A stretch of 64,000 bases of DNA, taken from contig NC_042997.1 of assembly GCF_006345805.1 (NCBI RefSeq), forward strand, positions 73,222,001-73,286,000, in the 5' to 3' direction. Under the pieces are notes generated by a model. The model saw only the letters and a program-made list of their open reading frames with translations. It made no database searches and had not been told where the DNA came from. Each line of letters opens with the position of its first letter. Position 1 is the stretch's first letter. Of the stretch, positions 1-64,000 are shown piece by piece. Source of the DNA: Octopus sinensis (taxonomy: Eukaryota). Made by a program: the position numbers and the translations under genes.

Positions 1-250
1 GCCTAAAAACAGAGACAATTTCTATAATAATACGCGCATTAGGTGTTATAAAAAAAACATTCAGACAATAACAAAAACACCAGGATTTACAAGTACACAT
101 ATCATACTGAAAATAGCACTACTGCAAACATCATACGTAAAACACTTTCAGTACATTGAAAATAAAAACACCAAAACAAACCACAGCACAAACCCAAGTC
201 ACAAAGGACTGCAGTGAAAGCAAGTTATGAAAATAAGACAACTGATAAAA
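1..250 (+). mobile_element. 3' end of an R4/Dong-like LINE (relic)
   Basis: Aligns with the LINE 3' end at ~1850-2070 (cacagcac...gtgaaagca..ttat.aaaataa) and runs into (GAT)n/(AAT)n. Confidence 0.55.
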
Positions 251-309
251 TTTTAACGATGATGATGATGATGATGATGATAATAATAATAATAATAATA
301 ATAATACGT

Positions 310-1432
310 AAATTAATGACAAAGAACAAGGCACTACACTCCAAGAGTGATGTGTTAAGATTGTATGTAAGGAGGAAAGAAGGATGACGGGGATTGGTCT
401 ATTGTGAAGGTTGTCTAAGGGACGAAACGGATAGCCTGGCTTGGTATGGCATGGAGAGTAAAGAAGGAATGACTGAAGCAGTGAAAATGGAGGGTCCTTA
501 AAAGTAAACGAAGCAGTAGATCCAACACAATTTAAGAAAGACCAGAGAGAGCAGATGAAGAAAATTTGGCAGGACAAGTAAATGCACAGTCAGTTCTTGA
601 AGAATAAAGATGAGATTGATTGGATTAGAACCTGGCAATGGCTGCAAAAATGAGACTTAAAAGGGACCACTGAGTTATTAGTGTGCAGCACTCAAGAACA
701 AGCTCTCAGAACAATCTACTCCAAATTGATAAAACCACTGACTCGCCACAGTGTAGGATGTGCTCTGAGAAGGGAGAAAGTATAAGCCATATTGTTAGTG
801 AGTGCTGTAAACTCGCACAACGCGAATACAAAAGGAGACAAGACAATGTGGCCAGATATGTCTACTATCTGTTGTGCGGTGTAGCAAACCTCGAGAGAGC
901 CGAACAATGGTATGAACACAAGCCAGAAGGAGTAATGGAAAACGAACATTACAAAATACTCAGGGATTTTAACATGCAGTGCGACCAAGTCATAGAGGCG
1001 AGACGACCAGATATCGAGCACATCCATAAAGATGATAAAGAAGTAAGATAATAGGTGTTGCAATACCAGGCGATACGAGGATGAAACAGATACGATAAGG
1101 AAACAGAAAAGATTGAGAAATTCCAGCCACTGCGGGATGAGATAGGAAAGTTATAGGGCATGAGGAAAATAATGGTGATAGCGGTGGTAATTGGAACGTT
1201 ATGAGCAATTTCCAAGGGCTTTGAAAAGAATATTAAGAATATTGGATCTGTTGTCAGGCTCGATGTGATCCAGAAGACAGAATTGTCGGGTACAGCTCGC
1301 ATTCTAAGGAGAATATTGTCTCTTTGAGTCACAGGAAAAGGCACTACTTGAAACCTTTGCAGATTTGTTATTGCCTGCTTTTAAGTAAAGAATAACCGGT
1401 AGATAAGAACTATCTGAGAGACTTTCATAAAA

Positions 1433-1433
<1 letters not shown>
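310..1433 (+). mobile_element. Decayed 3' part of an R4/Dong-like non-LTR retrotransposon (RT thumb, CCHC knuckle, restriction-like endonuclease)
   Basis: ORF 683-1051 CRMC...SHIVSECCKLAQREYKRRQDNVAR and RRPDI motif; (TAA)n tail. Confidence 0.85.

Positions 1434-1508
<75 letters not shown>
1434..1508. repeat. (TAA)n microsatellite / LINE tail
   Basis: Direct reading. Confidence 0.98.
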
Positions 1509-1510
<2 letters not shown>

Positions 1511-1689
1511 CCGGGGACGTTTAACATGTGAGAGCGATAAAACAGTGCTCCGAAATCTATCCAAAAACATCGGAAACAAAAACATCGCAGGGAGCCAAAA
1601 GATAACTGACAAAGGATTGGACTATATCCGAGTAAGTAATACTCATTGAAATTTATTACTATTTTCCAAACGAAATGGTGTATTTTAAC

Positions 1690-2067
1690 TGGATATCATC
1701 TCCACTTCTAACACAGCACAACATGTAAACATGCTTGATACATTACGATCCATCAACATGGATCATCTCCGGCCCCAAACACCATGTAGAAAAAAAAACT
1801 ACGAACAAATTAAATAATACCGATATTATTCAACCCAAGAATAACAATAGTAGGTGCATTAGGCATGATAAAGAAATAACCAGACAAATACATAACAAAA
1901 ACACCAGGACTTGCAAACACATATAACATACAGAAAATCGCACTACTAGGCACTGCACACATCCTACGCAGAACACTTTCAATACAGTAACCATCAGAGC
2001 ATCACAACAAATCACAGCACATACCCAAGACACAGTGAAGTGAAAGCACGCTATAAAAATAAAACTA

Positions 2068-2146
<79 letters not shown>

Positions 2147-2438
2147 GCAGAAATTCAAAAGATAGTGCTCATGGGAACTGCTCATATCCTACGCAAAATA
2201 CTTTCTATGTAATCTCAAGGTTTAAAACAAACATAATTTTCGGTTTAAAAAAAAAAAAAAAATTTTTTTTTTTTAGACATTCATTAGTACAACACCCCAC
2301 CCCCAAATATATGGCACACTAGCATAACAACAACATGAACTTCAACCCTGTTGTCTCTTGAGGTCTCTGGGTGAGACTTGGAGCCAACTTGTACAAATAT
2401 AAAGCAAAAGTCAAACATAGAATAATAATAATAATAAT
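1690..2438 (+). mobile_element. Two stacked Dong-like LINE 3' ends, each followed by (TAA)n (2071-2144, 2421-2438)
   Basis: 2146-2420 is nearly identical to the 3' end of the long LINE at ~30783-31041 (gcagaaattcaaaagatagtgctcatgggaactgc...). Confidence 0.8.
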
Positions 2439-2439
2439 T

Positions 2440-2775
2440 GCCCTGATGCAGTAACAGGCAGTTGCTCTCGTGGCTTCTGATTTTAACTAATTGGAAGTAT
2501 TATCATGTACATTGTTTTGTCTTGGTATAAAATATGGGCTACAGCAAATATTCTGCCCAATACTACAGTTTTGCTTGTCAGTTGTTTGACCTTAACCAGT
2601 TGAGCATGTCCCTCAGTGGCTGACGGTATGTGCATCTCCGATCACGAGCAGAAGTAGTGGGGGAGCATCATAGCCATATGTTGAGAGGGATTCTTTTGGG
2701 CTTTCAGTAATTCACCTCTAGAAACGTAGGTGTTTCGTTCATCATCCTTAAACAACCCTTATTCAGGGACCTTTT
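2440..2775 (-). mobile_element. Interspersed repeat family A (probable LINE-derived end); further copies at 4491-4790 (same strand) and ~55985-56150 (opposite strand)
   Basis: Three homologous copies in the window sharing gatcagagatgcacatat.gtcagccac and gacaagcaaat. Confidence 0.75.
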
Positions 2776-3295
2776 GACCTACAGATTAAAATTTTTTTTG
2801 TAACTAAACACTTTCAAACTTCGGACACTGGTAGAATGTCTCATATAAAATATCTTTTACTCTTAGCATTTTTGAGAAAAACTTATATTTACGAAGTAAT
2901 TTCACGTTAAAGGTGTCCTATTTCGGTAATTTCAACCAATCAATGATGTGTATTCAACTGAATAAAATTACTGCCGTTGTTTGTCAACAAGAAGTTCCGG
3001 TGGTGTATTTTTCTTTTTTCACCGTTATTGATGACAACCCTAACCCTAAAACCCTAAGTCTAACCATAAAGCCCTAACCCTTAAACCCTAAACTAAAACC
3101 AGTACAAACGCACGAACGATGTCATAAATAATAGTGACAAAAAAAATACACCGCCGATAGTTGTTAACAAAATTACCGAAATAGGGCTATTTTGACGTGA
3201 AATTACTTCGTAAATATAAGTTTTTCTCAAAGATGCTAAGAGTAAAATATGTTTTATATGACACATTCTACCAGTGTCCGAAGTTTGAATGTTTT
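2771..3295. mobile_element. Truncated MITE with long TIRs and internal CCCTAA-like repeats
   Basis: Homologous to 8462-9057 in the opposite orientation; inverted arms aaacttcggacactggtagaat...attctaccagtgtccgaagttt. Confidence 0.8.
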
Positions 3296-4490
3296 AGGGA
3301 CAGCTAAAATACTTAGGAGAGTTCTTGGTATCTAACGCTACTTGTTGGAATTTTTCTTTTCCAACAGTCTAATCTGTTGTGCGTATATGAAATTATAATA
3401 GCATGATAATACATACATGCAATGGGGATAGGGAAACAAAGGATTTCTACCATAGGTACAGATATGTTAGATGAGAGAATAGCAGATTGAATCGACTCCG
3501 TTAATGCATTGGTACTTATTTTATTAACCTACGAAGAGCAGTAGAGAAGGGAAATAGTACAAATAAGGAACACGAATATTAATGATACTCACACAAGCAC
3601 ACACACACACATACACACACACACACGCACTTACATACATATACAAATTGCACAGGTGTATATCAAGTAATATGTTTACAGTGTTATATTGATGCATTGA
3701 CTGGAAAATTACAAGATAAAAACAACAAAAAAAATTATCACTACAAATAGCTGCCGTGTCAAGACTGTATTTTCGTCTATGTGTATTTATGCATCATCGG
3801 AATCGTCTTCATGCGTGCGCAACATTTCTTTTACCAGTAAAACTTCTATTACCATTTCTCACTTCCTATGTTCTTGTTGTCGCCGGTAACCAAATTAAAT
3901 ACAGCTTTCTTTACATGTGATTTACACATATCCCCATCGAGAATATCAGCTTCTTTTAACCTGAAGATTTCTGCTTTAGACATACTATTACGTGTATATT
4001 TGCACACTTACGTGCACTTTTCCTTCGTTTACTGTTTTTGAAATATGCTGTTGAAGCCCGTTGGAATGGGTATGCAAATATTAGACAATTTCTACTAATA
4101 TGTAAGTGCGTATATGCGCGTCTTTATATTTGCATGTGTGTGTAAGCATGTGTGCGCACGCCTTGCGAATGTTCGAGTGCATGTATTCATACATATGCAG
4201 CTATATCTATATCTCCCTCTCCAACTTTCTCTCCGCTCCCTGTCTCTCTCTTTCTCTTTCTCTGTTTCTCTCTCTCTCTCTTTCTACACATACATACACG
4301 CATATACACACACACAAACACACAAATATACGGAGAAATCCAAAAGCCACGCACAATTAAGTTCAATACAGTCTGAAATTGTCAGACAGGCTTCCGTTTT
4401 TCAAAAAATGAATAAAATAAATACGATAAAAATGCATACACATGTACTTGTATATGATAAACAAAATTAATGATGATGATGATGATAAAT

Positions 4491-4790
4491 GCCCTGATGT
4501 CGTAACAGGCAGTGGATTTCATGGCTTCTCGTCTTAACTAACTGGAAGTGCTATCATATACATTGTTTTGTCTTGGTATAAAAAAATGGGCTACAGCAAA
4601 TATTCTGCTCAATACCACATATTTGCTTGTCACTTGTTTGGCCTTAATCACTGCGTATGTCCCTTAATGGCTGACGATATGTGCATCTCTGATCACGAGT
4701 ATAAAAAGTGGGGGAGCATCATAGCCATGTCTTGAGAGGAATTCTTTGGGGTTAGTATAATTCACCTCTGGAAACATGGGTGTATTTTTA
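4491..4790 (-). mobile_element. Family A repeat copy
   Basis: Homologous to 2440-2775; adjacent (GAT)n. Confidence 0.75.
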
Positions 4791-7700
4791 CTTACGTCTT
4801 TATAAGTTACATGTTCAAGACTTTTGTTTAAAACTTTTTCAGATTCATTCTCAATCTCTTCTTTTGTGCAAAATACTTCCTCTTTCATCAGCAAGATGTA
4901 TAACTCTTTTCTGTTGAAAGAATAAGAATTTTGATTAAGCAGATTCGATTAATATTTATAAATTTATCTCAATTCCCCAATTCTATTTTAAAAATTACTC
5001 TTAATTTGGCTAGCAATTGAAAACCGTTTCTTGAAACTAAAAATATATTTGATTTTATTGTAATCTAACACAAACTCGCAATGTAACACTAATACGATCA
5101 GTAGGGAATTAATATTAAAATTTAATTTCTTAAATTATCGAAGATATTTAATGACTCAAGGAAAATAGCTATTTAGAAATGTCATTAATTTTGTTTTTCC
5201 TTACATTTTATCGCCTAACTAACGGGACATTTACGCTTGAAGAAAGAACAAAATATATAGATTTTATTCATTAGCAGCTCACTTTTATTGACTCGTAACT
5301 CCAGTTTTCACTTTTCAAACGAGGTTCAAACCCGGAGCACACTAGTAAATTTCTTGAACTGTGTTTATAATACTACGCTTCACCATACTTTGAATATTTG
5401 TCAGAAGATATACTTCCTATTATTGACATATGTGAACCTTGGCGAAATACCTAACCATACATCAGTGATGCAACTACTCACTGTTGAAGGCTTGATAGCA
5501 TTTCTGTTCAATAAAAAATATTGTACAATATTGCTCAAAATATATCCTCAGATCAGACTATAGCTCACACTGAATGATATATACAGTGTAACTTTATACT
5601 CAATGATAGCTAATCCCTTATGTATATTTGTTACATTCAACGCTAGCTGGAATTTGGAATCACATAAATAAATTCTCAAGGCCTGATGTAGTAGTAATTT
5701 TAATAAGTATTTAGTTTGTTAGGTTTTTATAATAAAAAATAAGGTGACATACCCCACTAGGTAGTTGAAGAATATTTGTACACATTTTACTTTGTGATGA
5801 TTCGAGTTTTTCAATTAATGCTCTTACAAAATCTAAAATGCCTTTTTTCTGTTGGAAATTTCTTCCTGACACGGTCTACATTAATATCTTAGCTGTAACG
5901 AAGTCGAATCAAAACATTAACCACGGCATAAAATCCTAATCCTACAAGCATAAATGCTTCCCAAACAAGGCTAAATATTTTGCTAAAATCTTGACCACCA
6001 TTTTCATGCTGGATGACGCCTTCCATTCTTTGCCGGGCTTTTCCGACACGTACTAGTAAATTATTTCTAACTTTAGAGTATCGGCCAAGGAGGTTACCAA
6101 ACTTATAAGTATCTTTTGTCGAAAGCAACTAGTCCGGATCAGATCCCTGTCATTGCGGTCAAAGCCCTGAGATAACTCCAATTGTTATCCCAGTCATTGC
6201 CTTATGCTTTTTCTGGTTCATGAAAGAAGCTTGTAACTCACTCATTTTTCAAGAACTTTGTGAACAAATATTTCCATCTCCATATAGGCCAATTAGTGTA
6301 TCGAAAGCAATCTGTTCTAATCTATCACTAATTAGTAAGCACATAATAAACCATTTGAATGAAGTAAATAAAGTAAAGTAAATAAAGTAAGTGGCAAACA
6401 TTGCGGTTGTCTATATTCCATATCCGCACTTAACATACAGTCATCGTTCATAGATTGAGCGTTGCACTAAACAGCAGACGACTCTATGTTCGTGTAATTG
6501 TCTGAGACATTTCCAAAGCATTTGAAAATGTATAACACACAAGAATATTTTATAAACTGTAAATATAGATCATTCCAGTAACCTAACTGAGACTTGAACT
6601 TTGGAAATATATTCTGTGTTACATTTTATGCCTTCAAGTCCAAACTAGTATATTTCCACAGCTACCGTTAAATTTCTAATCTTCCGTCAATTTTGATATA
6701 AAAGACAGTTTTGAAAGAGTACCTACGTCTGTATATACTTTTAAGTTTGACTTAAGACGGGAGTAGTACATTACATCTCTTGCCGGTGCGATGCAACTCA
6801 AGTTTTCGGCTAGATGTACTATTTAAAAAAAAAAAAAAGATCATTGTGATCTTCAGTAATTTATCAGCTTCTTGGATTTTGATGGGTCTATGAAAAATAA
6901 CGAAAACTAATTTCCCGCAATGGATGCCATTCAACTGTAATTTTTTTAAGGAAATTATATCAAAGAACATATTAGTTTCTGATATGTCAATACATGACCA
7001 GCGTATAAGTTATGATTTTCATACGTCGATGCAGATATTACCTCCTAAGTTTCCCTCGTACTAGTATATCAGTCATTTGCGACATGCAGAATAAAATTTT
7101 CAGCTCAGAAACACTAGACTCCGATAAAAGGTTTGAATACACAACCCATGAACTGTAGCCAATAAGTTACATAGCGCAACGTAATGATTTCATATTCTGG
7201 TAAAAATGGTAATAATATGCAAGTACTAAAATGAGGTATAATGTTATCGAAGCAACGACATAGGACACGTTTATATTACAGTGACTTGAACGAACGAGAT
7301 AATATTACTAGTTTACAACAGCTTCAGCTGTTTTCTGTCCTATCGTTGTCTTTTCCAAACAATACTGGACCAAGAAATGCCATAATTTCCTATAATAATT
7401 TTATAGCAAATCTAATGCAAATAGACTTGTTCATTTTATAATTATTGAATATAATTTCAACAATGGCTTAATTTAAAGAAAGAAGTATATATGTGTAACT
7501 TGTTAGCATAGAGCAACTATAATGTTTTACAAAATGAAGATACAAATATATAATATTCTACGATATTAGTATAAAGATTGAGACCGAATTAAGTCCATCA
7601 ACTTTTATTCATGCGCATAAATTCTCAACGTCTCCTACTATGACCTAGAATTTACTAGAAGGTTCCTGCTTTCAGATATCTATCGGAATATGAGTTAATA

Positions 7701-7826
7701 AGTTGTGAACACGAGATGGAACCACCTATGCACAGTATTAAAAAAAAATTCATGAATACTTAATTTTATTTGTTGTATGTAATTCAATATCAGAAAGGAA
7801 AAGTAATAAAATGCATTATCACCTAC

Positions 7827-8009
7827 CTTGTGATTAAGCCGTAAAAGTGTTTTGATTTCGAAAGCATCGTTTGCTTTTTAGCAACGGGAAATCCGCTATG
7901 TGTTGTAGTAAGTAATATTTTAGCTACTTTGTACACTGACTGTTTCGGATATACTGTCACAACAGGACTTGCCATGACATCAAAAGCAGTATATAGTTCC
8001 GCATTCAAC
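7827..8009 (-). CDS. CLC exon H (183 nt), CBS1: LNAELYTAFDVMASPVVTVYPKQSVYKVAKILLTTTHSGFPVAKKQTMLSKSKHFYGLIT(R)
   Basis: Acceptor ttgtttag, donor ag|gtaggt; DVM..PV and H.GFPV CBS motifs. Confidence 0.93.
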
Positions 8010-8461
8010 CTAAACAATAACATCAACAGATTACACATTTAAAAGAAACAAACCAACAATACCAAATACGCATAAAGAAATAAAAAACAATCTAAAATTA
8101 GCGATGTGGATAAAGAGCCATAAGAACAGAAGTTACTCGCGTCTTTCAAATCATATTTGGTAGTAAAGGCAACACTGAAGTGTTGCAATTAATGTAACAT
8201 TTCTGCAACAAGATAACACGGCATACATTTAGGTTTTTCAGTAAGAAAAGAAATCAAACTCCTCTGAGTTTCCAAACATGTACTCCACTATTTTCCAGCG
8301 TGTTTTTTTTAGCTTGAGATGACTGAACTGTTGAGGATTGGCTGCAATTGCAATGGAACCCGTGACACGATACGGATGTTTGCGTTTGCTATCCGATATG
8401 ATTTAGCTAAGATCCTAGTGACGGAGAAGTACATGTAGCCCCAACATATAGGAGATTACTG

Positions 8462-9057
8462 GGATCTTTACCTTTTGACCTACAGATTTAAAAAATACTA
8501 AACACTTTCAAACTTTGGACACTGGTAGAATGAGTCATATAAAACATGTTTTACACTTAGAATTTTTGAGAAAATCTTATATTTACTTTGTTATTTCACC
8601 TTAAAGTTCTCGTATTTCGGTAATTTCAACCAATCAATGACATGTATTCAGCTGAATAAAATTACTGCCGTTGTTTGTCAACAACAACAACTATCAGCGG
8701 TGTATTTTTTCGTTTGTCAAGGTTTTGGTGTTAGTGTTAGGGTTTAAAGGTTTGGGTTAAGGTTTTAGGGTTAGGGCTGTTATAAATAACAGTGACAAAC
8801 GAAATATACATCGCCGGAAGTTCTTGTTGACAAACAACAGCAGTAATTTTATTCAGCTAAGTACGCGTCATTGATTGGTTAGAATTACCGAAATACGAGA
8901 AATTTAAGGTGAAATAACTAAGTAAATATAAGTTTTTAACAAAAATGATAAGAGTAACACATGTTTTATATGAAACATCGTACCAATGTCCGAAGTTTGA
9001 AAGTGTTTAGTTACAAAAAATTATTTTTTAAATCTGTAGGTCAAAAGGTAAAGATCC
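8462..9057. mobile_element. Complete ~596-bp MITE with long TIRs, 8-bp TSD and internal TTAGGG-like repeats
   Basis: Ends ggatctttaccttttgacctacagattt...aaatctgtaggtcaaaaggtaaagatcc; flanks gattactg / gactactg. Confidence 0.88.
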
Positions 9058-9362
9058 GACTACTGTGAAGGGTGTTGAGAAAAAATTCCCTTAAATTCTA
9101 CTTTACCTATTTGCAGACAGGACATTGCCTCACTGAGAAGTAGCAGTCTTAGTATTCATACGAATATTTGCTGGGATGTCGAAAGCCGTACTGATAGTTA
9201 CAATGACATTGATGAAGCAGACGATGCTTACGGAATGGCCGAAAATTAGAATAATAAAGATTAAGAAGAAACCTAGGTATTTGAATTAAGCGAAGTTGTG
9301 TGACGGAGAAACGGAGTGATTGACAAAATATGGGAGTGTGTTGAAACATATCAATGTGTTTA

Positions 9363-12300
9363 TGTTGTGGAAGGATTCCACTCCCACCCAAGTGACTAAA
9401 ATTGGATTAATACATTGCTATAAAATAAAGAACTGTGAGCAATTGATGGTAAGTAGTCCACTGCTAAGGCGGGGCAAGCTGGCAGAATCGGTAGTGCGCT
9501 GGGCGAAATGCTTAGCGGTATTTCGTCTGCCGCTACATTATGAGTTCAAATCACGCTGAGGTCGACTTTGCCTTTCATCCTTTCGGGGTCGATTAAATAA
9601 GTACCAGTTACGCACTGGGGTCGATATAATCGACTTAATCCGTTTGTCTGTCCTTGTTTGTCCCCTCTGTGTTTAGCCCCTTGTGGGTAGTAAAGAAATA
9701 GGTATTTCGTCTGCCGCTACGTTCTGAGTTCAAATCCCGCCGAGTTCGACTTTGCCTTTCATCCTTTCGGGGTCGATTAAATAAGTACCTGTTACGCACT
9801 GGGGTCGATATAATCGACTTAATCCGTCTGTCTGTCCTTGTTTGTCTCCTCTGTGTTTAGCCCCCTTGTGGGTAGTAAAGAAATAGGTAAGTAGTTCACT
9901 GCAAGCCGTTGGCATAGAGCGGTTATTGTCGTGTAACAGTAATTTTAGCGCGTCATATGAATACCATCTTCACATCCCCTGGTTCATAAATTATTTATCT
10001 AACACCAGGATATAATTGTAGCGACAAGTTACTCGAAGTTTGCGTTGGACGTTTAGAATTTGTTTTTGTACGAAATCAAAGAAAAAATCGTTTTGACATA
10101 GAAGATTTATTGGCTTCCGTAGTGCAGTTGCAACAACAACATCTGCTGCAACAGCAACTACAATAGCAACTACAACAGCAACAACAACGACACCAACAGT
10201 TGCTGGAATTAATATTCAAGAAATTTGAAAATATTTTAGGTCCTTACCCGCCAGACAGCGTGGCAAGATTTTGCCGATGGAACTAGGTGAGATTTTTTTT
10301 CAATGAATCAATTAATTTTTATCGAAAACTTTCAGTGAAAGAGGTTCCCTGTTCAATGCTCCCTGGCAATGTTTAAATTTGTCGAAAAAGATTGCCAAGA
10401 TTTCGTCACCTATGCCGGAGTTGTTAACAGATAGTGTGAAAAATTCAAATTAAATGAATTAACCCCGGACATGTTCCAATGTCTAATATTGTTTCAAGGG
10501 CTAACTGCAAGCAAAGATACAGATATACGTTCCCGGATATTAACAAAATTAGAACAGTACCTGTGTCGACCGGTAACGGATATGAAAAAAGAGAAAAATG
10601 TCATGAACGAATTCATGTTATGGGTACGGTGGTCTACATTTTAAAAAGTAACAGTCCATTTAAAAATATAAAATACTTCAAGTGAAGTAAGATAGGTCAT
10701 AAAAATCACACTGTAAAACAAAACCTGAAAAACGGTTCAACAGAAAAAATAACTTTAAAGGTTATCGGTGGCAAAAAACGAGCCTCAAAGGAAATTTATG
10801 TATGTAAAAGTCGATAACACAAACGTAAAGTTACTGATGGATACGGGCAATATCTCGATAATTAACACAGATACATGGGGGAAATCAGGAGACCTAAATT
10901 AAAAGAAACTTCGAAAATTGCAGATGGTGTTTAAGGAAGAAAATTATACTTTAAGGCGAGATGTTAAGTGACATTACATTTCGTGGAAAAACCTTAAAAG
11001 CCAAAGTTTCTAAATTGGATCTCTCTGACGCATACCTATAAATTAGAGTAGACGATGAATGCTCTAAATAGCTAACAATTAACATACATAAAAGACTGTA
11101 TAAATACAACAGGTTAACATTTGTCTTAAAAGTCGCACAGACAATTTTTCAACAGATAATGGATGCAACGTTTGCGGTCTGTGAATTTGCAATTCCATAT
11201 CTGGATGATATACTCGTAAAAAGCGAATCCCAGGACCAAAACGTACAGCACGTACGATATGTGTTCGAAAAAATTAGAGCTTACGGCTTTACACTGAGTG
11301 AAAAAAGGTGTGAAATTTTCTTACCGAAAATAACATATCCAGGACAAATCATTGTCAGAAATGGACGTCGACCAGATCCGATGAGGCTAGACGCAATTAA
11401 AGATATTCCTCTTCCGACAAATATTGCGATCTTACAAGCTTTTTTGGGACTGGCAAATTATTGCTAAAATTATATTCTAAATATGCATAAGGTAAGAATC
11501 CCACTAAATAACCTACTAAAAAAAGATATAAAGTGGAATTGGTCTGAAGATTGTCGGAAGGCTTTCGACGAAATAAAAATGATATTAACGTCAGATTTGT
11601 CGTTAGCACATTTTGATTTTACAATGGAGATTGTAACGGTATCGTAGCAGTAATGCTAAATAAATATAAGAATGGTTACATGAAGGCGGTGGTTCATACC
11701 TCACGTTCTCTGATATCAGCAGAAAAAATTACAGCCAAATTGAAACAGAGCTCTAGTGATTATTTATGCTGTAAAAAAATTTCATAGTTTTTACACAGTA
11801 AAAGTTTTTTACTTCAGACTGACCAACGTCCGTTATAATTTATATATGGGTGGAAGAAAGGAATCCCTGCCCATACTCCTAATAGGTTGCAACCCTGGAA
11901 TACTCTATTATCAAACTATGATTTTGAAATGGAATATATACCATCTAAGAAATTAGGACACGCTGATTGCTTATCTGCGAGCAGAAAATTAAATTAAAAA
12001 TGCTTTGTGTAATTTCATATGTGAATTGCCACATTACAAGGCACACAATTAAAAGCGAAAAATGATCAATTCCTAAGAAAAAATTAAAGATATGCTGAAG
12101 TCTAAATGAGATAAAAATATGCACAGCACAAATGCGAACCTATTCTCAATGTGAGACGGTGCGTTGATGTATGCACAAAGAATCAGCAAATATACTTCAA
12201 AATTCTTCAAGTTAGGCGAAGTTTTTTTGTAAACCTATAGATATGGTAAAGAAAGATGGGAGAACGGTGTAATTATTAAACAACTTGGAAGAATGATATT

Positions 12301-12672
12301 CCTGGTAAAAGGAAAAAAATGTCGACCATAAAAGTCATTTTAACCAATTTAAAAAAAAGATTTACGGAAAAAGCAGTTACGAGAAATGAAATTTTTACGG
12401 AAGTATTGTACGACACGTTTGAGGTACCAACACCCAAATAATTTGAAACTAAACGTTCTAACACCAGAAAAAGAACGGAAACACTGAAATTGAACCTTAA
12501 GCGTAAGAGATATTAAAATAATGAGTGGAATTTAATTCTCAAAATGGAAGACTCATTCTAAAACTGGAAGATGTTGTGGAAGGATTCCGACCACCGTCCA
12601 AGTGACTAAAAGTGGACTAACACATTGCTATAAAATAAAGTACTGTGAGCAACTGATGGTAAGCAGTTCACA
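9363..12672 (+). mobile_element. Decayed Ty3/Gypsy LTR retrotransposon with short LTRs (9363-~9905 including a SINE insert; 12572-12672)
   Basis: RT YLDD (ORF 11159-11467: IPYLDDILVKS...QAFLGLANY) followed by RNase H relics. LTR start tgttgtggaaggattcc occurs at both ends; purine tract aaaactggaaga precedes the 3' LTR. Confidence 0.88.
9465..9885 (+). mobile_element. tRNA-derived SINE dimer inserted in the 5' LTR
   Basis: taaggcgg..gctggcagaatcg head, duplicated body; 17-bp TSD ggtaagtagt[c/t]cactgc. Confidence 0.9.
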
Positions 12673-13250
12673 TCCCATAAATAAAAAATTAATTCGAACC
12701 TCAACAATCTAGAATGGAAAAATCTAATTGAACTACAAAGCGACAAAGAACTGACAATTAAAGAAGCAGACAAAGGAAGTGCTGTAGTTCTGATGGACAC
12801 AGAACAAGATAAAAACTTAGTATTATCCATACTAGAAAACGAGACTTTCTACGAAAAAGTTATAAATTATAAACAATAAAAAACAATGAAACATCTTGCA
12901 TCCTTAATTCTTCTATATGGAAAAGGCTTGACAGAAAAAGAAACAGACTACATCACGAACTTCAAACGTAAACCCAGTCATTTTTACGCCCTTCCTAAAA
13001 TACACGAGAGCAAGATAAAACGTGCAAACAATCACTAGGCCAATACATAAATATCCAAATGCCCGAAGACTTGATCTTAACAACAACAATAATAACGATA
13101 ACGAATTACCTCTCCTTATTTTCCTACTTGTGAAGTCATTCACTCGTAAATGTCACCACACATATGGACAAAAATTTCTTCTTAAGAAAATACGTATTCA
13201 AATAAGTAACCCATAATATCATGAACAGCGAAAGCGAAACCGGTCGATAT
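12673..13250 (+). mobile_element. Penelope-like RT fragment truncating the Gypsy 3' LTR
   Basis: Translates to LTIKEADKGSAVVLMD...HFYALPKIH. Confidence 0.8.
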
Positions 13251-13303
13251 ATTAAAAATTATATTAAAACTATGTAAAGTGTGTGTATTTTCCTTTTTTA
13301 ATT

Positions 13304-13341
<38 letters not shown>

Positions 13342-13459
13342 TATATATATACATATTATATATATATATCTTCTTTCTTTCTTTCCTGAGCGTCTGATAA
13401 TACATTACTTGTACCACGTCCTCGCGTTGTTGTATTTTCATGTTTCGTCTTCTTTGTAT

Positions 13460-13536
<77 letters not shown>

Positions 13537-14055
13537 AGACAGGTTGTTGGATGATTACATATATATTTTTATTTACATTTTATATACATTTTAGCGCTTT
13601 CTTCCGTTAACGGATTTATCAAAGAGTGGTCTAAATTAGATTGCTTGGCTTTTTTATATATAAATTTTTTTGGGAGGTTTGCCAAGCAAGGGATAATAAA
13701 GAAAAACATTTTTGAGAAGGAGGGTGAGGTAAAGTGGAGTGGCTTTTGTATTGGTATGGTCAGACTTGTTTGTTTATTACATAGTGGCCTTTTAAGGTAG
13801 GGGAAGGGAAAAGAACTTTTGTGTTTAAATTGGTCAACTGTTTAATTGAACAATCAGATGTTTTTTTTAATTCTTCAGTAAAAATCATAATTGCATTTCC
13901 AGGTCATGTTCATTTGTATTCATTAATGTTGTATGGATGTGGTCAAACATTTTTGAGTGAAATTCTAGTTGTTTTCGAAAGAGTGAACTTTTAGTTCATT
14001 ATACACTCACACAGCAATTACATATATATATATACACGCACGCACACATAAATAC

Positions 14056-14113
<58 letters not shown>

Positions 14114-14693
14114 TCACACACATATATATATACATAGGTATATCGATACATATAAATTTGACATGAGCGCTTCTTTCTTGTTTTGGGATGCATAGTCAAA
14201 TGGCTGGTTGGAATTGCGCGAAAAATTACGCAGTTGTGTAGAATGATCCGGTGTTGATGCTGGGCGTATTTTTTCAAAGTTCCCAAGGTTACCGAGATAA
14301 TCTACTATAATAATATTCTTATGTTAATGAATGAGAAAGGAAGGGTGGTAGATGAATAAGAAAGGAAGGGGTGATGTCATACTTGGTAGTGTACGCTGAA
14401 AAATAAATCAAACAGCGTTTCAGCGTCAATATATGTGTGTGTCTGTAAAAGAGGGTATGTGAATGTGTGTGTGTGCGTGTGTTTCTGTATGTGGGTGCGT
14501 GGGCGCGTGCATTGGAAGTGCGGTGGTTCATCTTTGTTCGCTTAGTATTTGGGTTTATGTTTTGATTTCGTTTAATCTTGGTTGGTCTTTTTTTGGGTCA
14601 GTTACTTTTAGCGGTTTGACAGAAAAAAAGAAGTCGAATGTTTACACAGAGCAGGTTTTACAGCCACATCATCCAAACCGACCGCTAGCATAC

Positions 14694-14743
<50 letters not shown>

Positions 14744-15157
14744 CTAGTATATATAATATATATATACATACTTAAAATATTGCAGCTAAAATTAAAATTT
14801 GAATATTAAAAAATATTTTATTATAGTTTACAAATAACACTATACTTATTTAAGTAGAATTTGGCTAATTTACTACCTTAAATACAGAAACAAAGTGACT
14901 ACAAATTAGCTGAACAGTTTTGTACAATAAATTTAAAAGATGAGAATTGAAAAAAGTGATAAATTAGAAGAATTGGCATTCTTTGCTGCAATATTTTGAG
15001 TAAAAAGTTTCTTATTCTTTACCTTACTCGAAGTAACAGTTTTTCCTATTCTTTTACAGGTGTAATAACTTGTCCTGTACATTTCCAGCTTTATAATCTT
15101 AAGAATATTACTTCTCGTGCTCGCATTTTTCCATGTAATATATATATATATATATAT

Positions 15158-15303
15158 AGGCGTGGCTGTGTGGTAAGAAGATTGCTTCCCAACCACACGG
15201 TTCCGGGTTCTGTCCCACTGTGTGTGGCACTTTGGGTAAGTGTCTTCTACTATACCCTCGGGCCGACCAAAGCTTTGTGAGTGGATTTGGTAGGCAGAAA
15301 CTG
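15158..15303 (+). mobile_element. tRNA-derived SINE (ggcgtggctgtgtggtaag family)
   Basis: A-box/B-box-like head; homologous to 26570-26714 and 63058-63225. Confidence 0.85.
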
Positions 15304-15433
15304 CCAAATTCAAGCCACGAAAGTTCTCGCGGCAAAAGCCATGTCTCTATCAGCCGCTGCTAAATTCAAACTATGACGAACAGAGAAGATGGCCTAGAAG
15401 TCGAAAATTTTAAACTCACAGAGACAACACTAG

Positions 15434-15530
15434 TATATCGCCTGAGGATCTAATTACACAAACAAACAGTTGCACAATCAAATTCCTGTATGCTTGGAAA
15501 ACTACGTTGTGTCAAAACAACCGTAGCGAT
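15434..15530 (+). ncRNA. Degenerate homologue of the 18641-18740 hammerhead, downstream of a Penelope 3' end
   Basis: atcgc CTGAGGA...gttgtgtc AAAA caaccgt A gcgat; G12 mutated; downstream flank aligns with 18600-18640 (reverse complement). Confidence 0.55.
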
Positions 15531-15583
15531 TAATAAATAAATGTCCATCTGTACGCCTTCATCTTGACTCCAATTTCTTCAAT

Positions 15584-15636
<53 letters not shown>

Positions 15637-15640
15637 TGTG

Positions 15641-15675
<35 letters not shown>

Positions 15676-15703
15676 ATACACACATTTATATATATACACA
15701 TAC

Positions 15704-15737
<34 letters not shown>

Positions 15738-16506
15738 AAATATATATACATATGTGTATATATAAACCATAAAAGTCAGTATGAGAAATGAATATACATT
15801 TATTTAACCATGTGACATCCTTAGAATTACGGCTGTTTAACAAGCTTATTCATGTAGTATTACTTCACGTGGGGAAGAAATTATGTTTACATGTTTACAT
15901 GTTTACATAAATATTCTGGTTGGCATTATGCTTTACAATTGTATATTTACAAATCAACGAAAATAAAGTTAGTTCATTAGATTGCCAGAATATGATAGTT
16001 ACAGCAACGTTCAATTGTGTGTGAGTGTGTGAGTGTGTGTGTGTCTGTGTGTGTGTTTAATTTACTGCCTCCTTGCCCTGCTATCGGGCTGTAGTTATAA
16101 TAGTGTGTCACTCATGCAAAGTGTTCTTTGTTTCCAAACTACTACGTAATCATGTCTAGGCTTGATGAAATATGACCTTACTTGGAAACGAGTGCTGGCG
16201 ACGTGAATGACATCCGGGTATACAAAATCTGTCTGATTCGTGCGAGTGTGGAAGAGCGGATGTATATTATATATATATATATATATATATACTACATGGA
16301 TGATAATATTTTGAGACGAGGTTTTAGAACCGTGAGTGATTGTCCAAGTGTTTCAATTCTGTGTATGTACATGTATTTATCGACAACTGAAATTTATCAA
16401 TGGTTTCTATCTTTGCTTTGATGCGATATTTTCTATTATTAATAAAACTGTCAGCAGTGTTGACGACAGGTTATGTGAGTTTATTTATAATTAAAATAAC
16501 ACGTAC

Positions 16507-16673
16507 CTTTTAGAAGCCAGCACAAGGTGCGGTTCTGCACGTAAGAATGGGATACACTTTAATTCAAGGATGGCATGGTAAAAGGGGTGCGTAAAGTAAT
16601 CCCCGATCCATTTGGCGATCAAAACTGAAAACATTATTGGTAAAAGGAACTGAACATCGTTGGTAATTTCTAT
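16507..16673 (-). CDS. CLC exon G (167 nt): IEITNDVQFLLPIMFSVLIAKWIGDYFTHPFYHAILELKCIPFLRAEPHLVLASK(R)
   Basis: Not in ORF track; found by reading the minus strand. Acceptor tttttag, donor ag|gtacgt; phase 0/2; ExTN..LLPIM..AKW.GD..H..Y..L..K.IPFL motif. Confidence 0.95.
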
Positions 16674-17061
16674 CTAAAAAGAGAAATTACATACAAACTA
16701 TAAACTGTAATCAACCGAATGAAAAATATATGTAAGCTATCAATCTACAAGAATACAAAATTAATACTAGATTTTCGGTGCATCTAAAGAACGCCTTAAA
16801 TTTCATTCAGTTGAATGCAAATTGTAAATTATTTATTACACGAATACATAGCATCACACATTGCCTTTCTGTGGATTTGTGTGTTATGCGCACGTGTTTA
16901 GCCTGTACAATATTTAGTATACCCTTATTTGGTATTTATCTTAGATCACTTTGTTTCACTTATACTAAGTAAAATTACCTAGACTATAAATGTGTTCGAC
17001 TTCTTGATAAATATGAATGATACTTTTGCAGAAAATGTATGCCTTTAATATATACGAGATG

Positions 17062-17262
17062 AAGGCAGTGAGCACGCTGGGCGAAATACTTAGCGTTTTT
17101 CGACCGTCTTTACGTTCTGAATTTGAATTCCGCCGAGATCGACTTGCTTTTCTTCCTTTCGTGGTCGATAAAATAAGTAGAAGTTGAACACTGTTATTGA
17201 TGCAATCGACTAAGCCCTTCCCATGAAATTATTGGCCTTGTGCCAAAATTTGAAATAAATTT
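17062..17262 (+). mobile_element. Degenerate SINE (same family as 9465)
   Basis: gcgaaatacttagc...ttctga.tt.gaattccgccgag.tcgac. Confidence 0.8.
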
Positions 17263-17274
17263 AAAATCAATATA

Positions 17275-17990
17275 TACAAAGTGTGTTCAAAAAGTATCCG
17301 ACTTTATCTTTTCCCGTCAAAACTCATGCCGTGTGAGCAAAATCCACTGGGTGGGAGGTGATGCTGCCCTTTCTGTGCAGGCACAAAAATTTTCGTACCG
17401 GTTGACCGCATCATCTCCCGACTAATACGCCCAGAGTAAAAACGTATAGTGCATTGTTGTCGGATTTTCGTTTTAACGCCAGATGAGAGAACGTATTGAA
17501 CAGAGGCCGTAAATCCATCTTTCATCTCCAGAGATGATGGTCTCCATGAAGTCTTGGTCGTAGTTTACACAGACCAGCATGTTCTGAGCGATTTCCATGC
17601 ATGTTGCTTCTGCTGCTCAGCCAGCAACTAAGGGGCGAATTCCGCTGACACTCTCGGCACGCACAAATCCTCTATTAAAATTGAATGCACTGATCCTGTG
17701 TTTATTCCTGCTTCGTTAGCATTTTCTTTTATTATTACACGACAGTCTTCTCAATCGGCTCCTCGGAAGGCCTGCCTGAGCGTGCCTCACTTTCCACTGA
17801 ATGGCGGCCTGTTTGAAGTGGTTGTATCACTCCTTAATCCAAGTTTTGCTCATGGCATCATCGCCAAACACCTGCTGAGTCTTCTGGATAGTTTAAGTTT
17901 AAGTGTCACCAAGCTTTTGACAAAACTTGATGCATTAGATGAAAAAATGAAGTCAGGTGCTTTTTGAATGCATATCATATGTGAGTTAGT
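17275..17990 (-). mobile_element. Mariner transposon relic
   Basis: Minus strand gives HTH-like FCQKLGD..IQKTQQVFGDDAMSKTWIKE...RSGRPS; TA + caaagtgtgttcaaaaagtatccg TIR-like end. Confidence 0.75.
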
Positions 17991-18640
17991 TGAAAAATCT
18001 GAGGTTGAATTGGGAAATCGAACGTTCTTTGCTATTTTGAATCTATATGTGTGTGTGCGTGTATATATGTGTATGTATGTAAGTGTGTGTATGGTGAATT
18101 TTTCGTGGCTTAGTTACAGGGAGGAAAATGGAAATGAATAAAGAAAGAAAGAAGGAAAGAAAGAAAGAACGAAAGAAAGAAAGAAAGAGGGTAAAGGGTA
18201 TTTTACTGAGATTCTTTAAACTGCACTATATATTTTGGTCAGTTGACATGCTACCCAACTGTAGAAAGGAGTCAAAGGGATCAATTTTCTTTTAGTCAAT
18301 GCATTTTTTTGCCAGTTTTTATGTTATCCAGGTGTAGAAAATGTACTCTATAAAAATTGTTTTGGATGGAGTTTGGATGTGTGTATGTTTAAGTGTACGT
18401 GTTTGAATGTGTGTGTGTATGTGTGTGTGTGTGTGTATGTATGTGTGTGTGTGTTGTGTATGTGTGTGTGTGTGTTGTGTGTGTTGTATGTTGGTTGCTT
18501 ACGTGAATCTTTCCAGTTATTTTGTTAATTTACTGACGGTAATGAAAGCATTTTAATGAGGACTTCTCATGTGTTCACATATATTTATATATACTTAAAG
18601 AAATTGAAGTGAAGAAGGTGTACGGTTGGACATTTATTTA

Positions 18641-18740
18641 TTATTTGCTACAATTGTTTCGACGTAGTTCTCTAAGGTATTTGATTATGCAACTTTTTCT
18701 TTGCATAATGGAATCTAGTTGTGTCTCCTCAGGCAATATA
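18641..18740 (-). ncRNA. Penelope-type minimal type I hammerhead with palindromic stem III and long stem II insert
   Basis: Minus strand: tattgc CTGAGGA GAC...GTC GAA ACAATTGT A gcaaata; GUA site at 18649. Confidence 0.75.
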
Positions 18741-18779
18741 TGAGTGTTATCTCCGTTTATTTAAAATTGTCGACTCCAA

Positions 18780-19250
18780 GGCCATTGTCCCTGTTCATCG
18801 TGGTTTGAAAATAAAAATAGTACAAATAACAGCACCTGCCGCAGGAAATCCGCATCTCCGTTCATGAACCAGTGTCCCCCCTAAAAAAGACCTAATATAC
18901 AAATGCACAATCACCACATCGCAACAAAAATACGCATTTCATAGGTGCCTTAGAAAACAATTTAAGTTCGTCATCGCAACCATATCTCATCTTTCTGAAA
19001 GGAAAACAAACGACGAGCAACTTAACTGGCAGGCCTAATATGGAGATTGAAGATTTGAAAAATCAAAGGCCAAATGCAATGGGCAATAATGAAAAGTGCA
19101 TATCCATGCAATACACTAATCAGCACATTCGACCTTTGGCTTGAGGAAGCCTTAGGCATCTTGCTGAATAATGGAAACTTGGTAAACAAACATGGTGAGA
19201 AAATTCTCAGATGTCCCCACGCGCCAAATATGCATTCTCAAGACTAGACA
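18780..19250 (+). mobile_element. Penelope-like GIY-YIG endonuclease relic
   Basis: Frames give LIYKCTIT, FIGALENN, QWAIMKSAYPCNTLISTFDLWLEEALGILL..LVNKHGE..RCPH; (TAA)n follows at 19258-19328. Confidence 0.7.
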
Positions 19251-19256
19251 CTGTCA

Positions 19257-19328
<72 letters not shown>

Positions 19329-19444
19329 TCAAGCAGTTTTCCCCATCCCCTTTTTCCACCCTACTTAAGTTTCCGTTCTTTTATTTTTTCATTTCTCTCT
19401 CTATATATAAGTACTTTGTCCGGGTGTCTCTGTCTCTGTCTCTG

Positions 19445-19543
<99 letters not shown>

Positions 19544-20400
19544 ACATATAATCTCTAGACCCAGCACTGTGAAATAATAGTATTATGATTAACAACTAAT
19601 AGTAATTCAGAAAACACCTAGTCGGACTGTGATCGTTTCCCTATTTATATATATGGTTCCCACCTACATGTCTACATTTCATGAGCGTATCTACTGTTTG
19701 TGTAGATATATAGGTATATATGATTAAAAATACACATTAAGTACAGGACATCACCAGCGAGTGAAAAGTACGTAAACACACGAGAGATAAGTACAAAACA
19801 GATAAAAAATACGCATTAAGTAGAGGATATCGCCAACGAGAGAAAAATATATAAGCACACACAAAGATAAGTACAGGATAAAATATCACAGAAACTCTAA
19901 CTCCTCTACAGTTGTCTACTGTTTATTACTACCTGTTTCGAGCTTTTAACGACAAGACAGGAAAATTTCATAAGACATCCAGAAACTTTTAAAATATAAA
20001 ATTTATGGAGAGTTAGGGCTTTGGGCGAAGACACGAAATCAGAGTGGACGTATGGAGTAAACCATCGACGAAGACAGACATTAAGGGCTGTTAAGCCAAG
20101 ACGAATTGTAATGGGTAACGCCTGGGAGCGATTTTGAAAAGATATAAAATAAATAGAAGAGAAAAATACTAGAAGAGAAAAAATATTGAGACGCGAGAGA
20201 AATTACGTCGATCTAGCTGGACGTCCCATCCAAAAAAGCCAGAGAGAAGGGGCAAAATGACTTGAAGCCACGTGTGATCAACAGGCAGAGGGGAAGGAGA
20301 CAAGAGAGAGGAGAAGGGAAGAAACGAAGGGGGTGAAAATGGAAAACAAAGATAGACAGGGGACAGCAAAGAAGGAAGGGGAGAAAAGAGATTTAGAAGA

Positions 20401-21848
20401 CTAGCAGAGTTACCCGGCGTTGCCCGAGTCACATACAATTGAAGAATTAGACTTTTCTGTTATATTTTTTGTAATGAACTGGAATACCTATGTTTCGAAT
20501 TTCATCAAAATTGTTGAGAATATTTTTAACTTGGGTCATATATCTATTGTTTGAATTTCTTTGAAATAGGAAATATATGTTCACTGGGTTTGTAAAAGAG
20601 AACAAAGCTACAGGAAACCAAAAGACGAATGATCACAATAAGCAGTCAGCTACAGTACCCTAGTCGTTACCACTCCCAATGTAGGATTCCTCACCATGCA
20701 TGTGACAGGCACAGTCGTAAGATGCATTACGAATCTATAGCAATTGAAGGGCATGACCCAACTGAAATACACATTAAAAATTGTGTGACGTGAGGGTTAA
20801 GGAGAAATGAAAGCTGGAGTTTGCAAATGATCCCTATACTGATACGTAACTGGACAGAATAAATATACAATCTATAACTGTCTTTGAATAACAAGTCACT
20901 CATCTGGGAAGGCCTTGAAATCAATGTTACCATGTGGGGACTATGTGACCCAGTGATAATTAAAAGACTGAAAGGAGATCTGCAGCCAAGTAGCTTTACT
21001 CAACACTTTGCAACTGAATCAGTGGAGGCAAAGATGCCTCTCATTTACTTGACCATTTATGCAGCACATTGCAGAAATCACAATCTAAGTGTATGTCAAA
21101 GCAAACTCTTACACTGTTCTACCATTGAATTACAAATAATGTTCATCTTCTATGCTCGGATGACCCCAAAGCTTCCAAGAGTACAACTATTCGTCTTTGC
21201 TTAGATAAAATGACAAAATTGTGGGTGTTAAGTCCCCATAAAGGGGTCTTTCTAACTTGTAAGAAGATGAAATTTTATAAATATTACTTCATTTGTATCT
21301 AATATCTATGGTTAAAATTTCATCAACAGCAAAAATATATGAATTGTCATGGGGATTGTGGTCCTTAGGCATAGAATATAATTTCCAAATTTCGTAAAGA
21401 TCTATTCGGTACTTTTGACTTAGTTTTGGATCATAAAAGAAATGACTAAAATTTGGTAGTTAAGGCCCCCATTAGGGTGTCTTAGAATCTTCATGTGAAG
21501 TGGAAACTTTGAGAATACTTCTTGATGTGTGTCAATTACCCATGGTTGAAATTTTATCAACATCGAATATTTATAAATTTTCGAGGGGGGTTCTGCCCCC
21601 TTTAAGCCTTCTGAAATTCAAACCAAACATATTGCATTATACCCGCTCTTATGCATTGAATCTAAGTTTCAAATATCATAAGGATCCATTCAGCAATTTT
21701 GGTCCATGAAATTGTATGAAACACAAAGCATTATCCTTCTCCCTTCGATTTTTTGTTCCAAATTTCATTATGATCGGTGCAGCAGTTTTCAAATGTATAA
21801 GTAATACACGACACATAAAGATATTGTCTTTGGTATAATAAATATGAA
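20401..21848 (-). mobile_element. Non-autonomous Helitron-like element
   Basis: Minus-strand 3' end ctcgggcaacgccggg hairpin - taactctg - CTAG|T at 20401; 5' end-like atatttattatacc near 21848. Confidence 0.6.
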
Positions 21849-22055
21849 TGTACACATATACATTCATGTATATATATATATATAGCGTGGGCAGTATATT
21901 TAAAAAAACCGTTACGGTTGCAATATACATCATATAATTAAGGGCTAAAGAGGGTTATTCTAAAGCCAAATACACTGTTTTATCCACTTATAATCCGCTT
22001 GTTACAGGAAAATTGAAACTGAAAACGGGCAACTAACCTTTAGAAAATTTAAATT

Positions 22056-22131
22056 TCGTTATCTCTATATTGAATCAATTTCGGACTTAATCTTATAAAA
22101 AGATATATTCCTTCTTCAGTAGAAATTTCGA
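22056..22131 (-). ncRNA. Type I hammerhead ribozyme fold, array copy M1 (predicted cleavage after A at 22068)
   Basis: Minus strand reads tcg-aa-ATTTCTA-CTGAAGA-A-GGA...TCC-GAA-ATTG-att-CAAT-A-TAGAGAT-aa-cga: full core, stems I/II/III and an AUA site. Confidence 0.85.
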
Positions 22132-22547
22132 TGGGATATAATAAAATACTCACGTATGATCATGGAAAAAGCACAAGCTAAAAACATAACTACACTTGAG
22201 TACATCATTTATATCTAAAAATAAAAATTCTTTGGTCAGCCTCAGAAAACAACGTCCAGACCTTTCGCCGCTACAAATTGTAATGGTTACCAGTCCTCCT
22301 GTAGCAAGCATCGAGTTTACTACTAAGCAATATAGGATGAAGTCCCTTACTCTACAGCAAAGGAATTCATCAGGAAGCGTGGGCAGTATATTTAAAAAAA
22401 CCGTTACGGTTGCAATATACATCATATAATTAAGGGCTAAAGAGGGTTATTCTAAAGCCAAATACACTGTTTTATCCACTTATAATCCGCTTGTTACAGG
22501 AAAATTGAAACTGAAAACGGGCAACTAACCTTTAGAAAATTTAAATT

Positions 22548-22623
22548 TCGTTATCTCTATATTGAATCAATTTCGGACTTAATCTTATAAAAAGATATAT
22601 TCCTTCTTCAGTAGAAATTTCGA
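22548..22623 (-). ncRNA. Type I hammerhead fold, array copy M2 (cleavage after 22560)
   Basis: Identical to M1. Confidence 0.85.
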
Positions 22624-23040
22624 TGGGATATAAATAAAATACTCACGTATGATCATGGAAAAAGCACAAGCTAAAAACATAACTACACTTGAGTACATCA
22701 TTTATATCTAAAAATAAAAATTCTTTGGTCAGCCTCAGAAAACAACGTCCAGACCTTTCGCCGCTACAAATTGTAATGGTTACCAGTCCTCCTGTAGCAA
22801 GCATCGAGTTTACTACTAAGCAATATAGGATGAAGTCCCTTACTCTACAGCAAAGGAATTCATCAGGAAGCGTGGGCAGTATATTTAAAAAAACCGTTAC
22901 GGTTGCAATATACATCATATAATTAAGGGCTAAAGAGGGTTATTCTAAAGCCAAATACACTGTTTTATCCACTTATAATCCGCTTGTTACAGGAAAATTG
23001 AAACTGAAAACGGGCAACTAACCTTTAGAAAATTTAAATT

Positions 23041-23116
23041 TCGTTATCTCTATATTGAATCAATTTCGGACTTAATCTTATAAAAAGATATATTCCTTCT
23101 TCAGTAGAAATTTCGA
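23041..23116 (-). ncRNA. Type I hammerhead fold, array copy M3 (cleavage after 23053)
   Basis: Identical to M1. Confidence 0.85.
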
Positions 23117-23271
23117 TGGATATAAATAAAATACTCACGTATGATCATGGAAAAAGCACAAGCTAAAAACATAACTACACTTGAGTACATCATTTATATC
23201 TAAAAATAAAATTTATGTTTTTAGCTTGTGCTTTTTCCATGATCATACGTGAGTATTTTATTTATATCCCA

Positions 23272-23347
23272 TCGAAATTTCTACTGAAGAAGGAATATAT
23301 CTTTTTATAAGATTAAGTCCGAAATTGATTCAATATAGAGATAACGA
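23272..23347 (+). ncRNA. Type I hammerhead fold, array copy P1 (cleavage after 23335)
   Basis: tcgaaatttcta CTGAAGA A GGA atatatctttttataagattaag TCC GAAA ttgattcaat A tagagataacga. Confidence 0.85.
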
Positions 23348-23763
23348 AATTTAAATTTTCTAAAGGTTAGTTGCCCGTTTTCAGTTTCAATTTTCCTGTA
23401 ACAAGCGGATTATAAGTGGATAAAACAGTGTATTTGGCTTTAGAATAACCCTCTTTAGCCCTTAATTATATGATGTATATTGCAACCGTAACGGTTTTTT
23501 AAAATATACTGCCCACGCTTCCTGATGAATTCCTTTGCTGTAGAGTAAGGGACTTCATCCTATATTGCTTAGTAGTAAACTCGATGCTTGCTACAGGAGG
23601 ACTGGTAACCATTACAATTGTAGCGGCGAAAGGTCTGGACGTTGTTTTCTGAGGCTGACCAAAGAATTTTTATTTTTAGATATAAATGATGTACTCAAGT
23701 GTAGTTATGTTTTTAGCTTGTGCTTTTTCCATGATCATACGTGAGTATTTTATTTATATCCCA

Positions 23764-23839
23764 TCGAAATTTCTACTGAAGAAGGAATATATCTTTTTAT
23801 AAGATTAAGTCCGAAATTGATTCAATATAGAGATAACGA
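23764..23839 (+). ncRNA. Type I hammerhead fold, array copy P2 (cleavage after 23827)
   Basis: Identical to P1. Confidence 0.85.
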
Positions 23840-24255
23840 AATTTAAATTTTCTAAAGGTTAGTTGCCCGTTTTCAGTTTCAATTTTCCTGTAACAAGCGG
23901 ATTATAAGTGGATAAAACAGTGTATTTGGCTTTAGAATAACCCTCTTTAGCCCTTAATTATATGATGTATATTGCAACCGTAACGGTTTTTTTAATATAC
24001 TGCCCACGCTTCCTGATGAATTCCTTTGCTGTAGAGTAAGGGACTTCATCCTATATTGCTTAGTAGTAAACTCGATGCTTGCTACAGGAGGACTGGTAAC
24101 CATTACAATTTGTAGCGGCGAAAGGTCTGGACGTTGTTTTCTGAGGCTGACCAAAGAATTTTTATTTTTAGATATAAATGATGTACTCAAGTGTAGTTAT
24201 GTTTTTAGCTTGTGCTTTTTCCATGATCATACGTGAGTATTTTATTTATATCCCA

Positions 24256-24330
24256 TCGAATTTCTACTGAAGAAGGAATATATCTTTTTATAAGATTAAG
24301 TCCGAAATTGATTCAATATAGAGATAACGA
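24256..24330 (+). ncRNA. Type I hammerhead fold, array copy P3 (cleavage after 24318)
   Basis: Core intact; one A fewer in the stem I internal loop. Confidence 0.83.
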
Positions 24331-24746
24331 AATTTAAATTTTCTAAAGGTTAGTTGCCCGTTTTCAGTTTCAATTTTCCTGTAACAAGCGGATTATAAGT
24401 GGATAAAACAGTGTATTTGGCTTTAGAATAACCCTCTTTAGCCCTTAATTATATGATGTATATTGCAACCGTAACGGTTTTTTAAAATATACTGCCCACG
24501 CTTCCTGATGAATTCCTTTGCTGTAGAGTAAGGGACTTCATCCTATATTGCTTAGTAGTAAACTCGATGCTTGCTACAGGAGGACTGGTAACCATTACAA
24601 TTGTAGCGGCGAAAGGTCTGGACGTTGTTTTCTGAGGCTGACCAAAGAATTTTTATTTTTAGATATAAATGATGTACTCAAGTGTAGTTATGTTTTTAGC
24701 TTGTGCTTTTTCCATGATCATACGTGAGTATTTTATTTATATCCCA

Positions 24747-24822
24747 TCGAAACTTCTACTGAAGAAGGAATATATCTTTTTATAAGATTAAGTCCGAAAT
24801 TGATTCAATATAGAGATAACGA
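24747..24822 (+). ncRNA. Type I hammerhead fold, array copy P4 (cleavage after 24810)
   Basis: Core intact; one T>C in the distal part of stem I. Confidence 0.83.
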
Positions 24823-25239
24823 AATTTAAATTTTCTAAAGGTTAGTTGCCCGTTTTCAGTTTCAATTTTCCTGTAACAAGCGGATTATAAGTGGATAAAA
24901 CAGTGTATTTGGCTTTAGAATAACCCTCTTTAGCCCTTAATTATATGATGTATATTGCAACCGTAACGGTTTTTTTAAATATACTGCCCACGCTTCCTGA
25001 TGAATTCCTTTGCTGTAGAGTAAGGGACTTCATCCTATATTGCTTAGTAGTAAACTCGATGCTTGCTACAGGAGGACTGGTAACCATTACAATTTGTAGC
25101 GGCGAAAGGTCTGGACGTTGTTTTCTGAGGCTGACCAAAGAATTTTTATTTTTAGATATAAATGATGTACTCAAGTGTAGTTATGTTTTTAGCTTGTGCT
25201 TTTTCCATGATCATACGTGAGTATTTTATTTATATCCCA

Positions 25240-25315
25240 TCGAAATTTCTACTGAAGAAGGAATATATCTTTTTATAAGATTAAGTCCGAAATTGATTCA
25301 ATATAGAGATAACGA
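25240..25315 (+). ncRNA. Type I hammerhead fold, array copy P5 (cleavage after 25303)
   Basis: Identical to P1. Confidence 0.85.
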
Positions 25316-25732
25316 AATTTAAATTTTCTAAAGGTTAGTTGCCCGTTTTCAGTTTCAATTTTCCTGTAACAAGCGGATTATAAGTGGATAAAACAGTGTA
25401 TTTGGCTTTAGAATAACCCTCTTTAGCCCTTAATTATATGATGTATATTGCAACCGTAACGGTTTTTTTAAATATACTGCCCACGCTTCCTGATGAATTC
25501 CTTTGCTGTAGAGTAAGGGACTTCATCCTATATTGCTTAGTAGTAAACTCGATGCTTGCTACAGGAGGACTGGTAACCATTACAATTTGTAGCGGCGAAA
25601 GGTCTGGACGTTGTTTTCTGAGGCTGACCAAAGAATTTTTATTTTTAGATATAAATGATGTACTCAAGTGTAGTTATGTTTTTAGCTTGTGCTTTTTCCA
25701 TGATCATACGTGAGTATTTTATTTATATCCCA

Positions 25733-25808
25733 TCGAAATTTCTACTGAAGAAGGAATATATCTTTTTATAAGATTAAGTCCGAAATTGATTCAATATAGA
25801 GATAACGA
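25733..25808 (+). ncRNA. Type I hammerhead fold, array copy P6 (cleavage after 25796)
   Basis: Identical to P1. Confidence 0.85.
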
Positions 25809-25949
25809 AATTTAAATTTTCTAAAGGTTAGTTGCCCGTTTTCAGTTTCAATTTTCCTGTAACAAGCGGATTATAAGTGGATAAAACAGTGTATTTGGCT
25901 TTAGAATAACCCTCTTTAGCCCTTAATTATATGATGTATATATATATAT

Positions 25950-25983
<34 letters not shown>

Positions 25984-26569
25984 ATATATGTATGTATGTA
26001 TGCATGTATGTATGTATGTATGTATGTATGTATGTATGTATGTATGTATGTATGTTTTCGGATTATGGCTGCTGTTGCTTAGTGAGTGGGATTGACTCAG
26101 TGCACAGCCTTTCCTCACTTAAAAAAAATCTTCCTGCACAGGCATTGCAGGGTAACAACATTGTTCATGATTGTTGATGGTGCTGTGAGTCTCAATTGAA
26201 TGGCTGGCTGTAGCCTTAAAAAGCAAATAAAATTCACATTCGATCACAGCACCTTTAACGGTTAAGCCTCGTGCAATGGCCATACTTGATAACGAGGGAG
26301 CAGCCATCGTGTATGTATGTACGTATATACACACACGAAGATAAATTGTGTGGGCAAACAAAAATATGAGATACTGTCTAGTGGTTTTTTAAAATTTTGA
26401 TAAGCCTGGTACTTATTTTATCAGTTTCTTCTTGTGAAACCTGTAAGTTTTAGGGATGTAAATAAACGAACACCAGTTGTGAGGCAGTGATGAAGGAGAA
26501 ACACAAAGATACACACACAGACTTACATATATACATACACATATATACGATTGATTTCTTTCATTTTCT

Positions 26570-26714
26570 GTCTACAAAATCTTCTGTCAAGTCTTTGGTT
26601 GGTCTGAGGCTATAGCAGAAGACACACGTCAAGTCACCACACAGTGGGACTGAACCCAGGACCATGTGTTTTGGAACGAAGTTTGTTACCACACAGCCAC
26701 ACCTGCACCTATGT
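26570..26714 (-). mobile_element. tRNA-derived SINE with an inverted duplicate of its head at 26884-26939
   Basis: Family homology; arms 54/56 identical. Confidence 0.85.
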
Positions 26715-27129
26715 ATGCGAGTGTGTGTATGTGTGTATGGGTGTATATATGTATGTACGTACATATGTGAATGTATATGAGTATATATTACATGTACATC
26801 TACACATATACATGTATATATATACATCTATATGTATAGAAATAAATGTATATATACAGCTATGCACATATACACACACACAAACATAGGTGCAGGTATG
26901 GCTGTGTGGTAACAAACTTAGTTCCAAAACACATGGTCCTCGGTTTAAATTTAAATTTAAAATAATAAGTGTGAGAAATTGAATATTAATTTGATGAATA
27001 TGAATTGAAAACCAGTGGTGTAGCATATAAGACCATAGCGGATCTTCTTCTAGCAAAATGGATGTCCACTGTTAATGGTTCAACCCTCTAATATAATAGT
27101 TTGACTTTAATAGTTTCAGTATTAAGGTG

Positions 27130-27535
27130 AAAGTATCTGACATTACAACAGAGAAATGTTTTTGTTTCACTTTTAACACGTAATACTGAAATAGTGAAGA
27201 AGATATGATATTGCTGTGGGCTCGCCCTAAGCAAGAAGCTAGAATTTGTTTCGCCCATGAGACTACATGGACCCTAAGTAAGGCAGGTGTAAAATGACAT
27301 TGGTTGTGTAGTACTCAAGTATTAGGAATCCATAGTGGAGAAGATATGATATTGCTGTGGGGTCGCCCTAGGTAAAAAGTTAAACATTCTTTTTTGCCCA
27401 TGACACTCCCTGGATGCTAAGTAAGGCATGTGTAAAATTTGAATTAAATTGGTTGTTTAGTTCTCAAGTTTTAGGGATTCACACAGACAGACAGACAGAC
27501 ATACAGACACACATTCTCAGCTTTATATATATAGA
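27130..27535 (-). mobile_element. Helitron 5' portion with (GACA)n and an internal tandem duplication
   Basis: A|TCTATATATATAAAGCTGAG terminus on the minus strand; gaagatatgatattgctgtggg.tcgcccta repeated about 140 bp apart. Confidence 0.65.
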
Positions 27536-27638
27536 TTATAGATATATATCCGCATTAGGGTATTTGCAGGTATATATTTGTATGTGTACATATGCGTATT
27601 TGTTATACATGTATATATATATATGTATACATACACAC

Positions 27639-27700
<62 letters not shown>

Positions 27701-27744
27701 GCACGTATATTTACTTTGACGGATATTTGTCCTCATCTTGTTTG

Positions 27745-27795
27745 TTGTTAACTCAACGTTTCGGCTGATATGCCCTCCAGCCTTCATCAGGTTGG
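27745..27795 (-). ncRNA. Penelope-type hammerhead core (stem I degenerate) at the 3' end of a tRNA-headed element
   Basis: Minus strand: CTGATGA A GGCTG gagggcatat CAGCC GAA ACGT T. Confidence 0.6.
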
Positions 27796-27870
27796 GGAAA
27801 TTTCGAACCTGGATTCTTATTCCTAAGGTATTTTTTCGATGTTGTTATAATTATTATTATTATTATCATG

Positions 27871-27946
<76 letters not shown>

Positions 27947-27948
27947 GT

Positions 27949-28089
27949 CAGGTCACTGCCTGGAATAGAACTCGGAATCTTAGGGTTAGTAGCCCACGCT
28001 CTTAACCACTACGCCATATGCCCACGTGATGTTTAAGAGCGCAGGCTACTAATCCCAAGTTTCCGAGTTCGATTCCAGGCAGTGACCTG
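27949..28089. mobile_element. Head-to-head pair of tRNA-derived SINE heads flanked by (ATT)n 27847-27946 and (AAT)n 28091-28167
   Basis: caggtcactgcctggaat...attccaggcagtgacctg inverted; A box tggcgtagtgg, B box gagttcgattcc. Confidence 0.88.
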
Positions 28090-28157
<68 letters not shown>

Positions 28158-28174
28158 TAATAATAACATTGAAT

Positions 28175-31041
28175 GTTAGGAAAACCTTAAGGTTGACAAG
28201 ACTACCAAACCTACAAAAACCCAAAAATTAAAGAAAAAATATATGAAAACTATACTTGATATTGATGCCACCATAGAAGCCATCAAGCAAAAACTGCCCG
28301 CATAGCGAGGTATGAAAAGTGTGCTAGATTCTTCAAAGACAACAACATGTTCAAAAATAGCCCCAAAAATGTTTACAGGAAGATAGGGAACACACCAGTT
28401 ACTGTAAAGTCTGTACCATCAAAAGACGAAGTGCACGGTTTTTGGAATAAAATTTGGGCAGAAGAAAAAACACACAACGAAAAGGCCCCTTGGATTGATA
28501 GAATAGCTACCGACTTATACTCCTTAGAGGAGCAAAAGTGGGGGAGGGTGTCAAGGTAGAAGATGTAAGATCTGCTCTCAGAAGGTCAAGCAAATGGAAG
28601 TCTCCGGGAAAGGATAAAATTCCTAACTTCTGGTTGAATGCCTTCCCAGAGAGCTATGAATTGCTAACAGAACTTTACAATGATGTTTTGCAACACGCTA
28701 GTAGGATGCCTGCTTGGCTAGCTATTGGTTTAACATTCTTGCTTCCAAAAAGTGAAGAAACAAATTAACCAAGATACTATAGACCCATAACCTGCTTAAC
28801 AACTATGTATAAAACGCAAACATCTGTCCTGATGGAATATACCTATAGTTTTTTAATAGACATCAGCATATTCCCTAATGAACAGAAAGGATGTAAACGT
28901 GGATCCTATGGTTGTAAAGATCAGCTACTCATCAATAAGATGATCTTAGAAGATTGTCACAAACGACACAAAAACTTGTCAATAGACTGGATAGACTATA
29001 AAAAGGCTTTTACTAGCCTACCACATAGCTGGATAAAGAAATGCCTAGAAATGTACAAAATAGCGCCTACTCTGCGAAACATTTTGTCTGTAAGTATGAG
29101 ATCATGGAGAACCACACTAACTTTGAACAGTGACGATGAATCTCTAAATGCTGGTGATGTAAAAATTTCACGTGGCATTTTCCAGGGCGACTCACAATCA
29201 CCACTCCTCTTTTGTTTAGCCTTAATAACTCTCTCAAAATTGCTCAATGACGCACAGTACGGATATAAAATATTGGATAAAAATATAAATCATCTCATTT
29301 ACATGGATGATTTAAAGCTCTTTGCAAAAAATGACCAACAACTCAATTGTTAAACAATTCACCGATGACATCAGAATGCAATTTGGCCTCGATAAATGTG
29401 CAAAAGCTACCTTTATCAAAGGAAAAATGACAGAAACATCTAACGTTTATCTCGACCAGCAGAATGTCATAAAAGAGTTAGACCCAGCGGAGAGCTACAA
29501 GTACCTAGGGGTAATTGAAGGAGATGGAATAAGGCATTTAGTGATGAAGGAATGGATCATGAGAGAATGTTATCGCAGAGTAAGAGCAATACTCAAGACA
29601 GAGCTGAATGCAAAAAACAGGATCGAAGCGATCAATGCATTAGCCATACCAGTTGTGACTTACAGTTTCAATATCGTTAACTGGTCAATTACTGAAATAT
29701 GTAATCTTGACAGAAAAATACGAAAACTGTTGACAATGCATAGAATGTACCACCCTAAGGCAGATATAGATCGACTTTATCTACCAAGAAAATAGGGAGG
29801 CCGTGGACTTTTACAACTGGCAATAACAGTGAAGGTTGCTACAATTGGCCTAGACACCTACCTGAAAAATCTGAGGACTGGATCTTAAAACCTGTCTCAA
29901 AACATGAAAACAAGAAAGCATCATACTCAGTAACAAAACAGGCAAAGGAATATCTAAATGAATTCCAAATATAACAAATTCCGGAATTAGACACACAAGA
30001 AACAAGCAAAGAAAAAGCTAAGCGCATGAAAACCCGTGCCAAAACTGCTGCCTTATATATTCTGAATGCTAAATGGCAAGAAAAACCTCTCAATGGCAAA
30101 TACCCAAAGAGAGTGAATAATGCAGATGTTGACAAATCCCTGACCCATCAATGGCTAATGGCCTCTGGCTTAAAATCTGAAACAAGGGTTTATCATAGCA
30201 GCTCAAGTACTACCAGGCCAACATATTAAAGAATGGCAGTAGCCCAACATGTCGAGTATGTCAACAACAAAATGAAACCATTGATCATGTTGTCTCCAAG
30301 TGCGGTGTTCTTGCGCCTACAGAGTATCTCAACAAGCATAATAGAGCTGCACAATATATTCACTGGGTAATTTGCAGAAGGCTGGACTTACCCCATGATA
30401 AAAACTGGTGGGACTTACCCCATGATAAAAACTGGTGGGACTTACCCCATGATAAAAACTGCAGTGCTTGAAAGTGACCACATCTCACTCCCCTGGAACT
30501 TCACCATTCAAACTGACAGAAAGATAGACGCCAATAGGCCAGACATCATAGTAAAAGACTTCAGACAAAAAACATGCCTCCTCATTGATATGACTGTCCC
30601 AATCGATATAAATGTATCTGTCAAGACCTACCAGAAACTGAGCAAATATAAAGATCTTGAAATAGAAATCAGCAAAATGTGGAACCTGAAGACTAAAACA
30701 ATACCTGTTGTCATAGGTGCTCTGGGAATGATAGCAAAACGGGCTGATTGCTACCTAACTCAGATACCAGGAAACCCAAAAATGGCAGAAATTCAAAAGA
30801 TAGTGCTCATGGGAACTGCTCATATCCTACGCAAAATACTTTCTTTGTAATCTCAAGTTTTAAAACAAGCATAATTTTCGTATGGCTTTTTAGGCATTCA
30901 CTATTACAACACTAAGTACAAAACCAAATATATGGCACCCTAGTCATAACACCAACAGGAACTTCCAACTTGTTGTCTCTTGAGGTCTCTGGGTGAGACT
31001 TGGAGCCAGCTTGTGCAAATGTAAAGCAAAAGTCAAACACC
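28175..31041 (+). mobile_element. 5'-truncated R4/Dong-clade LINE (RT + restriction-like endonuclease), frameshifted, with (TAA)n tail 31042-31207
   Basis: EQKGCKRGSYGCKDQLLINK, WIDYKKAF, GIFQGDSQSP, YMDDLK, ANRPDIIVKD..LLIDMTVP, KYKDLEIEI motifs. Confidence 0.93.
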
Positions 31042-31049
31042 TAATAATA

Positions 31050-31117
<68 letters not shown>

Positions 31118-31174
31118 TCAACAACAACAACAACAACAAAAACAATAATAATAACAACAACAACAACAACAACA

Positions 31175-31211
<37 letters not shown>

Positions 31212-32399
31212 GAAGAAGAAATTAAAAACCAAAACCATCCCTGTTGTTTTAGGTGCCCTGGGAATGACCAAGAACGACACTGATAAACTTTTTAATCACA
31301 CCCTGGGAAAACCAACAATCTATGTGACTCTGAAATTGTGTTGATATTAACCGCCTACATTCCCAGGAAGTTTCTCTCCATCTAAAAGTGAAGTATAACA
31401 TCTATAAAGCGTATGGCACCCAGAAATGTAGACTCCGCGGAAAGAGTGTAGAAAATGTGACCCACCCGGTAAGTGGATGTGAGAGCTTTGCACATGTGAG
31501 AGGAGGAGGAGGAGGAAATTTAAAGATTTGCTGACCGAAGGCGCAATAAAATATAAAGATTTGCTGAACAAAATCGAAAAGACGTTGCATCTCAAGACGG
31601 TTACAATACCCGTGATTGTAGGTTCACTTGAAATGATCAAAAATGGATCACAAATGGAACTGAAGATTACTTGATGATGATCTCTGGATTACCATTCTCG
31701 CAGCACAAAATGATGGTAGTGATGTGGTCCTCCTGATACAGGAGGACCTCTAGGGATAATCGAAGAATCACACCGTCCAAGATCTTCCTGAATACCAAGG
31801 ACAAGTGCCCTCTCCAATTCTAGATGCAATGTAGACCGGACTAGTGAATTGTATAATTAGTAACAGTTGGTAGCTGGTAGTAATTATACTGACATCGAAT
31901 CGATGAACAAAAATTAAGTAAGAAGTTCGAAATGTGAGAAATGATTTCAAGAATGATTTTAGTCAGCTCCCCATTTTATTGACAATAGAGATAACAACAG
32001 CAACCACAATAGGTATGTGTGTGTGTAGGTATGAATATGTACAGAGAGAGAGAGAGAGAAGAGAGAGAGAGATAGAGAGAGAGGGGGAGAGAAAGACACA
32101 GAGAGAGAAAGAGAGAGAGAGAAAGAAGTAAGAGAGGGTTCACAAAAAATACTATAACACTTTCTTTAAAAACTTCTTATATGTAGAGAATGAAATTTAG
32201 GATTAATCCCAAACCCTTTCCATATATATATGTTGACATTACAAGTGCAGTAAAGTATTTCATAAATGAATCTAAATATATTAGGAATACATGCATACAT
32301 GTACACACCTACACGCAAGCATATATATATATATGTGTGTGTGTGTGTGTACACACACGTCTATCTAGCTACATAGGGAGAATTCACGAAAAAGACAAA

Positions 32400-34250
32400 A
32401 GACGAAGAGAGGTGGTGTTGAAAACAAACAGATGTATTAGTTTAACGCTCGGGAAATGAAAAAGTCTTTAACGTATCGAACCTTCGCTCTTCCACAGAAA
32501 GAAACAAGGAGAGAAAAAATGTGTGTAGTGGCTACCGATCTTTCATGGCGAATGCCGGACAGAAGGGTCACACAGGAGAGCGAAGAAGTTGGGGGAGATA
32601 ACAAAGTAGTAGTGATCCCAAAACGAAGGTGCACGTGTGTGTAAGAGAGTACGCATGTGCGTGTGAAAGAGGGCTGGTGATCATGACGAGTGCATATGTG
32701 TATGTGTAGGTGTGAAAATGTGGGGATGGGAATTGGTCAGTGCTGGTGTGTTGTGATGTGTTCTGTGGTATGGTGTAGTGTGGTGTGGCGTGATGTTTTG
32801 GGGAGGTGGAGGAGGCGAGAGTGGGGAAAGCACGGGTGGGGTGTGGGTTAGGCTGAGGGTTGGGTAGAGTTGGGGTAGGTGGGTAGGCAGAGGTTGGGGG
32901 TAGAGGTGAGGCATGTGGGAGAGGGAAGGTGGAGTAGGAATATGTAGGGGTGGGGTGGGCTTATGGGGAGGTTTGACGATGAAGGGGAAGGGGAAGATGG
33001 GTATGAGAGAAGAGAGAAAGAGAATAAGAGAGAAGAGAGAAAGAGAGTAGGGGGAAGAGAAGTAGGAGTCGGAGCAAGAGAGGTGAGGTGGGTGGGAGGA
33101 AGTAGGAGGAATGGGAGAGAAGCAAGAGGAGGACGTTAGATAAAGAGGGGAGGAGAGTTGAGCCCATGTGGTACAAAGGAGCGAAGAGAGAAAATTAATC
33201 CCTGTTCACGGCGCAAACGGGAGTCCGGACTGCTTCTGTGCAAGGACAATCTGAACACGGACAGATGTTGCAAAGAATGACCGGTAGAGCGGAAATGGCG
33301 TGAGATCGGGGTGTCATTGCCGAGGCGGACTGGAGATGCCGGAAGGTTCGGAGTATGGTGCGTTGGAGAGGTAGAGTGTTGGGGTGGTAAATGAGGGGAA
33401 AAGTGAGGCAAGAGACTGCTAGGCGTGTTGGGGGGGGAGAGAGCAGATGCACGGTCCACGGAACGTATTTTGGCAAGGGCGGTGTGTATAGTGGTGAGGG
33501 GATATCCCCGTAGGATGAAATGGCGAGCCATGAGTTGAGACTGAGTCTCAAAGTCATGGTCGTCACTATAGAGCCTGCGTAGACGGAGGAATTGGGAATA
33601 GGGGATGGAAAGACTGGTGTGTTTAGGGTGGGAGGAGGAGAAGTTGAGGTATGAGTGTGATTCTGCGTGTTTGTAGTGGATGGAGGTGGTTGGAGTGGAG
33701 TGATAAATGCTGACTGAAATGTCAAGAAAGGAGACAGAGTTGGGCAGGAGAAGTGGAGGGCAGGATGGAGAGATTTGACAAAAGAGAGGAAGAAGTCTAG
33801 ATGTTCGCGGGAGAGTGAGTTTGAATCGATACAGTCGTCAATATAACGGCCATATAGTTCGGGAGTGGGACCAGTGAAACTTGAGAATATTTGGGCCTCA
33901 ACATAACCAACGAACAGGTTCGCATAGTTGGGGCCCATTATCGTTCCCATGGCCACTCCCGAATATTACTGGTAGAAATCGCCCGCGAACGAGTAGCAGT
34001 TGAGTGAGAGGACAAGTTCAGCCAGACGAACGAGTGTGGAGGTATCAGGTTGGGGGTTGGGTCGGAGGTCAAGGAAGTGTTTCAGTGCACGCAGCCCCTC
34101 GAGGCGAGGGATCACCGTGTAAAGGCTTTGGATGTTGAGAGTGAAGAGATGTTTAGAGGTGCCAGGAGGGAAGGAGAAAGAGTTGAACAGACGAAACCTA
34201 TCCTTATACTGATCTATCAAAGTCAAATCTAAATCTGAAACCGGGTACTG
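32400..34250 (-). mobile_element. Penelope-like retroelement (RT + 3' region + pLTR-like end)
   Basis: LFTLNIQSLYT, AMGTIMGPNYANLFVG, GRYIDDC, REQGLIFSLRSFVPHGLN motifs; hammerhead-like motif at 32466-32501. Confidence 0.88.
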
Positions 34251-35193
34251 CCCCTTAAAACATTCACACGGAATCTAAACATATACCATCATTCTTTACG
34301 CGCGCAATTATGTACATCCCATGACTGTAATTTCAATCATCTTCCAGGGAAAAACGCTCAGTTAATAAAGGGAACTCCAATCATAGAACGTCTACTACAA
34401 CACCAACATCAACATCAAAATGAATTCGTAACACTAAAATTTGCCGCTATTCCTAACACTGGGGATTATGACTACATGACGATTGAATATTTACGCATCT
34501 CTGCGGGGCTTAACGTAAATTCAAAACAACACATTTAGTCATTCTCTATAAAACACACCCAGTTGAAGCCGTACCGGCATGTACTCTTCCCGCAACTCGG
34601 GTACCTAGAAAGAACACAGCGAGCGCAAAAACAAATGAAAAAACTAATTCAACAGTCCCAACACAAAGTTTTTCCACCAACTCGGAAAACTGGAGAACAT
34701 TTTTTTAGCAACACTAAGAAATCAAACAACTGACAAAACTGTCCCTGTAACTAAACCGTCAGCCTGTTAGGTTCATGCGGAACCAAACAGAGCTATCACA
34801 CAATACCAAAACCTGTCGCTACTCCAGTGCAAAAACTAATCTTCTCGCTGCCAATAAGCTATAAGTTTCTTTCGAAGACTAATCCAGTCGCAAAAGTTTT
34901 CTGAGTGCACAAGGTAAATCTCCATAACACTGTTGAAGCAGTACCGGCATGTACTCTTCCCGCAACTCAAAAAGATGGAAAGGTTCGATTCATTTATGAT
35001 TGGGTAGCTGACTACCCTCACCATATTCCTCTCTCCGTTCTTACTGAGACATATCTTTACTTCAGCTTTCAAATGAGAGTTGTTAAGTCGAGTCTCAGTA
35101 AGGACGAAGAAAGGAATATGGTACGGTACATTATCTCAGGAGGCAAGAATACAATCTTGCTTTTCTGTCATGGGGGGACTGACTAAACACTAC

Positions 35194-35443
35194 AGTTTTT
35201 GAATTCAAGAGCTCTCCCCCTCCCTCGATCAAGCGACCTTTTTAGTATCCTTGCCGTCTCGGCTTAGCAAAGTTTACATCATGTTCTTCCGTTGAGATAT
35301 TGGCCAGGCTGTTCCAAGATATTCCATGTAATTCAGTATGGTGTTTCCTCTTCTTTTAAACAAATGAAGACCTGTGGTTATTTAGTCACAGATTAAAAAG
35401 GTCGCTTTATCGGGGAAGGGGAGAGCTCTTGAATTCAAAAACT
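35194..35443. mobile_element. ~250-bp MITE
   Basis: Imperfect TIRs agtttttgaattcaagagctctcccc...aagcgaccttttt / aaaaaggtcgcttt...ggggagagctcttgaattcaaaaact. Confidence 0.8.
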
Positions 35444-35936
35444 CAGTCGGAAATCCCGCTCTTCTCTGTAATTGCTAAACTGTAATGAAAGAGACATCCA
35501 ACATACACACACCCTTGTTGGCGTGGGATAATACAATTGTATAAAGAATAATTCAGAGATGTCATCGCATGAAAAACAATAGTTAATTTAAGTTTTACGT
35601 ATTCTTATTAAAAAGCTAACTAAAAATAAATAACTGCGCTATAAAGTGCAAGAAAGAGTGAGCAAGAAAGAAAATGTTGATGACCATACTTCATTGATGA
35701 GATTAGACTCAAAGCGAAATATTTCAGAAATATGTTCAAGTCTATTACATCTAACAGAAAAATATGAAAATCCATATAATGTTGGCCTTTAAAGGATTGT
35801 ATTATTCTGCAATAAACAACGTAGCATATTAACTTGATGATTCTTTCAGCAGTTAGAGTGAAGGATATGCTTCGCTGATGAGGTCAAAATTTAATCAAAA
35901 CAACACGTCCTGCGTAGTCCCACACACTTCACTGGG

Positions 35937-36504
35937 CTAATGATATTTTTTGATGCTCATGGTGATCCTCTTTTTCGACAACAAGGTCATCATTTACATG
36001 CATTGGGATCCTTGTGGCCAGTCGGTCAACAAAGAGTACTTTGTGGAATTTTTAAAGGTGTTCACGGAGAGAATTCAGCGCAGAAGGCCAGACAGCTTCA
36101 ATCCGAGTCAATGGTACCTGTACCAGGACAATGCACCAGTCCACAAATCCATACTGGTAACTTGACATAGGTAGGCATTAGAAATGTCTCTCTCCTTCCT
36201 GACAACCCACACCTTGCTACCTGTAGCATCTGGTTGTTCCCCAAGCTGGGGTACTCATTTTGAAGACGTTGAAAAGATGGAGGAGGGGGGTGTTACAAGG
36301 ATCCTGGACACCATCACTTTAGATAACTTCTATGGGGCCATCACGAAGTGGCTGGAGCGCCACAAGAAGTGAATTGAAGTCAGAGGATCCAACATTGATC
36401 CAAGAAGATTAGAGGATCCAAGAAGATTAGAGTAGTGTACTACTTTGAAATAAATAAATGTATCGCCTATAAAAATCTAAAAAATAAAACTGGAATGCAC
36501 CTTG
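35937..36504 (+). mobile_element. Mariner transposase 3' relic with right TIR
   Basis: MLMVILFFDNKVIIYMHW, WYLYQDNAPVH, YGAITKWLERHKK; end ctggaatgcaccttg|TA. Confidence 0.85.
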
Positions 36505-38751
36505 TATCATGTTGTCACAATTAAATTTACTAAATTTTGTGAAACAAGGGAAAAGAAATAATTACTGAGAAAAGCAATTTTTGTTACCGCAAATTTACGC
36601 CATGAATTTTCATGATAAAAATATCCTGGGGCTTAAAGATAATCCTTCTGTAGTGAGTCAGTTCAAGGTGGCAATGTCTGTTGGGTTTATAGTCATATAC
36701 AGTTAATGTTATTAAACTAACGAGGCATTGATTATACCATTATGATATTTACGCAATGTTTACCCTGTACATTGTATAAAGTGTGCATGCAAGACATAGA
36801 GTAGGTTTTGAGAATACTCAAACTCAGTTATTCATACCATAAAAGTAGCTAGAACAAATTAGCATTAAATGAGTGCTTCTTCGTTTGGTGCTGCCTCACA
36901 TATACTCGTATAGTATGAAATTGTCTGATTAAAGCGATTGCGATATTTATTGAAACGCGGATAATGAGTGAGCACAGAACCACATATTGTGTGGTACTTT
37001 ATCATATAACCTTTTGATTCATAGCCTGAATTATGCTCGATTCTCTTCCTTCGAAAATATAAATGCCACTCAATTTGTGGTTTTCTGATGAAGTCAGAAA
37101 TAATTAACATGGAAACACTAATGTTCTGAGTCAAAGACCTTGCAATATTTTACTATTAACGCTGATAAATCCATGTAACCAGCAAGTTATTACAAACAGT
37201 AATTGAAGAAGAATTGCACATTGATAAATCAATTTCAAAATTTAATTTATTTGGTTTTCTTCAAATATCGAAAACTGTCGCTGCCTTATTCATTTCACAA
37301 AATCCAAAGTCACATTTGCCGGTCGATATAATAAATTGGAGGTGATTTTCTATTATCTTCTTCCTCCATTTCTAAACTTCCTCTATATCATTACCGACAT
37401 CTCCTATCAACATCACTTCGGTAAAAACAATCCTAACCCAAGTGGAAAAGTTATTCATCTGTCGAAGCTCATTTGTTATACTCACGAAGAATAGCATGCA
37501 AATATAAGTAGTTTTCGTATTGTTTTTGTATTTCGTTCAAAATAATTGTTTCCGACTCTCTAAATTGCTACTGAAGTCTTCTTTATATTCCAATAATTAA
37601 TATACTTTGTTTTCACATAATATTTATGGTAATATATTTCAAATTGGTTTAATGTTTAGTAATTCATTGGATATGTAACTATATTTAGTCGTCAAGATAA
37701 GTGTTTGTTTCACGATGTCGTTTAAACATCCATTTATCACCATATCATAAGTTTTTCATTCCTAAATTTTAGTTTCTCTTAATAATCTCATTGTTGTTGT
37801 TGCTTAACCTTAGGTCAGCCCTGATAGAAAAACTCTATGATCATAGCATGCCATCCTTGTTCACCTGGTCTCTTCTTCTGCATTGCATTACCATACTTTG
37901 CAAATTGCCTTCTTTTAAGAGGGTAATAATCGATTTGAAGGAGCTTCGCCATTGTTTCTAGCAGGTCGACCAACGATGTAATAGAATTTTTCATAAGATT
38001 AATGAGGTGTTTTAACAATTTTAGGTATATACATGTATACTCAACCGTAAGGAATTCACGAAAGAGATGCTATAGCGAGAAGCTGAAAGACGATCACCCT
38101 TAATTTCGTGCCAATCTAATGCAAGTACTGTTGCTTTATTAGCTGACAATTTAAACTAAAGTGTGATGTTGGCTCAGACTTTAAACATCTATGAAAATTT
38201 GAACCCCAAAACCATTGCGTTGGCAATTTTGCTGCTTCATAATACAGGTAAAAATCCGCTGCGTTGGTGACATGAAAGTATGTATGTTGACAGCAATTGC
38301 ACCCAATCTGTGTAGTTAGTTATATATTTCTAATTGTATGAATAGATATCGTGGATATTTAACCCGTGTTAAAACTGGAATGAAAGGTTATTCTGCCTAA
38401 CATTATAGCAACAATAACTTCAATGTACGTAATATTCTACTTCTTGAATATTTATAAAACTTTAATAACGATTATAACAGTAACTCAAATAAAGAACTAG
38501 AGATGTGTGATTTGATCACTTAATACTATTCTAAGCATTACCTCAATATATTCTTCAGAAAATAGCAAATTTTGTGAACATATAGTACAAGTACAACTTT
38601 TGTTTACAAACAGTTTCATCTTGAAGCAAACTCAAGCAGTTTTCACTATGACAAACACAAACTCCTAAAAAATCCAATACATTAAGCATTCGGCTGAAGA
38701 TATCTCCACCGGGATAAAGAAAAGAATATATGATTATTATTTATAACTCAC

Positions 38752-38932
38752 CATGATGACAGTAACCGCCATTGTTAATCGAGTAACACCACCAAAAAAA
38801 GATGCTGCACCAATTAACGCAAAGACTCCAGGATCCGACCAATTCCAGTAATGGGGGTCATTACTACCAAGCGACTTCAATATATTCACTAAGGTAATTC
38901 CGACCAATCTACCACACAGGCCTCCGATAAAG
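38752..38932 (-). CDS. CLC exon F (181 nt): FIGGLCGRLVGITLVNILKSLGSNDPHYWNWSDPGVFALIGAASFFGGVTRLTMAVTVIM
   Basis: Acceptor tacttcag, donor atg|gtgagt; DPGxFALIGAASFxGGVxRxT is a CLC hallmark. Confidence 0.95.
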
Positions 38933-38974
38933 CTGAAGTAAATATGCATGTTATATTTTATACATGTATGTATG

Positions 38975-39008
<34 letters not shown>

Positions 39009-39092
39009 TGTATGTATGTATGTATGTATGTATGTACGTACGTATGTACGTATGTATGTATGTATGTATGAATGTATATATATATACATTTA

Positions 39093-39128
<36 letters not shown>

Positions 39129-39472
39129 ATATATATATATATATGTATAGGTAAGTCATAAGTAAATGAGAAATAGTTTCTCATAGTTAATATACAAGTG
39201 ACATAGTGCTGCAAGATGATATTATTTCGCAAATTCTGATTACTAAAAGAATTCAATAAAGGTTCTGTCTTACGGTGTGCAGTTGTCACAGTTATACCTT
39301 GTTGTGGTGAAGATTTAATATTACTATGCCCAATTGAAAAGTGGTATTAATGGAATTTGTTCTTTAAAATGATACTCAGGGAAGCCTATGTACGATAGTG
39401 AACAACATTGTTCATACATACATACATACAAACATATGTGTGAATGTATGTGTGTATGTGCGTATGTATGCA

Positions 39473-39577
<105 letters not shown>

Positions 39578-39629
39578 ATAAAACGGTAAGATACAAAAGA
39601 AAGAAAGAGACCTCAATATTATGTAAATA

Positions 39630-40740
39630 GAGGAAATACGTAAGGCCCACGTATTTCTTCGTCGAAACGGTGTCTTTAGTGGTTATAGAGTTTACGGTAG
39701 CTTCATATATGATGGTCTTGGACATGCAAGCTCCATTTAGCGGGCACAATTCTTTATTCCTGCATGAACAGCTGTTTTCTTGTGTTTTTTGTATGTTATG
39801 TTTGATTATGTTTTTAAAATTGGTAGTTGAACTAAAACTAATTTTTAAATTGTGTCTATTGAAGAGTTTCCTATAAGTATGGTTAACTGGAAAATGTCTA
39901 TCTATCAGAGCTAGGAAATATTTACCTATATTGAAGGCCACCTCGGGTGTAAACCAGATGACCTTCCTATTTCTATTATTCCTTTTCCTTACTGTTGGGC
40001 TAGTGATAGGTGTATATTTTATTTTTTCGCTAAAACCACTATCTTTTAAAGCCTTATTATAAACTGGGACAACGCTATTGAAGATGTCCTTATCAGAGGA
40101 GAGGCTAGAAATCCGCTTACTAATATTTTTAACTAAATTTTTGAATACTATAGGGGGATGGCATGAACCTACATTAATATAACTTAGTCTATCATTGGGC
40201 TTCCTATAAGGCTTATAAATATTCTTATTAAGATCTAAGGAAACGTCTAAGAAATTGACAACCTTTAGGTTAGTATCTATAGTTATACTAAGTCCGAAGT
40301 ATTTCATTAACTGGATAATATCCTTCCTAAAACGATCTTGTGCTGGTCCATTTGTATTAGCTGTTAAGGCGAGGGCATCATCTTTGTAGATGGCGAAATG
40401 TACGTTAGGGAATGTCTTACCTAAGGTATCTAGGAGAAAAAGTCCAATTAGATCACAGATGCCTGCCCCATCATATGAACCCATGCTCACTTCGAAAGCG
40501 CCCTCTGTGTCGGTGTTTTTTACCCACTTTGCGTTCTCACTGAAAAGTAAGGTCTTTCTAGCATGGAAGATTATGTCCTTATCATTGGTACTAATTTCTA
40601 TGAAGTCGCTAGCGAAGATGAGGGCTTTATCTAGCAGTTCTCTAGAGATAGAGGCATAAAAATCAACAATATCGAATTGTGTAAACCTCGTTTTTTTCTT
40701 ATTCTTAAAACTCAGAGATTTATCTTGACTACCGAGTAAA
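39630..40740 (-). mobile_element. Penelope-like element (Naiad-like RT + start of GIY-YIG), truncated at both ends by (TA)n
   Basis: Continuous frame QFDIVDFYASI...MGSYDGAGICDL...YKDDAL...FLDV...SCSCRNKELCPLNGAC...YVGLT. Confidence 0.88.
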
Positions 40741-40790
40741 GTAACATATTATTGTATGTATATATATATATATATTATATATATATATAT

Positions 40791-40864
<74 letters not shown>

Positions 40865-41314
40865 ATAGGTGTGTAAGTCTTTTACGTTTCGAGCCTGCGC
40901 TCTTCACAGAAAGGAACACGAGGAAATAAACAGAGAGAAAATATAAAAAAATTGTGGGTTTAGCGGCCAATCATATACATAAATACATACGTACATACAT
41001 ACATACATATGTACATACATACATACATACATACATTCATACATACATACACACATTCATACATACATACATACATACATACATACATACATACATACAT
41101 ACATACATACATACTACATACATACATACATATATGCATATATACATACATACATATATATAGATAAGAGAAAATCTATCAGAAAGGAATTCTATCTCTC
41201 TTAAAAAATATCTTTTGATAAGCATAACAAATGCGCAACCGGTAAAAAGAATGTTCACCTAATTAAATACACTCTCCCTTACTTAAATTATTTTGTCAGC
41301 ATTTTCTTCATTTC

Positions 41315-41393
<79 letters not shown>

Positions 41394-41589
41394 GAAATTA
41401 ATTTGTGTAAAAATCAATGAGTACTCCGTCTAATGAGAGGCTAATATTGCTATAACTGTTTCATATTACTAATAGTTTCACGTACACATGTACGTTCATC
41501 AGGCACCGATAAACGTACTTATGTACTTAGTAGTGCATATAACGCATGTCGTATGAATCACTTATAGTAATATATGCATCGTGAAACTC

Positions 41590-41963
41590 CGTCGTTTACC
41601 GCGACTAGGGTTCCAGTTGATCCGAACAACAGCAAAGCCTGCTATTGAAATTACCGTGCAAGTGGCTGAGCACTTCATAGACATGTGTACTTCTTAACGT
41701 AGTTCTCGGAGAGATTCAGCGGGACACAGTGTGTGACAAGGCTGGTCCTTTGAAATACAGGTACAACAGAAACAGGAAGAAAGAGTGAGAGAAAGTTGTG
41801 GTGAAAGAGTACAGCATGGTTCGCCACCAGACCCTGCCGGAGCCTCGTGGAGCTTTAGGTGTTTTCGCTCAATAAGCACTGGCAGCGCCCGGTCTGGGAA
41901 TCGAAACCGCGATCCCACGACCGTGAGTCCGCTGCCCTAACCACAGGGCCATTGTGCATCCAC
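41590..41963 (-). mobile_element. Long tRNA-derived SINE
   Basis: Minus-strand head tggccctgtggttagggcagcggact...ggtttcgattccc (A and B boxes). Confidence 0.82.
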
Positions 41964-42290
41964 AATATATATATATGCACCTCTTGATTATACATTTTAA
42001 TTGGATTTGAAAAATTAAAATGTATAAGCAACAGGCACATGCTAGATTTGCTTCGCATTTGTATGTTTAATCTTGGCGTACCTGTTGACGAAGATTTCGC
42101 CTGGCAAATTATATTTTTTATTAAAGAAGTCTGAAACCGCTGGTCCAGGAAATAGATGGTAAATATTTCTATTTTTCATTCCCTTCAAAATTTTTTTTCC
42201 CTAATTTGTAGTTTGCACTTTAGCTGTTCCTTCTAGTAACGTAAGGTAGTCCTATGATGGATACCTCTTAATGTGCTTAAATGAACTCTG

Positions 42291-42329
<39 letters not shown>

Positions 42330-42364
42330 TTAGAGTGTTTGGGAAATTGCTTGATTCTGTTATA

Positions 42365-43162
42365 ATATTTGGAGAGAATATTTTTTCTCAAAGAGTTAAG
42401 ATTGAGAGAAGAACCTTTTAGAAAGTCGAAAGACACTAACCTTTGTGTGTGGGCTTTGATTTTAGAGGTGTGCACGCGCTTTCAGTACTTAACGTTTTCA
42501 AGCACGTGGAAGTTGTTTTCTGTAAAATTGTTGTTGACTATTTCCTGTTTAGTTTCGGACTCAGAAATCTAATGAAATATTCTTCTTTTGCATTCTGGAG
42601 AAGGTCGTTCTCTTCATTTATTTTATGAAGAGGGAAAATTGTAAATGTTCCTTGTGCACTGGTGTCCAGATGATCGCTACTTGGTATGCATCTAAGTGCG
42701 GGATTTTTTATTTGATGCCTGCACATTTACACGGTTGGTTACTTTCGTTTCTGTTTCCCCAATATAATGTTTGTCGCATCGTCGGCATGTGATACAATAT
42801 ATCAGGTTTTTGCTTTTACAGTTCATATTTGCATTCGCCTTTAATTCTTTTCCATTCTTGAAATTTTTGGTTGGTCCCTGTTTTATTAAATTACATGTCC
42901 CACATTGGGGGTCTCCGCATTTGGTGACTTATATCATTTCTTCCTCTGATGCAAATATTGCTTTGATTAGAAGTTTCTTACGATTTGATGGTGACTTTCA
43001 GCTGTTGATTATTTGCTTTTCCATGATTATTTGTAGGAGACATGCAGACGAAGCCCGCACACATTTTGTAAAATCTCTTCCCAAAGGTTAGTGTCTTTTG
43101 ACTTTCTAAAAAGGTTCTTTTCTCAGTCTTAACTCTGAGAAAAAGATCTTCTCTCCTAATAT
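42365..43162 (-). mobile_element. Penelope GIY-YIG relic flanked by an ~80-bp inverted repeat (42365-42445 / 43082-43162)
   Basis: ORF 42538-42726 HQIKNPALRCIPSSDHLD...KEEYFIRFLSPKLN; inverted arms read directly. Confidence 0.78.
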
Positions 43163-43189
43163 ATGTGTGTGTATATATATACATACATA

Positions 43190-43246
<57 letters not shown>

Positions 43247-43725
43247 ATACGCATGTGCGTGCATGCGTATGCGTGTATGCGTGTGTGTGTGTACGTACAT
43301 GCATGTGTATGTGTGCATGCATAAAAGCATATGAGATGAGGTGACGTATTTATAGATTTAAATAACACAACTCAGCACACTAGTATAATCTATTTCATGA
43401 TTGTCAGCTATATTGTCCAAATATTAATTGGTATTGTGAGAATTTAGCATCTAACATCTAACATGAGTGAGTTTCCAAATATCAAACTTATTAAACCACC
43501 ATTTTGCATACCATAACATATTGAAGTAGCCATTATACAACTATCTAACAAAATTGTAACTGCAAAAAATACAGTTTAAAAATATCTTTCTTTACACCTC
43601 TCAGAAAACTCTACCGATAGCCGCCAATGTGTTAATGAAGACGCGATTAAATACATTGGTTTAAATTCTCTGCAGAACAAAATATTAATAACACTATCAT
43701 ATTATGACAAAAGACGACAACTCAC

Positions 43726-43897
43726 ACAACTGGGACGAGGATGCCGCATGCAACAGCTGTTCCCGACGCCCAAGAAACAGACAGAAAATGCAGGACCAGT
43801 ACGCATGCTACAGAAGGAAATCCGAAATTAAGATGTGTATTTCTTGAAAATAAATTTTTCACTGCATCTTCTCCAGGTAGAAGTAATAAGGTGGCAA
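43726..43897 (-). CDS. CLC exon E (172 nt): (V)ATLLLLPGEDAVKNLFSRNTHLNFGFPSVACVLVLHFLSVSWASGTAVACGILVPV(V)
   Basis: Acceptor gcattgcag, donor gt|gtgagt; phase 1/2; G-x-x-x-P helix N motif. Confidence 0.92.
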
Positions 43898-45244
43898 CTG
43901 CAATGCAAATATGACAGAATTTGTTCTTGATATACATAATTTTATTTCACGGTAATAAACTACACTTCTACAACTCAATGTAGAACAACTTTGGTTTCAA
44001 TTTTAAACGATTTAAATTTGAAGAATTAGATAAAATAACATATATGAGGTGCGCGTCAATGAAATCATCATACATATGTACAAAAATTTCTCGTTTTGTG
44101 GAAGAAATGCGTTCTCGAAACTTGCTGTGACATGAAAACACGTAAATCGAAGCAACATATTTTCGCGTTGATATGAATGTTATAAGATGATAATGGTACC
44201 GATGTAGGTTTACAAAATGAAAAAGAAATCGTAACACATCCACTTTTATGCATGAAAATATCAACTCCTAAAGGACATGGTACTGTATGTACACATGAAA
44301 GCATTTGAAGAGGAATACTTTTAGGAATAAATAATTATAAATAAGATAAATAGGGTATGTTCTTATCATAAAAACGATGGCTCTGTGAGAGGGGGCAATG
44401 AGAGTTTCTAGGGTGATGAGGGACTTTGTCTTCTCTCGTATAGTTCATCATCACCACCACCTATTTGAGAGGCGAAGAAATAGTTTGATGTGCATTGTCT
44501 CTTTGTACAGCTCAGTGTAGGAACTGAGCTCATTGTAAACACCTTAACGAATCATAGCAGAACCTTGCTCTTCAAGAATCAAGGAAAAGAATTTCAAAGT
44601 AAATAGTATCAATTGTACTTGTGAATATTTCCAAGCTATTTTTACAGTGTCACTAGAAGGACCTCCTTATATATTTTGTTGAATTACGGTATCACAGATA
44701 TAATTCATATAACCATCATCACCTTCAATCATGAAGACCTATCAAACTTTATGCAAAGCACAGGCGGTTCTACTAAAGAGTTTTCTGCAGCATTACAATA
44801 CTTTCAGAAAGGAATTCTGACTCCTTTTCTTTTTATAATTTTAGTGGCTTGCATATTAAGGCAAAGTCTTAATCCCCAATCTGGACCAGATTTTTCCTTA
44901 AGTAAAACCGATCAAGACATCAAAAGTACTTGTGTCTTTCTGACGAGATCTATGATCTTCCTCTCACTGCTACTGCTTTTCTGTATAAAACTTATTATCA
45001 TCCCTTGAGAACACTACAGACAAAGTCTGTTATTAAATGCAAAGAATAGTGAATGCACGACCAAAAATAAGCCGCCGTCGATTTCGTTTCATTGACGTTT
45101 GGACTGGGCGATATGTTGTGTTCTCGAGCAAGGAACATCAATTCACGTTGCTCCAAGATACTCACTTGAAAAAGATTACTAGTACTTTGATGTAGCCCTC
45201 CCTCCCTCCCTCCAGATATCAAATTTTCAATATACCATAAGGTC

Positions 45245-45455
45245 TAAGGCGGCGAGCTGGCAGAAACGTTAGAACGCCGGGCGAAATGCTTAGCGGCATT
45301 TCGTATGTCTTTACGCTCTGAGTTCAAATTCCGCCGAGGTTGACTTTGTCTTTCATCCTTTCGGGGTTGATAAGTTAAGTACCTGTGGTCGAGCTAATTG
45401 ACTGGCCCCTTCCCCCAAAATTTCGGAACATGTGTCTAGAGTAGAAAAGAATATT
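45245..45455 (+). mobile_element. SINE with 10-bp TSD ccataaggtc
   Basis: Same family as 9465; TSD at 45235-45244 and 45456-45465. Confidence 0.9.
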
Positions 45456-46113
45456 CCATAAGGTCGAGCGCTGGGAGAACCTAAAGAGTGCCTGCGACAA
45501 CGTAGGCGCTTAAAAATATAGGCTACAATTTGCAAGTGACAACTAAGCTTTCCAGTCTTTAGAGGCTCTGAAATCCTTGACTTTTGTGTGCTTTATTAAA
45601 TTTTCGTTTTGGCATTTCCCAGAATCCACAGGTTTCATCAGCGTCAAGTATCTGTTTCAAACAATAAAACACCTTATTATTTTAGCAAATTTTAATAAAT
45701 TCTTTTGCAGTGTTCTTATCTTTTATTCTACTTCCTCAGTAGATATCTTCAAGTTTTAAATTTTCGAAACAATTTCTTATTGCCACATATTGCAGGTTGT
45801 AGGTAATTAAACGTCTTGTTTGTAATGTTGACTTGATTAAAATTTCATATTGTGTTTTCCGTAAAGCCAAGGTGTGTTTAGTTCATATCTTTTCTTGAGG
45901 AGGACGGGGTCTTCTATCTAAAATAAAAGAACTTCTTTGCATTGTTACTTTAGGTTGCAATGTATTTATGTCTTCTAAAGTATTTGAAAGGTCCGGTGAT
46001 TATGAAACCTTTGGATCTTTTTTTTTTTATTCCTGTCTATATTCTAACTCTTTCGCAATTTTATCGGAATCGGTTCGCTTTTAGCTTGACATACGAAACA
46101 ATATACCACGTAC

Positions 46114-46241
46114 CTTCATTATATGTTCCATTAGTGTACCACATAGTTCCAGTTTTTTTCATGGAGCCTTTGTTACATTTATAATGTATCACATTTGGTT
46201 CTGCTTCAGGATCTGCCCTGGTGTCATTATAACATCCATAA
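46114..46241 (-). CDS. CLC exon D (128 nt): YGCYNDTRADPEAEPNVIHYKCNKGSMKKTGTMWYTNGTYNE
   Basis: Not in ORF track. Acceptor ttttcgtag, donor g|gtacgt; phase 2/1; ends in the typical G-x-YN-E motif before ATL. Confidence 0.88.
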
Positions 46242-47662
46242 CTACGAAAATAATCATGAAAAACAAAATATACAATCTGTCATTCGTACCGGCTTAGGTT
46301 TGTTGACTCGCATACTCTGACCCAACGAAACTATGGCGGTAGCCTACTTAGGATATCAACTTGCACTTTGTAGATTTTGTTAGAACCCTTGGTCTGGAAA
46401 TCCGTGTATGAATACTAAGAGACAAGTCAGTAATACTTGGAGTGTATACAGCTACTCCATGTGAACCAAGTGGAGCTAGGCAGGAATTTGGTAGAGAAAC
46501 ATGGCTACATATTCTGCAAGTTATGTGTTGGTACATATTCTGCAAGCTTGAGAATATGAGCAACATTGACACAATAGTTTGCATTGCACATGGTACCAAT
46601 GCCTTCGATAATCTGGAACAAATACAATTATTAAGTCCCCGATTAACTAGGTTACATGTAACCACCCCCACGTAACCAAAATATCAATTGTGCCTACCAA
46701 CGTACACGATGTCATCAGTAACTGTCCACAAATGTTCGCAGGGTACTACCTTCCCATGAGATACGACATTTTTGCAAAAGTCTTTTACAATCCAATCCAA
46801 ATGAAGGATTGTTCTAACGGCCATACTAAAGGCGCAACAGAAAAAGAGTGTATCTATAGCTTTAATCATAAGGGAAAATGATGGAACCTGATGTAAACAC
46901 ATAAGTCAGGTAACGTTGAACGGGTTAGGGAGCAAAATAGTACACTTTTGTAGACATCAACTGCTCGGTGGATGAATAACTCGTCTAAGATTGAAAATAG
47001 ATACAACTTCTATAGTTCTTATATCCAGATTATTGACTTTCATTTGTACCTACTATTTTAGATGCACTGAATAACAGATTAACATAAAAGCTTAGAAATG
47101 CTGGTTTTGCTAAGAAAAAACAACAACCCGATTCGCAAAATTTCAAATATTCTTCACTGTTACATTTACATATGGAACACATGAATACGCACACAGATAT
47201 AAACATTAACGAAGCACAAATATGTGTGCACTAAAGTGAAATGCATAACCACGAGATAATTGCAAGTTTATTTCCATGAGCACCTACATTTATGTACACA
47301 CTAATTCATTTACATATCCACAAACCCCAAGAACTCTAATGACTAAAATTCAAGTTTTGAGTCTGCCAAGCAAAATCTTAAAACAATATTATGAAGTTAT
47401 AAGCTAACTTTTACACTCACCATTGTTATAATGAAAATAGCACTTATGGAACTTTGTTTCTTTGTAAGTGACATATTCGTTTTATAGGAAGCATTCTAAC
47501 TATTAAAAAGCATCATAAACAGAGGGATAACAAATCCCTGTCTCCAGACAAATGACTTAAATAAAAATACCAGTGCACAGAAATTACGTTTTAGTCATTT
47601 AACTTTCACTTTCTTTATATTTTTATTGTATTTTACTGTTAAAATCACATATGTTTACTTAC

Positions 47663-47748
47663 GTTGTATTTCCGTCTTCTGTTATACAGGTGAACTGTGT
47701 GCAACCGAAACTGTCGGGTATATAGATATACACTGTCGCTATTATCAC
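47663..47748 (-). CDS. CLC exon C (86 nt): VIIATVYIYIPDSFGCTQFTCITEDGNT(T)
   Basis: Not in ORF track. Acceptor ttgaccag, donor ac|gtaagt; phase 0/2 bridges exons B and D. Confidence 0.82.
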
Positions 47749-47856
47749 CTGGTCAAGAGTATATATGGATCAGTACATAACTATATACTTACATAGATAT
47801 AAGTGTAAAACAAATCAACTAAAAATAGTACGTATATTGGTTTCATATTTTGGCCA

Positions 47857-48036
47857 GGGATTTGGGGTTAGAAGGAAGGTCGATTATATTGACCCTAGTG
47901 TTCAACTGGTACTTATTTTATCAACTCCGAAAGAATGAAACTCAAAGTGGACCTCGGTGAAATTTGAACTTAGAGCGTACAAACGGATGAAATGTCGCAA
48001 AGCATTTTACGCGGCATGTTAACTATTCTGCGGCCT
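47857..48036 (-). mobile_element. Degenerate SINE (9465 family)
   Basis: aaagtggacctcggtgaaatttgaacttagagcg homology. Confidence 0.75.
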
Positions 48037-48617
48037 TTTTCTCTATTAAAATAGTGTTGTCTAACTTGTCATTGTAATACTTGAATCAAAACTTTTAGTA
48101 TAAAAATATTTAACATTGTGAGTAATAGCAAAACAAATAAAGAAAATTATGCAAGAAAGAAAAGACAATATAAGTTCAATAATTAATATTATTTTAAACA
48201 TTTAAACATTAGTATGGAAGACAAAATTCAGATAAGTTTCGGTTTTATTAGGCCTCCATATCAACGCAGAAACTTTGCCGAACTCGACTAAATAGATAAG
48301 AAATGAATCATCTGATGTATCATAATCTTCATCAATAATCATAAAAATTGTAATAAAACTTACAATAAATTTCTTGACAAGCAATTTCTTTTTGAATTAC
48401 TTAAGTTTAATATTAGTTTATGTGTTTTTATTTAAGCAGGATGTTCATTCTTGGATTTAAAAGCTTTGAATATTAAATCCCATCATATCAGTGAAACATG
48501 TTCTATAATAACGTATAAGTTAAACGGCACCGGAAACTTGCGACTGAATCTAGTATTGTCAAAAAATATGTCAGATAGAGAGATAATAAATACTGTACTA
48601 TATTCTTATAAGATATA

Positions 48618-49577
48618 TAGGGGTTGGACAAATTAATGAAAACACCTTGCTAAATAAGAGTTTTATTATTTAATAAGGAGTTGATCCGCCTTTGGCTGCA
48701 ATAGTTGCTGCGATACGTCCAGGAAAAGACTCATACAGCTTTTGAACAGTTGCGAGAGATATTTTCAGCCAACCATCAATTAAGACTTGTTCCAGCGCCT
48801 TCAGTGACATTGGAGGGGAGCGATTCCTTACTTGTTACTCGAAAGTAACACCATGAATGTTCAATAATAATTAGATCTGGTGATTGTATGGGCCAATGTA
48901 AGTGTTTCACTTCACTTCTGTGTTCTTGAAAGCAATTTTTAATGACTGTAGCAGTGTGGATTGGCATATTATCGTCTTGGAAGATTATTTCACCATTAAG
49001 AAATAATGCCTGCACCATAGGATGAACTTGGTCGCCCAAGTTTTGTAAATACGTCTGAAATTTCACTCTGCCATTCAGTGCAACTGTAGGATCAAGAGAA
49101 ATCCAAGATATGGCTTTCCAAATCATCACAGACCTACCTCCATACTTAACGGCTGGGACCAAGCAGTAGGATGATAGGCTTCTTTGGGCTGCCACTAGAC
49201 TTAAACCCGTTCAGAGCTTGGGAAAAGCATGAAAGACGATTCATCATCCGTTGATCTATTGGTCACTTCTGATGATATTCTGACCGGAATCACTCTTTTC
49301 AGAGTTCACTTTCCCTTGCTTTTGGAATGTAATAATTAAACTGAGGCACCAGCCATCCGAGCTCCAACAAATTTCCCTTGTTTAAAATCAGTAAGGTTGC
49401 ACATTATATATAAGTATAATTAACTGAAAAAAGATAAGGTATAAGGTTATAAACATTAGGTTCTAGATGCCAGAAATGCATTTACATATCCCTTGCAAGC
49501 AATTCAAGTTATGATAAACGAATAATCTTCATTAGAAAATACAGAACTGGTGTTTCCATTATTTTGTTCATCTATAC
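48618..49577 (-). mobile_element. Internally deleted Tc1-like transposon
   Basis: ORF 48776-49195 VKYGGRSVMIW...IFQDDNMPIH...WPIQSPDLIIIEHSW; TIRs ggggttggacaaattaatgaaaacacc / ggtgtttccattattttgttca. Confidence 0.88.
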
Positions 49578-50102
49578 ATTCATCTATGCACCTGAATACA
49601 CGTTAGTGTAGACATAACTTGCACTCCTTTCAAAATATCCCCCCACCCAAAGGTTGTATAGTTACACAGTAATTACCACGCAGAGAGTGTATACACTTTT
49701 GCACAAATAAGAAAGAAATGTTTAGTTGAATCAAATTTGGAATACATTATAAATAGCTCTCAGTTGTTTGTTTGTCCAGACACAAAATTAGTATACTTTC
49801 GCTGGCAAAAGTGTAAGAAGTGAAGAAACAATTCAAATCAATCCAACATTTTCAAGTAACTTAGAGATAAAAATCTATCGGGTAACAGACTAATATTGTT
49901 CGTACCTATTACACAAGACCTGTAGTATGAAATGCATTTATTGGATTATCATGTAAGGTAGATTTTCACATATAATTGATTCAATATCTCAATTGTATAC
50001 AATTCATATGAAGCAGATCCTGTGTATGAACTACATTTTATGTTAACGAAATTTATGTTTATATATGTATAAAGAAGAAAAAACGAAAGAGTGTTTTCAT
50101 AC

Positions 50103-50297
50103 CATGCAAATTATAGGTTCGATGCAGTGAATAATTCTAGCTATTATCGGTTTCGGCATTTTGAAAAGTAGCTTTTTCCGCATTCTCGCCATCTTCAGTT
50201 TGAGAAACGTAAAGAACGCGCCTAAAATCCCACCAGTTATCCCAATAACTATAGTTGGTATAAGCAGCAGCACGTTGATATTTATCACTGTAGCAAG
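50103..50297 (-). CDS. CLC exon B (195 nt): LATVININVLLLIPTIVIGITGGILGAFFTFLKLKMARMRKKLLFKMPKPIIARIIHCIEPIICM
   Basis: Acceptor ttttgtag, donor atg|gtatga; phase 0/0 fits neighbours; CLC GIxGGxLGAxF helix. Confidence 0.9.
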
Positions 50298-50308
50298 CTA
50301 CAAAATAA

Positions 50309-50321
50309 TAATATTAATAAT

Positions 50322-50377
<56 letters not shown>

Positions 50378-50398
50378 GTAATAATAATAATAATAATC

Positions 50399-50457
<59 letters not shown>
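50309..50457. repeat. (TAA)n microsatellite 12 bp from CLC exon B
   Basis: Direct reading. Confidence 0.97.
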
Positions 50458-50458
<1 letters not shown>

Positions 50459-50860
50459 GAGACACAGCTTGAAAGTCTTGTGCATACTCTCCGCATTTTC
50501 TCAAATGACGTAGCTATAGATTTTGGGATAGAAAAGTGTGCTATATTGAAAATGAAACACGGAAGATTTGAAAGAGGCTAGGGAATTGAAATGCCAAATG
50601 AGCAAACAATGAGGACGGTTCAGAAAGGTCAGTGGTATAAGTACTTGGGTATACTGGAAGCAGACGAGAGAAAAAAAATGAAGAAATTAAATAATTTACC
50701 CGTAGGGAGTAGACATGGAGTGTAAGAAAAGTATTGCAGTCAAAACGGAATTCCAAAAGCCTCATTGAAGCAATAAATTCAAGAGTAGTAACGTTAATCA
50801 TATATAGAGTTGGAATTATAGACTGGACGAAAAACGATATGTCAAGTTTTGCTAATTGCT
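50459..50860 (+). mobile_element. R4/Dong-like RT fragment following (TAA)n
   Basis: LESLVHTLRIFSNDVAIDFGIEKCAILKM...YKYLGILEAD. Confidence 0.8.
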
Positions 50861-51097
50861 TATTTCATAAGAACCGGTATAGGGACAAGGATCAAATATC
50901 CGTAAACTGCAAATTTCTATCTCTTTTCTACTCTAGATACAAAGCACGAAATTTTGGGGGAGTGGGAAGTCGATTAGAACGACCCCAGTACCCGACTGGT
51001 ATTGAATTTATCTACCCCGAAAGTATGAAAGGCAAAGTCGACCTCGCGGAATTTGAACTCAGAACGTAAAGACAGACGAAATAGCGTTGGAAGCAAT

Positions 51098-54040
51098 TGT
51101 GTACACGTTCATTTTAATCACAATATATATTAAGAAAAAAATTCTTAGCAGTATTTCGCCTGCTGTTACGTTCTGAGTTCAAATTCCGCCGCGGTTGACT
51201 TTGCCTTTCATCCTTTCGAGGTCGATTAAATGTACCAGTTACGCACTGAGGTCGATGCAATCGACTTAATCCTTTTGTCCATCGTTGTTTGTCCTTTCTA
51301 TGTTTAGCCCCTTGTGGGCAATAAAGAAATAAATATATATTAAGGAAAAAAACCCGACGAGCTCATAGATACCATATGACGTGTGATTTTAATTATTTAA
51401 ACAAATATAGAGCATTTGTTATATGTTCATTAGGAGTTCAATACACGACACTCGCCATCTCAATAAGAAAGTCGATTCGGTGGGTTTCTTTTTCTGCCGG
51501 ATCGCCAGTTTACTCCAATCATCATCTCGTCGACTCCGTGCGTTTGAGTTTCGGGTTTCTCTAACTTGACGCCACAATTGTTATTGCCTAATCTCGAGTC
51601 AATTCCTACCTGGGTGGGTTGACAACTGTCCGTTGACGGGAGGAATTGGTCGAAACTAGCTACCCAGCTTTTTGTTTTCGTATGCAACGATCGCAAATAT
51701 TCGCGCCTTTCTGTACCAGATATATAACGGGACTTGCTTTCTTCATGTATTTGTTGCGGTACCAGACGTTAGAAAATGGTATGAATCGTGGATTGCAGCT
51801 GGTACGTAATGGTCATTCGAGTAAACTTTCCCAAAGAGAAGCAGTTTTTCCACTTGATGAAGAACGATGATTAGAACTCGCTGTAAATAGGGATACCAAA
51901 CGGCAACGACAGGAATCCAAACAGATAAGGCACGTTTGATGGTTTCGCTCGGCTTACCCATTTGACTGTGGATGATAAGTAGATGTATACATACTCTCTA
52001 TGCTACGGGTCGATAACCACCCTTTCCATGCTGAAAAATCAGATGCGTTGTCTGATACAATAACGTTTGGCAGTTTCTGACCGAAAGGATGCATCAAGCA
52101 CATTTGTATATTTTCCTTTTCGCGTGAGGTGCAAGAAATGGCATTGATGTAGTTGTAATACGAATTGACGACAACGAGTAAATTTCTAACGCGGTTCATG
52201 GAAACCCAATCCACGTGAATACGTTCCCGAAGACCATCCTTACTCCACGTCGCTGTCGAATCAGCTTTCGTACTTCGATTCTGTTGACAAGTTAGAAATG
52301 AAGGTAGTCACATCCCAAGACATGTTTGGCCACAATAATCAAGAGAAATTTTATCGAGCATTTGTTGAATACCCAAATGTGTATCATGACTATCGCTAAG
52401 TACCCTGTAGAGTAGTTGTTAGGGAACATTCTTGTTCGCAAATATAGAATTCTGTCACCCATGCGTTTCAAAGAGAGGTCACACTTGTTTCGCGATGTCT
52501 GTTTTTGGTTATGATTCTGCGTTTGATTCGCTGTCACATTCAGTAATATTTTTCACTCATTTGCTCAGCTGCTGCTTGCAATCTCAACATTGCGTCAACA
52601 TGAGGAATTTAAGAGCTAGAGATATGCGACATATCAAAATCTAACGCGATTAATTGAATAGCCCATCGCTTGCTTTTTGCAGAAACATTCGTGGAAGATA
52701 TATTTTAAAGGTCTATGATCCGTACTAAGTTTGAGTCTTTTACCTAGCAGGAATTGTTGGAGACGGGTAACGGCCCATACGATGCCAAACGCTTCTCGCT
52801 CGATATTTGACCAATTAGATTCAGCAGGTGTCAATTTTCTCGACACACATAGAAGAACGCGACCATTTTGTGAATGTATTTTCACAATACTGTTCATTGA
52901 GGCATCCATCGTCAGCTCGGTAGGTAATTTAGGATTAACTGACTTCAACACTGATTCTTTGTATACCTCGTCTTTAATATTCTCAAATTCGTGTTGGCAC
53001 TTGTCACTCCACTGAAAACGATTGGCAGTAGTTAGTTTCTGCATGCTAATTGTTTTCTCACTAAAATTTAAATGAATCGCCCAAGTATCCGATTAGTCCA
53101 ATAAAGGATTGCAGTTCCTCAGTATTTTTTTGGTTGATTTAATGCCATGAATCTGTAATAGCGTAACCAAGTATACCCCTCTTGTAGTATTGATGGTGCA
53201 GAGCTTTTGACTATTTTCATCGACCTCGATCTGCCAATACACGTCGGTTAAGTCAATCTTACCGAAGAAAAGATACACACAGTAGCTTATCCACGTTCAG
53301 CATGACCAGTGGTGCAAGATTCTTCGGTAAGATTGACTTAACCGACGTGTCTTGGTAGATCGAGCTCGATGAAAATAGTCAGAAGCTCTGCACCATCAAT
53401 ACTACAAGAGGGGTATACTTGGTTTACGCGATTACAGATTCATGGCATTAAATCAACCAAAAAAATACTGAGGAACTGCGATCCTTTCTTGGACTAATCG
53501 GATACTTGGGCGATTCATTTCAAATTTCAGTGAACTTTGAAGTTGGGACACATATGCAGTCGTCCATTTTTCTTTCTAACACAGACGACTGGAGAAGTAA
53601 CACTATGCCAGCCGAGAGCGTATTTTTAATTACACCTTCCAATGTATCTATTTCCTGTACTACATCTTCCTCGAGAGTAATATGTATGATTGTGGGAGCA
53701 CAGAATTTATCAGAGGCATTAGGTATTAATTTAACAGAAGATTGCACTCCTTTTATTGTCGGCAGAAATGACTTAGCGCTGCAAATTGTTTCAGTATTGA
53801 ACAGGTCACGATCTAGTAGACCATACCTGCAGTCACCTTTAATTATTTTGAAAGTATGGAGTAATTGCCGACCACCTCGTTTCACAGTAGGGCAAATGTC
53901 CCAAGTGCATTCCATGTGATGCTCATCGTACGATTCGTATGAAGAATGTTGCCGTGTGATCGTCATGCCGATATCCTTTGCTATTACAGATGAGATACTG
54001 CTGCAGGGAGCACCCTATCATGCATCCTGTGTATTATGTA
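51098..54040 (-). mobile_element. Decayed Ty3/Gypsy element (RT, RNase H, integrase; probable 3' LTR 51098-51450 with SINE insert 51142-51331)
   Basis: GKIDLTDVYWQIEVDE, SRKLTPAESNWSNIEREA...TDHRPL, IVSDNA...YHPQSNG, RSGRKRNPPNRLSY; purine tract then tgtcgtg LTR start. Confidence 0.85.
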
Positions 54041-54104
54041 ACCATTACTGAGTGAGACAGATTCAAACACAGGTTTTTCCGATGCGTGACCGATAAGTGC
54101 GCAA

Positions 54105-54429
54105 ATATTACTCATTTTATCGACCGCGAAAGGATAAAAGGTAAAGTCAACCACGGCTGAATTTGAACTCAGAACATACAGACGGACGAAATACCTATTT
54201 CTTTACTACCCACAAGGGGCTAAACACAGAGAGGACAAACAAGGACAGACAAACGGATTAAGTCGATTATATCGACCCCAGTGCGTAACTGGTACTTATT
54301 TAATCGACCCCGAAAGGATGAAAGGCAAAGTCGACCTCGGCGGAATTTGAACTCAGAACGTAACGGCAGACGAAATACCGCTAAGCATTTTTACAGGCGT
54401 ACCAACGATTCTGCCAGCTCGCCGCCTTC
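54105..54429 (-). mobile_element. SINE dimer (9465 family)
   Basis: Reverse complement of the 9465-9885 structure. Confidence 0.88.
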
Positions 54430-55648
54430 ATATATTTATATCATATAGACATCTAGTCGACCTCATTATCCATACGTCTATCGATCTATTTTAGAGCCAG
54501 CTATTTAGCTCAATCTTCAGCAATGTTCACCAATTTATTCTATTACATCCAACGTGGTCATAATTTTTCTCATTGAGACTGTTTCTGTTCTTCAATAAGA
54601 ATGCAGTAAACAGCCTGTCGCTGTATTGGGTCTGAAGAGGCTGTAGACAGACGTTATATATCGATTTTATTTATCAATCCTGAGTGTTTAATTTTTTAGA
54701 ATATGTCAGGAGATAGAAGGCGTAAACTTTTCCTTGCATCGACACGGATACCTCAGCTATATTATATGTTGATTTTATTGCAGATGTTATGAATACAGAA
54801 TGACTCAACAACTGGATACGACTTGGTAATTCATTACTCCAACCTCTTTTCTTTTCGACTACTCTATACTAGTTTACTACTAGGTATAACATCGACAAAC
54901 CTTACGTCCTTGAACTTTCTATTCTTTTACCATGAGCTGACATTGTCTAGAATTTTTACATTTCTGTCTAACTTTTTCTGAAATTTGTTATGGCACACGG
55001 CACATATTCAATTTTCATCATAGCTGATGACATTCACTAACGTTTTCTTGATTTCTTTATACAGTCTAATCTGGATTGTTGCTTAAAACTGCACCAGCCG
55101 AATGGAATTTCGTGAATGCCTTTGCAGTTGGCAAAACTGACCTATGTCTGCTGTTTGGACGCTTATTATGGTGTTCTCCGACATAGAACTGAAAAATCAG
55201 GTGTCCAGTAGTGACATGCTTCAGATTTTATGAATAGAACAGCTGTCTTTTGCCTTCTACAGTTTCTAACATAGTTCGTTATTTAGATTGGGAGTATTAA
55301 ATGATGGATGTAGTTTGCTGCTATTTAGTTTTATTCAAAATGCCTTAAAGCTACTCATGGATATAAGAATTACACGAAAAAGAATTTTTGTTTCACTCGC
55401 TTCGATTGAGATCGATATGTGCATCATGTGTATAATCATAAATGTGTTTGATTTTTTAAAAACATTGATTCGAAATAGGTGGTTACTATATCTACTGACA
55501 GTAGGGGTCTCATTTTCTACTTCCATTTGTTTCATCATTCTGCTTTAAAAACTACACAGAATAGCTTCCATGAAACGCTACTAGGGAATTTATAAGATGC
55601 ATAGGGATTTTGCTTTCTTAAAGGAGATTATGCCTTCGTATCCATTTC

Positions 55649-55672
55649 AGTAGTAGTAGTAGTAGTAGTAGC

Positions 55673-55744
<72 letters not shown>
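55649..55744. repeat. (TAG)n microsatellite
   Basis: Direct reading. Confidence 0.97.
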
Positions 55745-55746
<2 letters not shown>

Positions 55747-57353
55747 CAGCAGCAGCAGCAGCAGAAGCAGCTGCTACTACGGTGCTTTTCAATAATCTAC
55801 TTGTGTCACATTTGTTTCCCTTAAAACTTTGCATAGATTTTTCTGTTTGATTACACCGTGTAACGCGATTTTTATCCTTGGATAGCAACTGTTATTTCCC
55901 ATCTGCTTACCTCTAGAAAGCATGAAAAAGGGTTAATATTTCCTTTAAACTTTGCTTTTGTTACATTTATTCAAGCTCTAAAATATCCCTCTCAAAACAT
56001 GGCTACACTGCTCTCCCACTATTCCAGCTCGTGATCAGAGATGCACATATTGTCAGCCACTAACTGGGGACATGCTCATCTGGTTAAGGTCAATCAACTG
56101 ACAAGCAAATCTATAGTACTGAGTAGAATATTTACTATAACGATATCTCTGCTTTAGCATCTCAGCGTTGAATATGTCTGAAATGTAATAAAATATAGGC
56201 AAGTTTCAAAACACTGATGTCCAGGTCACAAAAGCAAAGTTTTCATTTCCTTTGAAATGGGAAACAAATAGGAAATAACACTTACTGGCAGAAGACAAAA
56301 AAATATTAAAGTTTATTACAAAGTGTTATTACATATAGTATAATGATAACTTCTATACACTGCAATATATCGGCTACGTGCTTTTGCTATGTGTGGGGAG
56401 ATTAATTCGATTGAAAACAGATCAAATAGGATACAAAATATCATTTTTTATTCTCGTTTGGACTTCGTTTATTTAAATCTTGACGCTCGGTCAGAAGCGC
56501 GTGATTAACGGTTTCATTAGATCACACATTTGATGGTGAAATGATATCAAGGAAGGTGTAATGAAGCAATGACTGGCCGATTACTTTTCAAACTTAGTTC
56601 GGGAAAATAGTTGAGACCACAAGAGGCAGTGACAGTCCAATGTCCACTTCCTAGTTTATTGATGCTTCTGAGCCATTGTGATCATATTATTGATGCTTCT
56701 GATCCATTGTGATACATCGTGATTATTGCAATTTTGTTGCATTATTCGTGATTGCTCTTCATGTTATATAATGCAATTTCTACATGTTACATGATGTAAT
56801 TGAAAGTACAATTAATTATGTTATAATAAATATTTTTAGGATATTTCATGTAAACATTTTTTGTATATAAAAACTAAAGTCAGCTTATGATCAGCATACC
56901 GAATGTGATAGAAAAACACAAAAATTGGGAGTAAAATATAACTTTCATTAAAATCTGTTACCTAGTGCAACAGATCACTACAAGCCCAGATCTTCAAACA
57001 TGCTCCTCAAACAAATAATCAGCTTATAGAATTTACTACTTTTGTGTGCTTTATCTATGAATTACATCTTACATCTATGAGTGTTGATATTGATACGACT
57101 CTTATACACCACCCACTGAAAGCATTTATTATGCGATTCAAAAGAATTTAGTGCGTTTCGTAGTTTATTAATTACAAAACATTGATAAAACATGTAAGAA
57201 CATGCATTAGTATCTTATAGGTTACCAAAGAAAAGAAATGTACTGAGGTTTAATGAAGGCGTCTTGTACTGCATATTAATACTAATAGCATCATATGTTA
57301 AAGAAGATGTTTTGATGTACACAATTACAAAATAAAAATTTAACTATACATAC

Positions 57354-57597
57354 ATGGAATAATACATAGTGTTCTTTCTCAAAATGTCCAAAGGTACCGA
57401 CATGTTGATACCCATGAAAAACTGAGTTCAAAAGGTCAGTCACAAATGTGGCCACCATACAACAAAAGAATATTTGCCAGGACAGAGATTTCGTCCAAAA
57501 TGAAGAAACTTCTTCCATTGAGAAAAGAAGGCCTCCAATTGGCGCTCCAAATGCTGAAGCAATACCAGCAGCAGCTCCAGCAGAAATGAAATTTCGT
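57354..57597 (-). CDS. CLC transporter exon A (244 nt): RNFISAGAAAGIASAFGAPIGGLLFSMEEVSSFWTKSLSWQIFFCCMVATFVTDLLNSVFHGYQHVGTFGHFEKEHYVLFH
   Basis: Acceptor attttattttcag, donor cat|gtatgt; hallmark CLC motif AGAAAG-x-AxAFGAPIGGLLFSMEE. Confidence 0.95.
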
Positions 57598-59699
57598 CTG
57601 AAAATAAAATAGATATAGGCATAAAAATGTATAGATTTAATAAATTATTAAATATTTATATATTCTAGATTGAGACAAATCTGACCGATAACAAGAAATA
57701 AAACAAATAGATGAAAACTTTTTACGAAAGGCAAATCTTTTAAGTTATCGAAGTAATATCATACGAAAATCTTTTGGATCACTTTACTGCATGAGTAACA
57801 AATGCAAAATCATATTTCATGTGTAATTAATAAATGCTATAAACATATTTCCCTGAAAATAATAAACATATTGTCGCAAAATTTATAATTTATACTTTCA
57901 GAATTTAGATTAGAAATTTCAAAACTAATGAGCTAAATATATTTTCAGTAGCGTGAGCATGGGAAAATATCTTAGAAACTGAAACTCAGACTCTATTGAA
58001 AATTACAAAGAGAACCTGGAATGTGAAATTCGACAGTAATTCGATTAAATGTTCACTTATTTATACTAAATATCGTTTCAAGATGCAGTATTTTTATTTT
58101 ATTTTTGCTTCGATCGCGTTCTCTGGATATAGAATTTTTTTCTGATCGCATTAATCTCTATTAATATATTTTAGATCTATCGATTTGGAATCTGAAACTG
58201 TTGAAGATGTTTAAAAGATATTTTGTAGCGATATTTGTTTCCCACGAATTTAGAATCTCTGAATGAAAGCGCTGAATATATTGTAATATTAGACTTGGAA
58301 GTAAAACTGAATAAAACTAAAAAGGCAAATAAGCACATGTCTCTTGAAAGTTTTTTCATGGATACTGATAACTTAACACAAAAAAGTGATGTAAATATAT
58401 AGGAATGTATGAAACATGATTATATAGATATAGCCATTGATAAAAACGTCAACTAATACATTTTATATTTGATGGATCTAGAGGCAATGGCAGTTACCAT
58501 TTAATACGGGAAAGACATCGGCATGGGTGGAATTCTGGATGGGAAAATATTCTGTGAAGGAAACACTGGGTGTAATGATCAGTGCGAGGCCTATGGGTGA
58601 GGATGAACACAACAAGTAATGAAGCGGCTTTTCTTTTAAAGCGATCAGGATACTTGAGTGTACAGCAGCAGAGGCACCGTCCCATACAAAAATATACTGA
58701 GTGTCCCTATACACGTACCATGCATATACATATAGTACATGAACCAAATTAACCATAGTTAAATAATGGGTGACATACCATAAAAAACGCATTAAACAGA
58801 ATACTACACATACCACACTTAACCAAATAATTGTCCTTACAATATATTTCAAGAACACCAGAGTGAAAAACTTACGCATCAACATGAAACCAAAGCCGAA
58901 GCCAGAGAAGTGCTTCGCACAAACAAAATAGTATACAAATGTAAATGAAGACATCAAAGTCGTGGATATCATAAGACAAACAATTTGATAGTCGTTTTAT
59001 GTATTTCCATCAAGACATGGCAACATGTTATAAACATAAAAAAAATATTAGCATAACTTTAGTTGAAAGCACACATAAAATAGAAGGGGTCATAGCTATA
59101 GAAGACATACTCATATTGAATTACGAAGCAGAAATGGTTAAACAGATACGACATACGTAAAATTAATAATAAAAGTCAAGAGGAAGTTGTTACTGCTTTT
59201 ACATTATTCCCAAGGTCCTTCGACAACTACGACAAAGGCTAAATAACAATGCTACAAATATTATCATTTTACTTGAATGATAATGCTGAGAAACTTTTGA
59301 GATGTTGAGGGACTTAGGAAAGCTAATATTTCAAACTTAGTATAATGGAATAACTAGGAAGTGAGAAAATGCTTAAACAAAAAAATATTAAACTCGAACA
59401 TTCGTGTTATTATGTAAAATGTTCAAGGAAATGATGTTCTTATATTTAGAGTGCGACGAGTATTTGAGGATACTTGATTATCAGTATATTACTTTCTTCA
59501 AACTAATTAACGGAGTTTTATTTATTCCGAATCCACCATAAAAGGCTGACACAAGAAATGAAAAGACATACAATCATTGATATATTATGTGCGAAACACG
59601 GCTATTTAAAAATTGCTTACTTTCTAAATATTACAAGTTTGGGTGGAAATAGAAGCCACTGACAGGAATGTTTCAACTGTATCAAAGGAAAAGAAAACA

Positions 59700-60520
59700 T
59701 TCTAAATATCCGGACACTATAGAGACACCACAATTCATCTAACGACTTTAAAGCATTATCGATGATACTGAAATATCAATGAGGGCCATCACCGAAGAAC
59801 TACATGAATTGCAGCGCATGAGGACATATTACTGAGAAGAAGCCAATTTTGTCTGCAAAGACACGCGAAAACTGTTTGATCTGTGCGAAGGTTAAAATCG
59901 TCACGTACATTACATGTTTTGATTCTTATCTGATCAGACAATCTTCAACCAAGACTAAATGTCTAACAGGAGAGATACCTGATAGTTAAGTGCAGGTCAT
60001 TCCGATGTCCCCATAGTAATGCCACTAAGTTTCCAGCAACTGTGATGATTTTAGGAGAGGTGAGTAACGCAGCTCGTTTCATGTCATCTCACATCTTTCC
60101 AAAGGGTACTTGAATATATTTTGCATACGCTGATGTGCTGGAGACAGTTGTTAAGCTTTGCATGGATGATGTAGGCATTAGAAGGCTACAAGTATTTCGA
60201 CAAAACCCACCATCATCTAAAGAATTTCACATATTACAATGTGTAATACCAAATTTGTGACCTCCAAACTAGCTAAATATATTTCCCATTGACTACTACA
60301 TTTGGAGCGTTGATGAAAAGGAGACTAATCGATATTTTCACAATACCGTAGCTTCACCGAATGCTGCCATTTTCCAGGTGATGTCCGAAACTGAAGGCGG
60401 ATTCTTAGAGCAATCGAGAGCATGCACACAAATGTTTATTAAAAAAATATTTGGGTCATAGTAAATTAGAGCTGTTCAATTTTATTACCAAGTATGTCCT
60501 CAAATACCTCCCGCCCTTAT
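59700..60520 (+). mobile_element. Tc1/mariner (maT/DD37D-like) transposase relic
   Basis: TKFPATVMILGEVS, YADVLETVVK, DYYIWS..EKETN-like segments across frames. Confidence 0.65.
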
Positions 60521-60550
60521 ATACAAATATATATTTGTATATCATATGCA

Positions 60551-60599
<49 letters not shown>

Positions 60600-60604
60600 C
60601 ATAT

Positions 60605-60643
<39 letters not shown>

Positions 60644-60711
60644 TACATACATACATACATACATTCATACATACATACATACTCCTTCTTGAGGAAAATC
60701 TAGAGTGAAGA

Positions 60712-62970
60712 GAAGGAATTTAACCAAGATGCTTTGTGGCTGGAAGAAATCCGAAAAAGTTATTGCTCCTGCGTTACATCAAAGACACAACATTGATGGT
60801 GAAACTCTTGCAACTGTGATACAGAAACTCCAGGTTGGAAAAAAATCTTGGAAGAGACCAGATTGTTGAATATTGGTACAAGACGCTAACATTCTACCGA
60901 CTATATCTTATTAATCTGTACCGGCAAGCTTTCATTGCGAACAGTAAGTATACCACGCTGGTTTTTTCTCCGATAGAGACAAAATTGATCCCCAAATGCA
61001 GAACCACCCACATGGCAAAAAAGAAACTACAAGCCAGAACTTAATGTATAAAATATATATAGCATGTTTAAACTTCTTCCTCCAGGACCATTGTGAAACA
61101 AATAACTTTATAACGGCAGAACAAGCAGCTGGGAAGAAGGAAGTCTGGGGATGTCCCGACCAATTGTTACTCAACAAAACTGTGATGTCTGAGGTGCGCG
61201 AGCATAGGACGTACTTAGTGTCAATGTGGTTAGATTACAAGAAAGCCTTTGACTCTGTTTGCCACTCATGGATGCTAAAAGCCCTTCAACTTGCAAAAGT
61301 TCCAGTGAGAATTGTCAAAGCCATCTTGAAATTAAACACAAAGAGTGACTGTATTATCACCGATAGAATACAATATCGTAAAGGCATATACCAAGGAGAC
61401 AGCCTCTCTGTGATGTTGTTTATAATTTCTGTAAACTCCTTGTCATTCATGTTAAAGAAGCCTTAAGGAAACAGATATTCGCTGCTTCTTTGAGGATGAT
61501 TTTGCAAAGAATATGCATGAGATGAAAAAGAGCCTTGATCTAGTTACAACATTCTCAAAGTATACAAGGCTGGAGTTTGGTCAGGATAAATGTTGTTATA
61601 TGGTTGTGAAAAGGGGGAAAACTATAAATCAGACTAGTAACATCTCCATTAGTGATTTGACTATTTCCCTTGTATCTGACGAGGAATGTTTAAGGTACCT
61701 AAGGGTAAATGAAAATATATCTTACAATGGCAACGGTAACAAAACACGTGTCACAAGCGAATAAAGAAAATTAGGACCTCAGAACTATCTGCATTCATTA
61801 CAACAGTGGCCCACAATATGTTCAATATGTTTGCAGTGCCAGTACTTATGCCAATATTTGGGCTGCTTGATTGGACGCTTGATGAGATCCGAGTCATTGA
61901 TGTGAAAACCCGAAAGATACTAACAAGCTCGCATAATTCCCACATAAACAGTGACGTAGACTGCCTCTACCTAAAATGTAAACAAGGTGGCAGAGGCTTA
62001 TCATCGATCCAAAATACTTTTAAATGTCTTATCATATCCCTTCTGCAACATCTTTTAACCACCAAGTCTCGAAATCCATCCCTTGACCAAGTTAGCATAT
62101 ATGAGGTTGATAACATTATAAGACTTGTAAGGCAGCTCCTTGAGCAACACTCTTTGTCTGATAAACAAATCGCACGACTCTACCGCAACATATCATCAGA
62201 TGAAAGGATGAATCTATATGAGCAGAAGATTATGCCTCCGTGATGATAGTAACATCGATCTTCAAAGCAGTTTATCATGGACCAATAGCCGGATTACTAC
62301 CTCCCCCTTTGAAGGGTATGCGTTTGCAATCGTAGAACAGCAAATATCAACCAAGTACTTGATGCACAAAAAGGATAGAGATGCAGGATAAGCCGTAAAA
62401 TGTGACAACTGATGCAGACTTTGTGGAGTTCACACCGAAGATATCACCCACATCATAAGCAGTTGTCCGAAAATGTCATCACGGTATCATCTGCCGATGA
62501 GAACTGACGTTGTAGATAGGACACTCTATAATAAAATCCGTCGGAAGGAAAATATCGAGGACAAAGAAATAAAAGCTCACAATATGGTAGAAGTCATAGC
62601 CACTCATAATAAAAAGGAATACTGATGGAATGTGCCAGTGAAGACATCATTATAATGTAAGTACAAGAGACCTGATAAAATGATCTGGGATAAAGAAGAG
62701 AAACTGTGCACAGTTGTGGAAATTAGCTGCCCAGTGGATGTTAACATAAAGCCGAAGATCAGTGAAAAACACAACACCTAGGCAGAACTCTTGAGAAATC
62801 TGCAGTTACTCTATCCAGGGGCCCTGGGATAAGTAACACACTGCCTAAATACCAGTCTTGAAAAATTAGGCTTCTCAAAATCAGAAAGGAGAAAGGTAAT
62901 TTGAAGGCTACAGATCCAATCCATCATTGGAACTGTAAAGATCTATAAAACTTTCCAGAAGTTTATCATT
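60712..62970 (+). mobile_element. Decayed R4-like LINE (RT + restriction-like endonuclease)
   Basis: EQAAGKKEVWGCPDQLLLNK, WLDYKKAFDSV, GIYQGDSLS, CRLCGVHTEDITHIISSCP, RPDK..WDKE.K.C.VVEISCP motifs. Confidence 0.87.
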
Positions 62971-63057
62971 TAAAGGTATATGAGCATGTTTTGATATGTA
63001 ACCATATTCATGAGAATACATACATAAAACATACAAATCTGCACATACATACATAGG

Positions 63058-63225
63058 CACAGGAGTGGCTGTGTGGTAAGTAGCTTGCTTACTAACCACA
63101 TGGTTCTGGGTTCAGTCGCACTGCGTGGCACCTTGGGCAAGTCTCTTCTACTATAACCTTGGGCCGACCAAAGCTTTGTGAGTGGATTTGATAGACAGAA
63201 ACTGAAAGAAGTCCGTCGTATATAC
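63058..63225 (+). mobile_element. tRNA-derived SINE (15158 family)
   Basis: ggagtggctgtgtggtaag...ggttcagtc..actgcgtggcaccttgggcaag. Confidence 0.85.
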
Positions 63226-63624
63226 ATGTGTGTGTGTGCTTTTGTCCCCCACTATCGCTTGACAACCAATGTTGACGTGTTTATGCCCCCGTAACTTAGT
63301 GGCTCGGCAAAAAATAGTGATAGAATAAGTACTAAGTTTACAAAGAATAAGTCCTGGGGTCGATTTGTTTGACTAAAGGTGGTGCTCCAGCATGGCCGCA
63401 ATAAAATGACTAAAACAAATAAAAGAATAAAAGAATACAAACAAAAATAGTTTGTTGTTGATGCTGAAATTCCAATGAAGGAACCTTGGATCTAGGTTAG
63501 AAACCGGTTCTTTCTCTATTGGCAAGAAATTTTGAAATAAACTGAATAATGACATACAGACACACATACATACATACATACATACATACATACATACATA
63601 CATACATACGTACATACATACTCA

Positions 63625-64000
63625 AAGGATATAAAATTAAAGTGTGGTCGGAATAAATGTTATATGGTTGGAAAAAGAGGAAAATCTCTAAACCAGACTA
63701 GTGACATTTCCATAAATTACTTGACTGTTTCCCTTGTGTCTGATTAAGAATGTTACAGGTATATAAGGGTGGATGAAGACATATCTTACAATGGTACCGG
63801 TAACAAACACGTGTCATTAAAGAATATTACAACCAAATAAAAAAAATTAGGACTGCAGAACTCTCTGCATTCATTAAAATAGTGACCCACAATATTGTTA
63901 CAGTACCAGTACTCATACCAATATTTGGGCTGTTTGATTGGATGCTTGATGAGATCCGAGCCATTGATGTGGAAACCCGGAAAATACTAACAAGCACACA
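63625..64000 (+). mobile_element. Second copy of the R4-like RT segment (homologous to ~61555-61930), running off the window
   Basis: Direct alignment, e.g. ccaatatttgggctg.ttgattgga.gcttgatgagatccgag.cattgatgtg.aaacccg. Confidence 0.85.

What the first reader, a model, noticed from the sequence alone, without database searches (positions are those of the whole stretch)
21884..25941. Tandem ~493-bp repeat in which every unit encodes a complete hammerhead ribozyme: candidate cephalopod non-LTR retrozyme / circular-RNA system
Seen in sequence: each unit contains stem I ATTTCTA/TAGAGAT (7 bp, extended by an AA/AA loop and TCG/CGA) and the core CTGAAGA with an extra A. Stem II is GGA/TCC with a distal ATCTT/AAGAT helix, followed by GAAA, stem III ATTG-att-CAAT (quasi-palindromic) and an AUA cleavage triplet. 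All core positions are invariant in 9 copies, with predicted cut sites 491-493 nt apart. Established: tandem repeats with one type I hammerhead per unit are the architecture of metazoan non-LTR retrozymes (described in coral, mussel, axolotl), which self-cleave to monomers, circularise and are thought to be copied by an autonomous RT; an extra A after A9 is a known natural variant. Inference: this is a young retrozyme family with a monomer longer than the ~170-400 nt I recall as typical. It has no recognisable protein product, and Penelope-like RTs, abundant in this window, could plausibly mobilise it. I cannot confirm it is undescribed.
Basis: partly seen in the sequence, partly recalled or inferred. 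Interest (0 to 1): 0.95.

Follow-up and report, generated by a model that had tools for sequence, protein, structure and literature searches.

The report
Hammerhead-ribozyme tandem repeat (retrozyme) array
A 4-kb block of nearly identical ~492-bp repeats, each carrying a credible self-cutting hammerhead RNA motif, looks like one more animal "retrozyme". That class of small mobile elements, thought to spread as RNA circles, is already known, so the find is real but ordinary.

Summary
The sequence features are real. Nine copies of a complete type I hammerhead (HHR) motif sit in ~492-bp units that are at least 99% identical. A unit of this composition would carry so good a motif by chance about 2.5e-5 of the time. 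Three HHRs lie on the minus strand (21884-23211) and six on the plus strand (23213-25941), joined 5'-to-5' and embedded in a (TA)n microsatellite. "Invariant cores" carries no weight, because the whole unit is near-identical. No Rfam hammerhead model matches. The motif has the features published for Penelope-like-element (PLE) HHRs: an extra nucleotide after A9, a long helix II and a quasi-palindromic helix III. Two copies are predicted to fold as a double hammerhead. The monomer RNA is unusually structured on the HHR strand only (z -5.7 against -2.35). Best reading: a young non-LTR retrozyme array. Its tandem, head-to-head layout in a microsatellite resembles PLE-type insertions. A 493-nt monomer is within the published range (51-972 bp). 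No related copy, RNA evidence or cleavage test was available, and the cephalopod origin could not be checked. Verdict: a new member of a known kind, of modest interest.

The parts
21884..23211 (-). Left arm: 2.7 units (160-nt 5'-truncated unit, two full units of 493 and 492 nt, and a 184-nt 3' partial unit) with the HHR polarity on the minus strand. Its 5' end lies at the central junction and its 3' end at 21884.
   Evidence: TRF; unit dissection and alignment; GC/AT skew changes sign at about 23.2 kb.
23213..25941 (+). Right arm: 5.5 units (123-nt 5'-truncated unit, five full units of 491-493 nt, and a 145-nt 3' partial unit) with the HHR polarity on the plus strand. Its 5' end lies at the junction and its 3' end at 25941.
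   Evidence: TRF. Arms are up to 980 nt about 100% complementary to the left arm.
23126..23261 (.). Head-to-head (5'-to-5') junction of the two arms, with a single orphan base at 23212. The left arm starts at unit position 334 and the right arm at unit position 371. The resulting palindrome produces sub-threshold 'mir-2513' hits on both strands.
22056..22131 (-). HHR copy 1 (C3 at 22119, A17 at 22068). Predicted cleavage between 22068 and 22067 on the minus strand.
22548..22623 (-). HHR copy 2 (C3 at 22611, A17 at 22560).
23041..23116 (-). HHR copy 3 (C3 at 23104, A17 at 23053).
23272..23347 (+). HHR copy 4 (C3 at 23284, A17 at 23335). Predicted cleavage 23335|23336.
23764..23839 (+). HHR copy 5 (C3 at 23776, A17 at 23827).
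24256..24330 (+). HHR copy 6 (C3 at 24267, A17 at 24318). It has a 1-nt deletion in the AA internal loop of extended stem I.
24747..24822 (+). HHR copy 7 (C3 at 24759, A17 at 24810). T>C at 24753 breaks pair 2.6-1.6 of stem I, leaving 5 contiguous bp.
25240..25315 (+). HHR copy 8 (C3 at 25252, A17 at 25303). Predicted cleavage 25303|25304. This is the reference copy used for folding.
25733..25808 (+). HHR copy 9 (C3 at 25745, A17 at 25796).
25304..25796 (+). Reference monomer as it would be released by two cleavages (493 nt). Stem I (unit positions 1-7 with 435-441) closes the molecule. Linear MFE is -130.7 kcal/mol (z -5.5). Circular MFE is -126.5 kcal/mol, 64% paired (z -5.7).
   Evidence: The complement strand gives only z -2.3.
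25648..25729 (+). 82-nt imperfect hairpin within each unit (unit positions 345-426), just 5' of the HHR. Both arms' 5' truncation points (unit positions 334 and 371) fall at or inside it.
21869..21884 (.). Left flank: a (TA)n tract abutting the array (21884 itself is also counted as the first base of the left arm), preceded by TG/TA-rich sequence.
25942..26055 (.). Right flank: (AT)n followed by (TATG)n microsatellite. The two flanks share only this low-complexity sequence, so no target-site duplication is discernible.
39327..40748 (-). Context: a truncated Penelope-like element remnant (RT plus the start of a C-terminal GIY-YIG-like nuclease), cut off by a microsatellite. It shows that this class of RT exists in the genome. 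It is dead and shares no sequence with the repeat unit.
   Evidence: Pfam RVT_1 E=0.022. About 700-aa homologues align through RT and an IVY..YIGLT..R..NH nuclease motif. blastn of the unit finds nothing here.

Best explanation
The block is a young array of a non-autonomous, non-LTR retrozyme: a short non-coding repeat in which every unit carries one type I hammerhead ribozyme of a single polarity.

Proposed cycle:
1. Multimeric RNA of the HHR polarity is transcribed rightwards from the right arm and leftwards from the left arm (inferred).
2. Each HHR cuts after the A of AUA, for example at 25303|25304, releasing 491-493-nt monomers (inferred from the motif). Helix III is weak and quasi-palindromic, so cutting is predicted to work best when two HHRs of a multimer pair into a double hammerhead (predicted by cofolding).
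3. The monomer folds compactly and stem I holds its two ends together, so a host RNA ligase can circularise it (the fold is shown; ligation is inferred by analogy with published retrozymes).
4. A reverse transcriptase supplied in trans, most plausibly from a Penelope-like element, copies the circle or multimer into tandem cDNA at a nicked (TA)n microsatellite.
5. Priming from both sides of the break would give the two arms joined 5'-to-5' (inferred from the anatomy of the locus).
For: Motif:
- All core positions, G10.1-C11.1, A15.1-U16.1 and H17 are present, with helices of 7 bp (I), 3+5 bp (II) and 4 bp (III), in all 9 copies. There are no other descriptor hits in 128 kb of scanned strand.
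- The chance of so good a motif is 2.5e-5 per unit and 0 of 300 windows.
- Each deviation from the textbook HHR is documented in natural active HHRs: the AUA triplet, an extra A between A9 and G10.1, and a long interrupted helix II (PMC1636495).
- An extra nucleotide at 9/10.1, G10.1-C11.1, a long helix II and a palindromic helix III/loop 3 are the published hallmarks of PLE-associated HHRs that act as dimers (PMC4209133).

RNA structure:
- Cofolding two 83-nt segments gives, as the MFE (-32.3 against 2 x -14.3 kcal/mol), a double hammerhead with a 10-bp intermolecular helix III.
- Structure is strand-specific: z -5.5 and -5.7 (0 of 100 and 0 of 150 shuffles as stable) on the HHR strand, against -2.3 and -2.35 on the complement.
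- Stem I closes the monomer.

Architecture:
- Tandem units, 33.5% GC, no coding capacity and no tRNA-like part.
- Near-identity of all units in both arms, with 8 variable columns, fits one recent multimeric cDNA insertion.
- Partial tandems, an inverted 5'-truncated copy joined head-to-head, a one-sided 30-40-bp tail and microsatellite targets are the described features of PLE insertions (PMC8557442). Here there are tandems, head-to-head arms, a 39-nt difference between the two 3' ends, and (TA)n on both sides.
- An RT plus GIY-YIG (PLE-type) remnant lies in the same window.
Against: - No Rfam hammerhead covariance model matches, even at E<=10 on 111 nt.
- Helix III has a predicted probability of 0.004 in the single-copy ensemble, and the HHR fold is 3.3 kcal/mol above the MFE.
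- No second locus and no diverged relative could be found. That covers the window, the protein collection searched via the unit's ORFs, and metagenome, viral and prokaryotic contigs. There is therefore no covariation evidence, no evidence of mobility and no evidence that the core is under selection.
- One copy carries a stem I-breaking substitution.
- Units R1 and R3 share two variants that the others lack. The array is therefore not a pure product of one rolling-circle event.
- The unit shares no sequence with the PLE remnants in the window. Three loci fetched around RT homologues, only two of which (L012, L013) hold homologues of the PLE-like ORF (L001 flanks an R2-like RT homologue), showed no HHR.
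- There is no transcript, cleavage or circular RNA data.
Confidence: 0.7

Rival explanations
1. An ordinary minisatellite or satellite DNA that happens to contain a hammerhead-like string. Under this reading there is no ribozyme activity and no RNA life cycle, and the array grew by unequal crossing-over.
For: No Rfam hammerhead hit. Weak helix III. Only one locus seen. The a/b variant pattern among units suggests some DNA-level duplication. The first-stage scan may have looked at very many windows.
Against: A motif this good is expected 2.5e-5 times per unit. All of its deviations are the specific ones known from natural and PLE-type HHRs. The HHR strand, and not its complement, is far more structured than shuffles.
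Confidence: 0.07
2. Not an independent retrozyme family but a fragment of a Penelope-like element: amplified pseudo-LTR or UTR sequence left by a complex tandem/inverted PLE insertion whose coding part was lost or never copied.
For: The HHR has PLE-type hallmarks. Tandem plus inverted 5'-truncated architecture and a microsatellite target are PLE insertion features. A 2026 preprint finds retrozymes to be sister to PLE pLTRs. One search shows head-to-head PLE copies in locus L013.
Against: There is no RT/EN coding sequence between or next to the HHRs. The full units (seven complete, plus four partial) are complete cleavage-to-cleavage monomers. The unit has no similarity to either PLE remnant in the window. 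Helix I (7 bp) and helix III (4 bp) are longer than in the minimal PLE HHRs. In practice this rival differs from the best explanation only in whether the unit now propagates on its own.
Confidence: 0.13
3. The retrozyme reading holds, but the inverted two-arm structure is not an insertion scar. It would instead be a later DNA-level inversion or fold-back rearrangement, or a long-read assembly chimera at a palindrome.
For: The junction falls at an 82-nt hairpin-forming part of the unit, which could promote replication template switching. Near-perfect palindromes are known trouble spots for assemblers (PMC8557442 notes assembly problems at such insertions). Shared variants show some post-insertion change.
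Against: The arms have unequal length (1.33 and 2.73 kb) and different 5' and 3' end points. The unique flanks are not inverted copies of each other, so this is not a simple fold-back duplication of the locus.
Confidence: 0.3
4. A DNA copy of an exogenous viroid-like or delta-like circular RNA replicon that was reverse-transcribed and captured in the genome.
For: Its size (~490 nt), its compact fold and its hammerhead resemble viroid-like RNAs.
Against: A ribozyme is present in one polarity only. There is no ORF with homologues. The composition is AT-rich and host-like. There are no matches in viral contigs.
Confidence: 0.02

Closest known systems
Metazoan non-LTR retrozymes (coral Acropora, mussel Mytilus, axolotl; Cervera & de la Pena 2020, PMC7229834)
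   Same: Short AT-rich tandem repeats with one type I HHR per unit, no LTR or coding capacity, highly self-paired monomer RNA, and co-occurrence with PLEs. In axolotl the HHRs need to act as dimers.
   Different: Sequence unrelated. The HHR is not of the canonical form (6-bp helix I, 4-bp helix II, loop-loop contacts) and is missed by Rfam. The unit (493 nt) lies above the 170-400 nt of that paper but inside the 51-972 bp range of the 2026 preprint. The locus shows two inverted arms. Expression and circles are untested here.
Hammerheads of Penelope-like elements (min-HHRs in pLTRs; Cervera & de la Pena 2014, PMC4209133)
   Same: Extra nucleotide between A9 and G10.1, G10.1-C11.1, a long helix II, a palindromic helix III region, and predicted action as a double hammerhead. 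That paper also notes HHR pairs on opposite strands 100-700 bp apart.
   Different: Not located in repeats flanking an RT-EN ORF. Helix I is 7 bp (against 4-5) and helix III is 4 bp plus a triloop (against 0-2 bp).
Classical HHR-bearing satellite repeats (Dolichopoda cave-cricket pDo500, newt satellite 2, Schistosoma Sm-alpha), recalled from my own knowledge and now regarded as retrozymes (pDo500 is mentioned in PMC4209133)
   Same: [quoted passage not shown] Dimeric hammerheads occur in newt.
   Different: Different taxa and sequences. No transcript data here.
Complex tandem/inverted insertions of Penelope-like elements (Craig et al. 2021, PMC8557442)
   Same: Partial tandems, an inverted 5'-truncated copy adjoining the 5' end, an extra 30-40-bp stretch at one end only, and insertion into microsatellites ((TA)n for Naiads).
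   Different: Here the inserted sequence is a non-coding 493-bp unit, not an RT-EN element. A 'tail' is ill-defined for a circular or multimeric template.
Plant LTR retrozymes (Cervera et al. 2016, PMC4918200)
   Same: Non-autonomous elements with HHRs that give circular RNAs.
   Different: Those have type III HHRs in LTRs, PBS/PPT, 600-1000 nt circles, GC above 55% and Gypsy-type mobilisation. None of that applies here.

Membership tests
Hammerhead ribozyme, type I | Conserved core C3-U4-G5-A6-N7-G8-A9, G12-A13-A14, and H17 (not G) at the cleavage site | tested here: met
   CUGAAGA, GAA and A17 are present in all 9 copies. One extra A lies between A9 and G10.1, a variant known from CChMVd(+) and PLE HHRs.
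Hammerhead ribozyme, type I | Three helices around the core, with G10.1-C11.1 and A15.1-U16.1 and helix I open | tested here: met
   Helix I is 7 bp plus 3 bp, helix II is 3 bp plus 5 bp, and helix III is 4 bp with a triloop. Helices I and II have pair probabilities of 0.92-0.99. Helix III has only 0.004 in a single copy but forms a 10-bp intermolecular helix in the predicted dimer.
Hammerhead ribozyme, type I | Match to curated covariance models (Rfam Hammerhead_1/3/II/HH9/HH10) | tested here: not met
   No hit at gathering score nor at E<=10 on 4.8 kb or on 111 nt.
Hammerhead ribozyme, type I | More than chance: the motif is improbable in sequence of the same composition | tested here: met
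   Relaxed matches occur 0.057 times per 64-kb window, and 0 of 300 windows have one as good. Per unit the rate is 2.5e-5 in 40 Mb of simulated sequence.
Hammerhead ribozyme, type I | Compensatory changes in the helices among homologues | not testable with these tools
   Units are at least 99% identical. No relatives were found in any accessible collection.
Hammerhead ribozyme, type I | Site-specific self-cleavage with Mg2+; helix I/II tertiary contacts | not testable with these tools
   This needs a bench assay. No recognisable canonical loop 1/loop 2 contact could be assigned by eye.
Metazoan non-LTR retrozyme | Tandem repeat of short monomers (about 50-1000 bp) with a type I HHR in every unit | tested here: met
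   Definition as in the 2026 preprint and PMC7229834.
Metazoan non-LTR retrozyme | Low GC (below 45-50%); no LTR and no coding capacity | tested here: met
   GC is 33.5%. The longest ORFs are 91-98 aa and have no homologues. No tRNA-like part. PBS/PPT were not searched for specifically.
Metazoan non-LTR retrozyme | Monomer RNA highly self-paired, with its ends juxtaposed | tested here: met
   64% paired, z -5.5 to -5.7 on the HHR strand only, and stem I pairs unit positions 1-7 with 435-441.
Metazoan non-LTR retrozyme | Expressed as linear and circular monomer RNAs | not testable with these tools
   No transcriptome access.
Metazoan non-LTR retrozyme | Dispersed at many genomic loci (evidence of mobility) | not testable with these tools
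   There is only one locus in the 64-kb window, and the source genome is not searchable here.
Metazoan non-LTR retrozyme | Co-occurrence with Penelope-like elements in the genome | tested here: met
   The ORF at 39327-40748 (minus strand) aligns with about 700-aa RT plus C-terminal GIY-YIG-like proteins. A second remnant at 33.1-34.3 kb is PLE-like by eye only, and BLASTP against P0137 was not significant.
PLE-associated hammerhead (in a pseudo-LTR) | Located in terminal repeats flanking an RT-EN ORF | tested here: not met
   Only 440 nt of non-coding sequence lies between successive HHRs. There is no similarity to the PLE remnants.
PLE-associated hammerhead (in a pseudo-LTR) | Extra nucleotide at 9/10.1, G10.1-C11.1, long helix II, palindromic helix III region, dimeric action | tested here: met
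   Read from the sequence. The predicted MFE dimer is a double hammerhead. Criteria are from PMC4209133. Dimeric action itself is predicted, not shown.
PLE-type insertion architecture | Partial tandem plus an inverted 5'-truncated copy joined head-to-head | tested here: met
   The arms meet 5'-to-5' at 23212, truncated at unit positions 334 and 371. Description is from PMC8557442.
PLE-type insertion architecture | A 30-40-bp tail at one end only; microsatellite target | tested here: inconclusive
   The left arm's 3' end extends 39 nt further into the unit than the right arm's (unit positions 184 and 145). (TA)n and (TATG)n lie on both sides. With a single locus the family's canonical end is unknown, and (TA)n bias was reported for Naiad PLEs, which lack HHRs.
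Viroid-like / Avsunviroidae-type RNA replicon | Self-cleaving ribozymes in both polarities | tested here: not met
   There is no HHR on the complementary polarity of the unit, even with a relaxed descriptor, and no other ribozyme family in Rfam.

The most novel reading that the evidence does not exclude
The locus would be a preserved integration scar showing how animal retrozymes move. Under this reading a circular or multimeric retrozyme RNA was copied by target-primed reverse transcription from both sides of a break in a (TA)n microsatellite. That would give two near-identical tandem arms joined 5'-to-5' with a one-sided 39-nt extension, which is the signature of Penelope-like-element integration. 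It would be direct structural evidence for PLE-mediated retrozyme mobilisation. The two retrozyme papers I checked argue for this only from co-occurrence and sequence similarity. As a by-product, read-through transcription of the two arms would make a roughly 1.3-kb near-perfect double-stranded RNA.
Probability: 0.3. Interest if true: 0.5.

Novelty: new member of a known kind. Interest (0 to 1): 0.3.

Why it matters
If active, this adds a lineage-specific retrozyme family with a PLE-type hammerhead that curated covariance models miss. Rfam-based counts of hammerheads in such genomes would then undercount them. The head-to-head, microsatellite-embedded layout also gives a concrete prediction for how retrozymes integrate, which can be checked genome-wide. 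Beyond that it is another example of an established class, not a new mechanism.

Tried and rejected
1. Rfam at gathering score and at E<=10 on 64 kb, 4.8 kb and 111 nt gave no hammerhead. The only hits were sub-threshold miRNA-like ones caused by the palindromic junction and the microsatellites.

2. I searched for other copies of the unit and found nothing usable:
- blastn (word size 7) against the window found nothing.
- Exact look-up and homology search of the unit's 91-aa and 77-aa ORFs in the 15-billion-protein collection found nothing.
- A pattern scan of metagenome contigs gave 10 hits, all chance matches inside bacterial coding genes.
- Scans of viral contigs and prokaryotic genome contigs gave 0 hits.

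3. I tried to use PLE homologue loci (L012, L013) and an R2-like RT homologue locus (L001) as positive controls for HHR detection. Neither Rfam nor my descriptor found an HHR there, although the descriptor script stopped before reading L013. No control was therefore obtained.

4. A relaxed 'minimal HHR' scan of the window found only two core-like strings. One is at 41502 (minus strand) and the other at 27790 (minus strand), inside SINE-like sequence. Neither has a helix I partner, so I rejected both as ribozymes.

5. I asked whether the RT next to the array (28.2-30.9 kb) is Penelope-like. It is not: it has an R2-type CCHC plus PD..D/E..K nuclease region, and a homologue carries zf-RVT.

6. 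I tested the 33-kb remnant for PLE membership with Pfam and with BLASTP against a PLE homologue. Neither was significant, so that call remains by eye only.

7. No tRNA-like part or Pol III-type element was found in the unit. The HHR strand contains many T4-T7 runs, which argues against Pol III transcription; this is read directly from the sequence.

8. A literature search for a described cephalopod satellite or retrozyme of this kind found none in the held library.

9. The organism could not be identified. Homologue tables carried no informative names for close hits.

Full report
**1. What is in the sequence**

Tandem Repeats Finder reports two adjoining arrays, not one. They are 21884-23211 (period 493, 2.7 copies, 99% matches) and 23213-25941 (period 492, 5.5 copies, 99% matches).

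The 52-nt string from CUGAAGA to the AUA triplet occurs nine times. Three copies are on the minus strand (C3 at 22119, 22611, 23104). Six are on the plus strand (C3 at 23284, 23776, 24267, 24759, 25252, 25745). None is expected by chance.

The inverted-repeat search finds arms up to 980 nt that are about 100% complementary. GC and AT skew change sign at about 23.2 kb. The block is therefore two arrays in opposite orientation whose hammerhead-sense strands diverge from a junction at 23212.

I cut the arms at the predicted cleavage sites.
- The left arm is 160 + 493 + 492 + 184 nt.
- The right arm is 123 + 492 + 491 + 492 + 493 + 493 + 145 nt.
- Both arms are 5'-truncated at the junction, at unit positions 334 and 371.
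- Their outer 3' ends lie at unit positions 184 and 145, a 39-nt difference.
- Only 8 alignment columns vary in the whole 4 kb, and most are homopolymer-length differences.
- Units R1 and R3 share two variants that the other units lack.
- One substitution (T>C at 24753) breaks a stem I pair in one copy.

It carries no information about selection.

The flanks on both sides are (TA)n and (TATG)n microsatellite and share nothing else.

**2. Is the hammerhead real?**

- helix I: AUUUCUA/UAGAGAU, 7 bp with one G-U, extended through an AA/AA loop by UCG/CGA;
- core: C3-U4-G5-A6-A7-G8-A9, then one extra A;
- helix II: GGA/UCC with G10.1-C11.1, a 4x4 internal loop and a distal 5-bp AUCUU/AAGAU helix;
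- G12-A13-A14;
- helix III: AUUG-auu-CAAU with A15.1-U16.1;
- A17 in an AUA triplet.

No Rfam hammerhead model matches. That holds at gathering score on the window and at E<=10 on 4.8 kb or on 111 nt.

I therefore wrote an RNAmotif-style type I descriptor. It requires the core, an optional nucleotide after A9, helix I of at least 4 bp, helix II of at least 3 bp and helix III of at least 3 bp. It finds only these nine sites on both strands of the 64-kb window.

In first-order Markov sequence with the window's composition, relaxed matches occur 0.057 times per window. None of 300 windows has a match as good as the observed one. In 40 Mb of sequence with the unit's own composition, the rates per 493-bp unit are 4.8e-4 (relaxed) and 2.5e-5 (as good as observed). 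The motif is not a chance string.

The deviations from the textbook motif are all documented in nature.
- AUA precedes the site in ELVd(+), sCYDV-RPV(+) and cscRNA(-).
- CChMVd(+) has an extra A between A9 and G10.1.
- sCYDV-RPV(+) has a long helix II interrupted by internal loops (PMC1636495).

More to the point, four features are the published hallmarks of the hammerheads of Penelope-like elements. [quoted passage not shown] Those hammerheads are thought to work as dimers (PMC4209133). This likely explains the Rfam miss, because those models describe canonical hammerheads.

Thermodynamic prediction agrees.
- In a single 83-nt copy, helices I and II are very stable (pair probabilities 0.92-0.99).
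- Helix III has probability 0.004, and the hammerhead fold lies 3.3 kcal/mol above the MFE.
- Two copies cofold, as the MFE (-32.3 against 2 x -14.3 kcal/mol), into a double hammerhead with a 10-bp intermolecular helix III.

**3. The rest of the unit**

A monomer cut at both sites (25304-25796) folds at -130.7 kcal/mol as linear RNA (z -5.5; 0 of 100 dinucleotide shuffles as stable). As a circle it folds at -126.5 kcal/mol with 64% of bases paired (z -5.7; 0 of 150). The complementary strand reaches only z -2.3 and -2.35.

Stem I pairs unit positions 1-7 with 435-441, so the two ends of the monomer are held together.

The unit has 33.5% GC and no tRNA-like part. There is no ribozyme on the other polarity. 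Its ORFs are at most 98 aa and have no homologue among 5.8 billion protein clusters.

**4. Context**

The RT nearest the array (28.2-30.9 kb, plus strand) is R2-like, not Penelope-like. It has RVT_1, a CCHC finger and an RPD..D..K nuclease region, and zf-RVT is found in a homologue.

A 474-codon open frame at 39327-40748 (minus strand) is a truncated Penelope-like element. It scores weakly on RVT_1 (E=0.022). It aligns with about 700-aa proteins that continue into a C-terminal GIY-YIG-type nuclease motif (IVY..YIGLT..R..NH). One homologue locus shows head-to-head copies.

A second remnant at 33.1-34.3 kb (minus strand) looks Penelope-like by eye (GVAMG..RYIDD, FLDISV..SSHP) but gave no significant test result. 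Other RT pieces are LTR-type. 'Abundant Penelope-like RTs' is an overstatement, but the class is present.

The unit shares no sequence with these remnants. The cephalopod origin could not be checked.

**5. What it most likely is and how it works**

The published definition of a metazoan non-LTR retrozyme has these parts:
- a short, AT-rich, non-coding tandem repeat with a type I hammerhead in every unit;
- a highly self-paired RNA;
- co-occurrence with PLEs (PMC7229834; bioRxiv 10.64898/2026.07.22.740005).

All the features that can be tested on sequence are met. I therefore read the block as a young retrozyme array (confidence 0.7).

Shown here: the motif, its non-randomness, the strand-specific fold, the end-closing stem I and the anatomy of the array.

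Inferred:
- transcription into multimers;
- cleavage after AUA, predicted to be better through double hammerheads;
- ligation to a ~492-nt circle by a host ligase;
- reverse transcription in trans.

The anatomy adds one thing that the two retrozyme papers I checked do not discuss. The described signature of PLE insertions comprises partial tandems, an inverted 5'-truncated copy joined head-to-head, a one-sided stretch of 30-40 bp and a microsatellite target (PMC8557442). This locus shows all four. It fits copying of a circular or multimeric template from both sides of a break in (TA)n.

I hold this sub-claim at about 0.3-0.4, for three reasons:
- it rests on a single locus;
- a 'tail' is ill-defined for a circular template;
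- a later DNA rearrangement at the unit's 82-nt hairpin, or an assembly chimera, cannot be excluded.

**6. Rivals**

- A satellite with a fortuitous motif is unlikely (0.07), given the statistics and the strand-specific structure.
- A PLE pseudo-LTR fragment rather than an independent retrozyme (0.13) differs mainly in whether the unit now propagates on its own.
- An endogenised viroid-like replicon (0.02) fails on the single-polarity ribozyme and on the absence of viral matches.

**7. Novelty and score**

Retrozymes are established in cnidarians, molluscs, insects, amphibians, fish and reptiles. Monomer lengths of 51-972 bp are reported. The giant-squid genome paper already lists 235 Rfam Hammerhead_1 hits.

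I found no paper in the held library that describes this repeat or cephalopod retrozymes as such. That is absence from one library, not proof of novelty.

This is a new member of a known kind. Its interest is modest (0.3), for two reasons: it carries a PLE-type hammerhead that Rfam misses, and the insertion scar is a testable pointer to the integration mechanism.

The main limits are that no second copy, no homologue, no transcript and no cleavage assay was available. As a result, selection on the core and mobility both remain untested.

Noticed in passing
window 28200-30900 (+); also 674-1048 (+) and 60948-62240 (+): Frameshifted R2-superfamily-like LINE remnant: RVT_1, a CCHC finger 'CRVCQQQNETIDHVVSKC' and an 'RPDIIV..D' nuclease region. 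It contains three tandem 30-nt copies encoding 'TYPMIKTGG' at about 30380-30470. Related RT and zf-RVT pieces lie at both ends of the window.
   Followed up: partly
window 39327-40748 (-): A 474-codon open frame of a Penelope-like element (RT plus the start of a GIY-YIG-like nuclease). It lacks about 270 N-terminal codons and is cut off inside the nuclease by a TA/TATG microsatellite. Homologues are about 700 aa and carry Pfam HTH_animal (PF26215).
   Followed up: yes
window 33100-34300 (-): Degraded, frameshifted RT-like remnant with GVAMG..RYIDD, FLDISV and ..SSHP motifs and a proline-rich, low-complexity tail. It looks Penelope-like by eye, but Pfam and BLASTP gave nothing significant.
   Followed up: partly
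window 41440-41510 (-): CTGATGA-ACGTAC-ATGT-GTACGT-GAAA: a hammerhead-core-like string with a perfect 6-bp helix II, about 750 nt upstream of the Penelope-like ORF. No helix I or III partner could be found. Unresolved; possibly chance.
   Followed up: partly
window 27740-27830 (-): CTGATGA-A-GGCTG...CAGCC-GAAA lies next to a tRNA T-arm-like GGTTCGAAAT. It is probably a SINE-like fragment rather than a ribozyme. ARAGORN calls no tRNA there.
   Followed up: partly
window 38740-38970 (-): An exon-like stretch matching the voltage-gated chloride channel family (Pfam Voltage_CLC, E=8e-9). The window probably lies in or near a CLC-type gene.
   Followed up: no
window 48779-49210 (-); 11072-11464 (+); 52637-53092 (-): Other transposon debris: a DDE_3 (Tc1/mariner-type) transposase fragment, an LTR-type RT fragment and an RT-associated RNase H fragment.
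   Followed up: no
window 26653-26778 and 26820-26945: Inverted repeat with 126-nt arms, 80% complementary and 41 nt apart, about 0.7 kb right of the array. It is MITE-like or hairpin-forming.
   Followed up: no
window 23126-23261: Sub-threshold Rfam 'mir-2513' and 'MIR6024' hits on both strands are produced by the palindromic junction of the two arms, not by a microRNA gene. The 'mir-297' hits at the array's edges are TA/TATG microsatellite.
   Followed up: yes
L013 2333-7728: In a related genome, three copies of the same Penelope-like family sit as two minus-strand copies followed by a plus-strand copy, head-to-head at about 5900-6000. This illustrates the tandem/inverted insertion pattern of these elements.
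   Followed up: partly
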